Assembly: GCA_035292445.1 (NCBI GenBank)
Contig: DATDQB010000023.1
Span: 89,533 to 153,532 of the forward strand
Origin: Candidatus Omnitrophota bacterium
GTDB taxonomy: Bacteria > Omnitrophota > Gorgyraeia > Zapsychrales > Zapsychraceae
Length of the DNA: 64,000 nt
Direction: 5' to 3'
In this document: piece by piece, positions 1 to 64,000 of the stretch
Numbering within the stretch: position 1 is the stretch's first letter
Layout of the letters: the number at the start of each line of letters is the position of its first letter
Notes under the pieces: model-generated
The model's database searches: none
Seen by the model: only the letters and a program-made list of their open reading frames with translations
What the model was told of the DNA's origin: nothing
Translations under genes and position numbers: made by a program

Positions 1-1900
1 GTTTTGAGTGAGAGCTGATCCATAACCAGCACAATTCGCAGAATTGGGAACACTGCCGCTGCAAGTGCAAGCCGTTACAGAACAGGATTGATTTGTATAT
101 GATCCTGACAGCGAGCCGTTGTTGCATGTGCGGGTCTCACTGACGCAAGAGCTGCCGCAAGAGACAGAAGAGGATTGATAGGCGGTGACGTTATTCCCGT
201 GAAGAACCGTTGCCCCCCACGGCGCCGTACAATTTTGCCCGCAAGAATTGGAATTAGGATTCCATGAGCCGTTGGTACAGGTATAACTGCACGCTCCGCT
301 ATAGCCGCCGATACAAGAACCGGCGGATTGCCCATGATTACTGGCCGTGAGGTTGCAGGTACCTATCGTTTGGGCCGTGCAAGGATCCCAGGGATTGCAG
401 GTGTTGGAAACTCTTGAAAGGCCGCCACTATTGCATTGGTATTGGCAAGAACCGTCTTCAGCGCAGCTTCCGCCCGATTGACCGCTATTAAGAGCCGGGA
501 CCGTGCATGCCGAAGCGCCTGAACCATAAGTTTTAGCAGGACAATTTGGCGCTACGCAAATTCCGCCTGTGTCTGGATCAAACGGCGGCCCTATGGGATT
601 GCTTGGGTCCTGGCAACAAGGATTGCCTCCGGGGGTTACAATATCTGAATCATTGCTGCAATGCCAGTCGCAGCAGCTGCCTCCGCCAACTTCTTCTGAA
701 ACGCATTCAAAGCAACCAACAAGAGAAGTGCAATCAACGATACCTGAACAGCCCCCTTGGCCGCATTGACCGGGTGTTCCACCACCACCGCAGGTATCAG
801 GGGAGGTACAGCTGCCGCAGTTAAGGGACCCTCCGCAAAGATCGCTTATGGTTCCGCAAGTAGCTCCTTGGGCGGCACAGGTTGTTGGCGTACACCCGCA
901 GACATTGGGCGTACCTCCGCCGCCACATGTTTCGGGTGAGGTACAACTCCCGCAGTTTAATGTCCCCCCGCAACCGTTGTTAATACCAGAGCCGCAATTA
1001 AATCCTAAGCTGTTGCAGGTAGCCGGCGTGCAGCAGCTGTTATTAAAACAGACTTGAGCGCCGCAGGAGCAATCAGCAGGGGAGTTCCCGCAGTTCTCAG
1101 CGCAGTTACATTGACCGTCATTAGGGTTGGTCCCGCAATCTTGACAACAGTTTGTGGATGTTTCCGGTTTATCCGCACAACAAATAACAAGGTCTCCACA
1201 GGCATCCGCGCAATCTTTGCATCCGAGCTGATTATTTATCGCTTCACCAGCATCTGCACAGCAAACGCTGTCATTATTATTGCCGCAATCTTCACAGCAT
1301 CCGGTTGTTGCAGTGTATGGGGTTTCACCAACGCTACAGATAGCATCTCCGCAGGGAGGCGTCACGGGGCAAGTCCCGTTGGCTTTCGTTTCGCCGGCAC
1401 CGGCGGCAGAAGCCGTTGATCGGCAGCATTCAGAGTTGCTGGGGGAAGACGTATCGGAAGGGCCAGCGCAATACCAATCACAGCAATTCGCAGGGCCCAA
1501 ATCGTCTAGCATGCCTTCTAGGATACAAGTGCCACAATTGCCGTCATGAGAGGCGCATAGGGACGTGTCACAGCAAGGGCCCACCGTGATTCCGGCCAAA
1601 TTTGATTGCCCACTGACAACGGCTTGGAGGAAACTTTCAAATTCCGTTAGTGTTTTTGTGGGGACAAAAATATCAAAACCGGAAGTATTGCTAATACACC
1701 AATAATTGGACACCCGTGTACCATCGGTAGCCGAGGTCGCGCCAAAAGATGACGTATATTGATCACAAGATGAAGAGTTTTGGCATTGAAACCCTCCGCC
1801 AGTGACGGGAATATTGCCGGGTAATTGGGCAAAGGCAAGCGAGGCCCAGCCCGCCATTAGTAGAAATATGAAAGCTGATTTTTTAAACCTTTGGTCGACC
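1..1900 (-). CDS. Giant cysteine-rich secreted repeat protein, tandem paralog (partial; start codon at 1898-1900, C-terminus runs off window start)
   Basis: The minus-strand frame from ATG 1898-1900 encodes MVDQRFKKSAFIFLLMAGWASLAFAQ..., nearly identical to the N-terminus of the 2014..6516 protein. My hand translation stays open for about 633 codons to position 1. It has the same Cys/Gly/Ser/Asn-rich modules (CGGTLNCGSCTSPETCGGGG, WGATVLHGNNVTAYQSSSVSCGSSC...SGSYTNQSC). Nucleotide identity blocks match 4541-6560. Confidence 0.6.
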
Positions 1901-1935
1901 ATGATTAAAATTGGCGCGCCTTAAGCTCCTCGATT
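1..1935. repeat. Segmental duplication, copy B (mosaic homolog of 4541-6560)
   Basis: Positions 1-60 are identical to 4541-4600. Conserved blocks (about 870-1080 vs 5541-5700; 1380-1935 vs 5960-6560) are interleaved with diverged blocks. The copy includes 35 nt homologous to the 3' end of the tail-fibre gene (1901-1935 vs 6517-6551). Confidence 0.8.
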
Positions 1936-2013
1936 TCTTTTTGACGGGGAGATCTGACCCCAGTTATTCTTTCAAAAATTAGGAAGATGTGAGAAGCGAC
2001 ACCATTTTTTTTC

Positions 2014-5000
2014 TTATCCTAATGAACACGATTCAAAGGGGTATCCAGGGCAATCTGTATCAGTGCAACATGGGCCGCCTCCTTGATCACACGAAAGCAA
2101 AGGCGGACACCAAACCCAGTTGCTACAATTATCTTGTACCGAGCCACAACCAGTCGGGCTCCATCCGTCGCAAGGATCAATAGGGACGCAAGACTGTGAG
2201 CAATTATCGGACTGGCTGGTCCAGTTGCCTCCGCTGTCACAAAAAGCACTCACCGTACCGCTGCAGCCACCCGGGCAGGCGTTCGGTCCCCAATTTGTGT
2301 TGGCTGTCCAACCACCAGGAAGCGTTACGCTGCCGCAGCCATTGCCGGTGGTATAACCTTGCGAAGAGCAGGTTGGCGGGCCCCCGCTGCAAGTCGAGCT
2401 TGTCGGTCCGGACCATACAGAATTTTCACAATCATAGCTAGCCGATCCCGTATCTGGTCCAGTTGAATCAGTGACAGTGGTAGAATTACCGCTGGCCGCT
2501 CCTGTCGTACTACCTGAACAATTAAAACCGCCGGCGCTCCAATTCATTGGTTGAACACCGCAAGCCAGCTTGTATGCCGTACAGATACCAGAGTTAGTAC
2601 AAGGAGGGCCTGAGGCCAGACATTGCCAACGCCACTCGAATGTCGCATCGATCGGGCTAGTGTCTATGGTTCCGGAGGAACAGCCAACGGCTTGTGAAGG
2701 TTGCGAGCCATATGTTCCCGGCGTACTGCCACAAACACCGTTAGTGCAAGGAGCATTACATGTAGCATTAGGCGTGCTGTCACAACAGGATATGGTACCG
2801 TTGGCGGCCGAACCCCCAAAACACAAAGCATCTTCGTCCCCTGAAGTATTACAAGTACCGCTGGTGCCAATCGGGGTCCACGAACCGGAAGAGCATTGGT
2901 ATTCCTGCGTTCCTGAGGTCGTATCGCAAATACTTGATGGACCAGGACTTTTACAGCAGAATGAAGCCCCCTGAGCATGCGTACCTGAAGTACATTGGGC
3001 ATCGGGAAGGGTGTTTGTCCCGTTGCAGCCCGTTCCCCCGCTTGTCCATCCGCTGAATGAGCAAGTATAAGCATTAAGCTGATCGCAGATATAGTTTTGC
3101 CCCGATGTCCAAATGGCCCAACCTCCCGCTGCTCTGGGTTCGCCGCAATAGGCATCGAAAGAGCCGGTAAAATTATCCTGTTCGTTGACAATATAATGAA
3201 ATTCTCCACAACGGCCATCCGCAGGTGTTATACCTTGACAGAAAGTTTGCCAGCCCTTCAATTGTCCACCAGGGCAGCCATCACAACAGTTTTTATAGGT
3301 ATAACTGCCGGAGAGCGTACCTGCCGTACAGGTGCGTGTTTGCGATCTAGAAGAGCATGATGTGTCCCATGTCGGTGTAGGTAGAGGCGTGGGTTCTGAA
3401 TAGGCCGTTACACTTTGAGTGTTCAGTACGGTATCAGGGCCGGCATCCGACCAGGTAATTGGACAGTCTTGGATGCTGGCTTGACAAACGTTGCCTGAAC
3501 AATTATTGCTGCAGCATTGGCTATTAGCTGTACAACCGGCACCGTCACTGCAACAGGAGGTGTTACAAGCTTGTGAGCTTGATCCAGAACAGTTGGCGCC
3601 GCCGCACGAAGGAGCAGGATTATCGCAAGTACGTGTTTGGGTACCACCGCCGCAAGATACGGAACAAGCGCTCCAACCGGACCATCCGCCATTAACAGGG
3701 GAACAGCTGAAGTTACAAGTGCCCCCTGGACAATCAGCGGCGCCTGTACAACATTTGTACAAATTCGAGCATACTCCTTGACCGACCGGACAACAGCCCC
3801 AATACCAGTCGGTAGTACAAGTGTTGCCGCAGGCACCCACAGGAGTTGCTCCGGTGCAACCCGGCGCGCTAGGACCTACACACTTCAGACCGCTGGCACA
3901 AGTCTTGTTGGTACATTGGTTGGCAGCATTACACCAGTTAGCTCCACAGGTAATTGAACAGGACGCATTTGTATATGAACCGGATAAGCTCCCATCATCA
4001 CAAGTACGTGTTTCACTGATACAGGTACACTGCTCTGTACCATTCAAATAAGCGGTAACTGAACTGCCAGAACTGATGCTTCCTCCCCAAGGTAAATTAC
4101 AAGGATTCTTGGTTTTCGAGCACATGCCGCTGGGTGAACAGCCAAGCCCTTGAGGAGAATCGTCACAATGCCATCGCCATTCCGCAGAAGTATCACCATA
4201 AGTTGCCTGGCTAGGAGTCCCTTGGGTACAGCCATCCACAACACTGTTATCGCATTGACCGTTGTCACATATCCCACAACTTTCCTCTGCGCCCGGACAG
4301 CTTGGAGAGCCTGTGCATTGAGTATTAGTGCAATATGTATTGCCGTCATCGCTACAAGTGGTGCAGTCTGTGCCTGCGCCACCATCACAGCATATAAGAT
4401 TAGCCGCTATGGGTGTTCCGTTGTATCCCACGCAACTGTTACAAACACATGAACCTCCGGAGGCCGTGTAACCGTTAATACATGTAACAGCGCAATGATC
4501 GCCCCCTCCAGGACAAGAGGAAACAGCTGTTGCCGTTCTGTTTTGAGTGAGAGCTGATCCATAACCAGCACAATTCGCAGAATTGGGAACACTGCCGCTG
4601 CAAGTGCAAGTCGTTACTGAACATGACTGGTTCGTATAAGAACCGGATAAAACGTCGTTATTACATGAGCGGGTCTCACTGGCGCAGGAGCTGCCGCAAG
4701 ACACGGAAGAGGATTGATAGGCGGTGACGTTATTCCCGTGAAGAACGGTCGCCCCCCACGGCGCCGTACAATTTGCCGAACAATTATTTGTTTTATTGAC
4801 CCAAAGACCGACGTTGTTACAATCCGCGCTGACCGTTCCGGTACAATTTCCCGGGCAGGCTGTTGAATAGGGAGTGCTTAGCGCTTGACCGCCCGGCAAG
4901 GTGACATTACCACAGCCGTTGCTGGTCGTGTAGGCTTCGTCAAGACAGGCTGACCCTACGCACGTAAAGTTGACTGTGGCCCCGTTCACCGAATAGTTAA

Positions 5001-6516
5001 AAGTTTGACCGTTACTTAACCCGGGATGGGCGGTCGTAAGGACGTTCCCTGCACAGAACGGCCCGAAAGTATTGTTATCGTCGTCTGTATATAAACTAAC
5101 GCTGGCAGGATCTCCGCTGCCGGAAGTCAGTCCTCCCGGGTTGGCGCATACTCCAGCCGGCGCGCGATCCGAACGCGACCAGCTGGTGGCGTTGTTAGCG
5201 CCGGAGCCCGAGACATTCCAAAGCGCGGCAAAGGTGCCGCTTCCTCCAACAATGGCCCGGGTATTGCACGTTACGCTGCTCTCATTGCCCCAGCAATCCA
5301 TACGCAAACATCCTGAACCTGATCCAGGACTGGAAGGGTTACAATTAGCATCGCAAGCGCCTGTACAACCAAAGCCAGACCCGTTACAGGCGGCACCGGC
5401 CGAGCCCTTGCAATTGGGGGTATAATCCCCGCACGTATCAAATGTATTATGACAACAGCCCGAGCAGCATTCATCATTTTGGCTACACGGGTCACTATCG
5501 GCAAAACATGAAGGAGTACCACAAACGTTTGCAACGCCGCCACCGCCGCATGATTCGGGAAATGTACAACTCCCGCAATTTAATGTCCCCCCACAACCGT
5601 TGTTAATACCAGAGCCGCAATTAAATCCTAAGCTGTTGCAGGTAGCCGGTGTGCAGCAGCTGTTATTAAAACAGACTTGAGGGTTGGTACAGGCGCAGTC
5701 GGCAGGCGAGTTGCCGCAATTTTCGCTGCAGTTACACGCGCCATCATTGGTTTGCGACCCGCAATCCTGGCAGCACGTATCAGATCGTTCATTCAGATCC
5801 GCACAACAAATGACGGTGTCTCCGCAGGTATCCGCGCAATCAGAGCAGTATCTCTGATCATTTACTACCTCTCCATCGGCGGGGCAGCAAAAGCCGTCAC
5901 TGTCTGTGCCGCAGTCCTGACAGCAAGCGGGGTTAAAGACTTCACCAACGCTACAGATAGTATCGCCGCAGGGAGGCGTCACGGGGCAAGTACCGTTGGC
6001 CTTAGTTTCAAGGGGGCCGGCGGCAGAAGCGGTGGACCGGCAACACTCAGTACCGTTATTTTGGGCAGACGTATCGGAAGGGCCAGCGCAATACCAATCA
6101 CAGCAATTCCCTCGCCCTAACATGCCTTCATCGACACAGGTGCCACAATTGCCGTCATGCGGGGCGCATAAAGTAGTGTCACAGCAAGGGCCCACCGTGA
6201 TTCCGGCCAAATTTGATTGCCCGCTGACAGCGGCTTGGAGGAAACTTTCAAATTCCGCTTGTGTTTTGGTGGGGACAAAAATGTCAAAACCGGAAGTATT
6301 GATAATACACCAATAATTGGATACTCTTGTCCCATCGGTAGCCGAGCTCGAGCCAAAAGATGATGTATTGAGGTCACAATAAGGCGTATTACTTGGGCAT
6401 TGAAACCCTCCACCAGTGATGGGAATATTGCCGGGTGTTTGAGCAAAGGCAAGCGAGGCCCAGCCTGCTATCAGCAGAAATGTGAGAATTGATTTTTTAA
6501 ACCTTTGGTCAACCAT
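2014..6516 (-). CDS. Giant (1500 aa) secreted cysteine-rich modular protein with a thrombospondin type-1 repeat and internal repeated modules; likely surface adhesin/fibre component
   Basis: Single long ORF with an N-terminal signal peptide (MVDQRFKKSILTFLLIAGWASLAFAQ). Cys is roughly 15%. A canonical TSP1 motif (WSGWSACSVSCGGGTQTRTCDNPAPSCGG) lies at about nt 3547-3690. It is tightly coupled to the upstream tail-fibre gene (2-nt gap). Repeated modules: three WG..SVTAY...SGSYTN..SC, two GCG.VTLPGG, two EWRW.C. Confidence 0.75.
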   Translation of the reverse strand: MVDQRFKKSILTFLLIAGWASLAFAQTPGNIPITGGGFQCPSNTPYCDLNTSSFGSSSATDGTRVSNYWCIINTSGFDIFVPTKTQAEFESFLQAAVSGQSNLAGITVGPCCDTTLCAPHDGNCGTCVDEGMLGRGNCCDWYCAGPSDTSAQNNGTECCRSTASAAGPLETKANGTCPVTPPCGDTICSVGEVFNPACCQDCGTDSDGFCCPADGEVVNDQRYCSDCADTCGDTVICCADLNERSDTCCQDCGSQTNDGACNCSENCGNSPADCACTNPQVCFNNSCCTPATCNSLGFNCGSGINNGCGGTLNCGSCTFPESCGGGGVANVCGTPSCFADSDPCSQNDECCSGCCHNTFDTCGDYTPNCKGSAGAACNGSGFGCTGACDANCNPSSPGSGSGCLRMDCWGNESSVTCNTRAIVGGSGTFAALWNVSGSGANNATSWSRSDRAPAGVCANPGGLTSGSGDPASVSLYTDDDNNTFGPFCAGNVLTTAHPGLSNGQTFNYSVNGATVNFTCVGSACLDEAYTTSNGCGNVTLPGGQALSTPYSTACPGNCTGTVSADCNNVGLWVNKTNNCSANCTAPWGATVLHGNNVTAYQSSSVSCGSSCASETRSCNNDVLSGSYTNQSCSVTTCTCSGSVPNSANCAGYGSALTQNRTATAVSSCPGGGDHCAVTCINGYTASGGSCVCNSCVGYNGTPIAANLICCDGGAGTDCTTCSDDGNTYCTNTQCTGSPSCPGAEESCGICDNGQCDNSVVDGCTQGTPSQATYGDTSAEWRWHCDDSPQGLGCSPSGMCSKTKNPCNLPWGGSISSGSSVTAYLNGTEQCTCISETRTCDDGSLSGSYTNASCSITCGANWCNAANQCTNKTCASGLKCVGPSAPGCTGATPVGACGNTCTTDWYWGCCPVGQGVCSNLYKCCTGAADCPGGTCNFSCSPVNGGWSGWSACSVSCGGGTQTRTCDNPAPSCGGANCSGSSSQACNTSCCSDGAGCTANSQCCSNNCSGNVCQASIQDCPITWSDAGPDTVLNTQSVTAYSEPTPLPTPTWDTSCSSRSQTRTCTAGTLSGSYTYKNCCDGCPGGQLKGWQTFCQGITPADGRCGEFHYIVNEQDNFTGSFDAYCGEPRAAGGWAIWTSGQNYICDQLNAYTCSFSGWTSGGTGCNGTNTLPDAQCTSGTHAQGASFCCKSPGPSSICDTTSGTQEYQCSSGSWTPIGTSGTCNTSGDEDALCFGGSAANGTISCCDSTPNATCNAPCTNGVCGSTPGTYGSQPSQAVGCSSGTIDTSPIDATFEWRWQCLASGPPCTNSGICTAYKLACGVQPMNWSAGGFNCSGSTTGAASGNSTTVTDSTGPDTGSASYDCENSVWSGPTSSTCSGGPPTCSSQGYTTGNGCGSVTLPGGWTANTNWGPNACPGGCSGTVSAFCDSGGNWTSQSDNCSQSCVPIDPCDGWSPTGCGSVQDNCSNWVWCPPLLSCDQGGGPCCTDTDCPGYPFESCSLG

Positions 6517-6560
6517 GATTAAAATTGACGCGCCTTAAGCTCCTCGATTTCTTTTTTTAA
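4541..6560. repeat. Segmental duplication, copy A (5' third of the giant gene plus the tail-fibre gene 3' end)
   Basis: Homologous to 1-1935; see copy B. Confidence 0.8.
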
Positions 6561-7784
6561 CGCTTCGATTTGCGCCTGTTGTTCTTTAACGGCTTGGATG
6601 AGCGGCGCAACGAGATTTCCGATCTTCACTGTTTTCATTTTTGTTTGTGGATTTGTAGCCACCAATTCCGGTAAAACAGTTTCAACATTTTGGGCGGTCA
6701 CACCCACATCGGCAACGCCGTTTTCTTTCCAGTTAAACTTAACGCCCTCCAGCTTCATAATGGTATCTAGGCCGGAGACGGGTTTGATATTTTCTTTAAG
6801 ATTTTCATCTGAGACATAAAAAAAAGCATGCGCGGTTACATTGCCAGAGCCAGTACCAACAGTATTATTTGTGGTCACATATAAATCTCCTCTGATCCAA
6901 GTTATTCCATTAGCATTGGTTCCAGGGAGAATAGTTGCGCTATCACCCACAAGAAGTCGGGGGGAGGCAACGGCTGTGTTAGGTATAGCGCCTGGAGTCC
7001 CGCCAATGCCGACGTTGCCGGCGTTATTTATTGCGACTCGTTCCAGATTGTTTGTGCCAAATCTCAGAAGGCCATTCTCGTAGTTCCATATTTGACCATC
7101 AGCTGCGGTGTACTGTTCAAAAATCAGCCCATCGGTGGCAGTGATACCTGTGCCACTATTCGTGGAGCGCACAGTTCCCCCACTCGTCGCCGCAGCATTA
7201 TGAATATGCAATTTACTATTTGCTGTCGTCGTCCCGATGCCGACGTTGCCGGCGTTATTTATTCTGACTCGTTCCGCATTATTTGTGCCAAATCTCAGAT
7301 AGCCATTCTCGTAGTTCCATATTTGACCATCAGCTGCAGTGTTTTGTTCAAAAATCAGCCCATCGGTGGCAGTGATACCTGTGCCACTATTCGTGGAGCG
7401 CACAGTTCCCCCACTCGTCGCCGCAGCATTATGAATATGCAATTTACTATTTGCTGTCGTCGTCCCGATGCCGACGTTATTGGTTGCTGTCGACAAATGG
7501 ACGTAGCCGGGGCCGCCAACGGTATAGGACCATAAATCATAAACAGGGCTGACGACGCCTGCGGCGGTGCACATCATTAATTGATTGCTGTTATTGATCC
7601 ATAAAAGTCCTGTATTGCCGGAGGCGCCGGAAACGCAAGTAGGAACTGACGCTGTGGGGACAAGGCGGAGCTGGTTATACACACCGAAAGGAGCGGGGTA
7701 ATAGGTGGATAATGAAAGCGTTTCGGCATGGGCGATCAAGGAGAGGTTTACAATAAAGATGGTAAGAAAGAATACTTTCTTCAT
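6519..7784 (-). CDS. Tail-fibre-like secreted protein with C-terminal S74-type intramolecular chaperone (endosialidase chaperone) domain
   Basis: Signal peptide (MKKVFFLTIFIVNLSLIAHA). Repetitive NVGIGTTTANSKLHIHN... fibre-like repeats. The C-terminus (VSDENLKENIKPVSGLDTIMKLEGVKFNWKENG...GNLVAPLIQAVKEQQAQIEALKKEIEELKARQF) is typical of the self-cleaving chaperone domain of phage tail spikes and bacterial fibre proteins. The stop lies 2 nt from the start of the giant gene. Confidence 0.8.
   Translation of the reverse strand: MKKVFFLTIFIVNLSLIAHAETLSLSTYYPAPFGVYNQLRLVPTASVPTCVSGASGNTGLLWINNSNQLMMCTAAGVVSPVYDLWSYTVGGPGYVHLSTATNNVGIGTTTANSKLHIHNAAATSGGTVRSTNSGTGITATDGLIFEQNTAADGQIWNYENGYLRFGTNNAERVRINNAGNVGIGTTTANSKLHIHNAAATSGGTVRSTNSGTGITATDGLIFEQYTAADGQIWNYENGLLRFGTNNLERVAINNAGNVGIGGTPGAIPNTAVASPRLLVGDSATILPGTNANGITWIRGDLYVTTNNTVGTGSGNVTAHAFFYVSDENLKENIKPVSGLDTIMKLEGVKFNWKENGVADVGVTAQNVETVLPELVATNPQTKMKTVKIGNLVAPLIQAVKEQQAQIEALKKEIEELKARQF
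7011..7472. repeat. Near-perfect 231-bp tandem repeat (2 copies, 77 aa each) inside the tail-fibre-like gene
   Basis: The protein block GIGTTTANSKLHIHNAAATSGGTVRSTNSGTGITATDGLIFEQNTAADGQIWNYENGYLRFGTNNAERVRINNAGNV is duplicated with 4 aa differences. DNA copies are nearly identical, offset by 231 nt (the gccgacgttgccggcgttattta motif occurs at 7008 and 7239). Confidence 0.9.
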
Positions 7785-7883
7785 TTTTTATACCTCGCAG
7801 ATAAAATATTTTTATTAAACTTAGTATCTATCTATCCTATAGTAAAGTCAAGAAGATACCTGATTTTTTGGGGTATTTATCAA

Positions 7884-7916
7884 ATAAAAAAACCTATTCT
7901 TTTGAAAGAATAGGTT
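7884..7916 (-). terminator. Rho-independent terminator (minus strand)
   Basis: Perfect inverted repeat aacctattcttt/aaagaataggtt. On the minus strand it is followed by a T7 run (plus-strand aaaaaaa at 7884-7890). Confidence 0.6.
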
Positions 7917-8215
7917 TAGGAGATTCTCGATGTCTGCAACTGGCTATCCTGACCGTCAATAGCGATCGAGGACCCTATAGCTTTGTTCCTGCTTCGCCAA
8001 AGCGCTTTCGCCTTTGGCTTCGCAGGACTCTGCGAAGCTCAAACATGAAAATTTTTGAGCGTAGCAGAGGCCCTATCCTTTCAGATAGTTTACCTTTGAA
8101 GACAACTTGTCAATATGTATCAATGGACAACCCAATGCTTATATAAAGTATTTAATATATATATGGAAAAGTCAACCTGTACTTGTCGAAGGACCGGGGC
8201 AGCTAAAAGGGGGCT

Positions 8216-9163
8216 TTAAGACGATACCGGGCCCCGTTTATCCCGGACAAAGTTGCTTTTATCCTGGGTCTTGGCAAAGCGCTTGAGCTCGGCCCCGATC
8301 TCGGAAATCTGGGCCACATGGGTGATCTTTTGGGCGGTATTACTGACGACCCCGATGGATACGGACAATAAGCCGAATTTTTGCGTTTGGCCCTGGCGGT
8401 CTTTGGCCACGATATAGCCCCGTTCGAGGTCTTCTTTGGAATAAAACGACGGCACCTTTTTATCAAAATCCTTAATTACGGCTTTGCAGACATTGTCCAT
8501 AACGGCATCTTCAGTAATGAACACATAATCATCGCCGCCGATATGGCCGATAAAAGCGTCTTGCCCGCCGATATTGCGGACGTTCTTGATGAGGATACGG
8601 GCCAATTCTTTAATGACCTCATCGCCTTTTTCAAATCCATACTTATCGTTGTAGGCCTTGAATTTGTCGATATCCGCGTAGCCGACGGCGAAAGGCTTGC
8701 CCGATTCGATCTGATGGCTCATCTCTTCCATGATGGAGGTGTTGCCTGGAAGATGCGTCAGGGGGCTTGCATCCAGGCTGCGGCTGGTGCGCCGCAGGAT
8801 CATTTTGATGCGCGCCAGAAGCTCATCCGGCGCGAAGGGCTTGACCATGTAATCATCGACGCCGGCTTCAATGCCGTCGATCCTGTCTTTGACCTCGCCT
8901 TTTCCGGTCAGCATGATGACGGGGATGTGGGAAAGGAGGATGTCTTTCTTCAAAAGCCTGCAAAATTCGCGGCCGTTCATGACCGGCATCATGTAATCGC
9001 AAAGGATAAGATCCGGCAGTTTTTGCTGGACGAGCTTTAAGCCTTCTTCGCCGTTTCTCGCCTGAAAGACCTCATAATTCTCGGACAACGTCAGGTCCAG
9101 GACATCCAGGATGTCCGGGTCGTCGTCGACCGTAACAATTTTTTCTTTTCTCGAAGTAGGCAT
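8216..9163 (-). CDS. Response regulator, REC + GGDEF-type diguanylate cyclase domain (active-site motif reads GGDDY)
   Basis: The N-terminus has receiver hallmarks (VDDDPDILDVL, LILCDYMMP, MLTGKG). The C-terminus is a GGDEF fold (YADIDKFKAYNDKYGFEKGDEVIKELA...GHIGGDDYVFI). Confidence 0.85.
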   Translation of the reverse strand: MPTSRKEKIVTVDDDPDILDVLDLTLSENYEVFQARNGEEGLKLVQQKLPDLILCDYMMPVMNGREFCRLLKKDILLSHIPVIMLTGKGEVKDRIDGIEAGVDDYMVKPFAPDELLARIKMILRRTSRSLDASPLTHLPGNTSIMEEMSHQIESGKPFAVGYADIDKFKAYNDKYGFEKGDEVIKELARILIKNVRNIGGQDAFIGHIGGDDYVFITEDAVMDNVCKAVIKDFDKKVPSFYSKEDLERGYIVAKDRQGQTQKFGLLSVSIGVVSNTAQKITHVAQISEIGAELKRFAKTQDKSNFVRDKRGPVSS

Positions 9164-9171
9164 TTTAATAT

Positions 9172-10701
9172 TTATTTGTTTTTAGATGGCTGGGCCGGCT
9201 GAGCCGCAGGGGCTTCCGCTTTTTTAGGTTTGACCGGAAGCGTAAAATGGAACGTCGTTCCCTGGTTGACCGTGCTTGTTACCCAGATTTCCCCGTGATG
9301 GGCCTCAACGATTTTTTTCGCCAGGGCCAACCCCAAGCCGGTCCCCTTGACGTTCTGGTTTATTTTATTATCAACGCGGAAAAATTCACTAAAAAGTTTT
9401 CCCAGATCATCTTCGGGGATGCCGATGCCGGTATCGGAAACGCCGATTTCCACAAGGTCTTTTTCTTTATCCCATGTCGCTTTAACCGAGATTGTCCCGT
9501 TTTCTGGCGTAAACTTGACGGCGTTGCCCACAAGGTTGATGAAAATGCGTTCTACCTGGCTCGAATCATAAATCATGTTGGGAACGTTTTTATCCACGTT
9601 TAATTCCCAATTGATGTTTTTGTTTTTCATCTGCGGCGTTAGTAGATCATGCACGTTTTCAGCCGTTTGGCGCAAGTCGTGCTCGGTCATTTTCATCTCC
9701 ACGCGCCCCGATTCGATGCGGGAGATGTCCAGTAGTTCATTGATAAGATTGACGAGGTTATCCGAGTGGAGGTTGATTTTCTCCAGCCGTTCTTTGACCT
9801 TTTCCGGGATCTCACCGAGCTTGCCGGTTATCAAAATGGCGGCATACCCTTTGATCGAAGTCAAGGGCGTTCGCAGCTCATGGGAAACGGCGGAGATAAA
9901 ATCGGACTTTGTTTTGCTTATTTTTTTTACCTCTGCCAGGGCGTCTTCCAGCTGTTTGGTGCGGTCCTGCACTTTGGATTCCAGCGCCCGGCTGGAGCGA
10001 TAAACCTGTTCGAATAAACGGGCGTTTTCCAACGACTGCCCGATCTGGTTGGCTAAAATGGAGAGGATTTCTTCGTCACCTTCGGTCACGGCCGCCGCCG
10101 ACGATTGGTTACCGACAAAAGCGATCCCGATAAGGCCGTTTTGGGTGAGGATCGGGGAAAGCACAAAATGTTCGCTGCCGAAAATATTTTGGATCGCTTT
10201 TTTTCTTTGCGTGGCAGCGGCGACGGAAGAGAAGATATGGCCTTGCGTCAGGGCCTCCAGCAGGCTTGAATCTTTCTTGAGGCCGTTGAGGATATATTCG
10301 ATGCCTTCGGGGGCGTAACCGACGTTGACCCTGGGCTTAAGCTGTTTGCGTTCATCGTAAAACAGGATCAGCATTTTATCGAAATCCAGATTTGTCTGAA
10401 GCGATTCATTCAAGCGGTGAAAGATTTCGTTCTCATCGAGAGTGGTACTGATAAGCCGGGACGTTTTATGAAGCGCCTCCAGGCCTCCCAAGCGTTTGTC
10501 GGATTCTTCCTGGGCCTTATTAAGCTCCAGATCCGTTTTAACGATCAGTTTGGCTTGCTCATCGAGTTCGTTGAAGGATTTTTTGAGTTTAAGAAGAGAG
10601 CCTCTGGTTTGATTGAGTCGAGAATTTTTTGATAAAATAATAAAGATCAATACGCAGATGACAATAAAGGCAAGGATATTGAAAATAAGGGAGATGCTCA
10701 T
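9172..10701 (-). CDS. Sensor histidine kinase (N-terminal TM, coiled coil, GAF-like, HisKA, HATPase_c)
   Basis: H-box SHELRTPLTSIKGY. N, G1 and G2 boxes (NLVGNAVKFT, DTGIGI, GTGLGLALAKKIVEAHHGEIW). Confidence 0.85.
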   Translation of the reverse strand: MSISLIFNILAFIVICVLIFIILSKNSRLNQTRGSLLKLKKSFNELDEQAKLIVKTDLELNKAQEESDKRLGGLEALHKTSRLISTTLDENEIFHRLNESLQTNLDFDKMLILFYDERKQLKPRVNVGYAPEGIEYILNGLKKDSSLLEALTQGHIFSSVAAATQRKKAIQNIFGSEHFVLSPILTQNGLIGIAFVGNQSSAAAVTEGDEEILSILANQIGQSLENARLFEQVYRSSRALESKVQDRTKQLEDALAEVKKISKTKSDFISAVSHELRTPLTSIKGYAAILITGKLGEIPEKVKERLEKINLHSDNLVNLINELLDISRIESGRVEMKMTEHDLRQTAENVHDLLTPQMKNKNINWELNVDKNVPNMIYDSSQVERIFINLVGNAVKFTPENGTISVKATWDKEKDLVEIGVSDTGIGIPEDDLGKLFSEFFRVDNKINQNVKGTGLGLALAKKIVEAHHGEIWVTSTVNQGTTFHFTLPVKPKKAEAPAAQPAQPSKNK

Positions 10702-10702
10702 A

Positions 10703-11890
10703 TCAGTTAACCGCCAGCACCACCATGCTTTCGTTTTGAAGATAAGGTTTCTTGATGCGTTCTACCGATTCAAAAGGGCAGATCTCGCCGTGGGCGTACA
10801 TGCCGAATACGGGGATGTCTTGGCCGAAGATTTCTCTGATTTTGGCGATCTCAAGAATGGCGCCTCGGCCCAGGAGCTTTAGCCGGGACATCGATTCGAT
10901 GATGATCACAAGCTTGGCTTTCTTCCCTAAAAGGTTATTATGGGCTTCCTGGGCGGCTTCGGAGGCGGCCTCTTTGCAGGAGTCCTTGTTGCCGATCATG
11001 ATGTGAACTTCCGACCCGTCCGGCACCCCTCCCTGACATACAATACTCCCATCCTCTAGAATGTCAATAGCATTTCTCAGCAAGAAATGGTTACTTTCCT
11101 CGATAAATATTCCTAAAGGGTAAAGGATGGACATTTGTCCCAGTTGGGTGGCGCGTAAATCCTGATACGCTTCATCGAAATATTCCTCATACAGATGGGA
11201 TGCCTTTTTCCCGTCAATCGTTTTGATGATGTTGCCCTCGGCCTGGGTGATGACGCGGGGTTTTCCCAAAGGCCGCCAGCCGTGGCGTCCGCTCACTCCC
11301 ACACTCATCTGCCCGCCCATGATCAGCCCGCAAGCGGACATCTCCAGCGCTTGGGAACCGAAGATCTGGAAATTTTTTTTGAAATGGAAATCATCGCAGC
11401 TGCCGGCCCCGACCAGCGGAAAAACGTTGCCGAGCACTTCCTGGACGCCTTTTAACAGAAGGGAGCTGTCGGCAATTTCTCCGTCGATAAAGAAAAGGCA
11501 GACGTGCCGGCCGTGTTGCCCGAAATCCGCGACGATATTTTTGGCCAGATCGCTTCCGGCCATGCGGATGTTGGTGGGGGTGATATCGGAAACGGCGCCG
11601 ATGCCGAATTTCATCTCATCCGAGGCGATGGCCAAAATGCCGATTCCGTTGGTCATGATTTTTTCCGAAAAGATGATGCCCGCGCTTGAGCAGCCGATCG
11701 CCTTTGACCCGGGAAAGAGGTTATCAATGGCCTGGGCGATGGTATCAGGGTCGTGGTGAATGGTGCTGAAGATTAACACCAGATCGGGCTTCGTTGACTG
11801 AAGAGAGGATTTGATTTTCTGCGCCGCTTCTTTGGTGGCGGTGAGCGTATCAACGGTTTGGCTTGAGCCTATTGCGATGTGTGTGGCCAA
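10703..11890 (-). CDS. FIST-domain sensory protein
   Basis: Two-part FIST N/C architecture. It is co-operonic with the HK (1-nt gap) and the RR. Confidence 0.7.
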   Translation of the reverse strand: MATHIAIGSSQTVDTLTATKEAAQKIKSSLQSTKPDLVLIFSTIHHDPDTIAQAIDNLFPGSKAIGCSSAGIIFSEKIMTNGIGILAIASDEMKFGIGAVSDITPTNIRMAGSDLAKNIVADFGQHGRHVCLFFIDGEIADSSLLLKGVQEVLGNVFPLVGAGSCDDFHFKKNFQIFGSQALEMSACGLIMGGQMSVGVSGRHGWRPLGKPRVITQAEGNIIKTIDGKKASHLYEEYFDEAYQDLRATQLGQMSILYPLGIFIEESNHFLLRNAIDILEDGSIVCQGGVPDGSEVHIMIGNKDSCKEAASEAAQEAHNNLLGKKAKLVIIIESMSRLKLLGRGAILEIAKIREIFGQDIPVFGMYAHGEICPFESVERIKKPYLQNESMVVLAVN

Positions 11891-12173
11891 GGCGTGAGAC
11901 CTCCAGATAATTTAATAGCGTATGTACAAGAGTGGTTGTAAAAATTGATACAAAATTTACGGATTTATGATATAGTACACACCCACGATTTATTGTAATC
12001 AAAAAAAGTATACACTAAGTTCATTGAGCTGTTAACGAATATTAGAGAAATTATTGCCCCCATCGTTAGTTTTGCTTTAAATTTGCGGAACGTAAGTGAA
12101 CGCAAATTTTAGGCAAAACAATCCCGAGGGAAGCTTCAGCGACCGAGGGACTACAACATAAAAGAAATATTTT

Positions 12174-12249
12174 GGCCCCATCGTCTAGCCTGGCCCAGGA
12201 CGCTTGGTTCTCAACCAAGAAACGCGGGTTCGAATCCCGCTGGGGCCAT
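12174..12249 (+). tRNA. tRNA-Glu (anticodon CUC)
   Basis: The cloverleaf was folded by hand: acceptor ggcccca/tggggcc; D-stem gtc/gac; anticodon stem cttgg/ccaag with loop ttCTCaa; T-arm gcggg ttcgaat cccgc. Confidence 0.8.
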
Positions 12250-13085
12250 TAAATTCCCTTCAATTTGACCTGCGCCCAAACGGGCAAATGGTCGCTCGCC
12301 TTCTGGTTTTTGATACTTCCCGACCCAAGCACATCCATATTCTTCACAAAGATGTAATCCATGAGGCTTTTTTTGTTGAAGAGATACCAGTGCTTGTAGC
12401 TCCAGTCAACTTCCTTGGTGGCCAGCGTAAAACGGTGTTCCTGGAAGGCCTCTTCGATGATTTGGCGGTTGAATTTGGTGAAGGTGTTAAAATCGCCGGC
12501 AATAATGCAGTAATCAATGGGCGGGACGGAATGTAACAGCCGTTCCATCTGATTTCTGCGCTGGAACGGATGCAGCCAAATCCTCATATGAAGGCTGTAG
12601 GCCATGACAAATTTATCGCCGATTTTGATGACCGCCCCGACGGCAATGCGCTGCAGCTTGTCAGGGTCCAAATGCGGCAGAATGACTTTTTTGTCGTGGA
12701 TAATGGGCCATTTGGTCAGGATGGCGTTGCCAAAATCTTGGTTGTAGAGAGGATGCCGGACAGCCGGGTAATACACATAATTGTAGTTTAATTTCTTCGC
12801 GATTGTCTCAACGTCTTGGGGCTCCATCTCCTGCAGGAAAATGATGTCGGCACCGGCCAAATCCTGATGGGTTTTCAGGAGCTCACCGGCCAGATCCGTT
12901 TTTTTGGAAAATTTCACGTTGTAGGAAACGACTTTGATCGTGTCTTGAGCAGGGCTAGTTGGCGAGGGTCCGCTTGCGGAAGAATACCGCGGCCCCGAGA
13001 GGTCAGTGTAATTTTCTCCGTCTGTGACCAGGCTGCAGCCCAGAGGGGTTAAAAGTATCAATAATAAAAATAATCTTCTTATCAT
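12249..13085 (-). CDS. Endonuclease/exonuclease/phosphatase (EEP) family lipoprotein
   Basis: Lipobox LLTPLGC. EEP motifs (IIFLQEME, IIAGDFNTF, ASDHLPVWAQV). Confidence 0.75.
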   Translation of the reverse strand: MIRRLFLLLILLTPLGCSLVTDGENYTDLSGPRYSSASGPSPTSPAQDTIKVVSYNVKFSKKTDLAGELLKTHQDLAGADIIFLQEMEPQDVETIAKKLNYNYVYYPAVRHPLYNQDFGNAILTKWPIIHDKKVILPHLDPDKLQRIAVGAVIKIGDKFVMAYSLHMRIWLHPFQRRNQMERLLHSVPPIDYCIIAGDFNTFTKFNRQIIEEAFQEHRFTLATKEVDWSYKHWYLFNKKSLMDYIFVKNMDVLGSGSIKNQKASDHLPVWAQVKLKGI

Positions 13086-13173
13086 AGCAAAGAGTATAAC
13101 ATATAAAATTAGAAAAACTTGTTTCCGCGATTATTTTACGTTAAGATACACCGTAACATCATTAAAAATTTCT

Positions 13174-13605
13174 ATGATACGCGCGATGAAACAAAGTTTT
13201 TCATTAATTTTTTGTATTTTTTTTATAGGTTGCGTCACCATGGCGGACCAACCTTTCGTGACGACGCCTTTGAAGCAGTCGGCACAGCCTTTAGCGCCGC
13301 TTCATAAAATCAAGATCGGCATGAGCGAATCGGAAGCGAAAGGGATTTTAGGCGCCACGCTTGTCATCGGTTATCGTCTTAACGATGCCAGCCCGCAGCA
13401 GCTTAAGCCCATTACGATCGCTCAACCATATCGTGAAGCGGAATTGGTGAGTGAGGGGAAGAGGTACAAGGTTTCATATTATTATACGGGCGTGGCTAAG
13501 GCGGATGATTTGGTATCGGAGGATGAGTTAACGCCATTGATCTTTGAAAGTGGCCACCTGGTCGGCAAGGGGCTCGATGATTTGGACCGCATCCAACGAA
13601 ACTAA
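13174..13605 (+). CDS. BamE/SmpA_OmlA-like small lipoprotein (start chosen at internal ATG 13174)
   Basis: Lipobox FFIGC. KIKIGMSESEAKGILG resembles the BamE/DUF3192 fold signature. The upstream part of the 13024 ORF overlaps the convergent EEP gene. Confidence 0.5.
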   Translation: MIRAMKQSFSLIFCIFFIGCVTMADQPFVTTPLKQSAQPLAPLHKIKIGMSESEAKGILGATLVIGYRLNDASPQQLKPITIAQPYREAELVSEGKRYKVSYYYTGVAKADDLVSEDELTPLIFESGHLVGKGLDDLDRIQRN

Positions 13606-13615
13606 TTTAAAGACG

Positions 13616-14542
13616 ATGGATTGTTCTGTGAAACCGCTGGTGGCTCATTATGATCTTAAAAGGCCATGCGATTGGTCCGGTGTATTCGGCCGCAAAGCGC
13701 CTTTGACCGTTGAGATCGGGTTCGGGCTGGGGGAAGTCTTAACGCAAAAAGCACTTGAGGCGCCTGGCGTAAATTTTATCGGCATCGAAACTCATTGGGA
13801 GCGGATTTACAAAACGCTCAAACGCATCCAGCGGGAAGGCGCCGAAACCCAAAACAATATTCGCATCTTAAGGCTTGATGCCACGCCCGCCCTCAAAAGG
13901 CTTTTTGGGCAAGAAACGATCGATGAAATGTATTGCCTGTTTCCTTGCCCGTGGCCGAAGAAGAAACACATCAAGCACCGGCTTTTTTCCAAGGAATCGC
14001 TGCGGCTTATCAACAGCCGTTTAAAAGATAAATCGCGGCTTTCTATCGTCACCGATTATTTTCCGTATTTTGAATGGATCAAAGAAGAATCTAGAGGGTG
14101 CGGCTTTAAGGTTGAGGCCAAGCAGGCGAACCCCGGCTTTAATACAAAATTCGAACGCAAATGGCGCGGCGAAGGCCAGGAAACATTTTTTGAGTTGGCG
14201 ATGACCAAAATAAAGCACGTTAACGTGCCGGTGGAGGCGGATGTTCCCTTGAAGACGTATACAGTTGATACTTTTGATCCCAAAAAGTTTGTTTTGGAAG
14301 CCCATAAGGGGGAGGCAGCGGTTGTTTTCAAAGAGCTGCTATTCGATGCCGATAAACAACTGGCGTTGGTCCATGTGCTGGTCGCCGAGGAACATCTGAC
14401 GCAGGATTTTTGGGCAGCGATCGTAAAGACGAATAAAGGCTGGCTCATCAAGAAAGCCGACGGGCATTATTTTTTCCCAACGCCGGGTATCGCGCAGGCG
14501 TTAAAATCCGTTTATCAGGCCGCCAAACAAGCGAAACGATAG
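13616..14542 (+). CDS. trmB: tRNA (guanine-N7)-methyltransferase TrmB-like, with a C-terminal extension
   Basis: Matches VEIGFGLGEVL, FIGIETHWER, NIRILRLDA and YCLFPCPWPKKKHIKHRL. The start could be 13544 instead. Confidence 0.75.
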   Translation: MDCSVKPLVAHYDLKRPCDWSGVFGRKAPLTVEIGFGLGEVLTQKALEAPGVNFIGIETHWERIYKTLKRIQREGAETQNNIRILRLDATPALKRLFGQETIDEMYCLFPCPWPKKKHIKHRLFSKESLRLINSRLKDKSRLSIVTDYFPYFEWIKEESRGCGFKVEAKQANPGFNTKFERKWRGEGQETFFELAMTKIKHVNVPVEADVPLKTYTVDTFDPKKFVLEAHKGEAAVVFKELLFDADKQLALVHVLVAEEHLTQDFWAAIVKTNKGWLIKKADGHYFFPTPGIAQALKSVYQAAKQAKR

Positions 14543-14545
14543 AGA

Positions 14546-15364
14546 ATGCGCGTTTTTAATAAGAGAAAGCTTTATACAGCCTTTTTAGCCGTTCTTTTCC
14601 TTTTTACCAGTCAAGTTGTTGTTGCGTATACGGTTTCCTGCCGGGCGGTTATTTTTTCCGATGCGACCAAAGTCAAACGCCTTTACGGCAAGCGTGTGCA
14701 TGAGCGCGTCGTTCCGGCGAGCACCGTTAAGGTGATGACGGCATTGTTGGCGCTCGAACATCTTTCGCTGGATGAATATGTGACGGTCAGCCAGAATGCT
14801 ACGTATCCGCAGCCGAGCAAGATTTACGTCAAGGCCGGCGAACGGTATAAGGTGCGCGATCTGCTTTATGCGGTCTTGCTCGGCTCTGCCAATGACGCCG
14901 CCGTTGTGTTGGCGGAGGCGGTGGCCGGGACGCACTGGAAATTCGCCCAGATGATGACCCAGCGCGCCAAGCAACTCGGCGCCAAACATACCCGCTTCGC
15001 CAACGCTCACGGCTTGCCGACAAAAAAGAAAGACCCCCAATACACGACCGCTTATGACATGTACCTTATTTTCCGTCAGGCCATGCGCCATGAATTTTTC
15101 CGCGAGGCGATCAAGCTTAAAAATAGGACCATCACATCCAGCCATGGCCGCCGGATCGCCCTTAGAAGCCATAATAAGATCTTGTTTAAGGGTTGGAAAA
15201 AAAATATTTATGGCAAGACCGGCTATACCCGCTCTGCCGGCCCCTGCTTTGTCGGCACGACACAAAAAGGAGACAGCACGTTGATCATCGCTGTTTTTAA
15301 CTGTAAAGACCGGTGGAACGATATTAAATATATTATTTCCCATTACGGGGGAATCTCATTATAA
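14546..15364 (+). CDS. D-alanyl-D-alanine carboxypeptidase (peptidase S11, PBP5/DacA-like)
   Basis: SxxK (PASTVK), SxN (GSANDAA) and a KTG-like KTGYT motif, after an N-terminal membrane/signal segment. Confidence 0.8.
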   Translation: MRVFNKRKLYTAFLAVLFLFTSQVVVAYTVSCRAVIFSDATKVKRLYGKRVHERVVPASTVKVMTALLALEHLSLDEYVTVSQNATYPQPSKIYVKAGERYKVRDLLYAVLLGSANDAAVVLAEAVAGTHWKFAQMMTQRAKQLGAKHTRFANAHGLPTKKKDPQYTTAYDMYLIFRQAMRHEFFREAIKLKNRTITSSHGRRIALRSHNKILFKGWKKNIYGKTGYTRSAGPCFVGTTQKGDSTLIIAVFNCKDRWNDIKYIISHYGGISL

Positions 15365-15460
15365 TAAAAACTCAATCAAGAAAAGAAGTGATTGAAATTT
15401 TTATAAATCATGGTATCCTTTTTATGGACTTATAATTTTTTTATCTTTAGAAAGGAGTTT

Positions 15461-16309
15461 ATGATGGAAAACAAAGGGTTTAAATTGGCGCTAGTAATCG
15501 CGCTCGGTGTTTTTTTGGGCGTTCTTGTCGTGTCCGCCCAAAAGCAGGACGCTCTTCTTAGAGAAGTTTTAGGCAGGCAAAATCAGATGCTCCAAGCCCA
15601 GATGAGGCTTGATTCAAAAGTGGGCAGCCAGGATATGGCGGGCGCCAGGGGTTTGATGCAGTCAGAAATCGATAAGCTCACGTCAAAAATCAGTGATTTG
15701 GAAACTCGCTTGGCCCGTTTAGAATCTCAGCCGCGCCCTCAACAGGTTCAGCAGCAGCCCACGCCGCAGCAAATGCCCCCGCCGGATACGACCGTCCATG
15801 AGATTCCCGTGGCCCATTCTGTAGTTGGAGGCGCTAAAGACGGCAAGGTCACTATCGTTGAATTCGTCGATTATCAATGTCCTTTTTGCGCGCGTTTTCA
15901 CCCTCCGATGGTGGAGGCGGCCAAAGCATTTCCCGGGAAAGTTAAGTATCTCTTGAAGCATTTTCCGTTATCGTTCCATCCGCAGGCAAAGCCGGCAGCC
16001 AAAGCAGCGTTAGCCGCAGGCGAGCAAGGCAAATTCTGGGAAATGACCGAGCTTATTTTAGGTAATCAAACGCAACTGACGGATCAGCAATTCGAAGCCT
16101 ACGCCAAACAGCTTGGGCTGAACGTCAAGAAATATCTGGAAGATTATAAAAATAAAGACGCTGAATACGAAAAAATCCTTAATACGGACATGGAGTTGGG
16201 CGGTAAGGTCGGAGTGCGGGGAACACCGTCGTTTTATATCAACGGCCGCGTGAGCAACTCCCGCGATGCCGCCAGCTGGAAGGCTGAGATAGAAAAACTC
16301 TTGAAATAA
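15461..16309 (+). CDS. Membrane-anchored DsbA-family thiol:disulfide oxidoreductase
   Basis: AGGAG RBS before ATG 15461. TM helix, coiled-coil and Q/P-rich linker, then a thioredoxin fold with CPFC. Confidence 0.75.
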   Translation: MMENKGFKLALVIALGVFLGVLVVSAQKQDALLREVLGRQNQMLQAQMRLDSKVGSQDMAGARGLMQSEIDKLTSKISDLETRLARLESQPRPQQVQQQPTPQQMPPPDTTVHEIPVAHSVVGGAKDGKVTIVEFVDYQCPFCARFHPPMVEAAKAFPGKVKYLLKHFPLSFHPQAKPAAKAALAAGEQGKFWEMTELILGNQTQLTDQQFEAYAKQLGLNVKKYLEDYKNKDAEYEKILNTDMELGGKVGVRGTPSFYINGRVSNSRDAASWKAEIEKLLK

Positions 16310-16335
16310 GTAATATAAGTATTAATATTTCCAAA

Positions 16336-16375
16336 AAGGCCATGTTTCTCTTAAGGAGCGTGGCCTTAATTTTTC
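16336..16375 (+). terminator. Rho-independent terminator after the dsbA-like gene
   Basis: aaggccatg...cgtggcctt stem (one G-U) followed by aattttt. Confidence 0.55.
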
Positions 16376-16440
16376 ATTTGATAAAAGGGGCAATTCATTA
16401 TATATTTGTGGGACGTTGAAATTAGGTTAACTTAAGAAAA

Positions 16441-16494
16441 GAGGCCGCCCGCCAAGAGCGGGCGAGCCTCGTTCATCCCGCCTTTGGCGGGATG
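16441..16494 (+). promoter_or_regulatory. Two GC-rich hairpins forming a structured 5' leader immediately upstream of the L27-like gene
   Basis: gaggccgcccgccaagagcgggcgagcctc (nested 11-bp stem) and catcccgcctttggcgggatg (9-bp stem, loop ttt). A GGGAG RBS follows at 16508. Confidence 0.5.
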
Positions 16495-16518
16495 ATAAAA
16501 ATGAACGGGAGCAATATC

Positions 16519-16806
16519 ATGGGTGGTCGCGTAGGTGGCATATCGCATAAATTTTACCGGGAAACCAGAGGCATTAAAGTAAGCGGCGGCCAGGTTGTCA
16601 AAGCCGGCACGATTCTCACGCGCCAGGGTCACAAATGGCGGCCAGGCATTAACGTAATCGGGTTAAATCATTTGACGGCTAACGTCGAAGGTGAAGTTTA
16701 TTTTACCCGTAAAAAAAGTCGGTTTAATAAATCCATCACATACATTAATATCAAACCGGTTAAGATCAAAGCCAAAGTAAAATCAACGGCAGCTGCATCC
16801 AAATAA
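16519..16806 (+). CDS. Divergent ribosomal protein bL27-like protein, standalone (no rplU upstream)
   Basis: GGQVVKAGTILTRQGHKWRPGINVIG...HLTANVEGEVYF aligns with the L27 core (GxxIxxRQRGT...G.NVG...TLFA..G.V.F). The N-terminus and a K-rich C-terminal tail are atypical. A good RBS precedes ATG 16519. The stop lies 1 nt from the glmS start. Confidence 0.5.
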   Translation: MGGRVGGISHKFYRETRGIKVSGGQVVKAGTILTRQGHKWRPGINVIGLNHLTANVEGEVYFTRKKSRFNKSITYINIKPVKIKAKVKSTAAASK

Positions 16807-16807
16807 T

Positions 16808-18646
16808 ATGTGTGGGATTATCGGATATATCGGTAAGCGCCCGGCCGTTCCGATTCTGATTGACGGCTTGCGGCGCTTGGAATACCGTGGATATGATTCC
16901 GCGGGCGTTGGCGTTGTGCCGCAAACCAACCATGGGTTTGTTATAAGAAAAACGCCCGGCAAAATCGCCAATTTGCAGGAGCTGATCAATTCCCATCCTT
17001 TGCCTGAAACGACGCTCGGCATTTCCCACACCCGCTGGGCGACCCACGGCGCGCCCAACAAAATCAACGCTCATCCCCATTCGGGCCATCGTAGCAAAAT
17101 CCTTCTTGTTCATAACGGCATTATTGAAAATTACGAAGAGCTTAAGCGCGATTTGATCAAGCGGGGTTATAAATTTGTTTCCGAAACAGACACGGAGGTG
17201 ATCGCCCATTTGGTCGAATCCAATTACAAGGGCGATTTGCTTGCCGCCGTTTCGAAATCCATTAAAAAGCTTCGCGGTGCCTTCGCCATCGGCGTCATCG
17301 CCGCCGATGACCCGCAAACGCTTGTAGCCGCGCGCATCGGCTCACCGTTAATTGTCGGGCTCGGCAAGAATGAAAACTTTATCGCCTCCGATGTTCCCGC
17401 CATTTTGGAACACACCCGGAAAGTCATTTATCTTAAAGACGGCCAGATCGCGAAGCTGACCCGCGGCGGCGTTCAGGTGTATTCGTTTTCCGGGAAGAAA
17501 GTAAAACCTAAAGTGGATACGGTCTATTTCAGTGTTGATGCGGTCGCTAAAAGCGGCTTTGCGCATTTTATGCTTAAAGAGATCCATGAACAGCCTAATG
17601 TGTTGGCGCAGATGCTGGATACGCGCCTTAAACGCGATACGGTACGGCTTGAGGGCATTAGCCTTTCGGACAAACAATTAAAAGGCGTTAAGGATATTTT
17701 CATCGTGGCCTGCGGCACCGCGTATCACGCGGGCTTGGTGGGCAAGTATATTATAGAAAAGTTAGCCGGCGTTCGCGTTTCCGTTGATGTTTCCAGCGAG
17801 TTCCGTTATCGCGATCCCATTATCACCAAGCAGACGGCTGTTTTGGCGATCAGCCAATCGGGTGAAACGGCTGATACGTTGGCAGCGGTGCGTGAGGCCA
17901 AGGCCAAGGGAGCGAAGATCATTTCGATCTGTAACGTGATCGGCTCATCGCTGGCGCGCGAGTCCGATGGGGTGTTGTACACGCATGCGGGCCCGGAAAT
18001 CGGGGTGGCCTCCACCAAAGCCTACACGGCCCAGCTATGCATGCTGTATCTTTTGGCGATCAAGTTGGCAAAGATCCATAAAGTAGGGGCGCAGCATGCT
18101 GCGCCCCTACACGGATTAATTAAAGACTTAAAACACATCCCCGTGCTGTATCAACAGATCCTTAAGAATAAAAACGCGATCGCCAAGATCGCCCAAAATA
18201 ATTCGCATTTCGGATGTTTCCTTTTTTTGGGCCGCAATATCAATTATCCCACTGCCTTGGAAGGCGCATTGAAACTCAAAGAGATTTCCTACATCCCTGC
18301 CGAAGGTTATGCCGCCGGCGAGATGAAACACGGGCCCATCGCTTTGATCGATGAATACCGCGCGGTCGTTTGCATCGCCACCGAATCCGATACGTACGAG
18401 AAGATGATCAGCAACATCCAGGAAATCCGCTCACGCAAGGGGAAGGTCATCGCGATCGCGACCCAGGGCGATGCATACATCAGAAATCATGTCCATTCGG
18501 TTGTGTATGTCCCCAAGACCAATAAGCTCTTGACGCCTCTTGTGGCGGCTTTACCGCTTCAGCTCATTGCATATTATATCGCCGTCAAGCGCGGGTGTGA
18601 TGTTGATCAGCCGCGGAATCTGGCGAAGTCGGTAACGGTAGAGTAG
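16808..18646 (+). CDS. glmS: Glutamine--fructose-6-phosphate aminotransferase
   Basis: MCGIIGY N-terminal nucleophile, two SIS domains, and an ...VE terminus. Length is 612 aa. Confidence 0.95.
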   Translation: MCGIIGYIGKRPAVPILIDGLRRLEYRGYDSAGVGVVPQTNHGFVIRKTPGKIANLQELINSHPLPETTLGISHTRWATHGAPNKINAHPHSGHRSKILLVHNGIIENYEELKRDLIKRGYKFVSETDTEVIAHLVESNYKGDLLAAVSKSIKKLRGAFAIGVIAADDPQTLVAARIGSPLIVGLGKNENFIASDVPAILEHTRKVIYLKDGQIAKLTRGGVQVYSFSGKKVKPKVDTVYFSVDAVAKSGFAHFMLKEIHEQPNVLAQMLDTRLKRDTVRLEGISLSDKQLKGVKDIFIVACGTAYHAGLVGKYIIEKLAGVRVSVDVSSEFRYRDPIITKQTAVLAISQSGETADTLAAVREAKAKGAKIISICNVIGSSLARESDGVLYTHAGPEIGVASTKAYTAQLCMLYLLAIKLAKIHKVGAQHAAPLHGLIKDLKHIPVLYQQILKNKNAIAKIAQNNSHFGCFLFLGRNINYPTALEGALKLKEISYIPAEGYAAGEMKHGPIALIDEYRAVVCIATESDTYEKMISNIQEIRSRKGKVIAIATQGDAYIRNHVHSVVYVPKTNKLLTPLVAALPLQLIAYYIAVKRGCDVDQPRNLAKSVTVE

Positions 18647-18715
18647 TCGTCAGACGTCAGACTTCAGTCGTCAGATCGATTGACTGAAGACTGATGACTG
18701 AAGACTGATGACTTT

Positions 18716-19369
18716 ATGCTATATATAATTTCCACCCCCATCGGTAATCTCAAAGACATTACCCTGCGTGCTATCGAGACGCTTAAGCACGTCGATTTGA
18801 TAGCCGCCGAAGACACGCGCCATACCAGAATTCTTTGTAAAGAATACGGGGTTGATGTGCCGTTAACGAGTTATTTCGAGCATAATCAATTTAAAAAAGG
18901 CGATTATATCATTGAGCAGCTAAAGCAAGGCAAGAACGTCGCGCTCGTGACGGACGCCGGCACGCCGGGCATCAGTGACCCTGGTTACAAATTAATTAAT
19001 CTCGCCAAACAAAATAACATTTCCATTACCGTTGTTCCCGGGCCCGCTGCGGTCGTCGCGGCGTTATCTTTTTCGGGTTATCCGAGCGACCGCTTTATCT
19101 TCGAAGGCTTCCTGCCGGTCAAGCCGGGGCAGCGGCGCAAAAAGCTCGAATCGTTAAAGGACGAAGAGCGCACCGTCATCTTTTATGAATCCCCGCATCG
19201 TTTGTTAAAATCGTTGAAAGACATCGAAGAGGTCTTGGACGACCCAAAAATTTTTATCGCGCGTGAGCTGACGAAAAAATTTGAAGAGGGTATTGAGGCA
19301 AAAGCGAGCGAGCTGATCAAACATTTCTCCCAGAAAGGCGTGAAGGGGGAGTTTGTTATTATATTGTAA
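18716..19369 (+). CDS. rsmI: 16S rRNA (cytidine1402-2'-O)-methyltransferase
   Basis: MLYIISTPIGNLKDITLRAIETLK...AAEDTRHT tetrapyrrole-methylase fold typical of RsmI. Confidence 0.9.
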   Translation: MLYIISTPIGNLKDITLRAIETLKHVDLIAAEDTRHTRILCKEYGVDVPLTSYFEHNQFKKGDYIIEQLKQGKNVALVTDAGTPGISDPGYKLINLAKQNNISITVVPGPAAVVAALSFSGYPSDRFIFEGFLPVKPGQRRKKLESLKDEERTVIFYESPHRLLKSLKDIEEVLDDPKIFIARELTKKFEEGIEAKASELIKHFSQKGVKGEFVIIL

Positions 19370-19380
19370 GGAGGTGAGCC

Positions 19381-19662
19381 ATGAGCTTATCGAACAGATT
19401 CGGGAAATTTCTCGATAAAACCAGGGAAGGCGAAGAGAAGCGCTGCTGGTTTTGCAACAAGACTGAGGAAGACATCAAAGGGGATTATTATAAATATATG
19501 ATGAAGTCGGAGGTTGAGTTTGACGATGTGCCTTTGGATGAGTTAATTATCATGACCGATAAGTTACAAAAGCCCGTTTGCGCCGGTTGTTATTTTAACA
19601 TCAAAGACAGCGTGGAATTGATCGAAGAGATTTTCAATAAGCCGGAGGATGAGGTTTGGTAA
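19381..19662 (+). CDS. Small zinc-ribbon protein (CxxC...CxxC), hypothetical
   Basis: CWFCNKTEED ... CAGCYFN. An RBS (aaggaggtg) is present. Confidence 0.5.
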   Translation: MSLSNRFGKFLDKTREGEEKRCWFCNKTEEDIKGDYYKYMMKSEVEFDDVPLDELIIMTDKLQKPVCAGCYFNIKDSVELIEEIFNKPEDEVW

Positions 19663-19757
19663 TTTTTTTGCCTTTTTTTAAAATTTCCATTTTTTCGCTT
19701 TGTCATTCCCCCAAGCTATGCAAGAATAGAAACGCTCAATAAAGGGGGTGATTTTCC

Positions 19758-20030
19758 GTGAAAAAGACATTCACAGTTTTGTTAGCGGTAGCGGTTCTTA
19801 TGGTATTTGCGGCGCCTGTTTTGGCGTCACCGGGAGAAAATCTTAAGGAAGGCCTTAAAACTTTCTTTATGTCGCCCAAGCAAATACCTGACAATATTCA
19901 AACGGAGTATGATAATAATGATAATAAGGTTCTGGCCGTTGTCGGCGGCGCCTTTAAGGGTCTATTCTATTTCGGAAAGGATCTTGTGGTCGGGGCGGCG
20001 CGCGTCCTGACTTTTCCAATAGACTGGTAG
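19758..20030 (+). CDS. Small secreted hypothetical protein (GTG start)
   Basis: Signal peptide KKTFTVLLAVAVLMVFAAPVLASP. RBS aaggggg. Confidence 0.45.
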   Translation: MKKTFTVLLAVAVLMVFAAPVLASPGENLKEGLKTFFMSPKQIPDNIQTEYDNNDNKVLAVVGGAFKGLFYFGKDLVVGAARVLTFPIDW

Positions 20031-20050
20031 ACAGATTCGTTAGTTAAGAA

Positions 20051-20084
20051 GGGGCAGTTTCAGGGTTGAAACTGCCCCTTTTTC
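20051..20084 (+). terminator. Rho-independent terminator
   Basis: ggggcagtttc agggtt gaaactgcccc followed by tttttc. Confidence 0.75.
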
Positions 20085-20102
20085 TTGTCATAATACCTCA
20101 AC

Positions 20103-20876
20103 ATGATGAAGCCAAATTCCCAGGAACAATCCAAAACAGATTTACATAAAACTCATACACGCTCTGCGATCCGCAGGCGCTTGGGGGCTGGGTATCAACA
20201 TAGTTATCTGAAAGATTTTATCTATGGCGCCATTGACGGCACGGTCACGACGTTCGCCGTTGTGAGCGGGGTCGCGGGTGCAGAGCTTTCGGGCAAGATC
20301 GTCATCATTTTGGGGATGGCGAATCTGTTGGGTGATGGCTTTAGTATGGCGGTGGGCAATTTCCTGGGTACCAAGACCGAGGCGCAGCAGCGCGAACAGG
20401 CCCGGCGTATGGAAGAAAACCATATTAAGGAAGTGCCTGAAGGCGAGCGTGAGGAGGTTCGCCAGATCTTTTCCAAAAAAGGATTCGAAGGGAAAGAGCT
20501 GGAAAGGGTCGTGGATGTTATTACCTCCGACAGAAAGCAGTGGATTGATACGATGATCCAGGAAGAGTTGGGCCTATCGTTGGGAGGCCCGTCCCCTTGG
20601 CGGGCGGCGTTCACCACCTTTGCGGCGTTTGTGTTGATAGGCTTCCTGCCGTTGGTTTCCTTTGTTCTCAAACTAGGCAACCCTCAGTGGATACTTGATC
20701 CGTTTACCGTAAGCACGGTCCTGACCGCTTTTGCTTTCTTTGTTATCGGCGCTCTGAAAGCCCGTTACATCGGCCAGGGCTGGGTCAAAGCGGGCTTGGA
20801 AACCCTTCTGATCGGTGGCTGCGCGGCCGCCCTTGCCTATACGGCTGGTGTGTTCTTAAAAGACATCGTTCAATGA
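20103..20876 (+). CDS. VIT1/CCC1-family iron/manganese transporter
   Basis: FIYGAIDGTVTTFAVVSGVAGAELS signature, a central soluble helical domain, and C-terminal TM helices. Confidence 0.8.
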   Translation: MMKPNSQEQSKTDLHKTHTRSAIRRRLGAGYQHSYLKDFIYGAIDGTVTTFAVVSGVAGAELSGKIVIILGMANLLGDGFSMAVGNFLGTKTEAQQREQARRMEENHIKEVPEGEREEVRQIFSKKGFEGKELERVVDVITSDRKQWIDTMIQEELGLSLGGPSPWRAAFTTFAAFVLIGFLPLVSFVLKLGNPQWILDPFTVSTVLTAFAFFVIGALKARYIGQGWVKAGLETLLIGGCAAALAYTAGVFLKDIVQ

Positions 20877-20957
20877 TTTTGGCGGCTGTCACCGGGATAA
20901 TTCCCTTGACAATCCCGCCAACAAGTGTTATATTTTTGGCAATCATTAACCTTTAAA

Positions 20958-21055
20958 ACGGTCCAGAGAGATCGTAAAGGGCAGGTAGATGAAGACTAAA
21001 AAGTTTCTCTACAATCAAATCAACACATCTCAAACGTACGGGGATGTGTTTTTTT
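20958..21055 (+). promoter_or_regulatory. PyrR-binding attenuator: binding-loop motif plus intrinsic terminator upstream of pyrR
   Basis: aacGGUCCAGAGAGAUcg at 20958-20974 matches the PyrR box consensus (UCCNGAGAGG-like). Downstream at 21023-21055 a hairpin acacatc..gatgtgt is followed by a T7 run. Confidence 0.65.
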
Positions 21056-21142
21056 GTGCCCACCGTTTCAAGCCGTAAGTCGTCGTAAGCCATAAGCCTT
21101 AAGGCTTAGAGCTTAGGGCTTAAGGCTCAACAGGAAAACAAA

Positions 21143-21694
21143 ATGATGAAACCCACTCAGATAATGGACAAAGACGCCGTTAACCGGGCGATCATGCGCC
21201 TTTCCCACGAGATCTTGGAGAAAAATAAAGGCATCAAGGACCTTTGTTTGATCGGCATCCGCACTCGCGGCGCCATTATCGCGGACCGGATTTACGCGTG
21301 CATCAAAAGAATCGAAGGCGTTGATGTGCCTGTCGGGATATTGGATATCACCCTTTACCGGGACGATCTTACGCTTATTTCCGCCCAGCCCGTTGTCCGC
21401 GAAACCCAGATCAATTTTGATATAACCGATAAGAAAGTCGTTTTGGTGGATGATGTGCTTTTTACTGGCCGCACGATCCGCGCGGCGTTGGACGCTTTGA
21501 TCGATTTCGGTCGACCTGCCAGCATTCAGCTGGCGGTACTGATCGACCGCGGGCACCGGGAACTACCTATCCGCGCCGAATATGTCGGTAAGAATATCCC
21601 GACATCCCTTGATCAGAATGTCAAGGTGATGCTTGAAGAGATTGACGGAAACGACGACAAAGTGATCATTGAGGTGAGAGAAAATGGGGATTGA
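21143..21694 (+). CDS. pyrR: Bifunctional pyrimidine operon regulator / uracil phosphoribosyltransferase
   Basis: LIGIRTRGA and the [21 protein letters not shown] PRTase motif. Confidence 0.9.
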
Positions 21695-22703
21695 GTGGAA
21701 GAAAAAAGACCTGTTGGGCTTGGAGACACTAAGTAAAGAAGAAATTGAAATGGTCTTGGAGACCGCCAAGTCTTTTAAGGAAGTTTCCACTCGCGACGTT
21801 AAAAAAGTTCCTGCCCTGCGAGGGAAAACAGTCGTATCCTTATTTTTTGAGGACTCAACGCGCACCCGCGCTTCTTTTGAGCTGGCCGCCAAGCGGCTTT
21901 CCGCCGATACGATCAATATCGCTGCCAAAGGAAGCTCGCTTTCCAAAGGCGAGACGATCTTGGATATGGCCAAAAATATGCAGGCGATGAATGTGAATGC
22001 CATCATCGTGCGGCATTCCTCCTCCGGCGTGCCGAAATTATTGGCGGAGAATCTGGAGGCGGCCGTTATCAACGCCGGCGACGGTTGCCGGGAACATCCC
22101 ACCCAAGCTTTGCTCGATATGTTCACCATCAAAGAAAAGTTAGGGGAGATCAAGGGGAAAAAGGTCGCTATTATCGGCGATATTTTGCATTCACGGGTAG
22201 CGCGTTCCAACATTTGGGGCTTGACCAAATTGGGGGCACAGGTAACCGTTTGCGGGCCCTCGACCTTGATGCCCATCGGCATAGAAAAGCTTGGCGTTAA
22301 AGTAACGCATAGTTTGAATGAGTGCATAGCTGAAAGTGATGTGCTCATGCTCTTGCGCATCCAGCTGGAGAGGCAACGGGATAAATTCCTGCCGTCGTTG
22401 CGCGAATACGCCAAAGAATTTGGGATCAATAAAGAAAAACTTAAAAAGGCCAAGAAAAACGTTTTGATCATGCATCCGGGGCCGACGAACCGGGGGTTGG
22501 AGTTGTCCGCTGATGTGGCCGACGGGGAATATTCGGTGATCCTCGATCAGGTCACCAACGGGATCGCCATCCGTATGGCCATATTGTATTTATTGTTGGC
22601 TGGGAAAGCACCGACGCTCGCTCTCGCTCGGTCGGTGTCCCGACCGAATCCGCCTTCGGCGGATAAGCGTCGGGAAAGGTTATCGACCGAAGGAGAAAGT
22701 TAA
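21684..22703 (+). CDS. pyrB: Aspartate carbamoyltransferase catalytic subunit (with about a 30-aa C-terminal extension)
   Basis: STRTR carbamoyl-phosphate motif ([12 protein letters not shown]), HPTQ, and HPGP. Confidence 0.9.
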
Positions 22704-23980
22704 TGGCGCTACTCATTAAGAACGCAATCATTGTGAACGCGGAAAGAATGGAGAAAAAGCCGCAGGATATCTTGCTTGATAAGGGGAAGATCGTCAAGAT
22801 TGGCACATCTCTTAAGGAAAGCGGCGTAAAAACGATCGATGCCAAGGGCAAGCTGGTGATGCCGGGATTGATCGATATCCATGTCCATTTCCGCCAGCCC
22901 GGAATGGAAGATAAAGAGACCATTGAAACAGGCTCCAAAGCGGCTGTCAAAGGCGGGTTTACGACCGTTATGTGCATGCCCAATACTCATCCGGTCATTG
23001 ATAATGCAATGATCGTGGAGGCGATTCTTGAGGAAGCCAAGCGGGTAGGTTTATGCAATGTGATTCCTATCGGAGCCATCAGTAGGGGCCAGAAGGACGA
23101 AGAGCTGGTGGATATGTTTGAATTGAAACAAGCCGGGTGCCTGGCATTATCGGATGACGGTAAATCTGTGGTCAACAGCCAATTAATGCGTATGGCCATG
23201 CAGTATGCCAAAATGACCGGGTTGCTTTTGATCGAGCACTGCCAAGATCCTCTATTATCCAGCGGCGGGGTGATGAACGAAGGGGATGTTTCAACCGTGT
23301 TGGGGTTAAAGGGTGACCCAGGTATCGCCGAAACGGTTATTGTGGCCCGCGACATAGAACTAGCCAATTATTTAAAGGCCAGGGTCCATTTGGCCCACAT
23401 GAGCCTGCGCCGCAGCATTGAGCTTATCCGACAGGCTAAAAAAGAGGGGATCCAAGTGACAGCTGAGGCTTGCCCGCATCATTTTACCCTCACGGAGGAG
23501 TCGGTTAAGACATTTAGTACCAGCGCCAAGGTCAACCCGCCTTTACGCACAGCGGATGACGTGGAAGCCATAAAAGAAGGCTTAAAAGACGGTACCATTG
23601 ACTGTATCGTAACGGATCACGCCCCCCACACAAAAGAAGATAAAGAAGTCGAGTTTGACCACGCCCCTAACGGCCTGATCGGGCTAGAAACCTCTGTGGG
23701 CTTGACCGTTTCTCAGTTGGTGGATAAGGGGGTATTAACCTGGGAAGGGATGGTTGAGAAAATGTCAGCCGCGCCTGCCAGGATTATTGGGCTGAAAAGC
23801 AAAGGCGTTATTAAAGAAGGCGCTGATGCCGATATCACTATTATTGATCCTGATAGGGAATGGGTATTTAAAGAAGAAGACATAGCTTCTAAGTCCAAAA
23901 ATTCCCCTTTCATAGGATGGAAACTGAAGGGGTATGTGGATTACACGATTTTTGATGGTAAGGTAGTTTATGAAGGCTAG
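22703..23980 (+). CDS. pyrC: Dihydroorotase
   Basis: PGLIDIHVHFRQPG metal-binding motif. DHAPH. Length 425 aa. Confidence 0.9.
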   Translation: MALLIKNAIIVNAERMEKKPQDILLDKGKIVKIGTSLKESGVKTIDAKGKLVMPGLIDIHVHFRQPGMEDKETIETGSKAAVKGGFTTVMCMPNTHPVIDNAMIVEAILEEAKRVGLCNVIPIGAISRGQKDEELVDMFELKQAGCLALSDDGKSVVNSQLMRMAMQYAKMTGLLLIEHCQDPLLSSGGVMNEGDVSTVLGLKGDPGIAETVIVARDIELANYLKARVHLAHMSLRRSIELIRQAKKEGIQVTAEACPHHFTLTEESVKTFSTSAKVNPPLRTADDVEAIKEGLKDGTIDCIVTDHAPHTKEDKEVEFDHAPNGLIGLETSVGLTVSQLVDKGVLTWEGMVEKMSAAPARIIGLKSKGVIKEGADADITIIDPDREWVFKEEDIASKSKNSPFIGWKLKGYVDYTIFDGKVVYEG

Positions 23981-24166
23981 GGTATCAGATATGGTTTGCC
24001 ACAAAATTGACACAATATATTGTGGTTTTTCCACATATTATGCACAATTTGTGGATAACTATAAAAGGGAGTAAATAGCCCATAATTTATCATAATTTTG
24101 GCTTAAATTACATGTGGAAAACCATAAATATATATATTTTAGTATATAAAATGGAACAAAACAACC

Positions 24167-24712
24167 ATGAATATTTTTGAGAAAATAGCCAAATTTTGGC
24201 CAAAAATAAGCCAGAAAACCGGGAAAATAAGCGGCCAAATGGTCACGATCTCGGTAATTGGCGGAAGTACGATAGATTCTAATGTGGAGCAATTAGCCTA
24301 TAAAATAGGGAAAATAGTGGCTAAAGTGGGGGCTATTCTCGTTTGTGGAGGCTTAGGAGGGGCTATGGAGGCGGCAGCCAGAGGTGCTAAAGAGGCTGGC
24401 GGGTTAACGATCGGGATCCTTCCAGGCCGTGATAAATCGGATGCCAATCCTTTCATTGATATAGCGCTACCTACTACCATTGGTTATGCCCGAAATGTCA
24501 TTGTGGCCGCATCAGCCAATATCATCATTGCCCTTCCCGGAAGCGATGGAACAAGCTCAGAGGTCTCTTTTGGGGTGGTTTACAAGCGGCCGATCATTGA
24601 TTTGGGCAATTGGAACCGCGAAGGCACCATCAAGGTCAATAATGTGGCCGAAGCGGAAGAGAAAGTAAAAGAGTTAATAGAAAAAATAAAGAATGAAAGT
24701 GCGCCTATTTAG
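24167..24712 (+). CDS. TIGR00725/LOG-family (SLOG) Rossmann-fold protein embedded in the pyr operon
   Basis: VCGGLGGAMEAAARGAKEAGGLTIGILPG ... ALPGSDGTSSE, typical of LOG/DprA-like nucleotide-binding proteins. Confidence 0.65.
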   Translation: MNIFEKIAKFWPKISQKTGKISGQMVTISVIGGSTIDSNVEQLAYKIGKIVAKVGAILVCGGLGGAMEAAARGAKEAGGLTIGILPGRDKSDANPFIDIALPTTIGYARNVIVAASANIIIALPGSDGTSSEVSFGVVYKRPIIDLGNWNREGTIKVNNVAEAEEKVKELIEKIKNESAPI

Positions 24713-24721
24713 CGCTGACCG

Positions 24722-25534
24722 ATGCCTGAACTGCCTGAAGTCGAAACCATTCGTTTAGACCTCCAAAAAGTCCTTCCAGGCCTTAGAATCACCGATATTT
24801 CCGTTTACGATCAACGTATCCTTAAAACCAACGACCAACCCACCTTTATTAAGGAAATCAAAGACAAAACCATTCAATCTGTGAGCCGGCGCGGCAAGAT
24901 GATTGTGATGCCCTTTAAAGAAGGCGGGTATCTGCTGGTTCATCTTAAAATGACGGGCCAGCTTATTTACGGGCAAAGACTAAAATTAAAGGAAACTAAG
25001 CTGGTTTTTGGGCTTTCTGATGGAAATCATTTAAATTACAATGATCAACGCCTTTTTGGCCGGCTTTCTTTCGTTCAGCAACTTAATGACGATGCGTTTT
25101 TAAGGGAAATTGGCCCGGAGCCTTTGGAAGCTTCTTTTAACGAAGACTGGATCAAAGGGCAACTTAAGCGTCGGCGTATTCCCATCAAGACGTTTCTTCT
25201 CAACCAGAATTTTATCGCCGGCATCGGCAATATTTATGCCAGTGAAATTCTTTTTGACGCACGCATTAATCCTACAAAGGCGGCCCGGCGCCTGACGCGC
25301 GAAGAGATCGCTTCCTTGCGGCATTCAACGGTCCATGTTCTAAAAAAGGCTATTAAATACCGCGGTACGAGCATGCGCAATTATCGCGATTCAAATGGTG
25401 AAAAAGGTCGTTTTATCAACCGCATAAAAGTATATAATAAGGAACATGAGTCTTGTCCGATTTGTCACAGCGAAATTAAGCGTATTGTGCAAAACGGACG
25501 GAGCACATTTTTCTGTCAACGCTGCCAGCATTGA
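24722..25534 (+). CDS. mutM: Formamidopyrimidine-DNA glycosylase
   Basis: N-terminal MPELPEVE. H2TH. C-terminal zinc finger CPICHSEIKRIVQNGRSTFFCQRCQ. Confidence 0.9.
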   Translation: MPELPEVETIRLDLQKVLPGLRITDISVYDQRILKTNDQPTFIKEIKDKTIQSVSRRGKMIVMPFKEGGYLLVHLKMTGQLIYGQRLKLKETKLVFGLSDGNHLNYNDQRLFGRLSFVQQLNDDAFLREIGPEPLEASFNEDWIKGQLKRRRIPIKTFLLNQNFIAGIGNIYASEILFDARINPTKAARRLTREEIASLRHSTVHVLKKAIKYRGTSMRNYRDSNGEKGRFINRIKVYNKEHESCPICHSEIKRIVQNGRSTFFCQRCQH

Positions 25535-25537
25535 GTT

Positions 25538-26317
25538 ATGCCCAAACTGCAAAACATCTTTAAGGTCATCTCCAACGAAAAGCTTTGCCCGAAGTTTTAT
25601 CGGCTGTGCATCGATGCCAAACCCATCTTAAAAGACATTTTGCCTGGCCAGTTTGTCCATCTGCGCACCTCAAACGGGCTGGAACCTTTCTTCCGTCGGC
25701 CCTTTAGCGTTTATCGTGCCGTAAAATATGTGGAAGTATTCTATGAAGCGGTTGGCTTGGGCACACAACAGATGTCCCGGATGAAAAAAGGGGATACCAT
25801 CGATGTGTTGGGCCCCGTAGGCACGCCATTTACGTTACCGGGGCCTGATATTAAAGAAGTTGTGATGATCGCCGGTGGCATCGGCATCGCGCCGTTTTTG
25901 ATCCTTTCGGATGTATTGAAAAAAAGAAAAGATCTGCAGCTGACGCTTCTTTACGGTGGGCGCACCGGCGGGCATGTTTATCCGATGAAAGAGTTCAAAC
26001 AAAACGGGGTCAGGATCCACATCGCCACCGATGACGGCAGCCGTGGCGTCAAGGGAAGGGTGAATAAACTTTTTGATAGAATTAAGCCCGATCCCAAGAC
26101 AACGATTGTTTATACCTGTGGGCCGAACCCGATGATGGCGGTTGTCCAGGAATTTGCCAAAAAGCACAGCCTTAAAGGAGAGGCTGCCTGCGAAGAAGTG
26201 ATGGCCTGCGCCCTGGGCGCGTGTTTGGGATGTTCTATCAGGACAACAAAAGGGTTTAAAACGGTCTGTTACGACGGGCCGGTTTTCAATTTGAATGAAG
26301 TGATATTTGATCACTGA
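25538..26317 (+). CDS. pyrK: Dihydroorotate dehydrogenase electron-transfer subunit
   Basis: FAD/NAD-binding ferredoxin-reductase fold (RPFSV, GGIGIAP). C-terminal 2Fe-2S cluster Cys (CEEVMACALGACLGC). Confidence 0.85.
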   Translation: MPKLQNIFKVISNEKLCPKFYRLCIDAKPILKDILPGQFVHLRTSNGLEPFFRRPFSVYRAVKYVEVFYEAVGLGTQQMSRMKKGDTIDVLGPVGTPFTLPGPDIKEVVMIAGGIGIAPFLILSDVLKKRKDLQLTLLYGGRTGGHVYPMKEFKQNGVRIHIATDDGSRGVKGRVNKLFDRIKPDPKTTIVYTCGPNPMMAVVQEFAKKHSLKGEAACEEVMACALGACLGCSIRTTKGFKTVCYDGPVFNLNEVIFDH

Positions 26318-26335
26318 GGAAAAGGGGGGGGCGTC

Positions 26336-26692
26336 ATGTTTATCATTTTATGTATCCTTATCGGGTTGGTCGCGGGAGTTGTTGGCGGCGCGTTGGGTTT
26401 GGGCGGCGGGGCGGTCATGGTCCCGGCCATGATCCTTCTTTTCGGGCTGACGCAGCATCAGGCGCAGGGAACGGCGTTGGCGGTCATGATGATACCCGTT
26501 TTTATCCCGGCCGTTTTACGCTATTACAGCGCGGGTAACGTCAAAGTGCAGATGGCCGTATTTATTGCGGTCGGTTTTATCATAGGGGCACTTGCCGGAG
26601 CGCATTATGTTCAAAGCCTGCCCGAGCAGACGTTAAGAAAGCTCTTTGGGGCGTTCGTGATCTTAATAGGTTTGAAAATGATGGTTAAATAA
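26336..26692 (+). CDS. Half-size TauE/SafE (TSUP) family membrane protein
   Basis: Four predicted TM helices. GLGGGAVMVPAM motif. Confidence 0.6.
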   Translation: MFIILCILIGLVAGVVGGALGLGGGAVMVPAMILLFGLTQHQAQGTALAVMMIPVFIPAVLRYYSAGNVKVQMAVFIAVGFIIGALAGAHYVQSLPEQTLRKLFGAFVILIGLKMMVK

Positions 26693-26696
26693 ATAT

Positions 26697-27611
26697 ATGA
26701 ATTTATCAGTTAAAATCGGGTCTGCAACATTCAATAACCCCGTGACGGTCGCCTCCGGGACCTTCGGGCATGCGGAGAAGTATTATGATTTGGAAGAAGT
26801 CAAGAAGCTCGGTGCGATCGTCCCTAAGACCGTCACCCTTTATGCGCAGGAAGGCAACCCGCCGCAGCGCATCGTTGAAACGCCTTCGGGGATGCTAAAT
26901 GCCATCGGCATCGAAAATCCCGGGGCGGATGGGTTTATCAAAAATAAATTACCTTCTTTTAAAAAGATCGGTGTGCCGTTGATCATCAGCATTTTAGGTC
27001 ACAATGATGATCAGTTTGAACAGCTGGCGAAAAAATTTAATGATGTTGAGGGGATTTCGGCTATTGAATTGAATTTATCATGTCCCAATTTGGGCCATAA
27101 GGTCTTGGTGGCGCAGGACCCGCAGGCCACCCACCGGCTTGTCAGCAAAATGAAAAGTATTTTACGCTATCCGGTCATCGCCAAACTCTCCCCCGATGTG
27201 ACCGATATTAAGGAGATCGCCAAAGCGGCCGAAGATGCCGGCGCAGACGGGATAAGTTTGATCAACACATTTACCGCAATGGTGATCGATGTAAAAACGC
27301 GCAGATCCGTACTTGGTAATTTTACAGGGGGCTTAAGCGGTCCCGCGATCCGCCCAGCGGCGGTACGGATGGTCTATGATGTGGCTAAGACGGTCAAAGT
27401 GCCGGTTATCGGCATGGGCGGTATCATGACCGCGCAGGATGCGTTGCAGTTCTTGATCGCCGGGGCGAGCATGGTGGCCGTCGGCACGGCCAATTTTGTC
27501 AATCCGCGCGCGCCGTTGGAGGTGATCGAAGGGATTAAGGAATACATGCGGGAAAACAAAATGAAAGATATCAAAGAGCTTATAGGAAGTATTAATAACA
27601 AAAATGCCTGA
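26697..27611 (+). CDS. pyrD: Dihydroorotate dehydrogenase catalytic subunit (class 1B)
   Basis: NPVTVASGTFG, ELNLSCPN, GGI..AQDA motifs. Confidence 0.9.
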   Translation: MNLSVKIGSATFNNPVTVASGTFGHAEKYYDLEEVKKLGAIVPKTVTLYAQEGNPPQRIVETPSGMLNAIGIENPGADGFIKNKLPSFKKIGVPLIISILGHNDDQFEQLAKKFNDVEGISAIELNLSCPNLGHKVLVAQDPQATHRLVSKMKSILRYPVIAKLSPDVTDIKEIAKAAEDAGADGISLINTFTAMVIDVKTRRSVLGNFTGGLSGPAIRPAAVRMVYDVAKTVKVPVIGMGGIMTAQDALQFLIAGASMVAVGTANFVNPRAPLEVIEGIKEYMRENKMKDIKELIGSINNKNA

Positions 27612-28347
27612 TAAACCCCAATTGATCGTTGCGTTGGATGTCGACACCTTTGATGAGGCCAGAATTTTGATCGATTCGTTAGCCTCGGTTGTCGATATAT
27701 TTAAGGTAGGCAGCCAGCTTTTTACCGCCTGCGGCCCTGTCGTTGTCCGGCACGTCTTGGCGCGAGGCAAAAAAGTCTTTTTAGACCTTAAGTATCACGA
27801 TATTCCCAACACGGTCGCTAATGCCGTCTCTGCCGCGGTCGCTTTAAGCGCATCTGTTCATGAAGTTTTGGATGAAAAGGGGAAAAAGAAAGACGCAAAG
27901 CAGGGTTTATTTATGATGACGGTCCATATCCAAGGGGGGGAGGAAATGTTAAAGATGGCTGTTGAGGCAGCGACCAAGGCCGCTCAAGATATTAAAGTGA
28001 CGAAGCCTTTCCTCGTGGGGATTACTGTCTTGACAAGTGATGAAAAGACCGATAACATACGTACCCTTGTTTTAGAACGAGCGAGATTGGCTAAGGCTTG
28101 CGGCCTGGATGGGGTCGTCGCTTCTTGTGAAGAAGCGGAATTCATACGCAAGGAATTCGGCAAAGATTTTCTTATCGTGACTCCCGGTATCCGTCCCGCC
28201 GGAGCCCAAGCGCAGGATCAAAAAAGGGTAGCCACGCCACGAGAGGCAGTTTTAAGCGGAAGCGATTTTCTTGTGGTCGGCCGGCCGGTTGTTAAAGCCG
28301 CTAATCCTCTACAGGCCGCAAAAGAGATTCTCAAAGAGATGGGCTAA
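27604..28347 (+). CDS. pyrF: Orotidine 5'-phosphate decarboxylase
   Basis: LIVALDV, FLDLKYHDIPNTV. Confidence 0.9.
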   Translation: MPDKPQLIVALDVDTFDEARILIDSLASVVDIFKVGSQLFTACGPVVVRHVLARGKKVFLDLKYHDIPNTVANAVSAAVALSASVHEVLDEKGKKKDAKQGLFMMTVHIQGGEEMLKMAVEAATKAAQDIKVTKPFLVGITVLTSDEKTDNIRTLVLERARLAKACGLDGVVASCEEAEFIRKEFGKDFLIVTPGIRPAGAQAQDQKRVATPREAVLSGSDFLVVGRPVVKAANPLQAAKEILKEMG

Positions 28348-28388
28348 GTTGAGTTTTGGGCGGTTAGCTTAAGCCCCAAAGTTTTTTC

Positions 28389-28465
28389 GGGGGATTAGCT
28401 CAGTTGGTTAGAGCGTCTGACTTACATTCAGAAGGTCGAGGGTTCGATCCCTTCATCCCCCACCA
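28389..28465 (+). tRNA. tRNA-Val (anticodon UAC), CCA encoded
   Basis: Hand-folded cloverleaf: acceptor gggggat/atccccc; anticodon stem tctga/tcaga with loop ctTACat; T-arm gaggg ttcgatc ccttc. Confidence 0.8.
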
Positions 28466-28521
28466 TTTAAAAAAATCTTTACAAAGTTATTTGGGTAAAT
28501 TAGACTAAGTATCAATTTTAG

Positions 28522-28599
28522 GGGGTCGTGGTGTAGCCCGGTTAACATGTCAGCTTGTCACGCTGAAGATCGCGAGTTCAAATCTCGTCGACCCCGCCA
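28522..28599 (+). tRNA. tRNA-Asp (anticodon GUC), CCA encoded
   Basis: Acceptor ggggtcg/cgacccc; anticodon stem tcagc/gctga with loop ttGTCac; T-arm gcgag ttcaaat ctcgt. Confidence 0.8.
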
Positions 28600-30159
28600 T
28601 TTGACATTCTTGGCGTAGTATTCTTCATAAACCTCTTCATTTTCAACAGTTTGAAGAGGTTCTAACCGATTGTGGAGGGTTTGTACCTCTGGCGAGAGGT
28701 TTTGAAGGATCGAGAGGCTTTTCTCGACGTCAATTTGAAGTGTCCTATTCATAAGCGTGAGGTTCGAACCTAAACAGGCCAGAATCTCACGCTTTTCATT
28801 TAGGGAGCCTGTTTCAAATCGTTTTTTGGCTGTCTCAGCAAAAGAGAAGAGTTCCTCGGCTTTATTCATCCAAGATTTAACCCGGTCATTTGAATCCACA
28901 AGTAATGCCTCAAGTTTAGCTTTTTCCTGCATCAATTCCTTTTTCTTTCGCTCATACTCTTCAACGGAAATCTCCTCATTGATCCGCATATTGATGAGGT
29001 TGTCCAGTTTCCGGCGGTTGCCTTCCAGTTGTCTTTGTTGGGAAAAAATTACCTCTTCCCGGTCAACGACTTCCTTTTCCTGCTCTTCTTTAAGGTATTT
29101 CAGAGCCCATTTATGAAATGACGGCGGAATGCGAATGTTCTCCAAAACTTTCATGATCTCAGCTTCGAGGATTTCTTTTCGGACGGGCATCTGAGAGCAT
29201 TTCGGATTAATCCTCTTCGTGCAACGATAATAAGTATAATGATGAAAATTTCCGTTCTTCTGCCGCTTGAATTTCTCTTCGGCGGTGATGGAAGCTCCGC
29301 ATTCTCCACAACGGATTAAGCCGGTATAAGCGAAGGAATGAAATTTGGCCCGGGGGCGGCTTCGGTTGTCGATGATTAACTGAGCCAGATGGAAGTCTGA
29401 TTCGGAAATCATTGGCTCGTGTTTCCCCGGATAAATCTCACCAAGCCAAAGAAAGGAGCCATAATAAAAAGGATTGCGGAATAACCGAAAGAAGGCCGGT
29501 CGGCTTATGATCTTGCCGTCCTGTGTCTTTAAATTCATTTCCTTTGCAACAACATGAAGCTTTTCGAGTGAACATTTCTTTTGTAAAAGTGTTTCCCAAA
29601 GTTGTTTCAATGCCGGGAAAGAATCCGGGTCTCTGAAAATGGGGGGCAAGTCCGGCTGTTGATATTTGTTATTGAGATAGCCAAGAGGGGGACGGTGAGG
29701 ATACCAGCCGTTTTGAATCTTATTTCTGTGACCACGTTTTGCATTAACGCTAAGATCAATGATGTATTGGTTGGCCATGCCGAACTCAAGGCTCATCATC
29801 AAGACGTTATCTTGCGGGTAATAGCTCTTTTGAAAGGTCTGAATGTGCTTGATAAGGGCCTGTTGAAGCATCCAGCTGATTGTGCCTCCATCAATGGGAT
29901 TCCGGGCCAATCTGTCCAATTTCCAGCAAATGATACCATCAGCCACACCTTTATGAATATCGGCCACCATTTGGCTGAAAATGGGCCTTCCCGGGGCTTT
30001 GGCGGACTTTTCCTCAGTCAGGACATCAATGACCTTTAGATTGTATTTCTGGGCCAGCTTCTTGAGTTCGTCGATCTGGGAGGGGATAGAAGCGACCTGC
30101 CGGTCTTCGTTTTCGGAAGACTTTCGGGCATACAAGAAATAACGGGGAGGCAGGGTCAT
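28558..30159 (-). CDS. Large serine recombinase (resolvase/invertase catalytic domain + recombinase domain + zinc ribbon)
   Basis: The N-terminus (YARKSSENEDRQVASIPSQ) has the catalytic Ser context. DRLARN. A Cys-rich zinc ribbon (CGECGASI...YYRC). The last 42 nt overlap tRNA-Asp positions 37-78. Confidence 0.9.
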   Translation of the reverse strand: MTLPPRYFLYARKSSENEDRQVASIPSQIDELKKLAQKYNLKVIDVLTEEKSAKAPGRPIFSQMVADIHKGVADGIICWKLDRLARNPIDGGTISWMLQQALIKHIQTFQKSYYPQDNVLMMSLEFGMANQYIIDLSVNAKRGHRNKIQNGWYPHRPPLGYLNNKYQQPDLPPIFRDPDSFPALKQLWETLLQKKCSLEKLHVVAKEMNLKTQDGKIISRPAFFRLFRNPFYYGSFLWLGEIYPGKHEPMISESDFHLAQLIIDNRSRPRAKFHSFAYTGLIRCGECGASITAEEKFKRQKNGNFHHYTYYRCTKRINPKCSQMPVRKEILEAEIMKVLENIRIPPSFHKWALKYLKEEQEKEVVDREEVIFSQQRQLEGNRRKLDNLINMRINEEISVEEYERKKKELMQEKAKLEALLVDSNDRVKSWMNKAEELFSFAETAKKRFETGSLNEKREILACLGSNLTLMNRTLQIDVEKSLSILQNLSPEVQTLHNRLEPLQTVENEEVYEEYYAKNVKWRGRRDLNSRSSA

Positions 30160-30332
30160 TTTTTCTTAATTGATTTCAGGATTTTATCCAGCTCCGCTTT
30201 CTTGTAGAGCCGGTAATTATTCATGGGATGGCGGTAGGGTTTAAGTTTCCCAAGATTATCCCAATTACGCAGGGTTTGACCGGTCACTTTTAGATATTCA
30301 GCCGCTTCTTTGATCGTCATGTAATCGCTCAT
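30156..30332 (-). CDS. AlpA/Xis/MerR-like helix-turn-helix DNA-binding protein (58 aa)
   Basis: Hand translation: MSDYMTIKEAAEYLKVTGQTLRNWDNLGKLKPYRHPMNNYRLYKKAELDKILKSIKKK. The stop overlaps the recombinase start (ATGA). Confidence 0.6.
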   Translation of the reverse strand: MSDYMTIKEAAEYLKVTGQTLRNWDNLGKLKPYRHPMNNYRLYKKAELDKILKSIKKK

Positions 30333-30407
30333 GTTTATTTCTCCTTAACCTTATAAAACATTATAATCAATATTTCGTTAGGTTCAAGTGATTTATTGTT
30401 TAGAATT

Positions 30408-30959
30408 TTATGACTTATTGATATTTATCTGCTTTCCACCATCAGCCGCTATGTTGACTTGTAAAACCATGCCCTTGTTGAGCCTTCTTATCCTTGCAAG
30501 CGTTTCGATAGCCTTTAAATAGCGATTTTGATAGCGTGTCAAATTTTCCTGCCAATACTCTCCTGTACGGATGGAATACTCGCCGCCGGTCAATAGATTG
30601 TGCATTCTTCCTTCAGCATGGTTCATTCCAATCCAACAAAGCATAATCTGATCAATTATCAGTCGCTCGGATTGATCAGAGGTGTTATATCCCAGATTCT
30701 CTCTAATACTCATTACCTCTGCTTTAAGAATTAATTGTTGGGCATTGCTGGGGTTAAGTTTATCAATGAATTGCTCTAATAAACTCCCAGTATAACCTAT
30801 TCCGACTTGACAAAGAGATGGATTATTGCACACCATGTTTTCAGCTTCTCGCAAATCTTTAGAATCCGGTTTTTCTTTATCAATTTTGAAAAGAATGTCT
30901 AAAAACTTTTTAGTTTCATCCTTTAATAAGAATTCCTGCTGACTTTTATTAAATAACAT
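30408..30959 (-). CDS. Hypothetical protein (element cargo)
   Basis: 183-aa ORF, co-oriented and tightly spaced with its neighbours. No recognisable motif. Confidence 0.45.
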   Translation of the reverse strand: MLFNKSQQEFLLKDETKKFLDILFKIDKEKPDSKDLREAENMVCNNPSLCQVGIGYTGSLLEQFIDKLNPSNAQQLILKAEVMSIRENLGYNTSDQSERLIIDQIMLCWIGMNHAEGRMHNLLTGGEYSIRTGEYWQENLTRYQNRYLKAIETLARIRRLNKGMVLQVNIAADGGKQININKS

Positions 30960-30972
30960 ATCTATATGTCCT

Positions 30973-31467
30973 CTATTTGAATAGTTCTTTTGCTTGTTTA
31001 GCCGTGATACCTATATCCCGAAAAAGGCGGTCAAATTTATGACTCTCTTTAGAGCTCTCATAGGTTAGATTAAAGCAATGCCTACAACCGAAATATTTGC
31101 CGCTGGCCAGATACAGCACCCCAACCCGGCGATTGCACGAATAACCATTGACCACCAGAGGACAGATGAACCACCACCGGCGACCCCCGAAATGGCAGGA
31201 TGTCCAGACCAGTCGGGCCTTATAATCCAGTTCGGCCTTTTCACCGGAGTGCCTGTCGGTCTGTATGTACTGGAAACGGATATATTCGTCGCCTTCCACC
31301 GTTGAAATCACAAAACCAATGCTCCCGGTCTGTTCACCGTTTCGGCTCCAATTACACCCGCCCCAGTGTATACTGCCGTCAAAGTAGCGGTGCTGTTTAA
31401 GGAATTTGGTTGAAAGCGATTTGCATTCCTCGACCGTCCATCTGTTTGAATAAGACCATCTGCCCAT
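30973..31467 (-). CDS. Hypothetical protein (element cargo)
   Basis: 164-aa ORF with W/C-rich segments. No recognisable motif. Confidence 0.45.
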   Translation of the reverse strand: MGRWSYSNRWTVEECKSLSTKFLKQHRYFDGSIHWGGCNWSRNGEQTGSIGFVISTVEGDEYIRFQYIQTDRHSGEKAELDYKARLVWTSCHFGGRRWWFICPLVVNGYSCNRRVGVLYLASGKYFGCRHCFNLTYESSKESHKFDRLFRDIGITAKQAKELFK

Positions 31468-31501
31468 AAAATTGTTATCCTCTCAGAAATTTCCTAAATC
31501 A

Positions 31502-32035
31502 TTAGGGTTTTCTGTCAATAACACTAACAACCGTTCCATTGAAAAGCCGTTTAACCTCGTCAATCCGTTGAAGGGATTCGGCGTCTATCCCTTGAAGCAT
31601 TTCCAGTTCGTTCGGTGTGAAGCAATATGGATTATCCTTTGGGACGGCTGGGGCGGCAGTAAGCGGCTCACTGGGAATCTCTTTTATTTGCGGCGGAATA
31701 TCAATAACCTTTCGGGCGTGAGTTGATTGAATGTGTCCCAAACGTCCCAAAATATCCTTTTGAATAGGTTTATTCTCCGGCGTGGTAGGTGAGGGGTTCC
31801 AAATTTTGAAACCGCTTGGGACGCCGGTCTTAATCCCCGCCAGTTCAAAAATTCTCTGCCGGTGTTTGTGTCCATCGTTTCCCGGGAAGACCACACAGCC
31901 GAACCTGCCGCTTTGCTCAATGAAAAGGTGTTCGCCTTTGCGGTCGTTACCGGCTTCAGCGCAGGCTGGACAGCGGGCAATAACCTTTGTGCCGTGCTGT
32001 TTGACGTTTTCCAGTTTTGACAAGTCTATTCCCAT
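31502..32035 (-). CDS. CHC2-type zinc-finger protein (primase zinc-binding-domain-like)
   Basis: CPACAEAGNDRKGEHLF...GRFGCVVFPGNDGH matches the CP.C...H...F.C CHC2 primase zinc-finger pattern. It overlaps the primase gene end by 10 nt. Confidence 0.55.
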   Translation of the reverse strand: MGIDLSKLENVKQHGTKVIARCPACAEAGNDRKGEHLFIEQSGRFGCVVFPGNDGHKHRQRIFELAGIKTGVPSGFKIWNPSPTTPENKPIQKDILGRLGHIQSTHARKVIDIPPQIKEIPSEPLTAAPAVPKDNPYCFTPNELEMLQGIDAESLQRIDEVKRLFNGTVVSVIDRKP

Positions 32036-33957
32036 CCTTGCGGCTCCTGTCCTTTGAATTTGACCCGGCGGAATCCTTTGACCGATTTGCCGTCTCTGTG
32101 GATGGAGTGCGCCTTTGCCGTCCCAAACAATTCCAGCATTAAGCCTTCAAGTTCCCGGTAAACAACGGTAATGGGTTTGGGGTTCCATCCCATCGAAGGG
32201 CAGTACTCAGCGTATGCCTCAACGATTTCCGGGACGGATAAATCCAGATGATCGTCGCGCTCAATCCGGTCGCTCAGAAAATGGCACAGGCTGTCGCTTT
32301 CGGCCAGCAGGGCATCGACAACACCCTCTTGGGACGGGGGCATTTGAATGTCGCCGATTTGTTCGATGTCTTTAAGAAGTAAGCCTAAGCCTTCAAGGGC
32401 CCAGTTCAATATGCCGGAGCCTTCCTGTTGGATGAGGACATCCGCAAAGTCCGGGATTTTTTTGGCAGGTGGCGGGCCTTCAAACCGGCAGATCAAAAGA
32501 CGCCGTTTCCATGCCCCGATGTCGCCATCCAGTTTGACTTGCAGGCGTGAATTGGCCGTAATTACGATGCAGAAATTTCCTTTCATCTGGAAGTTGCCCG
32601 TGCCGCCTTTTTGCTCGGTATCAAACCAGTCGCCGCCTACCAAACCCTTGATTACATAAGCGCCTTTTTCGGAGAGGAATTTTCCCGGCACGTCAACACC
32701 GACCAAAAGCGTCTTTTTAAGATAGCGGTAAAGCTCAAACCGTTCGCTTAAATGCCGGGTACGTAGTTCCGTGACGTTAATCTGGCCGATGAGTTTCTGG
32801 ATGATGAGGGCAAGGGTTGACTTCCCCTGCCCGGGCTTGCCTTCAAGAATCAGAAACCGCTGGATGAGGTTATTGCCCAACAAGCAAAGCCCGATATATT
32901 TCTGGATGATAAGCGCGTCCTCGACAGTGACGGCGGGCAGTAACAGGTCATTTAAAAACCGTTCGCACCGGACGCTGGCATCAAAAGCAATCGGGCAGTA
33001 ATTGCGGGAGAAAAGATCAGGTGAGAAGGGCAAAAGGTCGGCCTCTTTATTGTCTTTGAAGACAATCACACCGTTGGCCAGATGCACGTAATTGGATGTT
33101 TTCTGGAAAGCGTGCCGTCTCTCGCAGATGCCTTTGAGTTGCGCCACGATGTGATTGAGTGTCGTGGCCGTACGTTTGGTTTCAAGTGCCGGAAGCGAGT
33201 TTTCGCGTGAGACAGCCAGCAGACGTTCGGCGATTTCGTTTTTGATGAGGTGTTCGGTGATGTCGGTGTAAATTCCCGTCTTGTCATCGTAGCGGTAGAA
33301 ACCTCGTTCATCCGGCTCATAGAGCTGGATATGTTCGGCGTTATGCAGTCCGGCCCAGAAACTTTGATTGATGCCTGTAAGATTTCCGTCTTTGTTGAAA
33401 TAATACGGCTGGCCATATTGATCCACCAAAGCGCAGAATGCAGGGTCATTGTCCGCTGGCGTTTCCGTGTCTTGTTCCGGGATGTAGTCGGCAAGGATTT
33501 TTAACAGATCGTCCACGCTGATTGATGCGATAGGCTCATCCTGTTCAACCATATAGGCCGTTTCAGTGTCCGGGTGAATAGAGCCGGGCCCCACAACCTG
33601 AGAACCGTGCGAGATAATCTCACCGTGATCCTGATCGTCTTTCTTGAGTTTGATTTTTTTATCAATGCCCGGGCAAATCAGATAAAAATGAACACCTTTT
33701 TTTGGTGTCTTGACGGTAAACGTCAACGGAAAATGTTCCTTTGCATAAGCGACCATCTCAGGAGAGTCGGCATCAACAATGACCAGATTGCCGCATCCAC
33801 CCAGAACGCCGTAATTATTTCCTTCATTGAACCATTGTTGAATGTCGGTCAATGAGTGAGGATGATTCGGCCAGTTTTTTTCAAAAGGCTTCTTGGATTT
33901 TGGAAGTAGTTTTACAAAACCAAAATCAGGATTGTGTAATTGTTGGGGGATGGTCAT
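32026..33957 (-). CDS. Bifunctional PrimPol N-terminal domain + phage/plasmid P4-type primase C-terminal NTPase (D5-like)
   Basis: The N-terminal PrimPol motif is YGVLGGCGNLVIVDADSPE...GVHFY. The C-terminus has a Walker A (GKPGQGKST) and a D5_N-like region. Confidence 0.8.
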   Translation of the reverse strand: MTIPQQLHNPDFGFVKLLPKSKKPFEKNWPNHPHSLTDIQQWFNEGNNYGVLGGCGNLVIVDADSPEMVAYAKEHFPLTFTVKTPKKGVHFYLICPGIDKKIKLKKDDQDHGEIISHGSQVVGPGSIHPDTETAYMVEQDEPIASISVDDLLKILADYIPEQDTETPADNDPAFCALVDQYGQPYYFNKDGNLTGINQSFWAGLHNAEHIQLYEPDERGFYRYDDKTGIYTDITEHLIKNEIAERLLAVSRENSLPALETKRTATTLNHIVAQLKGICERRHAFQKTSNYVHLANGVIVFKDNKEADLLPFSPDLFSRNYCPIAFDASVRCERFLNDLLLPAVTVEDALIIQKYIGLCLLGNNLIQRFLILEGKPGQGKSTLALIIQKLIGQINVTELRTRHLSERFELYRYLKKTLLVGVDVPGKFLSEKGAYVIKGLVGGDWFDTEQKGGTGNFQMKGNFCIVITANSRLQVKLDGDIGAWKRRLLICRFEGPPPAKKIPDFADVLIQQEGSGILNWALEGLGLLLKDIEQIGDIQMPPSQEGVVDALLAESDSLCHFLSDRIERDDHLDLSVPEIVEAYAEYCPSMGWNPKPITVVYRELEGLMLELFGTAKAHSIHRDGKSVKGFRRVKFKGQEPQGWE

Positions 33958-34110
33958 TATGAGAACCTTTACATGATGGTTTTACGACGGCTTTAAAGAA
34001 GCGCAGGAAACTTTCCGCCCGGGCCGCGGCCTCATCAAAAGCCAGCGCCTCGCCGCATTCTTTGAAATAGATTTCCTGAAATTCTTTGATCGCTTGTTCG
34101 CTTAGCATGA

Positions 34111-34158
34111 TTTATTTGGGCAATAATAAAAGATTCCGTAACATTTGCTTACGGAATC
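34111..34158 (-). terminator. Rho-independent terminator (minus strand) after the 385-aa hypothetical gene
   Basis: Perfect 10-bp inverted repeat gattccgtaa/ttacggaatc, followed on the minus strand by a U-rich tract. Confidence 0.6.
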
Positions 34159-34269
34159 AAGTATAGAGACGAATCAAAAATGTTGTAGATTGATAAACGG
34201 AAGGTTTTTTAAGGTTTTCTATATATAAAGAAAAATCGGGAAAGGCAGGATGTTTCTGTATGGCAAGGC

Positions 34270-35427
34270 TTAATATCCAGGGATTTCTTTACGGGCTTTC
34301 TTAATCCATTCCCTTTTTGCTTTTAATCTTTTTGTCTTATGGCGGGAATAATCTTTCTTGCTGTGGTATTGTCCAAAGCAATTTCTGCCGTCCGTGGTTT
34401 TATTGCAGAATTTCTTGTTGCGGAAATACCTTGCTAATAAACGACAATGCGCGCACTCAATGAGTTGATGATTGGCCTTCATGTCATCTATCAGGCTGTC
34501 GAAAAATAAACCAATAAAATCTACCACTGGATTGGCGGAGGTGTTTCTACGATATAGGATGAAGTTGTTTGCTTCTTCAAAGAACTTCTTGGATATTTTT
34601 TTCTTCTCCTTCCAGAGATGGCATAAACAAGCGACATTTTCAATCAAAGCCTCAAATTCCGCGTCTTTCAGATAAATGAATTCATTCGTGTTTTCGATAA
34701 GCTTTTTGCCGGCAAAGAGAAATTGGCGGATATCGTCCTCGTCAAATTCTTCCTGTAGATAATAAGCAGCGAGAACGTTGAAGGAAGGTTTGGGATTTAA
34801 AGAAATAATCGTATTCTTTAAATCGGACTTCAAATCATCAAAATTTTGATAGTTATCAATACCGCTTGAATCGTCTTTGTTGATTCTGGCTGCGCAGATT
34901 TTACCGGGGCGAATTTTAATGCCGAATAGAAATTTATCAGGGCTTTCGGCGATACACTCTTTCAAATAGGCTTCATTTTGCGGGACATCTTTCAAAGGAA
35001 ATATTGATTTTTTCATACTCTCGACTTTTGATTTGATCAAGTCGTCATAGTCCTTCTCAATAGAATCCTTTGCGGCGGCGTTTATAGATTGAAGGTGATA
35101 TTCTTTTAAATACTGGGCATAGGTCTGGGGGTTGTGAGGTATACCTTCCTTTTTAAGAAGGCGCGGGTGTTGCGCTATGAAATAAGTCATTTCATACTGG
35201 GCATCCACAACATATCCGAGCTTTTTCATCTTTTTATCGTGAAAGGTTATATCAATCACAAAAGAATCAAAGTCAGTGCCGTATTCATAAATCCTGTAGC
35301 GCTGATACGTTTCAGCGCAGAATTTACAGTGATCGTAATCGTCATGAATATAGATGAATTTGTCAGCTTGCCTTATCTCTGGCATATTTATAATAGTTGG
35401 CTTGGTTAAGTCGCCCAGAATTTTCAT
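34270..35427 (-). CDS. Hypothetical protein, AT-rich cargo gene divergent from hsdM
   Basis: 385-aa ORF with a K/E/D/Y-rich composition. CxxC (HCKFC) near the N-terminus and CAHC near the C-terminus. No recognisable catalytic motif. Confidence 0.55.
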   Translation of the reverse strand: MKILGDLTKPTIINMPEIRQADKFIYIHDDYDHCKFCAETYQRYRIYEYGTDFDSFVIDITFHDKKMKKLGYVVDAQYEMTYFIAQHPRLLKKEGIPHNPQTYAQYLKEYHLQSINAAAKDSIEKDYDDLIKSKVESMKKSIFPLKDVPQNEAYLKECIAESPDKFLFGIKIRPGKICAARINKDDSSGIDNYQNFDDLKSDLKNTIISLNPKPSFNVLAAYYLQEEFDEDDIRQFLFAGKKLIENTNEFIYLKDAEFEALIENVACLCHLWKEKKKISKKFFEEANNFILYRRNTSANPVVDFIGLFFDSLIDDMKANHQLIECAHCRLLARYFRNKKFCNKTTDGRNCFGQYHSKKDYSRHKTKRLKAKREWIKKARKEIPGY

Positions 35428-35484
35428 AGAAAATGACTATTTTTATATTATAATGTTTTATAATCTTTTTGTAAAGGAGCGGTA

Positions 35485-36948
35485 ATGTTTGAACAGACCT
35501 TTAAAAATATTGACGATATTCTGCATAAAGATGCCGGTTGTTCCAGTGAGCTGGATTATGTGGAGCAGACTTCATGGGTGCTTTTCATGAAGTATCTGGA
35601 TGACCTTGAGAAGGACAAGAAAACCTCGGCCAAGCTGGCGGGAAAGACCTATATAAACATCATCGGCCCCGAATACCGCTGGGACGTTTGGGCGACACCT
35701 AAAGACAAAGACGGCAAGCTGGATCATCATAAAGCCCTTACCGGCGATGACCTAAAAGATTTTGTTGATCACAAGCTGTCTCCCTATCTGAAAAAGTTTA
35801 AGACCAGCGCTCTGGGCCCGGACACTATTGAATACAAGATCGGCGAAATCTTCAGCGAGCTTAAAAACAAAATCCAGAGCGGCTATAACCTTCGCGAGGT
35901 CATCAATCTTGTTGATGAGCTCCGCTTCCGCTCCCATGTCGAAAAGCATGAGATGTCGCATCTCTACGAAGACAAGATTAAAAACATGGGCAACGCGGGC
36001 AGAAACGGCGGCGAATATTACACACCCCGTCCGCTGATTAAAACGATTGTCAAGGTGGTCGCGCCTGAAATCGGCGACAAAATTTATGACGGCGCTGTCG
36101 GTTCGGCAGGCTTCTTGTGCGAGGCCTTTGAATATCTGAAATCCAAAAAGAACCTCACCACCAAAGACGCCCAAACACTTCAGAAAAACACTTTCTACGG
36201 TAAAGAAAAAAAGTCGCTCGCCTACATCATCGGCACGATGAACATGATCCTGCACGGCATTGAAGCGCCCAATATTGTGCATACCAACACGCTGGCCGAG
36301 AACATCATGGACATTCAGGAAAAAGACCGCTATTCAATCGTGCTGGCAAATCCGCCTTTTGGCGGAAAGGAACGCAAGGAAGTCCAGCAGAACTTCCCCA
36401 TCAAGACCGGCGAGACCGCGTTTTTGTTCTTACAACATTTCATCAAGATTCTCAAAGCCGGAGGCCGGGCCGGTGTGGTCATCAAGAACACCTTTCTTTC
36501 AAACACGGACAACGCCTCGATCAGTCTTCGGAAACTCTTGCTGGAAAGCTGTAATCTGCACACGGTGCTTGACCTGCCCGGCGGCACATTCACCGGCGCG
36601 GGTGTCAAGACCGTGGTGCTGTTTTTTGAAAAAGGCGCGCCGACAAAAAAGGTCTGGTTTTACCAGCTTAATCTTGACCGTAACCTCGGCAAGACCAATC
36701 CGCTTAATGAAAACGATCTGGCGGAATTTGTGAAGTTGCAAAAGACCAAAGCGGATTCGGAAAACTCATGGACGGTCAATGTGGCGGATGTTGACAAAAC
36801 GACCTTTGATTTATCCGTCAAGAACCCGCACAGAAAAGATGAAACAGCGTTGCGCGAGCCAAAGGAAATATTGACCTCAATGAAGAAGCTGGACAAAGAG
36901 AGCGAGCAAATCTTAAACGGTATTTTAGAGATGATCCATGAAAAATAA
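35485..36948 (+). CDS. hsdM: Type I restriction-modification system DNA methyltransferase subunit
   Basis: HsdM N-terminal domain. N6-adenine MTase motif IV NPPFGG and motif I region (DGAVGSAGFL). Confidence 0.9.
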   Translation: MFEQTFKNIDDILHKDAGCSSELDYVEQTSWVLFMKYLDDLEKDKKTSAKLAGKTYINIIGPEYRWDVWATPKDKDGKLDHHKALTGDDLKDFVDHKLSPYLKKFKTSALGPDTIEYKIGEIFSELKNKIQSGYNLREVINLVDELRFRSHVEKHEMSHLYEDKIKNMGNAGRNGGEYYTPRPLIKTIVKVVAPEIGDKIYDGAVGSAGFLCEAFEYLKSKKNLTTKDAQTLQKNTFYGKEKKSLAYIIGTMNMILHGIEAPNIVHTNTLAENIMDIQEKDRYSIVLANPPFGGKERKEVQQNFPIKTGETAFLFLQHFIKILKAGGRAGVVIKNTFLSNTDNASISLRKLLLESCNLHTVLDLPGGTFTGAGVKTVVLFFEKGAPTKKVWFYQLNLDRNLGKTNPLNENDLAEFVKLQKTKADSENSWTVNVADVDKTTFDLSVKNPHRKDETALREPKEILTSMKKLDKESEQILNGILEMIHEK

Positions 36949-38101
36949 CTGGCCTATAGGAAAACTTGGCGAAGTTTGTGAAATAAGCACTGGGAAATCT
37001 AATGCTAATGAAGCAGTGGAAGATGGTGAATATGCTTTCTTTGATAGATCGAAAACAATTAAGAAAAGCGTCCGATTCCTTTTCGATTGCGAGGCAATAA
37101 TCATTCCGGGGGAGGGGCAAGAATTTTTTCCTAAATACTATAAAGGAAAATTTGATTTACACCAACGGGCGTATGCACTGTACAATTTCAACGAAAAAGT
37201 CGATATTCAATTTATTTATAAATATCTAATCCATTTTCATAAATATTTTGAAAATGTTGCAGTGGGGGCTACCGCAAAGTCATTAAGATTGCGACATTTT
37301 GAAGAGTTGCCCTTTCCGCTTCCATCACGCTCTGAACAAAAACAAATCGTTAAAGCTTTGGATGATGTTTTTGAAAAGACCTCTAAAGCCAAAGAAAACG
37401 CCGAGAAGAATCTGCAAAACGCCCACGAGCTTTTTGAATCGTATTTGCAAAACGTTTTTGCCAATCCGGGGGATGGGTGGGAAGATAAGCCGTTAAGTGA
37501 AATAACTACAAAAATTGGAAGCGGTGCAACACCCCGTGGAGGAAATAAAAGCTATAAAACAGAAGGCATTTCGTTGATCAGGAGTATGAATGTTCACGAT
37601 TTTGAGTTTAGAGAGAGAAACCTTGCTTTTATTGATGACCAACAAGCAAAAGAATTGAATAATGTTACGCTTCAAGAGAACGATGTTTTATTAAATATTA
37701 CAGGAGCTTCTGTGGCAAGATGTTGTGTTATCCCGAAGGAATATTTACCCGCAAGAGTTAATCAGCATGTTTCAATCATTAGAGCAAAGAAGGAAATTAT
37801 TGACCCAATTTTTCTAGGTTTATTATTAACGTCTAAATTCTATAAAGATCAATTGTTGTTTACTGGTGAACAAGGAGCGACAAGACAGGCAATTACAAAG
37901 GCACAATTAGAAGTTTTTAAGATAGTTTTTCCAAAATCATTGAATGAACAACAAGCCATTGTAAGAAAACTTGACATCCTTTCAATTGAAACCAAAAAGC
38001 TCGAGGCCATTTATCAGCAAAAATTAGCTGATTTGGAAGAATTGAAGAAATCCGTTTTACAGAGAGCTTTTAACGGCGAATTATCGGGGGCGCGGGGATG
38101 A
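36938..38101 (+). CDS. hsdS: Type I restriction-modification system specificity subunit
   Basis: Two target-recognition domains separated by conserved central and C-terminal coiled-coil repeats. Overlaps hsdM by 11 nt and hsdR by 4 nt. Confidence 0.85.
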   Translation: MKNNWPIGKLGEVCEISTGKSNANEAVEDGEYAFFDRSKTIKKSVRFLFDCEAIIIPGEGQEFFPKYYKGKFDLHQRAYALYNFNEKVDIQFIYKYLIHFHKYFENVAVGATAKSLRLRHFEELPFPLPSRSEQKQIVKALDDVFEKTSKAKENAEKNLQNAHELFESYLQNVFANPGDGWEDKPLSEITTKIGSGATPRGGNKSYKTEGISLIRSMNVHDFEFRERNLAFIDDQQAKELNNVTLQENDVLLNITGASVARCCVIPKEYLPARVNQHVSIIRAKKEIIDPIFLGLLLTSKFYKDQLLFTGEQGATRQAITKAQLEVFKIVFPKSLNEQQAIVRKLDILSIETKKLEAIYQQKLADLEELKKSVLQRAFNGELSGARG

Positions 38102-40482
38102 ACGAAGCCGAAACCAGAGCGGAATTGATTGACCCGAAGCTGAAGGAAAGCGGCTGGGGTGTTCTCGAGGGTTCCAAAGTTTTGCGGGAATACCACATTA
38201 CCGCCGGGAAAATCCAGACCGGCGGGAGCCGGGCCAAGCCGCTTATTGCCGATTATGTCCTTGTGTTTAATGGCCGCAAGCTGGCCACGATTGAAGCCAA
38301 GAGCGATGAAGAAGAAGTCGGCGAAGGCGTCGCGCAGGCCAAGAATTACGCCGAAAAAATGTGCTTGGAAACGACGTATGCCAGCAACGGGAAAGAGATT
38401 TATCAAATTTGCATGAAGACTGGCAAGGAAGGCCCGGCTGCCAAATTCCCCACACCACAGGAACTTTGGAACAAGACTTTTACCGAAGAAAATCAGTGGC
38501 GGAACAAATTCAGTCAAGTGCCGCTTGAAGACGTTGGCGGCACCAAGCCCGTCCGTTATTATCAGGAAATTGCGGTTAATAACGTCATGTCCGCGATTGC
38601 CGACGGCAGACAGCGCGTTTTATTGACATTGGCCACTGGCACAGGAAAAACCTTTATTGCCTTTCAAATCGCTTGGAAACTCTTTCAAACCCGTTGGAAC
38701 CTTCGGCGTGACGGAAGTCGAAGGCCCCGCATTCTGTTTTTGGCGGATAGAAATATTCTGGCGGATCAGGCGTTTAATGCTTTCTCACCGTTTCCCGAAG
38801 ACGCGCTGGCCCGCATCAAGCCGGATGAAATCCGCAGGCACGGGCGGGTTCCGACCAACGGGAGCATTTTCTTCACCATCTTTCAGACCTTTATGAGCGG
38901 TAGAGACAAAGACGGCAGGCCCGCGCCCTATTTTGGCGAATATCCGGCGGATTATTTCGATTTTATCGTGATTGATGAATGCCATCGCGGCGGGGCCAAT
39001 GATGAAGGCAACTGGCGGGCAATTCTGGAGTATTTCGCCCCGGCTGTTCAGCTTGGGCTGACCGCCACACCCAAGCGCCGGGATAACGTGGACACGTATC
39101 GCTATTTCGGTGAACCGGTGTATGTCTATTCGCTTAAAGAAGGCATCAACGACGGCTTCCTGACGCCGTTTAAGGTCAAAAGGATCAAGACGACACTGGA
39201 CGATTATATTTACACGTCCGATGACCGGGTCATTGAAGGCGAGGTCGAAGAAGGGAAAATTTATACCGAGCCGGACTTTAACAAAATCATTGAGATCAAG
39301 GAGCGCGAAGCCAAGCGGGTGCAGATATTCCTGTCCGAAATCAATCAGAATGAAAAGGCGATTGTCTTCTGCGCGACCCAAGACCATGCGGCGGCGGTGC
39401 GGGATTTGGTGAATCAATATAAAAAGAGCGGTGATCCAAATTATTGTGTGCGCGTCACGGCCAATGACGGCGCGCTGGGCGATCAGTTTTTGCGGGATTT
39501 TCAGGACAATGAAAAGACCATTCCGACTATATTGACGACTTCCCAGAAACTCTCCACCGGTGTGGACGCCCGCAATATCCGAAATATTATACTTATGCGC
39601 CCAATTAACTCGATGATTGAATTTAAGCAGATCATTGGCCGGGGAACGCGGTTGTTCGATGGGAAGGAGTATTTTACGATTTATGATTTCGTGGACGCAC
39701 ATCATCACTTCGCTGATCCCGAGTGGGACGGCGAGCCGATTGTTGAGGTTTGTTCCAAGTGTTTGGAAAATCCTTGTGTTTGTGAAAAGCCGCCACCCGG
39801 GCCATGTCCCCGATGCGGTCAGCGACCTTGTATTTGTGAGAGACCGCCGGAGCCGCCCTGTCCCAGATGTGGCAAAAGCCCTTGTGAGTGTCCCAAGAAG
39901 GTCAAAATCAAACTGCGTGACGGCAAGGAACGCGAAATTCAGCACATGATCGCGACTTCCTTTTGGAGTGCGGACGGGAAGCCGATCTCAGTAGAGGAAT
40001 TTCTACAAAGCCTATTTGGCATCTTACCGGAATTCTTCAAAAACGAAGAGGAATTGAGAAAAATCTGGTCTAGTCCCATAACACGTAAGACATTACTGGA
40101 AAATTTAGCCGCGGCTGGGTTTGGCAAGGATGAATTAACAACTTTACAGAAATTGATTGATGCTGAAAAAAGCGATCTCTTTGATGTGATCGAATTTGTC
40201 TCTTTCGCTATGAAGCCAATTACCAGAGAAAAGCGAGTTGCTTTAGCTCAGTTTAAAATATTCGCAGGTTTGAATAATAAACAGAAAGATTTTATTGAAT
40301 TTGTCCTCTCCCAATACATTGAAACTGGTGTTGAGGAGCTTGATCAGGAAAAACTCCCTGATCTTCTGACGCTAAAATATCAGGCCATCAGCGACGCGGA
40401 AGAAATCTTGGGCGGAGTGGATAATATTCGGACAACTTTTATAGATTTTCAGAAACATTTATATGAGAAAGTAGTGGTTTGA
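38098..40482 (+). CDS. hsdR: Type I restriction enzyme R subunit, with an unusual Cys-rich tandem motif insertion near the C-terminus
   Basis: N-terminal nuclease region (ADYVLV...IEAK PD-(D/E)xK). SF2 helicase motifs (LATGTGKT, DECHRGG). Insert CSKCLENPCVCEKPPPGPCPRCGQRPCICERPPEPPCPRCGKSPCECPKK at about 39751-39900. Confidence 0.85.
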   Translation: MNEAETRAELIDPKLKESGWGVLEGSKVLREYHITAGKIQTGGSRAKPLIADYVLVFNGRKLATIEAKSDEEEVGEGVAQAKNYAEKMCLETTYASNGKEIYQICMKTGKEGPAAKFPTPQELWNKTFTEENQWRNKFSQVPLEDVGGTKPVRYYQEIAVNNVMSAIADGRQRVLLTLATGTGKTFIAFQIAWKLFQTRWNLRRDGSRRPRILFLADRNILADQAFNAFSPFPEDALARIKPDEIRRHGRVPTNGSIFFTIFQTFMSGRDKDGRPAPYFGEYPADYFDFIVIDECHRGGANDEGNWRAILEYFAPAVQLGLTATPKRRDNVDTYRYFGEPVYVYSLKEGINDGFLTPFKVKRIKTTLDDYIYTSDDRVIEGEVEEGKIYTEPDFNKIIEIKEREAKRVQIFLSEINQNEKAIVFCATQDHAAAVRDLVNQYKKSGDPNYCVRVTANDGALGDQFLRDFQDNEKTIPTILTTSQKLSTGVDARNIRNIILMRPINSMIEFKQIIGRGTRLFDGKEYFTIYDFVDAHHHFADPEWDGEPIVEVCSKCLENPCVCEKPPPGPCPRCGQRPCICERPPEPPCPRCGKSPCECPKKVKIKLRDGKEREIQHMIATSFWSADGKPISVEEFLQSLFGILPEFFKNEEELRKIWSSPITRKTLLENLAAAGFGKDELTTLQKLIDAEKSDLFDVIEFVSFAMKPITREKRVALAQFKIFAGLNNKQKDFIEFVLSQYIETGVEELDQEKLPDLLTLKYQAISDAEEILGGVDNIRTTFIDFQKHLYEKVVV

Positions 40483-40595
40483 AATGACCCATTTGAACAG
40501 TTCATTTTCTTGGCTTTTTGGGCCCAATGTGCTAAAATTTAGCACTATTAAATGGGTAGAAGTTTTCTCAAAATTTTCATAACTATTGAGGGAAT

Positions 40596-41675
40596 ATGAG
40601 TTTAGATTCAAGGATTCAAAAAATTAAGAAATTAGAGAGCGAGAGAAAGTCTCGCGTTATTTGTTATATTAACTCTGATAGGCCAAGTAATTGTCCCATT
40701 GCTGGGATGACCATGCAGATTTCCCCGGACGTGCAACTTCATTTTTATGAGCATTTAAAAAAGATTGGTAAAACCAAGAATATTGATTTGGTTCTTTATA
40801 CACGGGGTGGTAATATTGAAACGGTTTGGCCATTGGTTTCTTTAATAAGGGAATTTTGTGATTCTTTTTCTGTTTTGGTTCCGTTTCGTGCCCATAGCGC
40901 GGGGACAATGATATGCTTGGGGGCTAATGAGATTAGGATGGCTAAATTGGCAGAATTGAGTCCGATTGATCCTACGACGGGAAATCAATTTAATCCAATT
41001 GATGAAACAAATCCAAGATCAAGGAAGGGAATAAGTGTCGAAGATGTTACTTCCTATTTAGATTTAGCTAAAGAGGATTTTGGAATCAAAAAAGAGGAGA
41101 ATATTGTCAATATTTTTAAACATCTAACTGATAAAATAGAGCCATTGGCTCTTGGCAATGTTAAGAGGGTTCATAAGCTGATTCGGCGACTAGCAGATGA
41201 GTTGTTGCATTTGCATTTTGATGAGGCTAAATATTCTAAAAAGATTGAGGCGATTAAAAAGACTTTAACATCAGAATTATATTCGCATGTTCACTATATC
41301 AATCGTCAGGAAGCCATGAAGATTTTAGGAGAAGAAATCGTCAAATTTTGCTCTGAAAATGAAGAAGCGGCGTTATGGGATGTGTTTGTTGATTATGCTG
41401 ATACTTTAAAGTTGAAGGAAACTTTTAACATAAAAGAATATATGGGAACAGATGTATCAAAAGAACTTGAAGTGGTTGGGGCTTTTATTGAAAGTGCCGA
41501 CCTGTCGCATACGTTTAATGCAAAGAGTAAATTGACGCAACGCTCAAAATTACCACCTAATTTGCAGGTGCAGGTTCAGCCGGGGCAGGCGTTTCCTTTA
41601 ATTCCTGGCTTCCCAATTGAGATTGAAGTAGATCTTATTTCTGTAGGATGGAAGGTGAACGATGGAAAAATTTAA
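40596..41675 (+). CDS. SDH-family (Clp/crotonase-fold) serine protease-like protein
   Basis: ...ICYINSDRPS...LVLYTRGGNIETVWPLV...FRAHSAGTMICLGANEI resembles the ClpP-like fold of the serine dehydrogenase proteinase family. A palindrome gtgctaaaatttagcac lies upstream. Confidence 0.55.
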   Translation: MSLDSRIQKIKKLESERKSRVICYINSDRPSNCPIAGMTMQISPDVQLHFYEHLKKIGKTKNIDLVLYTRGGNIETVWPLVSLIREFCDSFSVLVPFRAHSAGTMICLGANEIRMAKLAELSPIDPTTGNQFNPIDETNPRSRKGISVEDVTSYLDLAKEDFGIKKEENIVNIFKHLTDKIEPLALGNVKRVHKLIRRLADELLHLHFDEAKYSKKIEAIKKTLTSELYSHVHYINRQEAMKILGEEIVKFCSENEEAALWDVFVDYADTLKLKETFNIKEYMGTDVSKELEVVGAFIESADLSHTFNAKSKLTQRSKLPPNLQVQVQPGQAFPLIPGFPIEIEVDLISVGWKVNDGKI

Positions 41676-41940
41676 TCAAGATTTTTATAGGACTTCCTTG
41701 GTCAGCACAGATGAAGGATTAGTTTCCGAGCGATTTGATTACTCAACAGCAGACATTGAGGCCAGTGTGTTTTTTGGACTTGTTTCTCCTGAAATTTATC
41801 AAGGATCGGGAGAAGCTCCGAATATTTCTGGTGTTTATAAATTGATCGATGAGCAATTGCATGCTGTTGTAGATACAGCGCCTCCAAACGCTGTTCCGCT
41901 TTCAAAATCCTCTGGATTATTTAAACTTGCAGGCGAATAA
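41662..41940 (+). CDS. Hypothetical small protein, translationally coupled to the protease gene
   Basis: 92-aa ORF overlapping the upstream stop by 14 nt. No known motif. Confidence 0.4.
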   Translation: MEKFNQDFYRTSLVSTDEGLVSERFDYSTADIEASVFFGLVSPEIYQGSGEAPNISGVYKLIDEQLHAVVDTAPPNAVPLSKSSGLFKLAGE

Positions 41941-41951
41941 ATTGAATATTT

Positions 41952-42368
41952 ATGATCTATGCAAAAGGTATTTTATTAGATACGGCGGCTCTTTATGCAA
42001 TTGCAGACTCACGAGACAAATACCACTCTAAAGCGGTAAGTTTCTTAAATCAGATTCAAAAGAGTTCCCAACCGCTTTTTATTTCAAATGTCACAATTTA
42101 CGAAGCGTATAGGTTAATTTTGCATAGGCTTGATATTAAAAAGGCTCTATTTTTTTTAGAAGAGATTTTTGATGGGTCTATTCGAATTGAATACATCACT
42201 ACGGCAGATGAAAGAATTGCCAGAGATTGTTTAAAGAAATACGATGATCAACCGTTTTCTTTTGTTGATGCCTTAAATTTTGCTGTTATGGGTAGGATTA
42301 AGATTGCAAAAGTGTTTACTTTTGATAGCCACTTTAATATTATTGGGTTTGAACAGATGCCATCGTAG
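41952..42368 (+). CDS. PIN-domain nuclease (VapC-like)
   Basis: Acidic residues at the expected positions (LLDTAAL..., ...YEA..., FVDALNFAV). Length 138 aa. Confidence 0.7.
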   Translation: MIYAKGILLDTAALYAIADSRDKYHSKAVSFLNQIQKSSQPLFISNVTIYEAYRLILHRLDIKKALFFLEEIFDGSIRIEYITTADERIARDCLKKYDDQPFSFVDALNFAVMGRIKIAKVFTFDSHFNIIGFEQMPS

Positions 42369-42528
42369 TATCAAGCAATAGGAAGCCAAGAGTTTTGAGT
42401 TAGAAGAGGAAGGCAAAATAACGATTGGCTTTAAGACATTGATGGGGCCATTAAACAGGTTCTAACTTGGTCTAGCCAGCCCCGCCATCAAGATTTGAAC
42501 TGGGGTTCTAGTTCAGATCAAATTCAGA

Positions 42529-42570
42529 TCAAAAAATCCTCGACGGATAAATCCGTCGGGGATTTTTTAT
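42529..42570. terminator. Bidirectional rho-independent terminator
   Basis: A 14-bp stem aatcctcgacggat / atccgtcggggatt, flanked by A6 and T6. Confidence 0.65.
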
Positions 42571-42699
42571 GTCCTAAGGTGTCAAAGGCTTAGGGCAGAC
42601 AAATTCTGACATTGAAGGAATTCCAAAAAGCCGCTCGTCACCCGAGCAAACAATCTCCTCCTCCCAACAGCGAGCCTTATTTCCAGTTTGAAATAAAAG

Positions 42700-42728
42700 T
42701 TGACAAGGATACAGTTGTTTTATATTAT
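42700..42728 (+). promoter_or_regulatory. Sigma70-like promoter for the arsR-family gene
   Basis: TTGACA - 17 nt - TATTAT, about 45 nt upstream of the ORF. Confidence 0.5.
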
Positions 42729-42772
42729 AGTTTCGAAACTTATTAACTACTAAACAGACGATAACAAGGGAG

Positions 42773-43120
42773 ATGGAAATGGATAAACATATGGAAGAAA
42801 AGATTTTTCAGATGCACGCTGAGGTCTGTAAATCGATGGCCAATCCTACGCGGCTTAGAATTATGACTCTATTACGTAAAGGAGAAAAGTCTGTAGAGGA
42901 GTTAAGAGAACGATTGGGATTGCCCAAAGCCAACCTTTCCCAGCACCTGGGTGTTTTGCGCCATCGTAGAATCGTATCGACCCGCAGAGACGGTTTGAAT
43001 ATCTACTACAAAGTGGCCAACCCCAAAATGATCCGGGCCTGTGACATCTTGCGCGAAGTCCTTCTTGAGCAGCTTCAAGAGGGAGGCCAATTAATGAAAG
43101 TTGCCATCAAGAAGAAATAG
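42773..43120 (+). CDS. ArsR/SmtB-family transcriptional regulator
   Basis: MANPTRLRIMTLLRKGEKSVEELRERLGLPKANLSQHLGVLR winged-HTH signature. Confidence 0.85.
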   Translation: MEMDKHMEEKIFQMHAEVCKSMANPTRLRIMTLLRKGEKSVEELRERLGLPKANLSQHLGVLRHRRIVSTRRDGLNIYYKVANPKMIRACDILREVLLEQLQEGGQLMKVAIKKK

Positions 43121-43131
43121 AAGGAGTAAAA

Positions 43132-45477
43132 ATGAAGAAATTTTCTCTTGTTGAATTTTCCGTTGATCATCCCAAGCTGATTGTGGTTCTTTCCATCATT
43201 GTGACTTTTCTTTTTCTGACTCAGTTTCCCAAAATCAAGACCGATACGAATCCCAAGAACATGCTTCCGGCGACATCCGATGTGCGGGTATGGAATAACG
43301 AGGTGGACAGGACCTTTGGCCTTTATGAAGATATGATTGTCTTAGGAATCACGAACGAGCTGGGGATCCTCAACAAGGATATATTAGGGAAGATCAGCCG
43401 TGTCACGGATGAAATATTAAAAATAAAGGGCGTTGCGTTAAGAGATGTGAATGGTTTTTCCACGATTACCAACGTAACAGACGAAGAGGGAATATTGCGG
43501 GTGGCGCCCCTGATGCCTGAGGCGCCCAAGACCGAGGAAGAGATCACAGCCCTCAGAAAACAACTCTTCGGAGATTCTCTTTTTATCAATCGCATCATCT
43601 CAGAGGACGGCAAGACCACAGCGATTTATATCCCTCTTGAAAAAGGGGCCAACGGGAAAGAAGTTGCCGATCAAATTAGAAATATCCTTGCGAAAGAGAA
43701 AGGCAGCGAAGAATATTATATCGCCGGAGACCCGGTAGCACGGGATACCTTCGGCTCCGAGATGTTTAAGCTGATGGCTATTTTTGCTCCCATCGCAGGC
43801 GGGGTGATGCTTTTTGTCCGGTACCTTATGTTCCGCGACTTTTTCCTTTCCATCACCCTCATGATGGATGCGATGATGAGCATTGTCTGGAGCATGGGAC
43901 TCCTTATCGGCTTGGGATTTCCTGTTCATATCATGAGTTCAATGGCCCCGGTATTCTTGATGGCGATTGCCACCGACAGCATTCACATCTTTAACGAGTT
44001 TTATTTCCGATATAAAGAAAAGAAAGACAAAAAAGCCGCCATCCTTGCAACCATGGATGCCGTCGGAAGGCCTGTCCGTTACACGGCATTGGCGACGACC
44101 GCGGCTTTTGCGGTTTTATTATTTATGAATATCGTCCCTGTCAAAGTCTTCGGCGGGTTGGTTGCCTTTGGCACCGTGGCTTTAAGGATTTTAAGTTTCA
44201 GTTTCATCCCGGCCATGTTCACCTTTGTCAATGAGAAAAATATCGCGAATATCGCAGAAGGGGAAGACGCGGCCTTAAGCAAAACATCCCTCTTCTTAAG
44301 GAAACTGGCGGGTTACGGCACCCATAGACCCAAGACCACGATTGTTATCGGACTCATTGTGTTTGTTGTATCCGTCATTGGAATCACCAAGATTAAGGTC
44401 AACAATAACATGGTGGAATGGTTTAAGCCAAACAGCGAAATCCGGGTGGCGGACAGGGAAGTCAACCGTGCGCTCGGCGGGACATCGCTAGGGTATATCG
44501 TGGCTGTTTCTAATGAGGATGACTTTATTAAAAACCCCGAGGCGATGAGATACCTTGAAGGACTTCAGCGGCACATTGAAGAACTTCCTGCTGTGGGCAA
44601 GACCTTTTCGGTTGTTGACTATCTTAAACGGATTAATCGTGTCCTACATAATGACGATCCGAAATACGACACAGTCCCTGCCGAAAAAAATACTATCGGC
44701 CAATATCTTTTTTTGTTCAGCATGTCGGCCAAACCTTCAGATTTGGATAATGTAGTTGACCCATCATTCAGGCAAGCCAACATCTGGGTGCAGATGAAAA
44801 CCTGGGATGCCCGGGCCATGCAATCGGTTATTGCTTTGGCCAATGAATATAAACGATTACATCCGATCGCGTTAGAGTTAAAGCCTGCTGGGACCGCTTA
44901 TTTTAATCTAGTTTGGAACCACGAGGTGCTTTGGGATATGGTTAGGGGTTTTATCCTGGCCTTGATTGTTGTATTTCTTATTCTTGCCTTCGATTTTCGT
45001 TCAGCGAAATGGGCGATTGTCGGATATGCGCCGCTGCTTTTTACGATTGTCGTCATTTACGGTGTCGTCGGGTTTATAGGCAAGGACTTTGACATGCCGA
45101 TCTCAGTCCTTTCCTGTCTTTCGTTGGGCATGGCCGTTGACTTCGCCATCCATTTCATCAGCCGATTTAGGCAGAGACTGGCGTCGATGAAGGAGCGGGA
45201 TGTGGCTGAGGCGCTGTTGTGGACCGCTGCCCGGCCGGGCAAAGGGATTCTGCGCAATGCCATTTTGTTTGCGGCGTCTTTTGCGGTCATGCTGTTTGCC
45301 CCTTTGACGCCTTATATCACCGTGGGGGCTTTTATCGTGAGCATGATGCTTTTAAGCGCGGCCATGACGATCATCTATATCCCGGCGCTCGTTACACTCA
45401 TGCAAATTAGGTTCTTTAAAAAAGATACACATGGATTCTCTGTAAAGCCCCGCCTGTGGCGGGGCAGGGAGGGTTGA
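43132..45477 (+). CDS. MMPL/RND-superfamily exporter (HpnN-like)
   Basis: 781 aa with 12-TM two-repeat topology and two large periplasmic loops. Confidence 0.75.
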   Translation: MKKFSLVEFSVDHPKLIVVLSIIVTFLFLTQFPKIKTDTNPKNMLPATSDVRVWNNEVDRTFGLYEDMIVLGITNELGILNKDILGKISRVTDEILKIKGVALRDVNGFSTITNVTDEEGILRVAPLMPEAPKTEEEITALRKQLFGDSLFINRIISEDGKTTAIYIPLEKGANGKEVADQIRNILAKEKGSEEYYIAGDPVARDTFGSEMFKLMAIFAPIAGGVMLFVRYLMFRDFFLSITLMMDAMMSIVWSMGLLIGLGFPVHIMSSMAPVFLMAIATDSIHIFNEFYFRYKEKKDKKAAILATMDAVGRPVRYTALATTAAFAVLLFMNIVPVKVFGGLVAFGTVALRILSFSFIPAMFTFVNEKNIANIAEGEDAALSKTSLFLRKLAGYGTHRPKTTIVIGLIVFVVSVIGITKIKVNNNMVEWFKPNSEIRVADREVNRALGGTSLGYIVAVSNEDDFIKNPEAMRYLEGLQRHIEELPAVGKTFSVVDYLKRINRVLHNDDPKYDTVPAEKNTIGQYLFLFSMSAKPSDLDNVVDPSFRQANIWVQMKTWDARAMQSVIALANEYKRLHPIALELKPAGTAYFNLVWNHEVLWDMVRGFILALIVVFLILAFDFRSAKWAIVGYAPLLFTIVVIYGVVGFIGKDFDMPISVLSCLSLGMAVDFAIHFISRFRQRLASMKERDVAEALLWTAARPGKGILRNAILFAASFAVMLFAPLTPYITVGAFIVSMMLLSAAMTIIYIPALVTLMQIRFFKKDTHGFSVKPRLWRGREG

Positions 45478-45481
45478 AAAA

Positions 45482-46285
45482 ATGAAAATGGTCAAATTAT
45501 TGGGGATAGTGTTCATGGGATTATTTGTCATCCAACCGATGTCCTTTGCCCAGGATTCGCTGAAGCCGGAGGAGATCATCGCAAAATCAAGGCTCGCCTT
45601 TTATTATGCCGCTGACGATATGAAGGCCAAAATTTCCATGGAACTCATCGATAAAGATGGCAGAAAAAGGCTGCGGGAGCTTACGATGTTAAGGAAAGAT
45701 GATCAGGATGGCGGGGAGCAGAAATATTTCATCTATTTTCATCAACCGGCGGACGTCAAAGATATGACGTTTATGGTCTATAAATATCCCGATAAAGACG
45801 CCGACCGTTGGCTTTTTATTCCCGCCATTGATCTGGTCAAAAGAATTGCGGCGAATGATAAATTCTCAAGCTTTGTCGGAAGCGATTTTACTTATGAGGA
45901 TGTCTCGGGAAGAAATCCCAATGAGGATACGCATACGTTTTTAAGAAAAGATACGCTCGATGGGAAAGATTGTTTTGTTGTAGAAAGTACACCTAAGCAG
46001 GTGTCTGAGTACACCAAGAGGGTTTCCTGGATTGACACAACGATTTTTTTACCATTAAAAGAAGAGTTTTATGATAAACAGAGCGAACTCTACCGGCAGT
46101 TTGAGGCCGAGGAAATTAAAGAGGTTGACGGTATTCCTACCATCACCAAAAGAGTCGTCAAAAATCTCAAAAACGGACATCGGACGAAAGTTTCCTTTGA
46201 GGAAATCAAATACAATCTGGGAATAGAAAGCGACATCTTTTCCGAGCGATACCTAAGGAGGCCGCCGCTTCAATGGATAAAATAA
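45482..46285 (+). CDS. LolA-like outer-membrane lipoprotein-sorting-fold protein (DUF1329-like)
   Basis: Signal peptide and the typical ...MTFMVYKYPDKDADRWLFIP... pattern of LolA-like partners of RND exporters. Confidence 0.6.
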   Translation: MKMVKLLGIVFMGLFVIQPMSFAQDSLKPEEIIAKSRLAFYYAADDMKAKISMELIDKDGRKRLRELTMLRKDDQDGGEQKYFIYFHQPADVKDMTFMVYKYPDKDADRWLFIPAIDLVKRIAANDKFSSFVGSDFTYEDVSGRNPNEDTHTFLRKDTLDGKDCFVVESTPKQVSEYTKRVSWIDTTIFLPLKEEFYDKQSELYRQFEAEEIKEVDGIPTITKRVVKNLKNGHRTKVSFEEIKYNLGIESDIFSERYLRRPPLQWIK

Positions 46286-47595
46286 ATGGCAGAGCGATCT
46301 TTATCATTCTTGTCGCTGGGACAGCTTTTTTTGCGACGTCTCGCGTTTGGGCCGCCTCCGGCGAGCCTCGCCCAAAGTGGCGGGCCGCCATGCCGGAATT
46401 ACATGGCTTTGCGGAATTCGCCTATGGACCTAAAATGAGCGATGATAATACCAAGAGGGATGATTTTAATCTGTTCGAACAGCGCCTGCAGCTTAAGACA
46501 AAATATCTATTTGAAGGCAATGGTTTTCTCGCGCAAAAGAATTCTTCCATTAATTTCAAAGGCGATTTTACAGTGGATGAATATTTTTCCGGTAAAACGG
46601 ATTTTGAATTGCGGGAGTTTAATCTTTCCACCACGCCGTACGATTGGCTTGATCTTAAGGCGGGGCGGCAGATTTTGACTTGGGGAACCGGCGATTATCT
46701 TTTTGTTAATGATCTTTTCCCGAAGGATTACATGTCTTTTTTTATCGGCCGGGATGATGAATATTTGAAAAAACCTTCCGACGCGCTCAAATTGTCCTTT
46801 TACCCGGCCTTGGCGAACGTTGATTTTGTTGTCTCAAAGTTTGAGCCAAATACCATACCCGAAGGGGGTCGGTTGTCTTTTTTTGACAGTTTTCAGGGAG
46901 GGATTGCCGGGCGGAACTCCGACCGTGACCTCTTAGAGCCGCCGCTGCAACCGTCTAATCTCGAATACGCGCTACGAACTTACCGGAATTTAGGAAGCCA
47001 TGAATTAGCTTTTTATTATTTCCGCGGCTTTGATAAAAATCCGACCAGCTATAAAGATGAGGCCGCCCGCCAGCTTTTTTATCCGCGTTTGGATGTTTAC
47101 GGAACCAGTTTGCGGGGGCCCACGTTAGGCGGTATTGGAAATATCGAGTTTGGCTACTACAATTCGAGGGAAGATTCCGACGGCAACAACCGCCTTATCG
47201 CCAATTCCCTCTTTAAAGTTTTGGTCGGCTATGAAAAGGATTTGGGGAACGATTTTAAAGTCGGGTTCCAATATCTCTATGAACAAACATTGAATTATGA
47301 TAACTACAGCGTAAATCTTTTACCGGCGGATTTTGTTTTTGATGAATCCAAACATCTATTGACACAGCGAATAACAAAACTTTATAAAAATCAAACCGTA
47401 ACTGTTTCGTTGTTTAATTTTTATTCTCCTTCCAACAAGGACGGTTATGTTCGTCCGATGGTCAGTTATAATATCTCGGATCAATGGAAGGCGACTTTCG
47501 GCGCCAATTTACCTTGGGGAGAAGATGATTTAACGGAATTTGGACAAATGAAAAGGAATAAAAATGTATTTGTACGATTGCGGTATAGTTTTTAA
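46273..47595 (+). CDS. Outer-membrane beta-barrel protein (DUF1302-like)
   Basis: Signal peptide, an alternating amphipathic pattern and a C-terminal ...RLRYSF with terminal Phe. Confidence 0.55.
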   Translation: MDKINGRAIFIILVAGTAFFATSRVWAASGEPRPKWRAAMPELHGFAEFAYGPKMSDDNTKRDDFNLFEQRLQLKTKYLFEGNGFLAQKNSSINFKGDFTVDEYFSGKTDFELREFNLSTTPYDWLDLKAGRQILTWGTGDYLFVNDLFPKDYMSFFIGRDDEYLKKPSDALKLSFYPALANVDFVVSKFEPNTIPEGGRLSFFDSFQGGIAGRNSDRDLLEPPLQPSNLEYALRTYRNLGSHELAFYYFRGFDKNPTSYKDEAARQLFYPRLDVYGTSLRGPTLGGIGNIEFGYYNSREDSDGNNRLIANSLFKVLVGYEKDLGNDFKVGFQYLYEQTLNYDNYSVNLLPADFVFDESKHLLTQRITKLYKNQTVTVSLFNFYSPSNKDGYVRPMVSYNISDQWKATFGANLPWGEDDLTEFGQMKRNKNVFVRLRYSF

Positions 47596-47744
47596 CGGCC
47601 AAGCGGGAACTATAGATGAAAGGTAGAGAGAGTGGGATGCCAGACAGGGATGTATGGGATAAATTATTTTAAAAATTCTATGACGATTTGTTTGAGGATT
47701 TAGATTTATGAGTAGTGTTTTTGACCCCACCCCGCCAACATTAA

Positions 47745-47768
47745 GCATCCCGCTTGGGATGCTTTTTT
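47745..47768 (+). terminator. Rho-independent terminator
   Basis: gcatccc gctt gggatgc followed by ttttttatt. Confidence 0.7.
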
Positions 47769-49377
47769 ATTGGGCGGCCCGTTTTAAAATCCGGATCCCA
47801 TAATTCGTGTTCCAGCCGGGCACGCGGTCCCAGCGGCCCAACTCCCACATCAATTTGAAGTTCTTTTCGAGGTATCGCGCCAATTGAGGAGAATTTGTTT
47901 TACCGAATGTGCCATGGCTTTCTTCGCTGGAGATGATGCGGTTGGAGGAGACAGCCCATCGGATCTTCTTGTTCTCCAGGTCTTGGACGGTTTGCGCATC
48001 CTGTTGGGGAGGGCTTTCCATGAAATCGAAGAACATAATTTGATGACTCGGACTGGTCCTGTCCAGTAAATAATAAAATAAAGGCTCAAAAGGAAAGGCG
48101 AAAAAGAGCTCATTTTCCTCCAACTCCCTATTCAGAATCCAGACAGTCTTTTGGACCGTATTGATCCATTCCGGTGAGTTGCCAAGAAGAACGCCTGCAC
48201 GTTCGACGCCGAGGAAATGCGAGGGATGGGCGCTTGATTCCATGATCTTAAAATTGTAATCCACTTTTTTTAATATTACCGCAAGCAACACAACAGCGAC
48301 AATGATGTTAAGAGTTTTGGGAAAGGTTTTCAGCGTTTGAGTCAGTAAGACAAAGAATGTTAAGACAAGAAACGGAAGCGCCCAAATTATTCGATAACGA
48401 TAATCCGCGTTGGCGGAAAGCATAAATTCATGCAGGTGGGTGAAAAAGAAAAGCGTAAGACAGATGAGCGTAATGTTAACGCACTTGCGTTCTTGAGGGT
48501 TGATTTTTTTTTGGCGTATCAGGAATGCCAAGAGAGACAGAAGAAATAAAATGAGAAAAACTCCGTTGCGTGGAGTGCGGGTAGCAAGAAGCCATAATAT
48601 TTTTAATGGTTTACTAATGCTTTGTGACAGCTCGATGGAGAATGGTCCGCCGGTTTTGGTGTGGGGGAAGCATTGTTTAATGACATAATCAGGCAAGCCG
48701 TTAATCAGGTAATAATAGATAAGGATTGTCAATAGTGGCAGAAGAATGAGAGAGACTCCATAAAAATTTTTTTTATTTTTAAAGGCGATGCCGTTATGTT
48801 TATTGATGATTAATACGCATAAAATGTAGCTGCCCCAGGCGCAAATGCTGAAATTTATTTTGACAAAGCTTAGCAGAAAAACGGTGAAAACGCCGATATA
48901 TAGGAAATAGGTCTTGGAGGTGTAAATATACTTTATTAAGGTAAAGGCAGCCAAAAATAATAAAAGAATACCGCCGGTATGAGAGTAGGTATGAGAAAAA
49001 TAGGGAAAAAAACCCCAAAAAGATATGGTTGAAAGAAATGACCAAAAGGGGTTGCTAAAGTGGCGTATGATGAAAAAGACGGTCAGGCCGCAAAAGAATT
49101 TTAATAAAGTTTCGGCAAAAAGGACCGAGAGAATGCTTACCCCAAGGCCTTTAAAGAAAAGAGCGTAATAGTAGGGCATAAGGGGCCCGTATTGCCAATG
49201 GTAATCGCGGTAAGGAATAGCGCCTTTGGCCGTCATCGAAAACGCATATAAATCGCGGCCGTGGTCGCCCTGGGCAAACATATCTTGATAAATCAGCGAA
49301 GGAAGAAGAAGTATTAACCCTGAGATTAGCGTTAAAATGAAAAAAATTCGTGATGATGACAAGGAAGAATATTTCAT
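47767..49377 (-). CDS. Large polytopic membrane protein, paralog 1 (glycosyltransferase-C/PMT-like topology; function unknown)
   Basis: 536 aa with at least 10 TM helices. Shares the N-terminal motif GDHG..LYAF....G..PYRDYH..YGP.MPYYY and the C-terminal W.....G.RILKR with the 51198..52814 protein. Confidence 0.55.
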   Translation of the reverse strand: MKYSSLSSSRIFFILTLISGLILLLPSLIYQDMFAQGDHGRDLYAFSMTAKGAIPYRDYHWQYGPLMPYYYALFFKGLGVSILSVLFAETLLKFFCGLTVFFIIRHFSNPFWSFLSTISFWGFFPYFSHTYSHTGGILLLFLAAFTLIKYIYTSKTYFLYIGVFTVFLLSFVKINFSICAWGSYILCVLIINKHNGIAFKNKKNFYGVSLILLPLLTILIYYYLINGLPDYVIKQCFPHTKTGGPFSIELSQSISKPLKILWLLATRTPRNGVFLILFLLSLLAFLIRQKKINPQERKCVNITLICLTLFFFTHLHEFMLSANADYRYRIIWALPFLVLTFFVLLTQTLKTFPKTLNIIVAVVLLAVILKKVDYNFKIMESSAHPSHFLGVERAGVLLGNSPEWINTVQKTVWILNRELEENELFFAFPFEPLFYYLLDRTSPSHQIMFFDFMESPPQQDAQTVQDLENKKIRWAVSSNRIISSEESHGTFGKTNSPQLARYLEKNFKLMWELGRWDRVPGWNTNYGIRILKRAAQ

Positions 49378-50306
49378 GATCGGTGAATGTTTGATTTACC
49401 AGGTCTTTTCGTTATTTCCAGGATGGTCTGAAAATAGCCCTTTTGGGGCATTAAGGAGGGGTCTTCTTTAATTAAGTTGTTGGTAGCTTTTTTCAGCACA
49501 TAATAGGGAACGCCGGGGATCTTATGATGGGTATAGTGTTCGCCAAAGCCATAGGCGCCCATGATAAAACGAGTTAGGGGAGTGCATTTAAAATTCCTTA
49601 ATGCCGCATAACCTTCATGAGCTTCCCTGGGGTCATATAACTGGTGCTCGGCAATGGCCCGCAAGTCGGCGATAAAGATCGTCAAGCTCATGACGCCATA
49701 GATATAAACGAAGAGATATGCTATAGAGGCGTTGAGAAAGGCGGGTATCCCCTCGCGTTGGCCGAATAGGTAAGAGCTCAGGATAAGAGATAAATAAAAG
49801 CCAAGCTGGATCAATAAGGTGCGCCGCTTCCAGCTTTTCTCGTGAGGATAAAGCTCATCGACAACAATCGAATCCAGTTGTTTAAAAAATTTTTTGAAAG
49901 CCTCTATCCCAAAAATACAGCGTAAGAAAAGAAAAAAAATGTGGCTGCCTTTGATATCAATAAGGTAAGTATCTTTAGTTTCACCTTCGACACCCAAATG
50001 TTTATGGTGCTCCCAGTGCCGCCGGCGATAGATATTAAAATTGGTAAATAAAAGGGGCGCAATGATATATTTCCCCAAGATTCTTGAACCCAGCTTTTCC
50101 TGAAAGACAAGGTAATGAGCGCATTCGTGCATCAGGTTGATGATGCCGTTCATGCCTAAGCCGAAAATCAGCCAAGCGGTGATCAGATGATAACCGGGGC
50201 CCCAAATGGCGCTGGCATAGACGGGCCCGAAGACGACCAAGAAATGGCCTGCCACGATAAGAAGGGAAATAAGATCGGGGCGTTTTTTAAGATATGCTTG
50301 TTCCAT
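49374..50306 (-). CDS. Membrane fatty-acid desaturase family protein
   Basis: Histidine boxes HECAH, HWEHHKH and HYTHH. Confidence 0.75.
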   Translation of the reverse strand: MEQAYLKKRPDLISLLIVAGHFLVVFGPVYASAIWGPGYHLITAWLIFGLGMNGIINLMHECAHYLVFQEKLGSRILGKYIIAPLLFTNFNIYRRRHWEHHKHLGVEGETKDTYLIDIKGSHIFFLFLRCIFGIEAFKKFFKQLDSIVVDELYPHEKSWKRRTLLIQLGFYLSLILSSYLFGQREGIPAFLNASIAYLFVYIYGVMSLTIFIADLRAIAEHQLYDPREAHEGYAALRNFKCTPLTRFIMGAYGFGEHYTHHKIPGVPYYVLKKATNNLIKEDPSLMPQKGYFQTILEITKRPGKSNIHRS

Positions 50307-50307
50307 G

Positions 50308-51201
50308 CTATTTTTGTGCCTGAAAGTTTATAATTCCAGGCTGTCCTGACAGAAGGTCAATAGGATAAAGCAGGGCTGCCAGCAGGGCAACAAAAAGCCA
50401 GAGGAAACCCTGACGGGCGATGCGCCCGGGGCGGTTCCCCTGAGGCAACGAAGCCAAGCTTACCGCAATCCCGCCGGGATTAAAGCCGCCATAGACACGG
50501 GAGTTGATCAATTCAGACCTTTTCAATATTTTTTCCATGCCTTTTTGGGAGAATATTACCGTATGGCGCGGCGCGTGAAACCCACTCCACTTTGTTTGAA
50601 AGATCTTATATTCTAGCGAATCCGTGGCCGGTGTTTGGCCGATAAAGAATCCGCCAGGGCTCAATTTTTCATAGAGGGCCTTAATGACCGTATAGGGATC
50701 CGGCAGATGCTCGATGACATGGTGCATGGTAATCAGATCAACCTCTGGCAGCTCTTTAATAAGGTTTTCCAGGCGGCCTTTAATTATAACAGCACGTTTA
50801 TCAACAAGATGAATAATTTCCTTTTCAGCTTGGACTTCATAGCCGATAAAGGTAGCCTTCGGATTTTGCCGTGCGGCAAATTGAAGGAAAGAGCCGCCGC
50901 CGCAACCGTAGTCGAGCATGGTGAAGGTATCTTTTTTAAGAAGCGAAACGATCGATTTAAGTCGTTGTGAATGTTTTAAATAGGTAAAAATATTGTTGGC
51001 ATCAAAGCTGTGATAATCATGCGGGTAATAAGAGGCAAGGGTCGCTTCATCCGGCATCGGATGCTGGTAGAACGAATGGCATTCGGCGCATTGGTTGTAG
51101 GTTGCCCGGATATCGAGGGCATATTCATGGTCAACAACGGAAACGGATCGCAGCACAGATAAAGACAAACACGCCGGGCAGGCGGTTTTTGAAACGTTCA
51201 T
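50308..51201 (-). CDS. Class I SAM-dependent methyltransferase with N-terminal zinc ribbon
   Basis: CPACLS....CAEC zinc ribbon. Motif I LDYGCGGGSF. The start is placed at MNVSK (51201) to avoid a 72-nt overlap with the neighbouring gene. Confidence 0.7.
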   Translation of the reverse strand: MNVSKTACPACLSLSVLRSVSVVDHEYALDIRATYNQCAECHSFYQHPMPDEATLASYYPHDYHSFDANNIFTYLKHSQRLKSIVSLLKKDTFTMLDYGCGGGSFLQFAARQNPKATFIGYEVQAEKEIIHLVDKRAVIIKGRLENLIKELPEVDLITMHHVIEHLPDPYTVIKALYEKLSPGGFFIGQTPATDSLEYKIFQTKWSGFHAPRHTVIFSQKGMEKILKRSELINSRVYGGFNPGGIAVSLASLPQGNRPGRIARQGFLWLFVALLAALLYPIDLLSGQPGIINFQAQK

Positions 51202-52814
51202 TGAGAGGAGTCCTTGCGTTTTAAAATGCGTGTTCCGTGATGCCACGCCCAACTGGGCCGAGGCGTCCATTCCCCGAACTGCGTTACCATCTCAAAATGC
51301 TCTTCGATGTATTGGGCCAATAGGGGGCAATAATCGGTACCGAAAATACCCAGGCCGATTTCATCGGTAATGGCACGGTTCGAGACGACGATCCAATTGA
51401 CGTGATGCTGTTCGAGAGAGTCTATGATATCCATTTCCTGATCTTTAGTGATATTAAGAAAACCGAATAACGCCAATTGACGGTTCGGGCTTTTGCGGTC
51501 AACGAGATAATAATATAGCGGCTCATAAGGAAGCGCAAAAAAAAGTTCATCTTCTTTCAGGTGCTCTTGAAGGAAAAGGGTCGTTTTAATGACGGTCTGG
51601 GGCCAGGGGGTCATATTGTTGACAAAGATTTTTGCTTTTTCGAACGGGATGTAAAACCACGGCTGGCGGTTGGCGTGCATCCTGATCTGGAGCGTGTAGA
51701 ATTGGAACAAGCAGGCAAGAAGGACAACGCCTGTTAATGTGTGTTGAACAAAGGTGGGGATGTGCCGGGCAAAAAGCCCGATGGCCAGAAACATAAAGAC
51801 GATAATTAAAGGAAAGGAATGAAAGCTGCGGAAATAGATCCCGCTTATGAGGAATTCATGAAGATTGACGGCGTAAAAGACCATCGTGACCGCCAGAATT
51901 AAAAGGAAGGGTCTTACGCCGAATTCCTTCAAACGCCCTTTCTTGATTTGGTAAATATTAGCGATACCGGTAATGACGACGATGGTGCATACCAGTTCGC
52001 TGTACCAGCTTTTCACAATACTTTTATAGGCAATATCAATAAGATAAATGACGGCAGTAACGAGGTTTGGATAGTACGCCTTGACGGCATCGTCACCAAA
52101 ATATTGGTAACATTGCCGGATAATATAAAAGGGAAGGCCGTAGACAAAAACGGCGTTTGAAAGAATAATGAAAAGCGGCGTTAAAACAAGCATCCAGATA
52201 TAAAAAATGAGGGGAAGGGGTTTCCTCTGGCAGAGGCTGATAAGAAGAACGCACAGGAAGATTCCCAGTAAAAGCGAGAAACCGAAATTGAGTTTGATCA
52301 ATCCGGCGAGAAGACAGCTAAGAAGGCCAAGGTAGAGGGCTCTTACTTTGCCGAAACGCAGGTAATGAAAGACGCAATAGAGGGCCAGCAAAGAGGCTGT
52401 AATGATCCCATCGTGATTATAAGTGTAAAAGTAAGGCTTACCGAAGACCCAAAACCAGGCGCTGCCGGTGAAAGAGAGAAAAGGGTTTAAGAAAAGGCTT
52501 AAGCAGGCGAAGACCAGCAAGCCGCTTAAGAGGGTAAGGAAATTTTGGCCGATGAGGACGCTGATGATGTTATTTCCGAAGATCTTAAGGAACGCCCCGT
52601 AATAATAGGGCATGGCGGGCCCGTAGAAATAGTGATAATCGTGAAAGGGGCGTTCGCCGCGTAAGGTGGCCTCCGCCGCATACAAAACAAGCCCGTGATC
52701 GCCGGTTGAGAGGGTGTGTTGATAATCGATAAAAGAGGATAAAAGAATGGCCCCGGTCACCAGGGCGATAAACAGGAAGGCTCCCCGTGATGTAATGGCG
52801 TTTTTTGTCATCAT
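51198..52814 (-). CDS. Large polytopic membrane protein, paralog 2
   Basis: 538 aa. Paralogous to the 47767..49377 protein. Confidence 0.55.
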   Translation of the reverse strand: MMTKNAITSRGAFLFIALVTGAILLSSFIDYQHTLSTGDHGLVLYAAEATLRGERPFHDYHYFYGPAMPYYYGAFLKIFGNNIISVLIGQNFLTLLSGLLVFACLSLFLNPFLSFTGSAWFWVFGKPYFYTYNHDGIITASLLALYCVFHYLRFGKVRALYLGLLSCLLAGLIKLNFGFSLLLGIFLCVLLISLCQRKPLPLIFYIWMLVLTPLFIILSNAVFVYGLPFYIIRQCYQYFGDDAVKAYYPNLVTAVIYLIDIAYKSIVKSWYSELVCTIVVITGIANIYQIKKGRLKEFGVRPFLLILAVTMVFYAVNLHEFLISGIYFRSFHSFPLIIVFMFLAIGLFARHIPTFVQHTLTGVVLLACLFQFYTLQIRMHANRQPWFYIPFEKAKIFVNNMTPWPQTVIKTTLFLQEHLKEDELFFALPYEPLYYYLVDRKSPNRQLALFGFLNITKDQEMDIIDSLEQHHVNWIVVSNRAITDEIGLGIFGTDYCPLLAQYIEEHFEMVTQFGEWTPRPSWAWHHGTRILKRKDSSQ

Positions 52815-52928
52815 TTTCCTCGGTTGAGTACCATTGTATCAAAAGGGCCATGTGAATAAAGGCAAATCATTGATTTTGCACCGTCCAAAGAGCCAGCCGC
52901 CATCAATCGTTGCTCCCGTTGTTATTGC

Positions 52929-55379
52929 TTGTGTTGCCCAGGGCGGTGTGATAAGATTTTTTCCTTAACAGAGCAGTTTCTTATGTCATTCAAAAATCCC
53001 TCAGAAAAATCCTTTCCTTTTCAACCGTTCGCTTTTTTCCTTCTATTCAGCGTTATTTTTCATCTTGACAAGATTATTATGGGGCCGTTTGGCCTGGCCC
53101 ATGTACAGGATTCCTTTGATATGTTATATACGCGTTTTATGGCCGTGGCGCGGCTTATTAAAGAACACGGGCTTATAACATGGTTTCCGAATTTATTTGC
53201 CGGAATGCCGGTTAGCGCCGATCACACAACGCCCTTTTATATTTTCACCTTGTTAAATACGCTGCTGCCGATGTGGCTCATTCACCATGGGGTAAGAATT
53301 GCTTTTTCCGTCCTATCAGGATGGGGCATGTATTTGCTTTTGAAGAGGTATTTTAACGTATCGCGTGAGATCGCTTTTTGTTTGGGTATTATTTTTTGTT
53401 TGATAGGTCAGTACGGCACTGTGGTTAAGGGGTTTAATTTCTTATTTCCGATATTTTGGGTGTGCTTGTTGAACTGTCTGGCCAAAGAAAGCACTCGTTC
53501 GGCCAGGGTCCTTTCTGCCGTTTTGCTTCTTTTGCTCTTTTGGACCTCTTTCCCCGTGCTGACGTTACCCTATTTTTCCGTGGTCAGCTGCATGATGCTT
53601 TTTTTCCATCCGGATTATAAAAAATATAACCTCAGCTATTTGAAAATCATTGTTATCTGGGGCTGTTATTTTTTAATGGCGCTTCCGCTTATTTATGAGC
53701 TATTGGACTTTGTTCAGTATAAGCAAAGGGAATATCAATTTACCGCCAGCTATATAGAATTTTTTATAGAACGTATTCAGATAGTCTATGCCTATTTTTT
53801 CGACTTAAAATTTAGCAGTCTCGTTATTTTATTCTTAGGTTTTTTTCGGGTGGACCGCCACTTAAGAAGATTTTCGGGCCTGGTCCTGTTCCCATTATTA
53901 TTTTTAGTTCCATTTATCCCGCCGTACCCTCCTTTTTTTAAAAATACCTTTTTACCACAGTTGGATTTGTTTCATTTTAAAGAGATTTCGGCGCTCATGG
54001 CCTTTATTCTTGCAGGCCTTTTATTGCAGAAAGCCAGGTTTGAGGGAAAAGGGATAATGGCCTATTGGAAAACGTTCCCATTGGCTCTTTTGTGGTTGGC
54101 TTTACATATTAAAGCCGGACCTTTAACGGATCCGGAGCTTATCGTAGAGATTTTTGTTTTTCTGGGGGTGGTTTTATGGCTTTTTCTTATTCAGATAAAT
54201 AAGGCCACAAGAAAAATGCTTGTTTGCTCCGGGTTAGCGGGACTTCTTATTTTGGGAATTTTTTATAAATTAAAAACCCTTAACTGGGAGCACCAGCCGT
54301 ATCTGCGTTTGTATTACGAAAGTAAAACCCTTGATAAGCTTAGACAGGAACTCAAAGAATCTCCGTTTCGGGTGGCCTCGTTTGATTCGCTTGCCAATGT
54401 CGTAAGCGCGCAAGGCCTGGAATCCGTGAGCGGAAGGTCCCTTTTACAGCCGCAGGCCTATAAGGACCTATTTGAATGGCTGATTTCCCCACAGCTTGAC
54501 ACTTCAGAGAAGACGCAGCAATACAGGGAATATTGGTATCAGATTTATTTAAGAGATTATCGGTTTATTCCCAAAAGCGATGAGCGGATCTCTATCCCCA
54601 AGCAATTGAATTGGAATGCCTTACTTCTGCTTAATACAAAATACCTTGTAGCTCCTTATTACGATGAGTCGATGGCAGCGTATTCCAAGAACGTAGAGAC
54701 TATTCGCCAAGCGCATTGTGAAGATAATTACAAAAAAGGGTTAACAGGGTGGTTGCTGGATCGAAAATTGGAACAAAAAAAGATCAAGGCCATAACGGAT
54801 AAGTTGAAAATGAGCAGCTATGGCTACACGTATGACAGCATTTATGACCTTCTTTTTTGTCCCGAATATACCCTTTATGAGCTCAACGATTATTTTGAAC
54901 GTGCCTACCTTGTCGACAATGTTAAGGTTCTGGCGACGTCCGAAGATATGCTTGCCGCCCTTAAAGAAGCGACTGTAGACGAATTAAGGTCAACGGTTTA
55001 CTTTTCCGAAGACGCGAATATCATTCACCGAAAGGATGAGCCTGCCACTTCAACCAAGTTTACTGGAAATGTGAGATTCAGGAAATACTCGCCTGATGAG
55101 ATTATTCTTGAAGGTCATACTTCCGAACCGACATACTTGATTGTTTCCAACAGTTATTATCACAAGTGGGTCGCGACTTTAAATGGAAAAGTTACTCCGA
55201 TTTACCGGGCCAATCACGCGTTCCAGGGGATATGGATCAATCAAGCGGGCGAGTTTGCCTTGCGTTTGGAATATGTGAATCCGGCCTTTTACTGGCTTAA
55301 TCTATTTGGGGTTGTGGGAACGATAATTTTAGTGGTATCATTGTGCCGGCAGCCCAATATTCCTCTTCCCATAAGCTAA
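52929..55379 (+). CDS. YfhO-like large membrane protein (N-terminal polytopic domain + C-terminal extracytoplasmic domain)
   Basis: 816 aa. About 14 TM helices, then a 330-aa soluble domain and a final TM helix. The start may be 52983. Confidence 0.5.
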   Translation: MCCPGRCDKIFSLTEQFLMSFKNPSEKSFPFQPFAFFLLFSVIFHLDKIIMGPFGLAHVQDSFDMLYTRFMAVARLIKEHGLITWFPNLFAGMPVSADHTTPFYIFTLLNTLLPMWLIHHGVRIAFSVLSGWGMYLLLKRYFNVSREIAFCLGIIFCLIGQYGTVVKGFNFLFPIFWVCLLNCLAKESTRSARVLSAVLLLLLFWTSFPVLTLPYFSVVSCMMLFFHPDYKKYNLSYLKIIVIWGCYFLMALPLIYELLDFVQYKQREYQFTASYIEFFIERIQIVYAYFFDLKFSSLVILFLGFFRVDRHLRRFSGLVLFPLLFLVPFIPPYPPFFKNTFLPQLDLFHFKEISALMAFILAGLLLQKARFEGKGIMAYWKTFPLALLWLALHIKAGPLTDPELIVEIFVFLGVVLWLFLIQINKATRKMLVCSGLAGLLILGIFYKLKTLNWEHQPYLRLYYESKTLDKLRQELKESPFRVASFDSLANVVSAQGLESVSGRSLLQPQAYKDLFEWLISPQLDTSEKTQQYREYWYQIYLRDYRFIPKSDERISIPKQLNWNALLLLNTKYLVAPYYDESMAAYSKNVETIRQAHCEDNYKKGLTGWLLDRKLEQKKIKAITDKLKMSSYGYTYDSIYDLLFCPEYTLYELNDYFERAYLVDNVKVLATSEDMLAALKEATVDELRSTVYFSEDANIIHRKDEPATSTKFTGNVRFRKYSPDEIILEGHTSEPTYLIVSNSYYHKWVATLNGKVTPIYRANHAFQGIWINQAGEFALRLEYVNPAFYWLNLFGVVGTIILVVSLCRQPNIPLPIS

Positions 55380-55441
55380 AAGACGGGCAAATTATTTTTA
55401 ACCGCAACGATTAAGAACAAAAGGATAAAAAGGGGTTATTC

Positions 55442-55762
55442 ATGATTACCATCGATGATTTTAAAAAGCTCGATCTGATTATTGCCCAAATTAAGGAAGT
55501 CCAAGACCATCCTAACGCCGACAAACTATATGTGGTGAAGATCGATACTGGCAGCGAGATCAAGCAGTTGGTGGCCGGGATCAAAAAATCTTACTCCAAG
55601 GAAGAACTGATCGGTAAACGCGTTGTCGTCGTCAATAACCTTGAGCCGGCGACCATCCGTGGGGAGGTTTCCAACGGAATGCTTTTGGCGGCCACCGATG
55701 AAAAGGGAGTTGTCATCTTAATAACCGAAAAAGAAGTCGCTTTAGGAAGCAAGGTGAAATAA
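55442..55762 (+). CDS. tRNA-binding protein (CsaA/EMAP/MetRS C-terminal domain-like)
   Basis: KLDLIIAQIKEVQDHPNADKLYVVKIDTG...GMLLAA OB-fold signature. Confidence 0.8.
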   Translation: MITIDDFKKLDLIIAQIKEVQDHPNADKLYVVKIDTGSEIKQLVAGIKKSYSKEELIGKRVVVVNNLEPATIRGEVSNGMLLAATDEKGVVILITEKEVALGSKVK

Positions 55763-55763
55763 C

Positions 55764-56507
55764 GTGAGCGTCGTATCAATCATCATCCCCGCCAAGAACG
55801 AAGCCAAGAATATCGGCTCCACCGTCAACGGCATTCGCGAGGCTTTTAAGAAAGAAAACATTGCCTACGATATCATTGTCATCAATGACGGCAGTACGGA
55901 CGGGACCGGGAAAGTCATTAAGTATATGGCGGATGAGGACCCCAACGTGCGCATTATCCGTAACCGGGAGCCTTTCGGTTTTGGCAACGCTATAAGAAAG
56001 GGCCTGGAGGAATATCGCGGCGATATCGTGATCATCGCCATGGCGGATGCCTCCGACAACCCGGCCGACATGATCCGTTATGCCCGGGAGGTTTGGGTAG
56101 GAGCAGATTGCTGTTTCGGTACTCGCTGGTGCAAAGAGGCCAAGGTGGAAGGGTATCCCGTTTTAAAATATTTTTTGAATCGCATCGTCAACGGTTTTAT
56201 CAACCTTTTATTCGGGCTTCATTATAACGATACGACCAATGCGTTTAAATGTTATTCCCGTCAGACGATCGAGGGAATTAAGCCGATCGTCGCCCGGCAT
56301 TTTAATATCACGGTTGAAATGCCGCTTAAGGCCGTTGTGCGCGGGTACAGTTACAAAGTGATTCCCACCAGCTGGCAGGAACGTAAAAAAGGCATTTCCA
56401 AATTGAAAATACAGGAGATGGGCAGCCGTTATCTTTTTATCATTCTTTATGTTTTTCTTGAACGGCTGTTGTGTGGCAGTGATTACAAAAAGGGTGAGAA
56501 AAAATGA
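55764..56507 (+). CDS. Family 2 glycosyltransferase (polyprenyl-phosphate sugar transferase-like), GTG start
   Basis: VSIIIPAKNEAKNI, INDGSTDGT, DAD motif. Confidence 0.8.
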   Translation: MSVVSIIIPAKNEAKNIGSTVNGIREAFKKENIAYDIIVINDGSTDGTGKVIKYMADEDPNVRIIRNREPFGFGNAIRKGLEEYRGDIVIIAMADASDNPADMIRYAREVWVGADCCFGTRWCKEAKVEGYPVLKYFLNRIVNGFINLLFGLHYNDTTNAFKCYSRQTIEGIKPIVARHFNITVEMPLKAVVRGYSYKVIPTSWQERKKGISKLKIQEMGSRYLFIILYVFLERLLCGSDYKKGEKK

Positions 56508-57919
56508 TCAGGAAAGTATACGATCTTCCTTGCTCCAGCGCTGGGCTTCTCACGCTTTTTTACAGTGAGCCCCATGTGTTTTTACTGGACAGCAGCATGT
56601 TCGAGAAAGAGCGCGGCCGTTATTCGATGCTCGGGTTTGATCCGTTCTATGTTTATCAACATAAAGGTAAAGGCAGCCTTGATAAACTCAAGGAGAAATT
56701 TTATCAATATGGCACGCCCCAACAAAAAAGCGACGTCCCCTTCAGTTGCGGCATGGTGGGATTCTTGGGCTATGATTACGGGCTTTATCAGGAAAATATT
56801 CCCCTTAAGGCCACCGACGACCTTCAGCTACCCGATTGTTTTTTCGGTTTTTATGACTGTGTTCTGGTCATCGACCATTTGAAAAATCAATTGATGGTGG
56901 CCGCAACCGGTTATCCCGAAAAGAATTCTTATTATCAGGAAGCCAAGATCAAGGACCGGCTGGATTTCATTGAGAAACGATTGTCCGTTCTTGGGGAAAG
57001 GACTTATGGTTCCGAGGATTGTTTTGGTGGGGCGCCTGCGGATCATGAGTTAAAGAGCAATTTTACCAGAGACCAATATATCCAGGCCGTTACGAAAGCG
57101 CTGCGCTATATCGAGGCAGGTGATATTTATCAGGTCAATCTTTCGCAACGGTTTTCTTTCGAAGCGCCTTTTAAGCTTGATCCCGTGAATGTTTATCAGG
57201 CGTTGCGGCGGCTTTCGCCGTCTTCTTTCGGCGGGTATTTTCAGGCCGGGAAATTTCAGATCATCAGCAGCTCTCCCGAGCGGTTTTTGTGTTTGCGCGA
57301 CGACCAGGTGCATACCCGCCCCATGAAAGGCACCCGGCCCCGGGGGAATACAAAACAGGAAGACGAAAAGTTTAGACGCGAGATCATGGAAAGCCCTAAA
57401 GACAAAGCGGAGTTATTGATGATAACCGATCTGGAGCGTAACGATCTGGGGCGCGTGTGCGAATACGGCTCGATCCGCGTCAAGGACATGAGGTCCATCG
57501 AGGCCTATAAAACTGTTTATCAGGCCACCTCGACCGTTGAGGGAAAGTTAAAGAAAGATAAAGATGGATTTGATCTTTTACAGGCTTGTTTTCCCGGCGG
57601 TTCGGTTACGGGTTGCCCGAAGATCAGGGCCATGGAAATTATCGAAGAACTGGAGCCGACGCGACGCGGGATTTATACAGGGTCTTTGGGATATATGGAC
57701 TTTAACGGCAATATGGATTTCAATATTTTAATCAGAACGCTTCTGACAAAAGGCCATAAAGCCCACTTTCAGGTCGGCGGCGGCATTGTGGCCGATTCGA
57801 CCGCCATCGGAGAATACGAAGAAACGTTGATCAAAGCCAAAGCGATGAAAGCGGCCCTCTTTCATGGCCCCTTGCGGCCTTCTCTGAAAGAGCCTTCACT
57901 ATATTCGCCAGCCTTATAA
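56504..57919 (+). CDS. pabB: Aminodeoxychorismate synthase component I (chorismate-binding enzyme; PabB-like)
   Basis: Chorismate-binding core (SPERFL, PMKGTRPRG, GSLGYMDF..G..DFNILIRT). Followed by a class IV aminotransferase gene. Confidence 0.7.
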   Translation: MIRKVYDLPCSSAGLLTLFYSEPHVFLLDSSMFEKERGRYSMLGFDPFYVYQHKGKGSLDKLKEKFYQYGTPQQKSDVPFSCGMVGFLGYDYGLYQENIPLKATDDLQLPDCFFGFYDCVLVIDHLKNQLMVAATGYPEKNSYYQEAKIKDRLDFIEKRLSVLGERTYGSEDCFGGAPADHELKSNFTRDQYIQAVTKALRYIEAGDIYQVNLSQRFSFEAPFKLDPVNVYQALRRLSPSSFGGYFQAGKFQIISSSPERFLCLRDDQVHTRPMKGTRPRGNTKQEDEKFRREIMESPKDKAELLMITDLERNDLGRVCEYGSIRVKDMRSIEAYKTVYQATSTVEGKLKKDKDGFDLLQACFPGGSVTGCPKIRAMEIIEELEPTRRGIYTGSLGYMDFNGNMDFNILIRTLLTKGHKAHFQVGGGIVADSTAIGEYEETLIKAKAMKAALFHGPLRPSLKEPSLYSPAL

Positions 57920-57926
57920 ACAAACG

Positions 57927-58763
57927 ATGCCTCTCACCATTTATTTAAACAAAAATTATATTAAGGTCGATGGCGCCACTTTTGAGGCGCTTCTTCCGGG
58001 AAATCTTGAGGGGGAGGGGGCCTTTGAGACGATGCGCTCCTACGATGGAAAGATTTTCGCTTTTGACGACCACATGAAGCGGCTTAAGCGCGGATTAAAA
58101 CATTTTCATATGATAATCCCTTTATCCGGGAAACAGATCCTGTGGGTGATCAATGAATTAAGCCGTCGGAACAAATTAAAAAACGCCCGCGTGAGGGTTA
58201 TCGTCTGGCGCCACAATAATCAAAAGTTTATATCCATCAGTTGCCAACCTCTTAAGCTTCCGTCATCGAAGAAATACAAGACAGGTTTTAATGTGATGAC
58301 GGCGCGTTATGGGCGCAGCCGGCAGGGGAAATCCGATGTCAAATCCATCGATTATCGGATGTTACGGAAGATTTTTAGGGAAGCCCAATCAAAGGGGTTT
58401 GATGAAGCCGTCTTATTGAACGGCAAAGGCGAGATCGTGGAAGGTACGCGCACCAACGTGTTCTTTGTTCATAATGGGCGCCTGTACACACCGGCCCTTG
58501 GTTGCGGTTGTTTGAACGGCATCACACGGCAGAAAGTCATCCAATGCGCCCGTTCACGTAAGATCCCGGTCAAAGCGGCCAGAGCGCCGCTCAAGCAGCT
58601 TATGTCTTGCGACGAAGCGTTCTTGACCGGCTCAACGCTGGAAGTGATGCCGGTTCGAAGCGTTGACGGAAGGCCGATCGGGAAAGGCAAGACCAAAAAA
58701 TTCACCCAAGCCATTCAATCGGCCTATCGTTCGCTGGTCCGCCGCGAGTTGGCGCGGCGGTGA
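57927..58763 (+). CDS. Aminotransferase class IV (aminodeoxychorismate lyase PabC-like / BCAT fold)
   Basis: Fold-type IV PLP motifs (ETMRSYDG, EAVLLNGKGEIVEGTRTNVFFV). Confidence 0.7.
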   Translation: MPLTIYLNKNYIKVDGATFEALLPGNLEGEGAFETMRSYDGKIFAFDDHMKRLKRGLKHFHMIIPLSGKQILWVINELSRRNKLKNARVRVIVWRHNNQKFISISCQPLKLPSSKKYKTGFNVMTARYGRSRQGKSDVKSIDYRMLRKIFREAQSKGFDEAVLLNGKGEIVEGTRTNVFFVHNGRLYTPALGCGCLNGITRQKVIQCARSRKIPVKAARAPLKQLMSCDEAFLTGSTLEVMPVRSVDGRPIGKGKTKKFTQAIQSAYRSLVRRELARR

Positions 58764-58817
58764 TAAATTACCAGTTTCTATTTGCCCCTTGAAGGAGCGG
58801 TAGGTATAATAAGCTTG

Positions 58818-59831
58818 ATGATTCGTACTATATTAATATTAGTAATAATTTTATCTTTTTTTTCGATCTCTTCGGCTCAGGAAGATGCTTTAGAAGGCTC
58901 CACAGGCGCAGAACCCTTCGGTGAGTTCAGCCAGTCTTTAGAAGATCAAAAAAATGAATTCGATACTATTAAGCAGGAAATCGGTCGCCTTCTTGTTGAT
59001 AACAAGAAATTTGAGGCCGAATATCAGGCGCTTAAGCAACAATTGGATGAGCTTAAGGGCACTTTCGAGACCAAAGAAAAGCGGTTTGAGAAATTTGTGC
59101 CCAAAAATATGGAAGAGGAAAGGGACCAGCAGAGGCGCATAAATTCTCTTAAAGCGTTGTATCAGGATGTGGAGAAATTAAAGAACGAGATCATGATGAA
59201 AAAAAGCAGGACGACGTATTTGACGACGCAGCTGATCGACTTGGAGGAGAAACAAAGGCTTTGGAAGATGAAGCTCACGGAGCTGGAGATCACCAAACGC
59301 GAAATAGAGCTGGATATCCGCATGAAAGAATACGAAGTAAATGAGCACCAGCGCGGGAAAGACGCAACGCTTAATGAGCTGCAGGATAAAATCCAGAAAG
59401 CCTTGGATGAAGAGCGTGAATTGTTAAGCCGCATTTCCGCCATTGAAGACGGCGTTTATTATTCCCCGGCCAAGGCCGTGGAATTGGAAACGCAGAATGA
59501 TGAGCTTACGTTGAGGGTCCAGTCGCTGGAAAAAGACCTTGAGTTCGCGCATCGGGAAACTGAAATCCTGGAAAAAAAGCGGTTATTGGCCAGTAAATCC
59601 CGGGGGAGTTCGATCCTTAAGAAACAAGTGGAGAAAAGGGAGTTGGAAGGCCAGGTGGAAGAACTTCGCAGGCGCATGGAACAGCTTAATGCCTTAATGG
59701 ATGAATCTATTGCGCGCAAAGCCGAAAAAGAAGGCCTTCTCCAGAGCTTTGTTCAGATGGAGCAGGATAACCAGAAACTGCGTACCCAAATTGAAGAAAT
59801 GGAAAGCAAAATAAACTCCTTCAATAATTAG
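58818..59831 (+). CDS. Secreted/anchored coiled-coil protein
   Basis: Signal/anchor MIRTILILVIILSFFSISSAQ followed by about 300 aa of heptad-rich E/K/L sequence. The track ORF begins at an upstream TTG (58782). Confidence 0.5.
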   Translation: MIRTILILVIILSFFSISSAQEDALEGSTGAEPFGEFSQSLEDQKNEFDTIKQEIGRLLVDNKKFEAEYQALKQQLDELKGTFETKEKRFEKFVPKNMEEERDQQRRINSLKALYQDVEKLKNEIMMKKSRTTYLTTQLIDLEEKQRLWKMKLTELEITKREIELDIRMKEYEVNEHQRGKDATLNELQDKIQKALDEERELLSRISAIEDGVYYSPAKAVELETQNDELTLRVQSLEKDLEFAHRETEILEKKRLLASKSRGSSILKKQVEKRELEGQVEELRRRMEQLNALMDESIARKAEKEGLLQSFVQMEQDNQKLRTQIEEMESKINSFNN

Positions 59832-59930
59832 TATTAATATTATAAGTCCCGCCTGTTCCGCCCCTCTTCAAGCTTCTATAATAATTGGCATTTTCCAAGA
59901 AAATGATATAGAATATGGAACGAAATTTAG

Positions 59931-60093
59931 CCCCGCACCTTTGTTGCCGAATATATAAATTCCCGAAGGTGCGGGACTTAATTGAGTTCACCCCGCCCTT
60001 TGGGAACGAATTGTTTCAATTATAGTTTTACCCAAAAGGGCGGGGTTTAATTCGCGCTAATCACTTGCGTCGCAATAATGCTCCGCAAGTGAT
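59931..60093 (+). promoter_or_regulatory. Three GC-clamped hairpins (two of them copies of one motif) upstream of the Lrp-family gene
   Basis: ccccgcacctt..aaggtgcggg (59931-59975); ccccgccctttggg..cccaaaagggcgggg (59991-60045); atcacttgcg..cgcaagtgat (60060-60093). Copies 1 and 2 both end with GGG(A/G)(C/T)TTAATT. Confidence 0.45.
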
Positions 60094-60115
60094 GCGCTCA
60101 TTAAAGGAGCGGACT

Positions 60116-60601
60116 ATGGACGAAATATTGGAAATTTTATCCAACGATGCGCGCATTTCTGTTGAGGAGATAGCGAAAATGACCGGAATCAGCAAGGAAA
60201 CGGTGCGCAAAGCCATCAAGAAGTATGAGAAAGACGGCACTATTGTTAAATATAAGACGGTGATCAACACGGATCTTTTGGAAGGGACCAAGCCGCCGGT
60301 GCGGGCGCTGATAGAGGTCAGCGTTTCACCTCAAAAAAATGTCGGTTTCGATCATATTGCGGAACGGATGTATAGCTTTCCCGAGGTCACCAGCTGTTAT
60401 CTCGTTTCGGGGGCGTATGACCTTCTGCTGGTCGTTCAGGGAGAGGATTTGCAGACTGTTTCCAACTTTATAGCTTCCAAACTTTCTCCCATGGAACATG
60501 TGCGCAGCACGTCCACTCATTTTCTTTTGAAGAAATACAAAGAAGACGGGCAGGTTTTAAAGAAATCGGTAAATAAAAGAAGGTTGAATATTTCGTATTA
60601 A
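60116..60601 (+). CDS. Lrp/AsnC-family transcriptional regulator
   Basis: AGGAG RBS. N-terminal HTH (DEILEILSNDARISVEEIAKMTGISKETVRKAIKK) plus RAM/ASNC domain. Confidence 0.8.
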   Translation: MDEILEILSNDARISVEEIAKMTGISKETVRKAIKKYEKDGTIVKYKTVINTDLLEGTKPPVRALIEVSVSPQKNVGFDHIAERMYSFPEVTSCYLVSGAYDLLLVVQGEDLQTVSNFIASKLSPMEHVRSTSTHFLLKKYKEDGQVLKKSVNKRRLNISY

Positions 60602-60605
60602 TCCC

Positions 60606-61757
60606 ATGAATATCGATATTTCCAAAAAAGTTGAAAAAATGGCCCCTTCGGGGATCCGCGCGTTTTTTGACCTCGTCCTGGGGATGAAAGACGTCATCTC
60701 CCTGGGTGTCGGCGAACCGGATTTTGTCACGCCTTGGCATATCCGGGAGGCGGCCATTTATTCGCTGGAGCAAGGATACACTTCCTATACCTCCAATAAG
60801 GGCATGCCCGAGCTGCGCAAACAGATCGGCCATTTTTTGAAAAACCGCTATGGCATGAGTTATGATTGGGACGAGGAAGTCCTGATCACGGTCGGCGTCA
60901 GCGAAGGCCTGGATTTGGTGATGCGCGCCATCCTTAATCCGGGCGATAAGGTGCTGGTGCCCGAGCCGGCGTATGTTTCCTATGTCCCCACGGTGGAATT
61001 GGCCGGCGGAAGACTGGTGATCCTTAAAACGGATATCAGAAATGGATTTAAGCTCACCCCCGAGCAGATCCAAAGGGTCGTTTCCAAGGGCGTCAAAGCG
61101 CTCATGATCAATTATCCCTGCAACCCGACAGGGGCTTCTTATACAAAAGAAGAGCTTTTGAAAATCGCCGCCGTTGTTAAAAAGCACAATTTGTTGGTCA
61201 TCAGCGATGAGGTTTATGATGAGCTGACATATGATTTTGACCACACGCCGCTTTCTTCCCTTAAGGGCATGAAAGATCATGTGGTTTATTTTAACGGCTT
61301 TTCCAAAGCGTACGCGATGACCGGATTCCGTTTAGGCTATGCGTGCGGCCCCCGCAAAGTCATTGCCGCCATGACAAAGATCCATCAATACACCATGCTA
61401 TGTGCTTCTATCACCGCTCAAATGGCAGCGATGGAGGCCCTGCGCCACGGCTCCAACAGCGTGCAGATGATGAAGCGCGAATACAAAAGGCGCCGGCAGT
61501 TCATTGTCGATGCGTTAAATGATATCGGGCTGGATTGTCATCTGCCGGAAGGGGCATTCTACGTGTTTCCTTCCATCAAAAAGACGGGGCAGAAGTCCAT
61601 GGATTTTGCCAAGGACCTTTTAAAAAAGAAGAAAGTCGCGCTCGTGCCGGGCATCGCGTTCGGGCCCAGCTGTGAAGGGCACGTGCGTATTTCGTACGCT
61701 TCCAGCTATGACAGCCTCAAAGAAGCCGTCATTCGTATCAGGAGTTATTTAAGCTAA
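60606..61757 (+). CDS. Pyridoxal-phosphate-dependent aminotransferase, class I (aspartate aminotransferase-like)
   Basis: Fold-type I motifs (NYPCNPTG, SDEVYDEL, FSKAYAMTGFRLGY with the PLP lysine). Confidence 0.85.
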   Translation: MNIDISKKVEKMAPSGIRAFFDLVLGMKDVISLGVGEPDFVTPWHIREAAIYSLEQGYTSYTSNKGMPELRKQIGHFLKNRYGMSYDWDEEVLITVGVSEGLDLVMRAILNPGDKVLVPEPAYVSYVPTVELAGGRLVILKTDIRNGFKLTPEQIQRVVSKGVKALMINYPCNPTGASYTKEELLKIAAVVKKHNLLVISDEVYDELTYDFDHTPLSSLKGMKDHVVYFNGFSKAYAMTGFRLGYACGPRKVIAAMTKIHQYTMLCASITAQMAAMEALRHGSNSVQMMKREYKRRRQFIVDALNDIGLDCHLPEGAFYVFPSIKKTGQKSMDFAKDLLKKKKVALVPGIAFGPSCEGHVRISYASSYDSLKEAVIRIRSYLS

Positions 61758-61758
61758 C

Positions 61759-62157
61759 ATGTATGATGACGAACCCATCGAAGAAACTGATCTGGATTTC
61801 GAGATAGCCTTTTACGAGGGGCTCATCCGCAAGAAGCCCGACTTTGCGGAAGCTTTAAAGGCCTTGGGGGATCTGTATACCAAGAAAGGCTTTACCGAAA
61901 AAGGGCTCCAGGTGGATGAGCATCTTTCCCAATTGGAGCCCGCCAATCCGGTCGTGCTGTATAATTTGGCGTGCAGTTATTCTTTATTGAATCAGACCGA
62001 TAAGGCGCTTCGCAGCATCAAACGCGCTATCAAATGCGGTTATCATGATTTTGAGCACATCAAGGAAGACAAGGATTTGGATAATTTGCGTAAAGACGGC
62101 CGGTTCACCCGCTATCTTTTAAGGGTTGAGAAGAAAATCAAAGAAGAAATCGTCTAA
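61759..62157 (+). CDS. TPR-repeat protein
   Basis: Three TPR-like helix pairs (ALKALGDLYTKKG..., YNLACSYSLLNQTDKAL...). Confidence 0.55.
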   Translation: MYDDEPIEETDLDFEIAFYEGLIRKKPDFAEALKALGDLYTKKGFTEKGLQVDEHLSQLEPANPVVLYNLACSYSLLNQTDKALRSIKRAIKCGYHDFEHIKEDKDLDNLRKDGRFTRYLLRVEKKIKEEIV

Positions 62158-62162
62158 TTCGT

Positions 62163-63269
62163 ATGGGAGACAGCCCACAGTCCAAACAATACCATAAAAT
62201 CAAGAACCTCACCTTTTTTTTAAGCCTTACCTTGGATGCGTTGATCTTACTTATCTTTTTCTTTAGCGGCCTGAGCCTGCAGCTAAAAAATTTTGTAACG
62301 CAATATTCATCGCACGCCTTATGGGCCAATGGGCTCTACGTATTTATTTTTTCTTTGGGCATGTACCTTTTTCACTTTCCGCTCAATGTATTCTCCGAAT
62401 TCAAGTTGGAGCATAAATATCAGCTGTCCAACCAAACCTTCGGCGCCTGGCTGAAAGACGACCTTAAAAAAGTTTTCTTAAGCTTTCTCATCTTTTTGTT
62501 ATTTGTCGAGGTGATCTATGTTCTCCTCGGGCGTTACCCAAACCGCTGGTGGGTGGGGGCCGGAGTGTTTTGGCTTCTCGTCAGCTTCGTCCTGGCCAAG
62601 CTGACGCCCCATGTCATCGTGCCGTTATTTTTCAAATACCAGCCGATCCAGAACGAATTGCTCAAGAAGAAAATATTTGATCTGTTTAAGATGTGCGGCG
62701 TGGCCTTGAAAGACATTTACGCCATTGACCTTTCTGCCAAGACAAAGAAGGCCAACGCTTTTTTATGCGGGTTGGGGCGCAACCGCCGCGTTGTCTTAAG
62801 CGATACGCTTTTATCCAATTTTAACGAGGAAGAAATTGAGGCGGTTGTCGCTCATGAGCTGGCGCATTATAAGCATCACGACATTCTTAAACTTTTATCG
62901 ATTAATAGTGCCGTGATCTTTTTCGGGTTTTACCTCATTCATCTATTTTTTCAATACGCGAAGGAAGCGTATTCGTTGAGCGGGCTGGACGACATTTCAT
63001 TCTTGCCGATGGTGTTGGTGAGTTTTCTTTTGTTCGGCTTTATGGCCTCGCCCGCGTTGAACGGTTTCAGCCGCATGATCGAGCGCGAGGCGGACCGTTT
63101 TAGCATTGAGAAAACAAAGAAACCCGCCGTTTTTGTTTCGATGATAAAAAAGCTGGGGGAGATGAATTTGGCCGAGTTTGAACCCGACCGATGGATCGAG
63201 TGGCTTCTCTACGACCATCCGCCTATCGGCAAACGTATCGCTTTTGCCGAAGGTTTCATTAGTCATTAA
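62163..63269 (+). CDS. M48-family zinc metallopeptidase (Ste24/HtpX-like) with N-terminal TM domain
   Basis: HELAHYKHHD zinc-binding HExxH, several TM helices, and a downstream E in EADRF. Confidence 0.8.
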   Translation: MGDSPQSKQYHKIKNLTFFLSLTLDALILLIFFFSGLSLQLKNFVTQYSSHALWANGLYVFIFSLGMYLFHFPLNVFSEFKLEHKYQLSNQTFGAWLKDDLKKVFLSFLIFLLFVEVIYVLLGRYPNRWWVGAGVFWLLVSFVLAKLTPHVIVPLFFKYQPIQNELLKKKIFDLFKMCGVALKDIYAIDLSAKTKKANAFLCGLGRNRRVVLSDTLLSNFNEEEIEAVVAHELAHYKHHDILKLLSINSAVIFFGFYLIHLFFQYAKEAYSLSGLDDISFLPMVLVSFLLFGFMASPALNGFSRMIEREADRFSIEKTKKPAVFVSMIKKLGEMNLAEFEPDRWIEWLLYDHPPIGKRIAFAEGFISH

Positions 63270-63270
63270 T

Positions 63271-64000
63271 CTATGCATAAGAAAAACATTATCGCTTTAG
63301 CTATAATTGCCCTTTTGGTTTTCCTTAATTGTGTAGGAAACGGCTTTGTCGGTGACGATGAGATCTTGTTTGTCAAAAATCCGTTTTTTCGTTCCTGGGC
63401 CAACTTTCCAAAGATTTTCACTTCAGAGTATACCGCCGATCAGGAAGCCATTTTTAATGAACAAAAGGAGGGGATGAATTCCGGATCGGTTGCTTACCGG
63501 CCGGTTTTATCGGCAAGTTTTTTTCTAGATTACTGGCTGTGGAAGGATAAACCTTTTGGCTATCATGCCCAAAATGTTTTGATCCACATTATCAATACGG
63601 CGTTGGTCTATTTTTTCATATTTTTTATCATGAAGGATAAGGCCGTTGCTTTTATTTCGGCTTTATTGTTTTGTGTTCATCCGTTAAGGTCGGAGGCGGT
63701 GGCGAGCATCGGTTATCGCGCGGATAGTTTGGCCGCGCTTTTTGTGCTGGCGGCACTTTTGTGTTATGGGCATTATCGGGAATCCTCGAGAAGGAGTTCA
63801 TATTTTTTGTCGCACGTTCTTTTCTTTTTGTCTGTTTTTACCAAGGAATCCGCCGTTGTTTATCCCGGGCTGATCATCTCTTTTGACTGGCTCATAAGAA
63901 AGGAGGAGCCGCGGGATATTTTAAAGCATGCTCTTTCCAGATATACAGGATTTGTTTTGATCTTGGCGTTTTATCTTTATGTTTATATCAACATTTTTCC
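63271..64000 (+). CDS. PMT/TMTC-like (GT39/DUF1736) membrane glycosyltransferase, partial (runs off window end)
   Basis: N-terminal motif GNGFVGDDEILF..N, and later LLFCVHPLRSEAVASIGYRADSLAALF, typical of bacterial TMTC-like O-mannosyltransferase homologs. Confidence 0.55.

Follow-up and report, generated by a model that had tools for sequence, protein, structure and literature searches.

Two adjacent genes for cysteine-rich proteins, here called paralogs A and B, form a tandem segmental duplication in the analyzed window, a stretch of 64,000 nucleotides from a Candidatus Omnitrophota bacterium. The copies lie next to each other on the same strand, their homology is collinear, and the junction between them still carries sequence that derives from the opposite end of the duplicated unit. 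As for the history of the pair, the best explanation, which we consider likely, is an old tandem duplication in the chromosome, followed by short-tract gene conversion and module remodelling of both copies.

Paralog A (positions 2014-6516) encodes 1,500 amino acids with a Sec signal peptide (AFA/Q) and 11.9% cysteine, and is a modular protein of small Cys-rich units. Only the first 634 codons of paralog B lie in the window (1-1902, with the ATG at 1902-1900), and the gene continues past the window edge. All genes at the locus, including these two, are on the minus strand. The earlier note suggested recovering the full upstream paralog from the contig, and B is indeed an intact ORF of 1,492 aa that adjoins A (L001 14615-19093; P0002/P0227). 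The word "giant", used there for the gene and its protein, is an overstatement for 1,500 aa. Likewise, the signal peptides described as identical match in 21 of 25 residues (SILTFLLIAG in A, SAFIFLLMAG in B). Cysteine content of the two proteins is 12-14%. No further paralogs were found in the other 56 kb of the window, and a metagenome scan for additional family members yielded the same locus only.

According to BLASTN (window 1-2013 against 2014-8000), the copies share two collinear matches, 914-1942 with 5537-6556 (81.7% identity over 1,045 columns, E=0) and 1-239 with 4540-4777 (89.5%, E=1e-84). Thus, the homology previously reported between 1-1935 and 4541-6560 holds as 1-1942 versus 4540-6556. 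The segment 1-60 does have an identical partner, at 4540-4599 and not at 4541-4600, i.e., one base off. Low-complexity similarity, which would have spoken against the duplication, is not the case here: the A/B protein alignment is collinear, with identity of about 80% for aa 1-333 and about 90% for aa 581-804 of A.

Conserved and divergent blocks alternate, as the earlier note had described. Block I of A (aa 1 to ~333, 5537-6516) pairs with window positions 914-1902 of B at 81.7% nucleotide identity and contains the signal peptide, a rare N-terminal domain, Cys-rich motifs of the CCxDC type, and one Myxococcota-type module (CxPxTC...CGG.L.CG.C). It is followed by a variable cassette, V1, which covers aa 334-580 in A (4778-5536) and stands opposite aa 337-556 of B (window 240-913). 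BLASTN detects no DNA homology between these two segments, and Smith-Waterman comparison of the V1 proteins stays at the level of composition-matched shuffles (z=0.5). According to the module map, the V1 cassettes are of unequal length and consist of distinct modules. Their borders are sharp, with flanking DNA being 93-98% identical between A and B. Block II (aa 581-804 of A, 4105-4776) pairs with window positions 1-239 of B and the sequence beyond them at about 90% amino acid identity, and Block III (aa 805-885, 3862-4104) has about 60% amino acid identity to aa 831-908 of B. A 52-aa module present only in B precedes Block III. This inserted module was copied from elsewhere in B, the module copies having 86% nucleotide identity.

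Shared blocks have dS values of 0.36-0.94 and dN/dS of 0.08-0.28, which points to an old duplication and purifying selection on both copies. Taken by successive sub-block, dS equals 0.36, 0.94, 0.58, 0.53, 0.85, and 2.4, the last value belonging to Block III; pS of adjacent sub-blocks is significantly uneven (0.29 vs 0.54). Two runs are completely identical between A and B. The longer one, 91 nt at 4520-4610 in A, corresponds to window positions 1-71 of B and another 20 nt past the window, while codon-position identities predict a longest run of about 27 nt, and none of 5,000 simulations attained 91 nt (P<0.0002). The second run of 56 nt (5594-5649 in A, 971-1026 in B) lies shortly before the V1 cassette, with P of about 0.001. 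Together with the uneven dS, these candidate tracts indicate short-tract gene conversion between A and B.

Such conversion may be part of what kept aa 1-333 and ~581-885 alike. Elsewhere, i.e., in the V1 cassette, at the 52-aa module that B has acquired, and throughout the C-terminal ~600 aa, small disulfide-rich modules would have been gained, lost, duplicated, or replaced as whole units. Judging by the non-homologous cassettes and the single module duplication within B, we infer that the copies diversified via module replacement or indel. The earlier note had proposed recombinational diversification: the tandem mosaic of collinear blocks and unalignable cassettes stands, however, the recombination that can be detected makes the copies more alike. 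None of 80 genome loci, the closest being from Omnitrophota, had syntenic copies beside pyrG, and the collections searched contained no orthologous locus of a sister species.

The start of the duplicated unit is marked by a relic between the two genes. Positions 1903-1945 (minus strand) are a 43-nt copy, with 1 mismatch, of the 3' end of the gene upstream of A, which encodes a 421-aa fibre protein with an S74 domain. The source of the relic is 6517-6559, the final 43 nt of that gene including the spacer, and it comprises the last 11 codons, the stop codon, and the 2-nt spacer. While the S74 gene ends in ...KKEIEELKARQF and a stop 2 nt ahead of the ATG of A, the relic ends in ...QKEIEELKARQF and a stop 2 nt ahead of the ATG of B, of which it is now the immediate 5' leader. 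Accordingly, the relic reported earlier is real, with its coordinates corrected from 1901-1935 to 1905-1940 (11 codons and stop) or 1903-1945 (all 43 nt). Since the 3' end of the upstream gene precedes B, the duplication started within that gene, as had been proposed. The following positions, 1946-1974, are a probable decayed extension that matches the preceding part of the S74 gene at about 65% identity; the shuffle test of this 30-nt extension provides weak evidence (P of about 0.004). If genuine, it would put the ancestral breakpoint about 70 nt into the S74 gene. The remainder of the 111-nt spacer between A and B (1975-2013), being the 3' flank of A, has neither homology to the S74 gene nor a terminator-like hairpin on the minus strand. 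A right-hand boundary of the duplication was sought by comparing sequences downstream of A and B, which gave only an 8-nt match judged to be at chance level.

Under the preferred reading, an ancestral operon with an S74-fibre gene followed by a cysteine-rich gene would have undergone tandem segmental duplication with the upstream breakpoint about 45-70 nt within the 3' end of the fibre gene. Because the breakpoint was inside the fibre gene, B would have received the translation-initiation region of A as a non-coding relic. From -43 to +27 around the start codons of A and B only 2 of 70 positions differ, compared with about 15% nucleotide divergence for the 5' end of the coding sequences. This near-identity of the 43-nt relic and the first 27 nt of coding sequence is probably due to selection on the initiation region or to repeated gene conversion. 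Canonical Shine-Dalgarno sequences are absent near the start codons of A and B, and selection on the relic is for this reason something that we infer. On this reading, the locus is a clean case of a duplication in which the initiation region came along in the form of an upstream-gene relic.

Several other explanations can be weighed against this history. The most serious one, although we regard it as rather unlikely, is a partial duplication, in which B began as an independent modular Cys-rich gene. Long conversion or illegitimate recombination would then have replaced its 5' ~2.6 kb, together with 45-70 nt upstream, with the corresponding part of A, and no duplication of the entire gene would have occurred. 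Over their C-terminal ~600 aa, A and B have similarity at shuffle level (z=1.3 and 0.2) and differ in module types, and homology is lost gradually past aa ~885, with a dS of 2.4 in Block III. As these halves cannot be aligned, there is room for a duplication of the 5' ~2.6 kb only. However, V1 lies inside the surely duplicated region and has also lost all homology, so the same loss in the 3' half is not diagnostic. In addition, such a chimera requires two neighbouring genes of one rare kind beforehand, and A and B are of similar length (1,500 and 1,492 aa) and share a general module vocabulary. Plain divergence, i.e., strongly constrained blocks with the remainder drifted beyond recognition and no recombination at all, appears improbable. 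Constraint certainly contributes, as the low dN/dS of the blocks suggests, but it does not fit the significant difference in pS between adjacent sub-blocks or the 91- and 56-nt runs, which are identical at all third codon positions, far above expectation. Nor does it fit V1 cassettes that differ in length and modules with sharp borders beside nearly identical DNA, or a module in B that was copied from elsewhere in the same gene.

Adjacent paralogs with conversion-like tracts would also be expected if variation were programmed, with B serving as a donor cassette for an expressed A (like pilE/pilS or vls) or with the two being a phase-variable pair, and all 6 variable sites among the assemblies described below lie in B. 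We nevertheless find this very unlikely: the reading frame of B is complete and has a start codon, signal peptide, and conserved leader of its own, purifying selection acts on it, there are two copies only, and the structure is identical in four assemblies. Moreover, no reverse-transcriptase or recombinase domains are recorded in the genes flanking the locus, and the sole recombinase in the window as scanned to 36.9 kb is a serine recombinase about 22 kb off, in a separate element. Tandem mis-joining of two strain variants of a single gene has hardly any probability in our view, even though the source is metagenomic and contigs of three other assemblies end within the repeated blocks. A and B are joined by the same spacer in four independent assemblies with unique flanks on either side, they are only about 82-84% identical in the blocks and unalignable elsewhere, a divergence far above strain variation, and even the longest run common to both (91 nt) does not reach the length of the final k-mer to which the contig names point (k141). 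A prophage tail module, with the S74 gene and two large genes as phage receptor-binding genes, is just as improbable. The S74 protein does match PHROG tail-fibre families (1e-29, across aa 99-419) and has many matches in viral contigs (27-51% identity), but A and B have neither a PHROG match nor a relative in viral contigs, the S74 protein carries a Sec signal peptide, and the neighbours are chromosomal (FIST, histidine kinase, GGDEF regulator, tRNA-Glu, rpe, pyrG, and purF), with no phage structural genes among them. The only mobile element seen begins about 21 kb away at tRNA-Asp.

The S74 gene itself (6519-7784, minus strand) encodes a signal peptide (MKKVFFLTIFIVNLSLIAHA/E, Sec type), beta-helix-like repeats, and a C-terminal Peptidase_S74 domain with an SDxxxK motif (VSDENLK). 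This intramolecular-chaperone domain is detected by Pfam PF13884 with 55 bits vs a cutoff of 22. Among PDB entries, phmmer reports short matches to Bd2133 (E=7.7e-7, 56 residues) and Bd2439 (E=1.8e-3), as well as to a phage long tail fibre. The earlier name, tail-fibre gene, therefore holds at the level of domain resemblance but not of phage origin, given the signal peptide and chromosomal neighbours. By its sequence features, it is a cellular fibre gene whose closest solved relatives, as far as the short matches go, include the MAT fibres of Bdellovibrio. Upstream of it, on the minus strand, a terminator-like hairpin (7917-7890) precedes a site resembling a sigma-70 promoter (7851-7823), both being pattern matches only. 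Nothing similar occurs between S74, A, and B, where a consensus scan reports no minus-strand terminator, so the three genes are probably co-transcribed as one operon. Rfam reports tRNAs only.

The same S74-A-B arrangement is present in four independent assemblies, three from ENA samples (ERZ27254861, ERZ27254865, and ERZ27254795) and one from a JGI sample (Ga0209640). They differ at 6 sites in total, and no local donor was found for a clustered 4-nt polymorphism in B. The variation in copy number and modules between strains or metagenomes that had been suggested as a check is not seen among these four, which are structurally identical. They give no sign of ongoing diversification.

Full-length A and B have no match in Pfam, NCBIfam, or PHROGs. 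When the fragment is scanned alone, however, aa 944-989 of A (3550-3687), outside the part common to B, match the thrombospondin type-1 repeat (TSP_1, 31.7 bits vs a Pfam cutoff of 21.6), and phmmer against PDB reports the TSRs of thrombospondin-1 at E=6.6e-13. The convergent neighbour, gene C, contains two more TSRs. Homology search with full-length A returned 101 proteins, of which 99 (all besides A and B) matched a single ~60-aa module only. P0003 was rejected as a relative, since it is an array of the ~60-aa Myxococcota-type module only. For the N-terminal 291 aa, exhaustive HMMER search among 1.84 billion representatives found just four other proteins, whose loci have neither an S74 neighbour nor a tandem copy; an AlphaFold model of the domain (pLDDT 74) has no match in PDB. 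The 56-aa "PWG...LSGSY" module is modelled confidently (pLDDT 94.5). A sushi-like domain of beta2-glycoprotein I is its only match, and an insignificant one (E=7.4, TM 0.5). Mid-protein modules are common to 564 matches, some with a pilin N-terminus or an S74 domain. Other than the shared N-terminal domain, the modules are widespread.

According to the signal peptides and extracellular-type modules, A and B may be called surface proteins, as in the earlier note. Outside the cell, they would act as disulfide-bonded proteins of an adhesive or matrix-like kind and, together with the presumably trimeric fibre, take part in cell-cell or host contact. This function is suggested by the signal peptides, the cysteine content, the TSP_1 repeat, the module relatives with a pilin N-terminus or S74, and the adjacent S74 fibre, which may be akin to the prey-recognition MAT fibres of Bdellovibrio (PMC10769870). 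A bolder and rather doubtful reading is that S74, A, B, and the TSR/pilin-like gene C could together serve an ultra-small, host-dependent member of Omnitrophota in contact with its host or prey. Exchange between paralogs, by conversion tracts and by replacing cassettes while the N-terminal anchoring domain stays fixed, would then retune binding specificity. If true, it would be a cellular analogue of the diversification of phage receptor-binding proteins, with a previously undescribed N-terminal domain. Tandem paralogs that are partly homogenised and partly remodelled belong to standard surface-protein evolution in bacteria, so the phenomenon itself is not new. The modest value of the case is in its setting, an uncultured member of a phylum suspected of host-cell dependence, with a probable operon that combines a Bdellovibrio-MAT-like fibre with a Cys-rich pair, a TSR in A, and a very rare N-terminal domain. 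If A and B do mediate attachment, they provide a small, tractable candidate set of contact proteins.

Among known systems, the babA/babB/babC adhesin genes of Helicobacter pylori are paralogs that evolve by gene conversion. A and B resemble them in having conserved segments around a divergent one and short conversion tracts between copies, as well as in being full-length genes for secreted or surface proteins. In contrast, A and B are directly tandem in one probable operon with a junction relic of the upstream gene, their 3' halves are entirely unrelated, switching between copies is not observed, and the products are cysteine-rich module arrays instead of beta-barrel outer-membrane proteins.

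Mosaic adhesive trimer (MAT) fibres of Bdellovibrio bacteriovorus, which include an S74 subfamily (Caulton et al. 2024, PMC10769870), are comparable with the upstream S74 gene only. Both are cellular, not phage, and in both a signal peptide is combined with an S74 chaperone/protease domain that lies at the C-terminus and contains SDxxxK; the similarity of the fibre region to Bd2133 and Bd2439 is limited to short matches. However, the S74 protein is much shorter (421 aa) and its host belongs to Omnitrophota, not Bdellovibrionota. Neighbouring cysteine-rich partner genes are not known to be a MAT feature.

Omnitrophota, a lineage suspected to depend on other cells (PMC10066038), are also the source of giant proteins of up to ~40,000 aa (Seymour et al. 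2023, PMC10066038; West-Roberts et al. 2023, bioRxiv 10.1101/2023.11.21.568195). These are like A and B in phylum, poor annotation, large size, secreted or surface location, and a proposed role in cell-cell attachment. A and B, however, have 1,500 and 1,492 aa and carry no Pfam domain as full proteins. The repeats described for the giant proteins belong to the dockerin and thrombospondin type 3 kinds, as opposed to type 1, and the main texts of both works mention neither cysteine, nor tandem copies, nor paralogs.

As for individual modules, TSR proteins such as thrombospondin-1, properdin, and UNC5 are matched by aa 944-989 of A and by gene C with its two TSRs; in contrast to them, A and B have a bacterial host and an otherwise unrelated architecture, with one TSR in A and none detected in B. 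Cysteine-rich repeat proteins of Myxococcota share the CxPxTCxxxGxxCGxxxDGCGGxLxCGxC module, which occurs once in A and twice in B, but they are long arrays of this single module (e.g., P0003), whereas A and B mix it with many others. In databases, the name "tryptophan synthase alpha chain" is often wrongly given to proteins with the Myxococcota module.

Genes A and B encode tandem paralogous, cysteine-rich proteins predicted to be secreted, and both lie on the minus strand, as does the S74 gene (421 aa, 6519-7784) directly upstream of A. Gene A (2014-6516) encodes 1,500 aa, and the translated ORF of B starts at 1902 and continues past the left window edge. According to BLASTN of 1-2013 against 2014-8000, positions 914-1942 are collinear with 5537-6556 (81.7% over 1,045 columns, E=0) and 1-239 with 4540-4777 (89.5%, E=1e-84), in agreement with the conserved blocks described in the earlier note. 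The perfect match claimed there for 1-60 is genuine and lies one base off, at 4540-4599 rather than 4541-4600; the signal peptides, said to be identical, share 21 of 25 residues. An exact-protein look-up with A returned a 205-kb ENA metagenome contig (L001) and a 19.8-kb contig from a second sample, and the full paralog B, which had been proposed as recoverable, is complete on both (1,492 aa). On L001, DNA homology joins 9961-10974 with 14575-15597 and 11732-12419 with 16268-16955.

The A/B protein alignment comprises Block I (aa 1-333, ~80% identical), the unalignable V1 cassette (A 334-580, B 337-556), Block II (A 581-804, ~90%), a 52-aa module present in B only, Block III (A 805-885, ~60%), and unalignable C-terminal regions of ~600 residues. 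For V1 and the C-terminal halves, Smith-Waterman scores of A against B were no higher than those of composition-matched shuffles (z=0.5, 1.3, and 0.2, respectively). In successive sub-blocks dS equals 0.36-0.37, 0.94, 0.58, 0.53, 0.85, and 2.4, with dN/dS from 0.08 to 0.28 (Nei-Gojobori), from which it follows that the duplication is old and that purifying selection acts on both copies.

The pS values of adjacent sub-blocks calculated by the same method (0.29 vs 0.54) are ~3.5 standard errors apart. The longest identical A/B runs are 91 nt (A 4520-4610) and 56 nt (5594-5649); in simulations preserving codon-position identity the expected longest run was ~27 nt, 91 nt was reached in 0 of 5,000, and 56 nt had P ~0.001. 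V1 is also directly flanked by the most identical A/B DNA (93-98%), and together these patterns carry the marks of short-tract gene conversion between A and B. Judging by the sequences, remodelling is evident in the second Myxococcota-type module of B, the non-homologous cassettes, and the 52-aa insert of B, which is an 86% nucleotide copy of another B module 214 aa downstream.

The block map and a 43-nt relic of the S74 gene before B uphold the proposal that the duplication was tandem and mosaic and that the duplicated unit started within the upstream gene. The 3' end of the S74 gene encodes ALKKEIEELKARQF followed by a stop codon, with the ATG of A 2 nt downstream; before the ATG of B the corresponding frame reads QKEIEELKARQF and a stop codon, likewise with a 2-nt spacer. 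The 43 nt preceding the two start codons show 1 difference; extended into the first 27 coding nt, the resulting 70-nt stretch shows 2, compared with ~15% divergence of the 5' coding end. The next ~30 nt upstream of the relic are ~65% identical to the S74 gene (shuffle P ~0.004), which suggests that the original breakpoint lay ~70 nt inside that gene and that the proximal 43 nt alone were kept. No canonical Shine-Dalgarno sequence was found close to either start codon, and one is present in only 14 of the 44 window genes. We therefore read the 43-nt piece as a putative translation-initiation region that B inherited, with recurrent gene conversion as the other explanation for its conservation.

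Four assemblies, three from ENA and one from JGI, were compared. All share the same A-spacer-B arrangement, which excludes an assembly artefact, and neither copy-number nor module variants, which the earlier note had suggested looking for among strains or metagenomes, were seen among them. Six variable sites were found over 7-15 kb, all in B (L001 14860, 15639, and 18375-18389, outside or at the window edge), with A, C, and the flanking genes invariant. Four are clustered substitutions changing CANPSTISC to CDAPSTVSC, for which a search revealed no local donor sequence; another gives Cys342Ser within the extra Myxococcota-type module, and the remaining one is synonymous. The shorter contigs L002, L090, and L091 start at L001 9276, 11895, and 11801, respectively, all in repeated DNA (one in the internal repeat of the S74 gene, two in Block II near the 91-nt run), consistent with assembly graphs breaking at repeats. 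The proposal of recombinational diversification in a surface-protein family is upheld only in part. Recombination shows mainly as homogenising conversion tracts, module turnover is deduced from the end state, surface location is presumed, and the four assemblies, which lack structural variation, give active diversification no support.

The phenomenon is of a known kind, the bab adhesin paralogs of H. pylori being a close analogue of the A/B pair. What is new is this particular family and its Omnitrophota setting. Giant attachment proteins have been discussed for Omnitrophota, and cysteine-rich tandem paralogs have not, in the main texts of PMC10066038 and bioRxiv 10.1101/2023.11.21.568195.

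Both proteins have Sec-type signal peptides and are rich in cysteine (11.9% in A and 13.7% in B), and at full length neither matches Pfam, NCBIfam, or PHROGs. A fragment-wise scan identified A aa 944-989 as a thrombospondin type-1 repeat (TSR; 31.7 bits, cutoff 21.6), and the same residues match solved thrombospondin-1 TSRs (E=6.6e-13). All database matches of full-length A, A and B aside, lie within a single ~60-aa module that is characteristic of repeat proteins in Myxococcota. Residues 578-1100 of A retrieve 564 proteins, some of which also have a type IV pilin N-terminus or an S74 domain. Among the best 120, most matches lie on a ~56-aa module, 'PWG...AY...C.SQTRTC.NG.LSGSY...C', tandemly arrayed with 425 copies in 101 proteins; Bdellovibrio, Methylomagnum, and Parcubacteria are among the named sources. 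This module (4606-4779, minus strand, with other copies in A and B) has no Pfam match and is modelled confidently by AlphaFold (pLDDT 94.5), though with no significantly similar PDB structure; it seems to be a domain family not described before.

The shared N-terminal domain (6082-6441 and 1462-1827, minus strand) is very rare: with the N-terminal 291 aa as query, exhaustive HMMER searching across 1.84 billion representative proteins found only four other relatives, all beginning with a hydrophobic, signal-peptide-like stretch on inspection. In the two relatives' loci examined, there is neither a tandem copy nor an upstream S74 gene; one relative, P0102, adjoins an IS200-type transposase gene. 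The N-terminal domain, as modelled by AlphaFold (pLDDT 74, pTM 0.70), has no PDB match.

Beyond B lie the convergent gene C (L001 19151-21181, minus strand, just past the left window edge; 676 aa, 15% Cys) and then rpe, pyrG, and purF; the protein encoded by pyrG shares 70-77% identity with its counterparts in Candidatus Omnitrophota MAGs, which places the organism in that phylum. Gene C encodes two TSRs, and its N-terminus weakly resembles a class III (pilin/archaellin-type) signal peptide (20.4 bits, below the Pfam cutoff of 23.7). It has the CCxDC type of motif in common with A and B and thus seems to be a third member of the cysteine-rich cluster.

Besides a signal peptide and a Peptidase_S74 domain (55 bits) that includes the catalytic-type motif VSDENLK, the S74 protein contains a recent internal 77-aa tandem repeat (aa 103-183 and 180-260, 96% nucleotide identity over 242 nt; 7005-7478, minus strand), whose two copies account for plus-strand 'terminator-like' sites at 7005 and 7236. 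Called a tail fibre in the earlier note, it is matched by PHROG tail-fibre families (1e-29) and by many viral contigs (27-51% identity). Its neighbours, however, are chromosomal, the nearest mobile element starting ~21 kb off at tRNA-Asp, and among solved structures it matches Bdellovibrio Bd2133 and Bd2439 as well as one phage long tail fibre. Both Bdellovibrio proteins are members of the MAT family, whose trimeric adhesive fibres are cellular and serve in prey recognition; 13 of its 21 members terminate in an S74 domain that carries an SDxxxK motif (PMC10769870). The S74 gene product is thus most aptly called a MAT-like cellular fibre and is a candidate member of the family.

No minus-strand terminator-like site was found between S74, A, and B, and pattern matches place a terminator-like hairpin followed by a promoter-like site 5' of the S74 gene; the three genes likely form a single operon. 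Immediately 5' on the same strand, 8216-11890 encodes a response regulator whose GGDEF domain is partial, together with a GAF histidine kinase and a FIST-domain protein, and tRNA-Glu also lies on this side. Such a c-di-GMP-type signalling module adjoining putative adhesin genes could be regulatory. A 299-aa DsbA/thioredoxin-like protein encoded at 15410-16309 (plus strand), ~9 kb from the cysteine-rich genes, may be relevant to oxidative folding of proteins with 12-15% cysteine. Unrelated to the A/B duplication, a probable integrated mobile element occupies 28389-41675 at tRNA-Val/tRNA-Asp, with GC content falling to 0.37-0.44. Its large serine recombinase gene (28558-30159) overlaps the 3' end of tRNA-Asp, and the element also encodes a Prim-Pol primase (32026-33957) and a type I restriction-modification methylase (35485-36948) and has several ORFs without a Pfam match.

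Follow-up and report, generated by a model that had tools for sequence, protein, structure and literature searches.

A chromosomal S74 fibre gene paired with the gene of a secreted cysteine-rich partner: a candidate two-gene surface module in Candidatus Omnitrophota

Overview

A gene for a fibre-like protein that ends in an S74 domain is followed, at tight spacing, by a gene for a secreted protein, and this order recurs across distant lineages with a partner that is hypervariable behind a conserved N-terminal domain. Our favoured reading, held with a little better than even confidence, is that the pair forms a chromosomal two-gene module consisting of a surface fibre and an exchangeable adhesin. 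A secreted fibre/adhesin module had been proposed from the sequence of one such locus. Conservation of the pair at about 11 loci and the lack of a phage context support that proposal; two of its original supports, a duplication of the pair as a unit and TSP1 repeats in the partner, do not hold.

Organization of the gene pair

The stretch analysed, here called the window, is 64,000 nt of Candidatus Omnitrophota bacterium (assembly GCA_035292445.1, contig DATDQB010000023.1, positions 89,533 to 153,532 of the forward strand). All coordinates are window positions, and the pair reads on the minus strand (Table 1). The limits of both reading frames agree exactly with those first given, and the junction reads TAA-TC-ATG, confirming the 2-nt gap between the S74 gene stop and the start of the giant gene (g1). 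A candidate promoter lies ~39 nt 5' of the S74 gene ATG, and a candidate terminator may set the fibre operon apart from the upstream response-regulator/GGDEF gene. The consensus scan placed promoter-like and terminator-like sites only in the region 5' of the S74 gene, which we count in favour of an operon, and found no terminator-like site on the minus strand among the S74 gene, g1 and its paralog (g2).

The g1 leader contains GAGGAG at positions -24 to -19. Co-translation of the two genes had been called almost certain; it is plausible, but not a certainty, given that g2 has the same leader and no reading frame with a start codon ending there. The leader by itself is thus presumably enough for translation to start.

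Table 1. Features of the gene pair and its surroundings
Feature	Position	Strand	Description or basis
Paralog g2, 5' part (aa 1-634)	1..1902	-	Open reading frame starting at 1902, running off the window start
Copy of the 40-nt leader, remnant of the S74 gene 3' end	1903..1942	-	39/40 nt identical to 6517-6556
Giant partner gene g1, 1500 aa, signal peptide	2014..6516	-	Open reading frame, composition, motif inspection
Single TSP_1 module (PF00090), aa 944-989	3550..3687	-	GWSGWSACSVSCGGGTQTRTC...; Pfam on excised segment
Conserved N-terminal 'FVPTKT' domain of g1, aa 27-112	6181..6438	-	...WCIxNTSGxDIFVPTKTxAEFxSF...GITVxPCC
40-nt leader of g1	6517..6556	-	35 last coding nt of S74 gene, TAA and 2-nt spacer
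S74 fibre gene, 421 aa	6519..7784	-	Open reading frame; signal peptide, conserved N-terminal segment, beta-rich shaft, chaperone domain
C-terminal intramolecular chaperone/autoprotease domain (predicted)	6522..6815	-	From S324-D-E-N-L-K329; Pfam, alignments, AF2, Foldseek
Tandem duplication, 231 bp, 2.0 copies, 95 % matches	7006..7478	-	Tandem Repeats Finder
Conserved mature N-terminal segment of fibre	7530..7724	-	ETLSLSTYYPAPFGVYNQLRLVP...C...GLLWI...C; 10-homolog alignment
Predicted Sec signal peptide of fibre	7725..7784	-	MKKVFFLTIFIVNLSLIAHA/E; judged by eye from sequence
Candidate sigma-70-like promoter	7823..7851	-	TTGACT-17-GATACT; consensus scan, 9/12 matches
Candidate terminator-like hairpin and T-run	7890..7917	-	Consensus scan alone

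The paralog g2, in full, encodes 1492 aa with 204 Cys (15883-20361 of the parent contig, L001). The remnant of the S74 gene 3' end upstream of it is real, and its reading frame holds no start codon. This remnant had been taken to show that both genes were duplicated together, making the pairing ancestral. DNA homology between g1 and g2 begins merely 40 nt 5' of the ATG, so the remnant marks a duplication of the giant gene only: on sequence comparison, the giant gene alone appears tandemly duplicated, with its left breakpoint within the S74 gene 3' end. The two copies form a mosaic, with identity of 70-81 % over aa 1-300, 80-88 % over aa 601-800 and 19-43 % elsewhere.

The S74 fibre protein

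The fibre protein is entered at NCBI as HLF18961.1, 'tail fiber domain-containing protein [Candidatus Omnitrophota bacterium]'. The predicted S74 domain is borne out by an HMM match to PF13884 (E=9.8e-15, 55 bits vs a cut-off of 22, aa 325-375) and by the sequence S324-D-E-N-L-K329, which corresponds to the SDxxxK motif defined for S74 domains (PMC10769870) and provides the catalytic Ser-Lys dyad. S324, D325 and K329 are invariant among 10 aligned homologs; in a 66-sequence alignment D325 and K329 remain invariant and S324 is nearly so (at least 90 %). The AF2 model has pLDDT values of 81-97 over aa 321-420, and Foldseek matches this region to the ICA domain of MyRF (7DC3, 8.8e-5, TM 0.63 on target), T5 (4UW8, 9.8e-4) and K1F (3GW6, 4e-3). 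The C-terminal domain is thus predicted to fold like solved S74 domains. In phage spikes and fibres and in Bd3182, the S74 domain is described as an intramolecular chaperone that cuts itself from its own chain (PMC10769870); judged by family membership, the window fibre would do the same.

In all close homologs the conserved mature N-terminus begins directly behind the signal peptide. The segment that follows is the best-conserved stretch besides the S74 domain, contains two invariant Cys residues in the 10-homolog alignment and is a candidate anchoring or docking region, modelled by AF2 with low confidence. The tandem duplication corresponds to two 77-aa shaft units with a NVGIGTTTANSKLHI motif, also seen in translation, and this region aligns to the repeats of the Bd2133 fibre. 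The mature part is short (~300 aa), and the AF2 model has no distinct tip domain.

Searches with the whole fibre point in the same direction. It matches PHROG tail-fibre families (best 1e-29); phmmer against the PDB retrieves Bd2133 (8OND, 8.8e-7), Bd2439 (8OL4, 8.1e-5) and, weakly, the S16 gp37 structure 6F45. The best Foldseek matches of the model are Bd2133 (2e-5), MyRF ICA, T5 pb1, Bd2439/Bd3182 and K1F 3GW6, with 8OND, 8ONF, 8ONC and 8OML as the top entries. The window fibre therefore most resembles the S74 subgroup of the MAT (mosaic adhesive trimer) fibres of Bdellovibrio bacteriovorus (Caulton et al. 2024, PMC10769870), with which it shares a chromosomal gene, a signal peptide and a terminal S74 chaperone with an SDxxxK motif. 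By sequence and model comparison its shaft appears homologous to the trimeric MAT shafts, and trimer formation is predicted. The window fibre has 421 aa, compared with MAT constructs reaching residue 922 to 1151; in size alone, its N-terminal segment (~65 aa, weakly modelled over aa 20-60) contrasts with the ~130-aa beta-rich MAT N-domain.

The secreted partner and its N-terminal domain

The description of g1 as a giant, cysteine-rich protein with a signal peptide is accurate: it contains 178 Cys (11.9 %) and has a Sec-like N-terminus (MVDQRFKKSILTFLLIAGWASLAFA/Q). No C-terminal anchor motif was found in it, and Pfam and NCBIfam gave no match to the whole protein or to most of its pieces. Its designation as a TSP1-repeat protein is not borne out. 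The whole protein has no Pfam match; one module, detected only when its segment is scanned separately, passes the TSP_1 threshold (28.4 and 31.3 bits vs 21.6; E about 2e-6 to 2e-7), and nine of ten overlapping g1 pieces lack a TSP_1 match at E up to 1. The W-S-x-W-S-x-C motif occurs once in g1 and not at all in g2, where even the shorter W-S-x-W is absent. From its sequence, g1 is a protein with a single TSP1 module amid unclassified disulfide-rich modules.

At every paired locus the partner opens with a ~70-aa domain that we call 'FVPTKT'. The family signature is an export signal or membrane anchor followed by GY-x-V...C-x-I-x-N-x-SG-x-D-[YI]-F-[VI]-P-T-K-T-x-x-E-[FW]-x-x-F...G-[VI]-T...C. 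In a 17-sequence alignment P, E and F are invariant and N, F, T and T nearly so; g1 and g2 match the family HMM, which was built including both, at E=2e-53. Searches of Pfam, NCBIfam, PHROGs and the PDB gave no match to the domain, BFVD gave no structural match, and two pattern scans of a viral contig collection gave no relative. An alpha/beta fold is predicted for it from a 7-sequence alignment, with five models ranging from pLDDT 53 to 81.

Homology among partners is limited to this domain; the L015 and L022 proteins, for example, share 39 % identity, confined to their first 84 aa. The region behind it is hypervariable, being Cys-rich or containing Laminin_G_3 (L014) or Gly_rich_2 (L019), and total lengths span about 190 to 1500 aa. 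Giant size is, by these sequence comparisons, particular to the window lineage, and the conserved feature of the partner is the unannotated N-domain.

Conservation of the pairing

Sampling seeded with the N-domain gave 14 metagenome loci, 12 of them with inspectable upstream sequence. An S74 gene lies immediately upstream at 8/12, 2.4 kb away at one, and is absent from three. From the fibre side, the partner is present beside all close S74 homologs (L003, L004, L006) and at two of seven distant S74 loci sampled (L022, Parcubacteria; L023), the other five being without it. The pair stands at about 11 independent loci with unrelated flanking genes, and is not unique to this genome. Because the flanking genes differ, the adjacency is not accounted for by common descent of the entire region. 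Taxonomic assignment covers four lineages only (Omnitrophota twice, Parcubacteria and one archaeal contig). The S74 gene sits -14 to about +50 nt upstream of the partner (gaps of -14, -4, -4, -1 (ATGA overlap), +1, +2, +10, +13, +24, +28, +28 and about +50 nt), and ATGA stop/start overlaps occur at three loci.

The closest syntenic relative, L008, has FIST, kinase and response-regulator flanks 70-87 % identical to those of the window, and there the giant homolog comes directly after the regulator, without an S74 gene. An S74 gene beside the partner is also absent in L011 and L018. The pairing is therefore not obligatory and the partner can occur alone. The S74 gene being dispensable in the same neighbourhood speaks for an incidental, functionless adjacency; the same order and tight spacing at so many independent loci effectively refute that reading, to which we give almost no credence. 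The giant N-terminal region is only 33 % identical between the window and L008, against 70-87 % for the flanking genes, and together with the g1/g2 mosaic this sequence divergence indicates that the partner evolves fast.

The loci without an S74 gene also bear on a more serious alternative, in which the two products are physically independent surface proteins, the operon serves co-regulation only and the N-domain binds another envelope element. Each protein has its own signal peptide or membrane anchor, and the leader presumably also serves the expression of g2, which has no S74 gene to itself. Adjacency that persists is usual where proteins interact or must be made in a set ratio, and here it has outlasted all other neighbourhood change across very distant lineages, with the ATGA overlaps as a further point against independence. 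We give this alternative roughly one chance in four of being correct, stated as a minority view beside the fibre-and-adhesin module.

Some upstream S74 proteins are approximately a membrane anchor plus the S74 domain alone (174 aa in L013). Such proteins fit the term 'fibre' poorly and suggest that the S74 domain itself may be what counts. Gene 1 might then aid folding, oligomerisation or processing of the partner in trans and build no fibre of its own, a rather improbable arrangement in our estimate. It draws on L012/L013 and L010, where the anchor is separated from the S74 domain by 50-70 residues, and on the S74 domain being the most conserved part in all upstream genes. We know of no report of an S74 domain acting in trans. 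The S74 proteins cited above are described as cleaving their own chain (PMC10769870), and g1 has no SDxxxK-type site beside its N-domain. The window protein also has a full beta-rich shaft; because a recent internal duplication has lengthened it, the shaft itself is suggested to be under selection.

Chromosomal context

The window neighbours of the pair are a FIST/histidine kinase/response regulator-GGDEF cluster, a tRNA gene and genes for a D-Ala-D-Ala carboxypeptidase, a DsbA-like protein and GlmS, and related loci are likewise embedded among housekeeping genes. Phage structural genes are absent from the surroundings of the pair, both in the window and in L003, L004, L022 and L023. The best reading is that the pair is a chromosomal module and not a phage remnant.

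T-even phages encode a tail fibre followed by a separate tip adhesin (the gp37/gp38 type), and a fibre-then-adhesin order recalls such pairs. The window pair shares with them this order and the division into a conserved attachment part and a hypervariable binding part. To our knowledge, gp38-type adhesins have no sequence or structural relation to the N-domain partner, and, unlike gp37 and gp38, both window proteins are predicted to be exported by Sec. The pair could still be what is left of a prophage, a tailocin or a contractile injection system, given that many PHROG tail-fibre families match the fibre and that the distant S74 homologs L026 and L028 lie in phage-like contexts. Against this origin are the lack of any further phage gene near the pair in the window or at related loci, an N-domain without a PHROG family, BFVD match or viral contig relative, and the export signals on both proteins, which virion proteins normally lack. 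We regard a phage remnant as very unlikely. The window fibre has the Pfam family, catalytic motif and C-terminal fold of K1F endosialidase (3GW6) and T5 pb1 (4UW8), and differs from these phage fibres in its export signal, the absence of a virion context and a secreted Cys-rich companion without phage relatives.

Proposed mechanism and relation to known systems

In the fibre-and-adhesin module that we favour, gene 1 would encode a Sec-exported fibre whose C-terminal S74 domain nucleates trimer folding and then cuts itself off at Ser324, leaving a mature fibre of ~300 aa. Gene 2 would be expressed from the same transcript, starting 2 nt past the stop codon, and its product secreted with the alpha/beta 'FVPTKT' domain at its N-terminus. 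The binding surface would be formed by small modules (one TSP1, Sushi-like and several unclassified) in a long, fast-evolving and fully disulfide-bonded array. The partner lacks a C-terminal anchor of its own. The N-domain would keep it at the cell surface, where either the fibre trimer or the same element of the envelope could be the docking site, and tandem duplication with module shuffling, as between g1 and g2, may diversify binding specificity. Two membranes are assumed for Omnitrophota, and the proposal does not include a route across the outer membrane.

In MAT fibres the variable adhesive tip lies within the same chain, whereas the window has its variable, adhesin-like part in a second protein encoded downstream. 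The main text of the MAT paper (PMC10769870) does not use the word 'operon'. The description of g1 recalls the Cys-rich extracellular proteins of Peribacteria (CPR), which average ~1650 aa, carry a signal peptide, are unannotated and strain-variable and have been proposed to serve attachment (Anantharaman et al. 2016, PMC4736985). The likeness is one of description (large size, signal peptide, very high Cys content, lack of annotation); the CPR proteins are a composition class, not a homologous family, for which that paper mentions neither a conserved N-terminal domain nor an S74/tail-fibre neighbour ('tail fib' is absent from its text).

Omnitrophota are described as nanobacteria with host-dependent traits, in which giant proteins may serve adhesion and for one class of which a predatory or parasitic lifestyle has been proposed (PMC10066038). 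Their giant ORFs (PMC10066038; bioRxiv 10.1101/2023.11.21.568195) resemble g1 in phylum, secretion, few annotated domains and a proposed role in cell-cell adhesion. They are much longer (30,000 aa or more in 10.1101/2023.11.21.568195) and have domains of the dockerin, thrombospondin type 3, SecA or peptidase kind, whereas the TSP module of g1 is type 1. Cysteine, S74 and tail fibres go unmentioned in these two papers and in the preprint 10.64898/2026.06.07.730766, also on Omnitrophota.

Implications

The pair recurs in other uncultivated bacteria and on one archaeal contig, and for that reason we regard it as a probable, so far undescribed device for surface attachment. A broader and more speculative possibility, which we hold only tentatively, is that ultra-small, host-dependent prokaryotes share horizontally a dedicated apparatus for attachment, made up of the S74 fibre and the 'FVPTKT' partner, with a trimeric, S74-matured stalk onto which separately encoded, exchangeable adhesins dock via a new N-terminal domain. 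If so, the apparatus would span Omnitrophota, CPR/Patescibacteria and at least one archaeal lineage, and its exchangeable adhesins would decide which host or prey cell is recognised.

The fibre gene and its giant partner

The fibre gene encodes a 421-residue protein and is followed on the same strand by g1, an open reading frame for a giant protein of 1500 residues, with 2 nt between stop and start (...CAA TTT TAA TC ATG GTT...). The genes around the pair are ordinary chromosomal ones: a FIST protein, a GAF histidine kinase, a response regulator with a GGDEF domain, a tRNA-Glu gene, an endonuclease/phosphatase-family protein, a methyltransferase, a D-Ala-D-Ala carboxypeptidase, a DsbA-like thioredoxin and GlmS. 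No phage context is present among these neighbours, and a prophage or tailocin reading of the pair was rejected in part on this ground. In a consensus scan, one terminator-like and one promoter-like site lie 5' of the fibre gene, each a consensus match only, and no terminator-like site falls on the minus strand between the fibre gene, g1 and the next giant gene, g2.

The genes for the FIST protein, GAF-histidine kinase and response regulator-GGDEF form a cluster immediately 5' of the fibre operon, which may reflect c-di-GMP-linked regulation of the giant gene. The gene for the DsbA/Thioredoxin_4 protein lies about 8 kb from the giant genes, whose products would each require roughly 90–100 disulfide bonds.

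Coordinates of features in the window and at related loci
Feature	Sequence	Position	Strand	Remark
S74 fibre gene	window	6519–7784	(-)	421 aa
Giant gene g1	window	2014–6516	(-)	1500 aa
Giant gene g2	window	starts at 1902	(-)	continues past window start
Tandem duplication in fibre gene	window	7006–7478	(-)	231 bp, 2.0 copies, 95 % matches; two 77-aa shaft units
g1/g2 leader copies	window	1903–1942 and 6517–6556		39/40 identical
Terminator-like site	window	7917–7890	(-)	5' of fibre gene; consensus match only
Promoter-like site	window	7851–7823	(-)	5' of fibre gene; consensus match only
FIST/histidine kinase/GGDEF cluster	window	8216–11890		upstream of fibre operon
DsbA/Thioredoxin_4 protein	window	15410–16309	(+)
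Minimal pair	L013	4722–6611
Ribosomal S27ae, S24e and Rpb7/RpoE genes	L013	2431–4543		beside minimal pair
Region with common genes	L015	2209–6921		low-GC
Region with common genes	L022	44–8359
680-aa Cys-rich protein	L004	7518–9560		upstream of pair
Region with PilM and 170-aa gene	L019	7230–9200
Region syntenic with window	L008	1–3341		no S74 gene

The fibre carries an intact S74 motif. Pfam places a Peptidase_S74 domain at residues 325–375 (E=9.8e-15), and directly N-terminal to it S324-D-E-N-L-K329 matches SDxxxK, the defining catalytic motif of self-cleaving S74 chaperones (PMC10769870). Ser324, Asp325 and Lys329 are invariant in the 10 closest homologs; among 66 homologs Asp325 and Lys329 remain invariant and Ser324 is conserved in at least 90 %. 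Many PHROG tail-fibre families also match the protein, as do, by sequence, two of the solved Bdellovibrio MAT fibres, Bd2133 (8OND, 8.8e-7) and Bd2439 (8OL4). An AlphaFold model computed from the 66-sequence alignment (mean pLDDT 78, >90 in the S74 domain) has Bd2133 as its first fold match, then the MyRF ICA domain, T5 pb1, Bd2439, Bd3182 and the K1F chaperone. Domain match, motif, tail-fibre matches and modelled fold thus fully confirm the tail-fibre-like S74 protein of the original prediction, and the Bdellovibrio adhesive fibres are its closest characterised relatives. The fibre N-terminus resembles a Sec signal (...LIAHA|ETLS) and runs into a stretch that all close homologs conserve (ETLSLSTYYPSPFGVYNxLRLVP..C..GLLWI..C). 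From the two shaft units of the tandem duplication, the fibre seems to have been lengthened recently.

The product of g1 begins with what resembles a signal peptide, has no recognisable C-terminal anchor, and contains 178 cysteines (11.9 %) in a sequence rich in Gly, Ser, Thr and Asn and poor in charged residues. A Pfam scan of the whole protein gave no match, and g1 was accordingly read as free of TSP1; this reading was dropped since the composition filter masks a single TSP_1 module that a piecewise scan reveals at residues 944–989 (28–31 bits against a cut-off of 21.6). The pieces gave no further significant Pfam or NCBIfam match. With one such module, 'TSP1-repeat protein', the description first proposed, overstates the case. 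By eye, g1 contains other recurring disulfide-rich modules: CCxDCG, 'PWG...SVTAY...LSGSYTN', 'EWRW' and Sushi-like units. NCBI accessions exist for the fibre (HLF18961.1, 'tail fiber domain-containing protein') and three other window proteins, and the exact 1500-residue g1 is recorded from ENA only; its annotation in the NCBI record may differ, or may be that of a pseudogene.

A conserved N-terminal domain defines the partner family

Only the N-terminal domain of the partner is conserved (residues 27–112 of g1). Its consensus in two alignments (A3 and A5) is GY-x-V ... C-x-I-x-N-x-SG-x-D-[YI]-F-[VI]-P-T-K-T-x-A-E-[WF]-x-A-F ... G-[VI]-T ... C, and we refer to it as the FVPTKT domain; its structure prediction ran on a 7-sequence alignment. 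The body that follows is hypervariable, with total protein lengths from about 190 to 1500 residues. The bodies consist mostly of Cys-rich modules, with Laminin_G_3 in one metagenomic partner (L014) and Gly_rich_2 in another (L019), and the partners at loci L015 and L022 can be aligned over their first 84 residues only.

The family is difficult to retrieve. An exhaustive phmmer search of the domain against 1.84 billion representatives returned 8 matches; besides the query's own protein, P0135, P0136 and P0141 are convincing, and the remaining matches, multi-stretch and in repetitive proteins, were taken as spurious. This scarcity arises partly because the HMMER composition (bias) filter discards long Cys-rich targets: g1, g2 and the giants L003 and L006 are dropped despite otherwise strong matches, and local hmmsearch recovers the long giants only under --nobias. 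A word-indexed search with residues 1–185 of the giant found no match, not even the query protein, and one with the domain profile found 2 small fragments only. Against NCBIfam, neither the fibre nor the domain nor any piece of the giant had a relevant match. The same filter probably hides the family from standard annotation pipelines, which may explain why it is without annotation.

The pairing recurs in distant lineages

Our main result is that the pairing is conserved. The best full-length fibre homologs, all metagenomic, are 35–46 % identical. On two long homolog contigs a large Cys-rich gene comes directly after the S74 gene (1434 residues at L003; at least 511, to the contig end, at L004), and both products combine a signal or membrane-anchor start with a domain that aligns with the FVPTKT domain of g1. 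Two short contigs carry two S74 genes in tandem, then a further gene at 0–30 nt. A scan of genome contigs for the domain, which used narrow search patterns and hence returned two loci only, detected the L003-type locus in two MAGs of a single Omnitrophota lineage. Metagenomes yielded 14 loci, 12 with usable upstream sequence. An S74 gene lies immediately upstream in 8 of these 12 (L010, L012, L013, L014, L015, L017, L020, L021), counting the near-identical L012 and L013 separately and L017, which is on the same contig as L004; it is 2.4 kb away at L019 and absent upstream at three (L008, L011, L018).

We also sampled 7 more distant S74 homologs on long contigs. A partner was found at two, overlapping by ATGA at L022, a Parcubacteria group bacterium (LiPW_41) by the NCBI name of its S74 protein, and separated by 1 nt at L023. 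The other five have no partner: L024 is a pilin-type protein, L025 belongs to Vicingaceae and sits beside CHU_C and PorP/SprF-family genes, L026 and L028 are phage-like, and L027 is archaeal. Across all pairs the genes are arranged as in an operon, on the same strand and with gaps of -14 to about +50 nt, and the flanking genes differ at each locus. Chance adjacency was rejected because the same order and tight spacing recur within these differing flanks. The recurrence extends over distant lineages, of which four are assigned.

The pair at L013 lies on an archaeal contig, beside genes for ribosomal proteins S27ae and S24e and an Rpb7/RpoE-type RNA polymerase subunit. Here a 174-residue protein, a membrane anchor plus S74 domain, overlaps by ATGA with a 232-residue FVPTKT-domain protein. 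The latter contains a degenerate TSP1-like motif, and a 143-residue paralog upstream shares the anchor of the S74 protein and has no Pfam match. S74 proteins as minimal as those of L012 and L013 (174 residues) prompt a secondary rival reading, in which the S74 domain might act in trans on the partner and would not build a fibre of its own.

Several loci have additional genes. L015 and L022 have further genes in common upstream of the pair, one for a cupredoxin-like protein (41 % identical) and one for a protein of about 450–480 residues (26 % identical), which represent either an extended module or mere kinship of the two organisms. At L004 the pair is preceded by a 680-residue protein with 21 % Cys and CCxDCG-type repeats, whose N-terminus, KAQTSVEYMILLAVVVAIVLVGF, we take to resemble a type IV pilin-like (class III) signal. 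L019 contains the type IV pilus gene PilM (Pfam 3e-51) and then a 170-residue gene with a hydrophobic segment, and the distant S74 homolog at L024 (P0018) has a prepilin-type N-terminus. A link between S74 fibres and pili is possible.

Duplication and rapid divergence of the partner

The partner is subject to tandem duplication and module shuffling. On the 205-kb parent metagenome contig (ENA ERZ27254861) g2 is complete and encodes a 1492-residue paralog of g1. DNA homology between g1 and g2 begins 40 nt 5' of the ATG, continues in two blocks at 81–84 % identity (roughly residues 1–340 and 600–800), and gives way elsewhere to 19–43 % identity at the protein level. The 40-nt leader of g2, a copy of the fibre gene 3' end, had been taken as evidence that the two genes were duplicated as a unit. 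This argument fails: homology starts just 40 nt ahead of the ATG, and the 72 nt from the g1 stop to the leader copy contain no S74 similarity. The simplest history suggested by these sequences is that the giant gene alone was duplicated in tandem and that the left breakpoint fell a short way inside the S74 3' end. The reading frame of the leader copy has no start codon, so g2 presumably starts translation on this leader without an upstream terminating ribosome. The 2-nt gap makes co-translation of fibre and g1 plausible, short of the near certainty first proposed; the g2 leader weakens the case for strict translational coupling of g1 without excluding it.

Locus L008 is syntenic with the genes upstream of the window pair (FIST 73 %, kinase 70 %, response regulator 87 % identical) and has a giant homolog directly after the regulator, with no S74 gene. 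The fibre gene is therefore not indispensable for the partner. The N-terminal region of the L008 giant is only 33 % identical to g1 against 70–87 % for the flanking genes, so the partner is diverging much more quickly than the genes around it, as would be expected of an exposed binding protein.

Proposed function and significance

The observation behind the original prediction is largely correct and its interpretation holds in part, the argument from joint duplication excepted. A more fitting description of the arrangement is that of a conserved 'S74 fibre plus FVPTKT-domain partner' module, whose window version has an unusually large, duplicated and Cys-rich partner. By analogy with known S74 proteins (PMC10769870), the fibre would form a trimer and its chaperone domain would cut itself off at Ser324. 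Since the partner lacks its own anchor and the FVPTKT domain is its sole conserved element, we propose that this N-terminal, membrane-proximal domain attaches the partner either to the fibre itself or to the envelope element that the fibre also uses; the variable body would then bind targets. Fibre and partner would function together and may interact physically; the chief alternative is that the two are co-regulated and make no contact.

The fibre behaves like the S74 subgroup of the Bdellovibrio MAT fibres and is detectably related to it, a comparison that lies outside the defining N-terminal domain of that superfamily. Large Cys-rich exported proteins with a proposed attachment role were described in CPR genomes (PMC4736985), and an adhesin role has been discussed for giant proteins of Omnitrophota (PMC10066038; bioRxiv 10.1101/2023.11.21.568195); in the open-access literature found there is no mention of an S74 or tail-fibre neighbour, or of the FVPTKT domain. 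Bacterial S74 adhesive fibres are known, and the partner domain beside them here is unannotated.

Little is known about the means by which uncultivated nanobacteria, Omnitrophota and CPR bacteria among them, recognise other cells and hold on to them; the main candidates discussed in the papers found are type IV pili and giant proteins with poor annotation (PMC10066038, PMC12206443). The module joins a fibre related to MAT, which is proposed for Bdellovibrio prey recognition, to a hypervariable disulfide-rich partner, and would be a natural system in which binding specificity resides on a separate, rapidly shuffling protein. The FVPTKT domain would provide a sequence marker for locating such loci. 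As a small, easily recognised pair conserved across domains and recurring in several uncultivated lineages, the module would offer concrete, clonable candidates for host recognition and testable ones for cell-cell recognition.

Follow-up and report, generated by a model that had tools for sequence, protein, structure and literature searches.

Large serine recombinases are known as integrases of phages and other mobile elements, whereas tRNA genes are assigned as integration targets to tyrosine integrases in the papers consulted. Does a gene for a serine integrase that reads into a tRNA-Asp gene of a Candidatus Omnitrophota bacterium then mark a mobile element inserted at that tRNA and, if so, where does the element end, how does its enzyme recognise the site and what kind of element is it? 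This question was addressed in a window of 64,000 nucleotides (GCA_035292445.1, DATDQB010000023.1:89533-153532), which is the whole stretch of DNA analysed; all coordinates are counted from its first letter. The initial annotation had proposed a tRNA-Asp-associated element between 28522 and 42570, driven by a serine rather than a tyrosine recombinase, with a satellite-like core and defence cargo. The analysis supports the central part of this proposal and delimits the element to the base, but it corrects the position of the attachment region and finds no positive support for a satellite.

Boundaries of the element and its empty site

The tRNA gene and the integrase were identified by ARAGORN and Rfam (65.1 bits) and by Pfam domain searches, respectively, and the integrase ORF overlaps the tRNA at 28558-28599 (tRNA positions 37-78), as had been annotated. 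The features that define the two ends are the following:

28522-28599, plus strand: tRNA-Asp(GTC), intact, with encoded CCA; it supplies the B arm of attB/attL, and its T-arm 11-mer AGTTCAAATCT is at 28575-28585.
28558-30159, minus strand: large serine recombinase (LSR), 533 aa in the integrated state, whose last 10 residues (RRDLNSRSSA) are read from the antisense strand of the tRNA; codon W521 (TGG) is the complement of the tRNA CCA.
28592-28600, plus strand: attL copy of the 9-bp core CCCCGCCAT, i.e. tRNA positions 71-78 plus one base; the attB dyad centre is at 28594.
42431-42479, minus strand: P arm of attP, with the T-loop mimic GGTTCTAAC at 42458-42466; it also encodes, with its stop, the tail WLDQVRTCLMAPSMS which the LSR would carry in the excised form (538 aa).
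42480-42488, plus strand: attR copy of the 9-bp core CCCCGCCAT.
42489-42509, plus strand: B' arm of attB (host DNA), carrying at 42491-42501 AGATTTGAACT, a perfect inverted copy of the T-arm 11-mer placed symmetrically about the core; the inverted repeat extends to 19 nt at 84% complementarity.
42532-42570, no strand: host bidirectional terminator, with its hairpin at 42541-42558.

The right-end motifs are real, although the initial annotation had placed them 7-8 nt too high (the 9-mer at 42487-42495 and the 11-mer at 42499-42509). The 9-mer alone is weak evidence, as there are 3 copies in the window against 0.71 expected, whereas the 11-mer occurs only in the T-arm and in inverted form at the right end, against 0.02 expected. 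The boundary is proven, however, by empty-site contigs and not by the repeat statistics. Contigs from two other samples, L005 (JGI 3300025324) and L009 (ENA ERZ27254865), carry the same host flanks at 99.97-100% identity over 3.2 and 11 kb, and join window position 28600 directly to 42480 with a 9-nt overlap, through a single copy of the 9-mer. These are the empty-site alleles that the initial annotation had asked for. The element spans 13,888 bp between the two copies of CCCCGCCAT. The inverted 11-mer of the B' arm is also present in the empty-site contigs. In the empty site the terminator closes the tRNA-Val/tRNA-Asp unit, and integration moves it 13.9 kb away from the tRNA. The tRNA stays intact, because everything 5' of the core is host DNA and the core is identical in both sites.

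With high confidence, this is a recently mobile integrative element inserted by its own LSR into the 3' end of tRNA-Asp(GTC). No excised circle or attP junction of this exact element was found, so that excision is inferred from presence/absence polymorphism. The failure to recover a circular junction, together with the loss of the native C-terminal tail of the LSR in the integrated state, could be taken as signs of an old, fixed island whose integrase is decaying, the tRNA overlap and the 9-mer repeat being relics. Nevertheless, this is very unlikely, since occupied and empty alleles coexist on otherwise 99.97-100% identical flanks in different samples, element copies from four samples are 100% identical, the LSR ORF is intact with all invariant residues and the P arm still holds the conserved attP motif. 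One contig (L003) joins the same LSR through the core to an unrelated 66-nt sequence that fits neither attB nor attP.

The serine integrase and its attachment sites

The integrase shows the architecture of LSRs, with Resolvase (PF00239, 3.5e-19), Recombinase (PF07508, 2.4e-05) and Zn_ribbon_recom (PF13408, 1.2e-11) domains, and PHROGs profiles also identify it as an integrase. The catalytic motif is Y10-x-R12-x-S14. The invariant catalytic residues are K13/S14, R58 and D82-R83-L84-x-R86; S14, R58, D82, R83 and R86 are invariant in 34 homologues, and C284, C287, C313 and C321 are also invariant. Like the phage-type enzymes of phiC31, Bxb1, A118/LI and TP901-1, it has three domains with a catalytic serine; as is probably also the case for the sites of those enzymes, there is a short common core, a quasi-palindromic attB and an attP with its outer motif 5 bp further out. 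On the other hand, sequence similarity is remote: the best PDB match is the TP901-1 catalytic domain (E 1.4e-06) and NCBIfam XisF/CcrB hits are far below cut-off. Besides, the target is a tRNA gene rather than a protein-coding or intergenic site, and the integrase ORF spans attP.

The initial annotation had taken the 42-nt overlap between ORF and tRNA for the classic attachment region, from the anticodon loop to the 3' end. The sequence shared by attL and attR is only 9 bp at the extreme 3' end (the last four acceptor-stem bases, the discriminator, CCA and one further base), and the rest of the overlap is the integrase ORF reading on through the antisense strand of the tRNA until it meets a stop codon. 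In attB, 16 of 24 positions are symmetric about the third C of the core. It is inferred that the 2-bp crossover lies in the CCCC run, at the centre of this dyad, and that attB is about 39 bp, consisting of the tRNA T-arm (AGTTCAAATCT), 8 bp to the centre and a mirror-image copy downstream.

Joining the P arm to the LSR ORF gives the tail WLDQVRTCLMAPSMS. Nine database homologues carry the same motif ((R)WLxxVRTCL[LM]), as do L095 and L101, two related loci whose LSR is not followed by a tRNA. The motif is encoded by GTT-CGA-ACC, a T-loop sequence, which sits at offset 22 from the TGG/CCA anchor, against offset 17 for the real T-loop. This holds in three matched pairs (the window; the related loci L075/L049; L053/L064) and in L095 and L101. 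The P' arm shows no T-loop-like motif and attP as a whole is not palindromic. The 5-bp displacement of the mimic GGTTCTAAC would be consistent with the Rutherford and Van Duyne model of LSR sites, in which such an offset probably allows the zinc-ribbon domain to distinguish attP from attB. The enzyme therefore most likely reads the conserved T-loop sequence with its zinc-ribbon domain and the acceptor/CCA end at the crossover, although this is inferred from sequence geometry and from that model. It would explain how its relatives have switched among tRNA-His, Asn, Gln, Lys, Asp and tmRNA.

Integration replaces a 15-aa tail (WLDQVRTCL...) with 10 residues read from the antisense strand of the tRNA, and it could be argued that this swap is a regulatory switch between two protein forms differing in activity or directionality, as reported for Mx8 IntP. 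The tail motif is conserved in attP-form homologues, and there are precedents for att sites lying inside integrase genes with functional consequences, namely Mx8 and the streptococcal rumA ICEs with serine integrases (PMC4701971). However, only 10-15 terminal residues change here, and the conserved residues VRT(C) are encoded by GTTCGAACC, the T-loop mimic, so conservation at the DNA level is enough to explain them. Tail length after the motif varies from 2 to about 30 residues, and integrated-state tails range from none to read-through of the whole tRNA. Together these observations argue against a constrained protein function, and the switch seems unlikely.

Gene content and the nature of the element

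The remaining features of the element, from the integrase towards the right end, are the following:

30156-30332, minus strand: 58-aa HTH_17/MerR excisionase-family protein (TIGR01764 excise, 30.0 bits against a 28.8 cut-off) whose stop overlaps the LSR start codon; a candidate recombination directionality factor or regulator.
30351-30387, minus strand: promoter-like site for the HTH-LSR operon (TTGAAC-16-TATAAT), containing one arm of a perfect 17-nt repeat (30351-30367).
30408-30959, minus strand: 183-aa protein of unknown function, with no detectable relative in the fetched loci.
30973-31467, minus strand: 164-aa hallmark protein of unknown function with invariant cysteines C91, C102, C111, C128 and C131 (probable zinc ribbon); it has 569 homologues, the best 120 at 61-83% identity.
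31502-32035, minus strand: 177-aa Cys-rich protein with an N-terminal CxxC...H...C motif, conserved next to the primase in relatives.
32026-33957, minus strand: 643-aa PrimPol + DUF5906/P4-family primase C-terminal (helicase-like) protein (TIGR01613, 96.5 bits, below the 108.7 cut-off); inferred replication module of the excised circle.
33926-34108, minus strand: 60-aa ORF at the head of the core operon, with a terminator-like hairpin (34132-34158) just upstream of it.
34270-35427, minus strand: 385-aa protein of unknown function, transcribed divergently from hsdM and conserved in some relatives (69% identity in L095).
35447-35463, plus strand: second copy of the 17-nt repeat (ATTATAATGTTTTATAA), in the promoter-like site upstream of hsdM.
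35485-40482, plus strand: complete Type I restriction-modification operon, with hsdM at 35485-36948, hsdS at 36938-38101 and hsdR at 38098-40482.
40596-42368, plus strand: SDH/ClpP-fold serine protease (359 aa), a 92-aa ORF and a PIN-domain protein (138 aa).

The Type I system was recognised by Pfam and PADLOC (MTase_I 2.6e-161, covering 1-485 of 487 aa; Specificity_I 6.8e-70, with two target-recognition domains; REase_I 1.3e-130, plus the EcoEI_R_C domain). The protease/PIN module is not a catalogued defence system, and the 92-aa/PIN pair may be a toxin-antitoxin pair. It is inferred that excision would need a directionality factor, the candidates being the translationally coupled 58-aa protein and the conserved 164-aa Cys-rich protein, and that the circle would then be replicated by the PrimPol-helicase module, the element paying its way with the Type I system and the protease/PIN module.

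The gene set is reminiscent of P4 (integrase, AlpA/Xis-type HTH and P4-family primase C-terminal domain), the element is small, sits at a tRNA and carries defence cargo as many satellites do, and the 183-, 164-, 177- and 385-aa proteins, which have no assignable function, could be hijacking functions of a phage satellite (P4-like or PICI-like), excised and replicated upon infection by a helper phage and packaged in its capsids. Nevertheless, no capsid, terminase, head-size, packaging or helper-interference family, nor any phage structural family, was detected in the Pfam, NCBIfam and PHROGs scans, and the protease hit to the head-maturation protease family is far below threshold (24.8 against 120 bits). 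Only 1 relative of the LSR was found in 2.9 million IMG/VR contigs, against at least 564 in genome contigs, and relatives in the attP configuration carry methyltransferase and unknown genes rather than virion genes. No evidence was found that the element is a satellite, which is considered unlikely. An integrative mobilisable element using the conjugation machinery of another element, with one of the unknown proteins acting as a relaxase and an unrecognised oriT, is also unlikely: integration and replication modules without transfer genes are typical of such elements, but no relaxase, coupling-protein or type IV secretion family was found in the Pfam, NCBIfam or PHROGs scans, and no such genes were seen in relatives.

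The layout fits tycheposon-like integrative replicative cargo elements better. Tycheposons (Hackl et al., bioRxiv 10.1101/2020.12.28.424599) also integrate site-specifically next to tRNA genes and combine an integrase, excisionase and primase/helicase module with variable cargo, without virion or conjugation genes in the cargo-carrying type, and 27 of 937 such elements carry an LSR instead of a tyrosine recombinase. However, they were described in Prochlorococcus and are overwhelmingly driven by tyrosine recombinases, with partial-tRNA direct repeats, whereas here the host is an Omnitrophota bacterium, the recombinase is an LSR and the repeat is only 9 bp. Classical tRNA-integrating islands and satellites with tyrosine integrases (P4-type, Islander definition) share the position at the 3' side of a preserved tRNA gene, the integrase gene next to it and the Xis-type HTH, primase and cargo genes, but in the present element there is no tyrosine recombinase and no displaced tRNA fragment of 20-50 nt, only 9 bp. 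A 2026 survey still finds that proviruses with serine integrases prefer protein-coding sites (PMC13626063). Pipolins are likewise integrative elements with their own replication gene and defence cargo, and no virion or conjugation genes (PMC11551731). Here there is no primer-independent PolB, and in pipolins tRNA integration goes with tyrosine recombinases, while those bearing LSRs use non-tRNA sites.

Related integrases at tRNA and tmRNA genes

In 51 of 73 related genome loci (Omnitrophota, Patescibacteria, Elusimicrobiota and others), an opposite-strand tRNA or tmRNA 3' end sits at the LSR 3' end, against about 0.5 expected from 0.1 tRNA per kb. In all 23 tRNA loci whose alignment reaches W521, TGG is exactly the complement of CCA; in the one tmRNA locus the register is offset by 3 nt. 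Searches with the integrase gave 3,811 database hits and at least 564 loci among GTDB species representatives. The best 80 loci come mostly from Omnitrophota, Patescibacteria, Elusimicrobiota and Margulisiibacteriota MAGs, with two bins labelled as DPANN archaea.

It is about as likely as not that the integrase represents a very large clade of serine integrases that is not described in the papers searched. In this proposal, the natural attB would be the universal T-arm plus acceptor/CCA end of tRNA and tmRNA genes, the zinc-ribbon domain would read the T-loop sequence, attP would carry a T-loop mimic 5 bp further out and the integrase ORF would end across attP, so that an invariant Trp codon is the complement of CCA. 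If this were true, the view that tRNA genes are targets of tyrosine integrases would need revising, and there would be a family of simple, cofactor-independent integrases whose target module is present in every genome and has been re-aimed repeatedly among tRNA species.

Cargo varies among relatives. The core module is conserved in relatives that sit at tRNA-His (loci L024, L016 and L021), with homologous hsdM and hsdR cargo and a divergent hsdS.

Gene content and boundaries of the element

Two tRNA genes were identified by ARAGORN at the left side of the element, and the Rfam search was in agreement with this; these two tRNAs were the only hits obtained with the element. The ORF located next to the second tRNA shows Resolvase, Recombinase and Zn_ribbon_recom domains, which is the architecture of a large serine recombinase (LSR). 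Its stop codon lies at 28558-28560, so that the ORF overlaps positions 37-78 of the tRNA, exactly as stated in the initial annotation. The features at both ends of the element are the following:

28389-28465: tRNA-Val
28522-28599: tRNA-Asp(GTC)
28558-30159, minus strand: LSR of 533 aa
42480-42488: CCCCGCCAT, right copy of the 9-bp core
42491-42501: AGATTTGAACT, inverted 11-mer

The remaining genes are also as initially described: a 58-aa HTH_17/MerR excisionase-family protein, whose stop overlaps the LSR start; proteins of 183, 164 and 177 aa (p183, p164 and p177) without any assigned family, two of them Cys-rich; a PrimPol + DUF5906/P4-type primase-helicase; ORFs of 60 and 385 aa (p60 and p385); a complete Type I R-M operon; and an SDH/ClpP-fold protease, a 92-aa ORF and a PIN protein. 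The flanks are host genes, pyrD and pyrF on the left and an ArsR/MMPL/LolA-like operon on the right. The host is a Candidatus Omnitrophota MAG. Elsewhere in the window, a second tRNA (tRNA-Glu CTC, 12173-12249) is abutted at its 3' end by a minus-strand ORF (12249-13085), but this ORF encodes an endonuclease/exonuclease/phosphatase-family protein and not an integrase, so there is no sign of a second island. Besides, a 1,500-aa ORF without any Pfam match at E <= 0.001 is located at 2014-6516 (minus strand).

The two short motifs which had been noticed at the right end do exist, although they lie 7-8 nt lower than initially annotated. The 9-mer alone is not statistically impressive (3 copies against 0.71 expected), whereas the 11-mer is (2 copies against 0.02 expected). 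The boundaries were established by looking for contigs that encode exactly the same flanking host proteins. Two contigs from other samples join window position 28600 directly to 42480 through a single CCCCGCCAT: L005 (JGI 3300025324, 99.97% identity over 3.2 kb) and L009 (ENA ERZ27254865, 100% over 11 kb). On the other hand, 100% identical occupied copies occur in four samples. The element is therefore 13,888 bp and it is bounded by a 9-bp direct repeat. It is polymorphic within what is essentially one population, so it has moved recently. Empty-site alleles, whose absence would have spoken against the initial interpretation, do exist, and this interpretation (an integrated element associated with tRNA-Asp) is essentially correct, although the evidence is now sharper and broader than what had been proposed.

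The tRNA remains intact after insertion. However, the tRNA-Val/tRNA-Asp unit has lost its terminator, which now lies 13.9 kb away at 42541-42558. Read-through from the tRNA promoter would be antisense to the 3' part of the integrase gene, and in the region 28601-29033 (plus strand) only a weak terminator-like site is located at 29013-29033.

The circular (attP) form of this element was not recovered. All the contigs carrying the exact PIN, p60 or LSR proteins were integrated copies, and an exact scan of metagenomic contigs for the core plus the P' arm gave nothing, in a collection that evidently lacks these samples, as even the known JGI attL contig was not returned. A further contig, L003 (ENA ERZ27254865 k141_1538781), comes from the same sample that holds the empty attB. 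It carries the core module (p60 to LSR) at 100% identity, and immediately after the 9-bp core (window 28592) it continues into 66 nt of unrelated AT-rich sequence (L003 5663-5728), which is neither a tRNA nor the P arm and gives an LSR tail of only 'GL*'. The other end of this contig breaks at window position 34253, the border between core and cargo. L003 is not supported as a circle, as it has no terminal overlap and the 66-nt arm matches nothing in the window; it could be a pseudo-site insertion, a tandem partner, a cargo-less variant or a chimera.

Attachment sites and the integrase reading frame

The sequence shared by attL and attR is only tRNA positions 71-78 plus one base, that is, the last four acceptor-stem bases, the discriminator and CCA. 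The 42-nt overlap between the ORF and the tRNA, which had initially been taken as the classic attachment region from the anticodon loop to the 3' end, is simply the ORF running on through the antisense strand of the tRNA until a stop codon, and it is not this attachment region of tyrosine integrases. The reconstructed attB is AGTTCAAATCT-cgtcga-CCCCGCCAT-ca-AGATTTGAACT (the junction being CGTCGA-CCCCGCCAT-CAAGATTTGAACT), a dyad with 16 of 24 symmetric positions centred on the third C of the core, in which the inverted repeat extends to 19 nt. The 11-mer initially described as an inverted T-loop-like sequence is therefore the B' half-site of attB, and it is host DNA because it is present in the empty sites. 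The attP junction, which is predicted to be GGTCTAGCCAG-CCCCGCCAT-TTGACATTCTT, and the crossover dinucleotide are inferred from sequence.

Joining the P arm (reverse complement of 42431-42479) to the ORF after Gly523 gives a 538-aa protein ending in WLDQVRTCLMAPSMS. Nine of the best 120 database homologues end with the same motif, (R)WLxxVRTCL[LM], and so do genome loci whose LSR is not followed by a tRNA. The closest such homologue (P0002, 69% identical) lies on 10 contigs, and the six contigs that were analysed have no tRNA within 5.4 kb downstream, only unknown genes and a methyltransferase, which is an attP-type configuration. At the DNA level, the conserved V-R-T residues are encoded by GTT-CGA-ACC (GTT-AGA-ACC in the window), which is a T-loop sequence. 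Conservation of this tail at the protein level was judged less likely once the codons were seen to spell GTTCGAACC.

Measured from the TGG codon that pairs with CCA, the real T-loop in tRNA-type junctions starts at offset 17, whereas the mimic in attP-type junctions starts at offset 22. This holds in three matched pairs (the window; loci of relatives L075/L049; L053/L064) and in the loci L095 and L101. In window coordinates, GTTC starts 18 nt from the dyad centre in the tRNA and 23 nt from it in the P arm. A 5-bp outward displacement of the zinc-ribbon-domain motif in attP relative to attB seems to be the site-discrimination rule proposed for LSRs from the A118/LI integrase structure (Rutherford, Van Duyne and colleagues). 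It is therefore inferred that this enzyme reads the T-loop sequence with its zinc-ribbon domain, although the P' arm, which lies in the coding sequence, lacks the motif, and attP is not palindromic. Related to this, the possibility that attP is a palindrome, with the conserved tail as a mirror image of the P' coding sequence, was rejected because the best score was 10 of 24 symmetric positions and no T-loop motif was found in the P' arm. This geometry (real T-arm in attB, T-loop mimic shifted 5 bp in attP) gives a testable account of how an LSR recognises a tRNA gene and how its target can be switched from one tRNA to another.

Related integrases at tRNA genes

The LSR has 3,811 database hits, and a scan of one genome per GTDB species returned at least 564 relatives. 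The best 80 (42-67% identity) are mostly from Omnitrophota, Patescibacteria, Elusimicrobiota, Margulisiibacteriota and Planctomycetota MAGs. Relatives at about 50% identity also occur in bins labelled as the DPANN archaea Pacearchaeota and Woesearchaeota (loci L042 and L050), but L042 has the same tRNA-His/tRNA-Arg context as Patescibacteria loci, so mis-binning is possible. In 51 of the 73 loci where the LSR 3' end is inside the contig, a tRNA or tmRNA gene on the opposite strand has its 3' end at the LSR 3' end, whereas the background of 0.1 tRNA per kb predicts about 0.5 loci. The targets are as follows:

tRNA-His: 23 loci
tRNA-Asn: 10 loci
tRNA-Gln: 7 loci
tRNA-Lys: 6 loci
tRNA-Ala, tRNA-Trp, tRNA-Ile, tRNA-Ser and tmRNA: one locus each

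Where the alignment reaches the invariant Trp521, its TGG is exactly the complement of CCA in all 23 tRNA cases, and in the one tmRNA locus it is offset by 3 nt. The enzyme of the window is the only tRNA-Asp user seen. Its nearest relatives use tRNA-His, whose T-arm is nearly the same (GATTTGAAC) but whose acceptor end differs, and this fits retargeting by a change of core.

The search for attR in relatives, as core repeats followed by a P-type motif within the 10-kb flanks, revealed only the locus L070 (two P arms, at 661 and 3965, probably a tandem array) and a doubtful hit in the locus L090. Some relatives (L070, L049, L052, L032 and L089) show two P-type arms upstream of one LSR, or a complete tRNA 1.2-5.7 kb beyond an attP-type junction, and these look like tandem arrays or accretions of elements at one tRNA. 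Besides, 5 of 65 tRNA genes not occupied by an element (tRNA-Pro in the locus L016, tRNA-Ser(gga) in the locus L021 and three others) have an inverted copy of their own T-arm, at least 9 nt long, within 60 nt downstream, which could be unused attB sites or scars for this integrase clade.

tRNA genes are the classic landing sites of tyrosine integrases. Among the papers consulted, it was stated in 2014 that serine integrases are not known to use them, and a 2026 survey of 430,134 proviruses reports that those with serine integrases prefer coding sequences (PMC13626063). In pipolins, tRNA insertion goes with tyrosine recombinases and LSRs use other sites (PMC11551731). The element studied here is a base-exact, polymorphic example of a serine integrase inserted in a tRNA gene, and it is not an isolated case but the habit of a whole clade in little-studied, small-genome lineages. 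No description of such a clade was found in the literature searched, although prior notice of serine integrases at tDNA, which the TIGER paper (PMC7192596) might report, cannot be excluded. On the other hand, an att site inside the cognate integrase gene, giving different C-termini in the two states, is already known for Mx8 and for streptococcal rumA ICEs with serine integrases (PMC4701971), and this feature is therefore not new in kind. As serine integrases are widely used genome-engineering tools, a family aimed at a sequence module found in every genome would be of practical interest.

Nature of the element, core module and cargo

The core operon (p60, PrimPol-helicase, p177, p164, p183, HTH, LSR) is conserved in relatives, which carry homologous hsdM and hsdR with a divergent hsdS (L016 89/86/35%, plus L021 and L101) or other cargo. 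However, the HTH-LSR operon is not a family-wide feature, as only 12-19 loci show it, all of them in the subclade near Omnitrophota. In the locus L024 (Omnitrophota MAG JBDRIY010000123.1), which sits at tRNA-His, the HTH protein (93%), the primase (81%) and p164 (76%) are far more similar to those at window positions 28558-34108 than the adjacent LSR is (58%). This points to module exchange, and it looks like exchange of the integrase and its target module between otherwise similar elements.

No virion, packaging, relaxase or secretion genes are detectable, and only one relative occurs in 2.9 million viral contigs. The best description is a tycheposon-like integrative, probably self-replicating cargo element. 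Tycheposons combine integrase, excisionase, primase/helicase and cargo at tRNA genes, and 27 of 937 were reported to carry an LSR. The initial annotation had described the core as satellite-like, but no support was found for calling the element a satellite; this seems unlikely, although the unknown proteins leave it open. Replication of the excised circle and a benefit of the cargo to the host are inferred, and the 58-aa HTH protein and p164 are the candidates for the directionality factor. The element adds a defence-carrying, probably self-replicating island type to Omnitrophota. The complete Type I R-M system forms part of the cargo, whereas the PADLOC search gave no hits for the protease/92-aa/PIN module or for p385.

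The 164-aa protein (30973-31467, minus strand), with five invariant cysteines, is a strongly conserved hallmark protein of unknown fold. It has 569 homologues, none of them with a Pfam domain, and its top hits are closer than those of the integrase (83% against 69% identity for the best non-identical homologue). The AlphaFold2 model was poor (pLDDT 56.7), and Foldseek against the PDB gave nothing below E 0.1. Finally, a perfect 17-nt inverted repeat (ATTATAATGTTTTATAA) is shared by the promoter-like sites of the HTH-LSR operon (30351-30367) and of the hsdM operon (35447-35463), which suggests a shared promoter or operator linking integrase expression and R-M expression.
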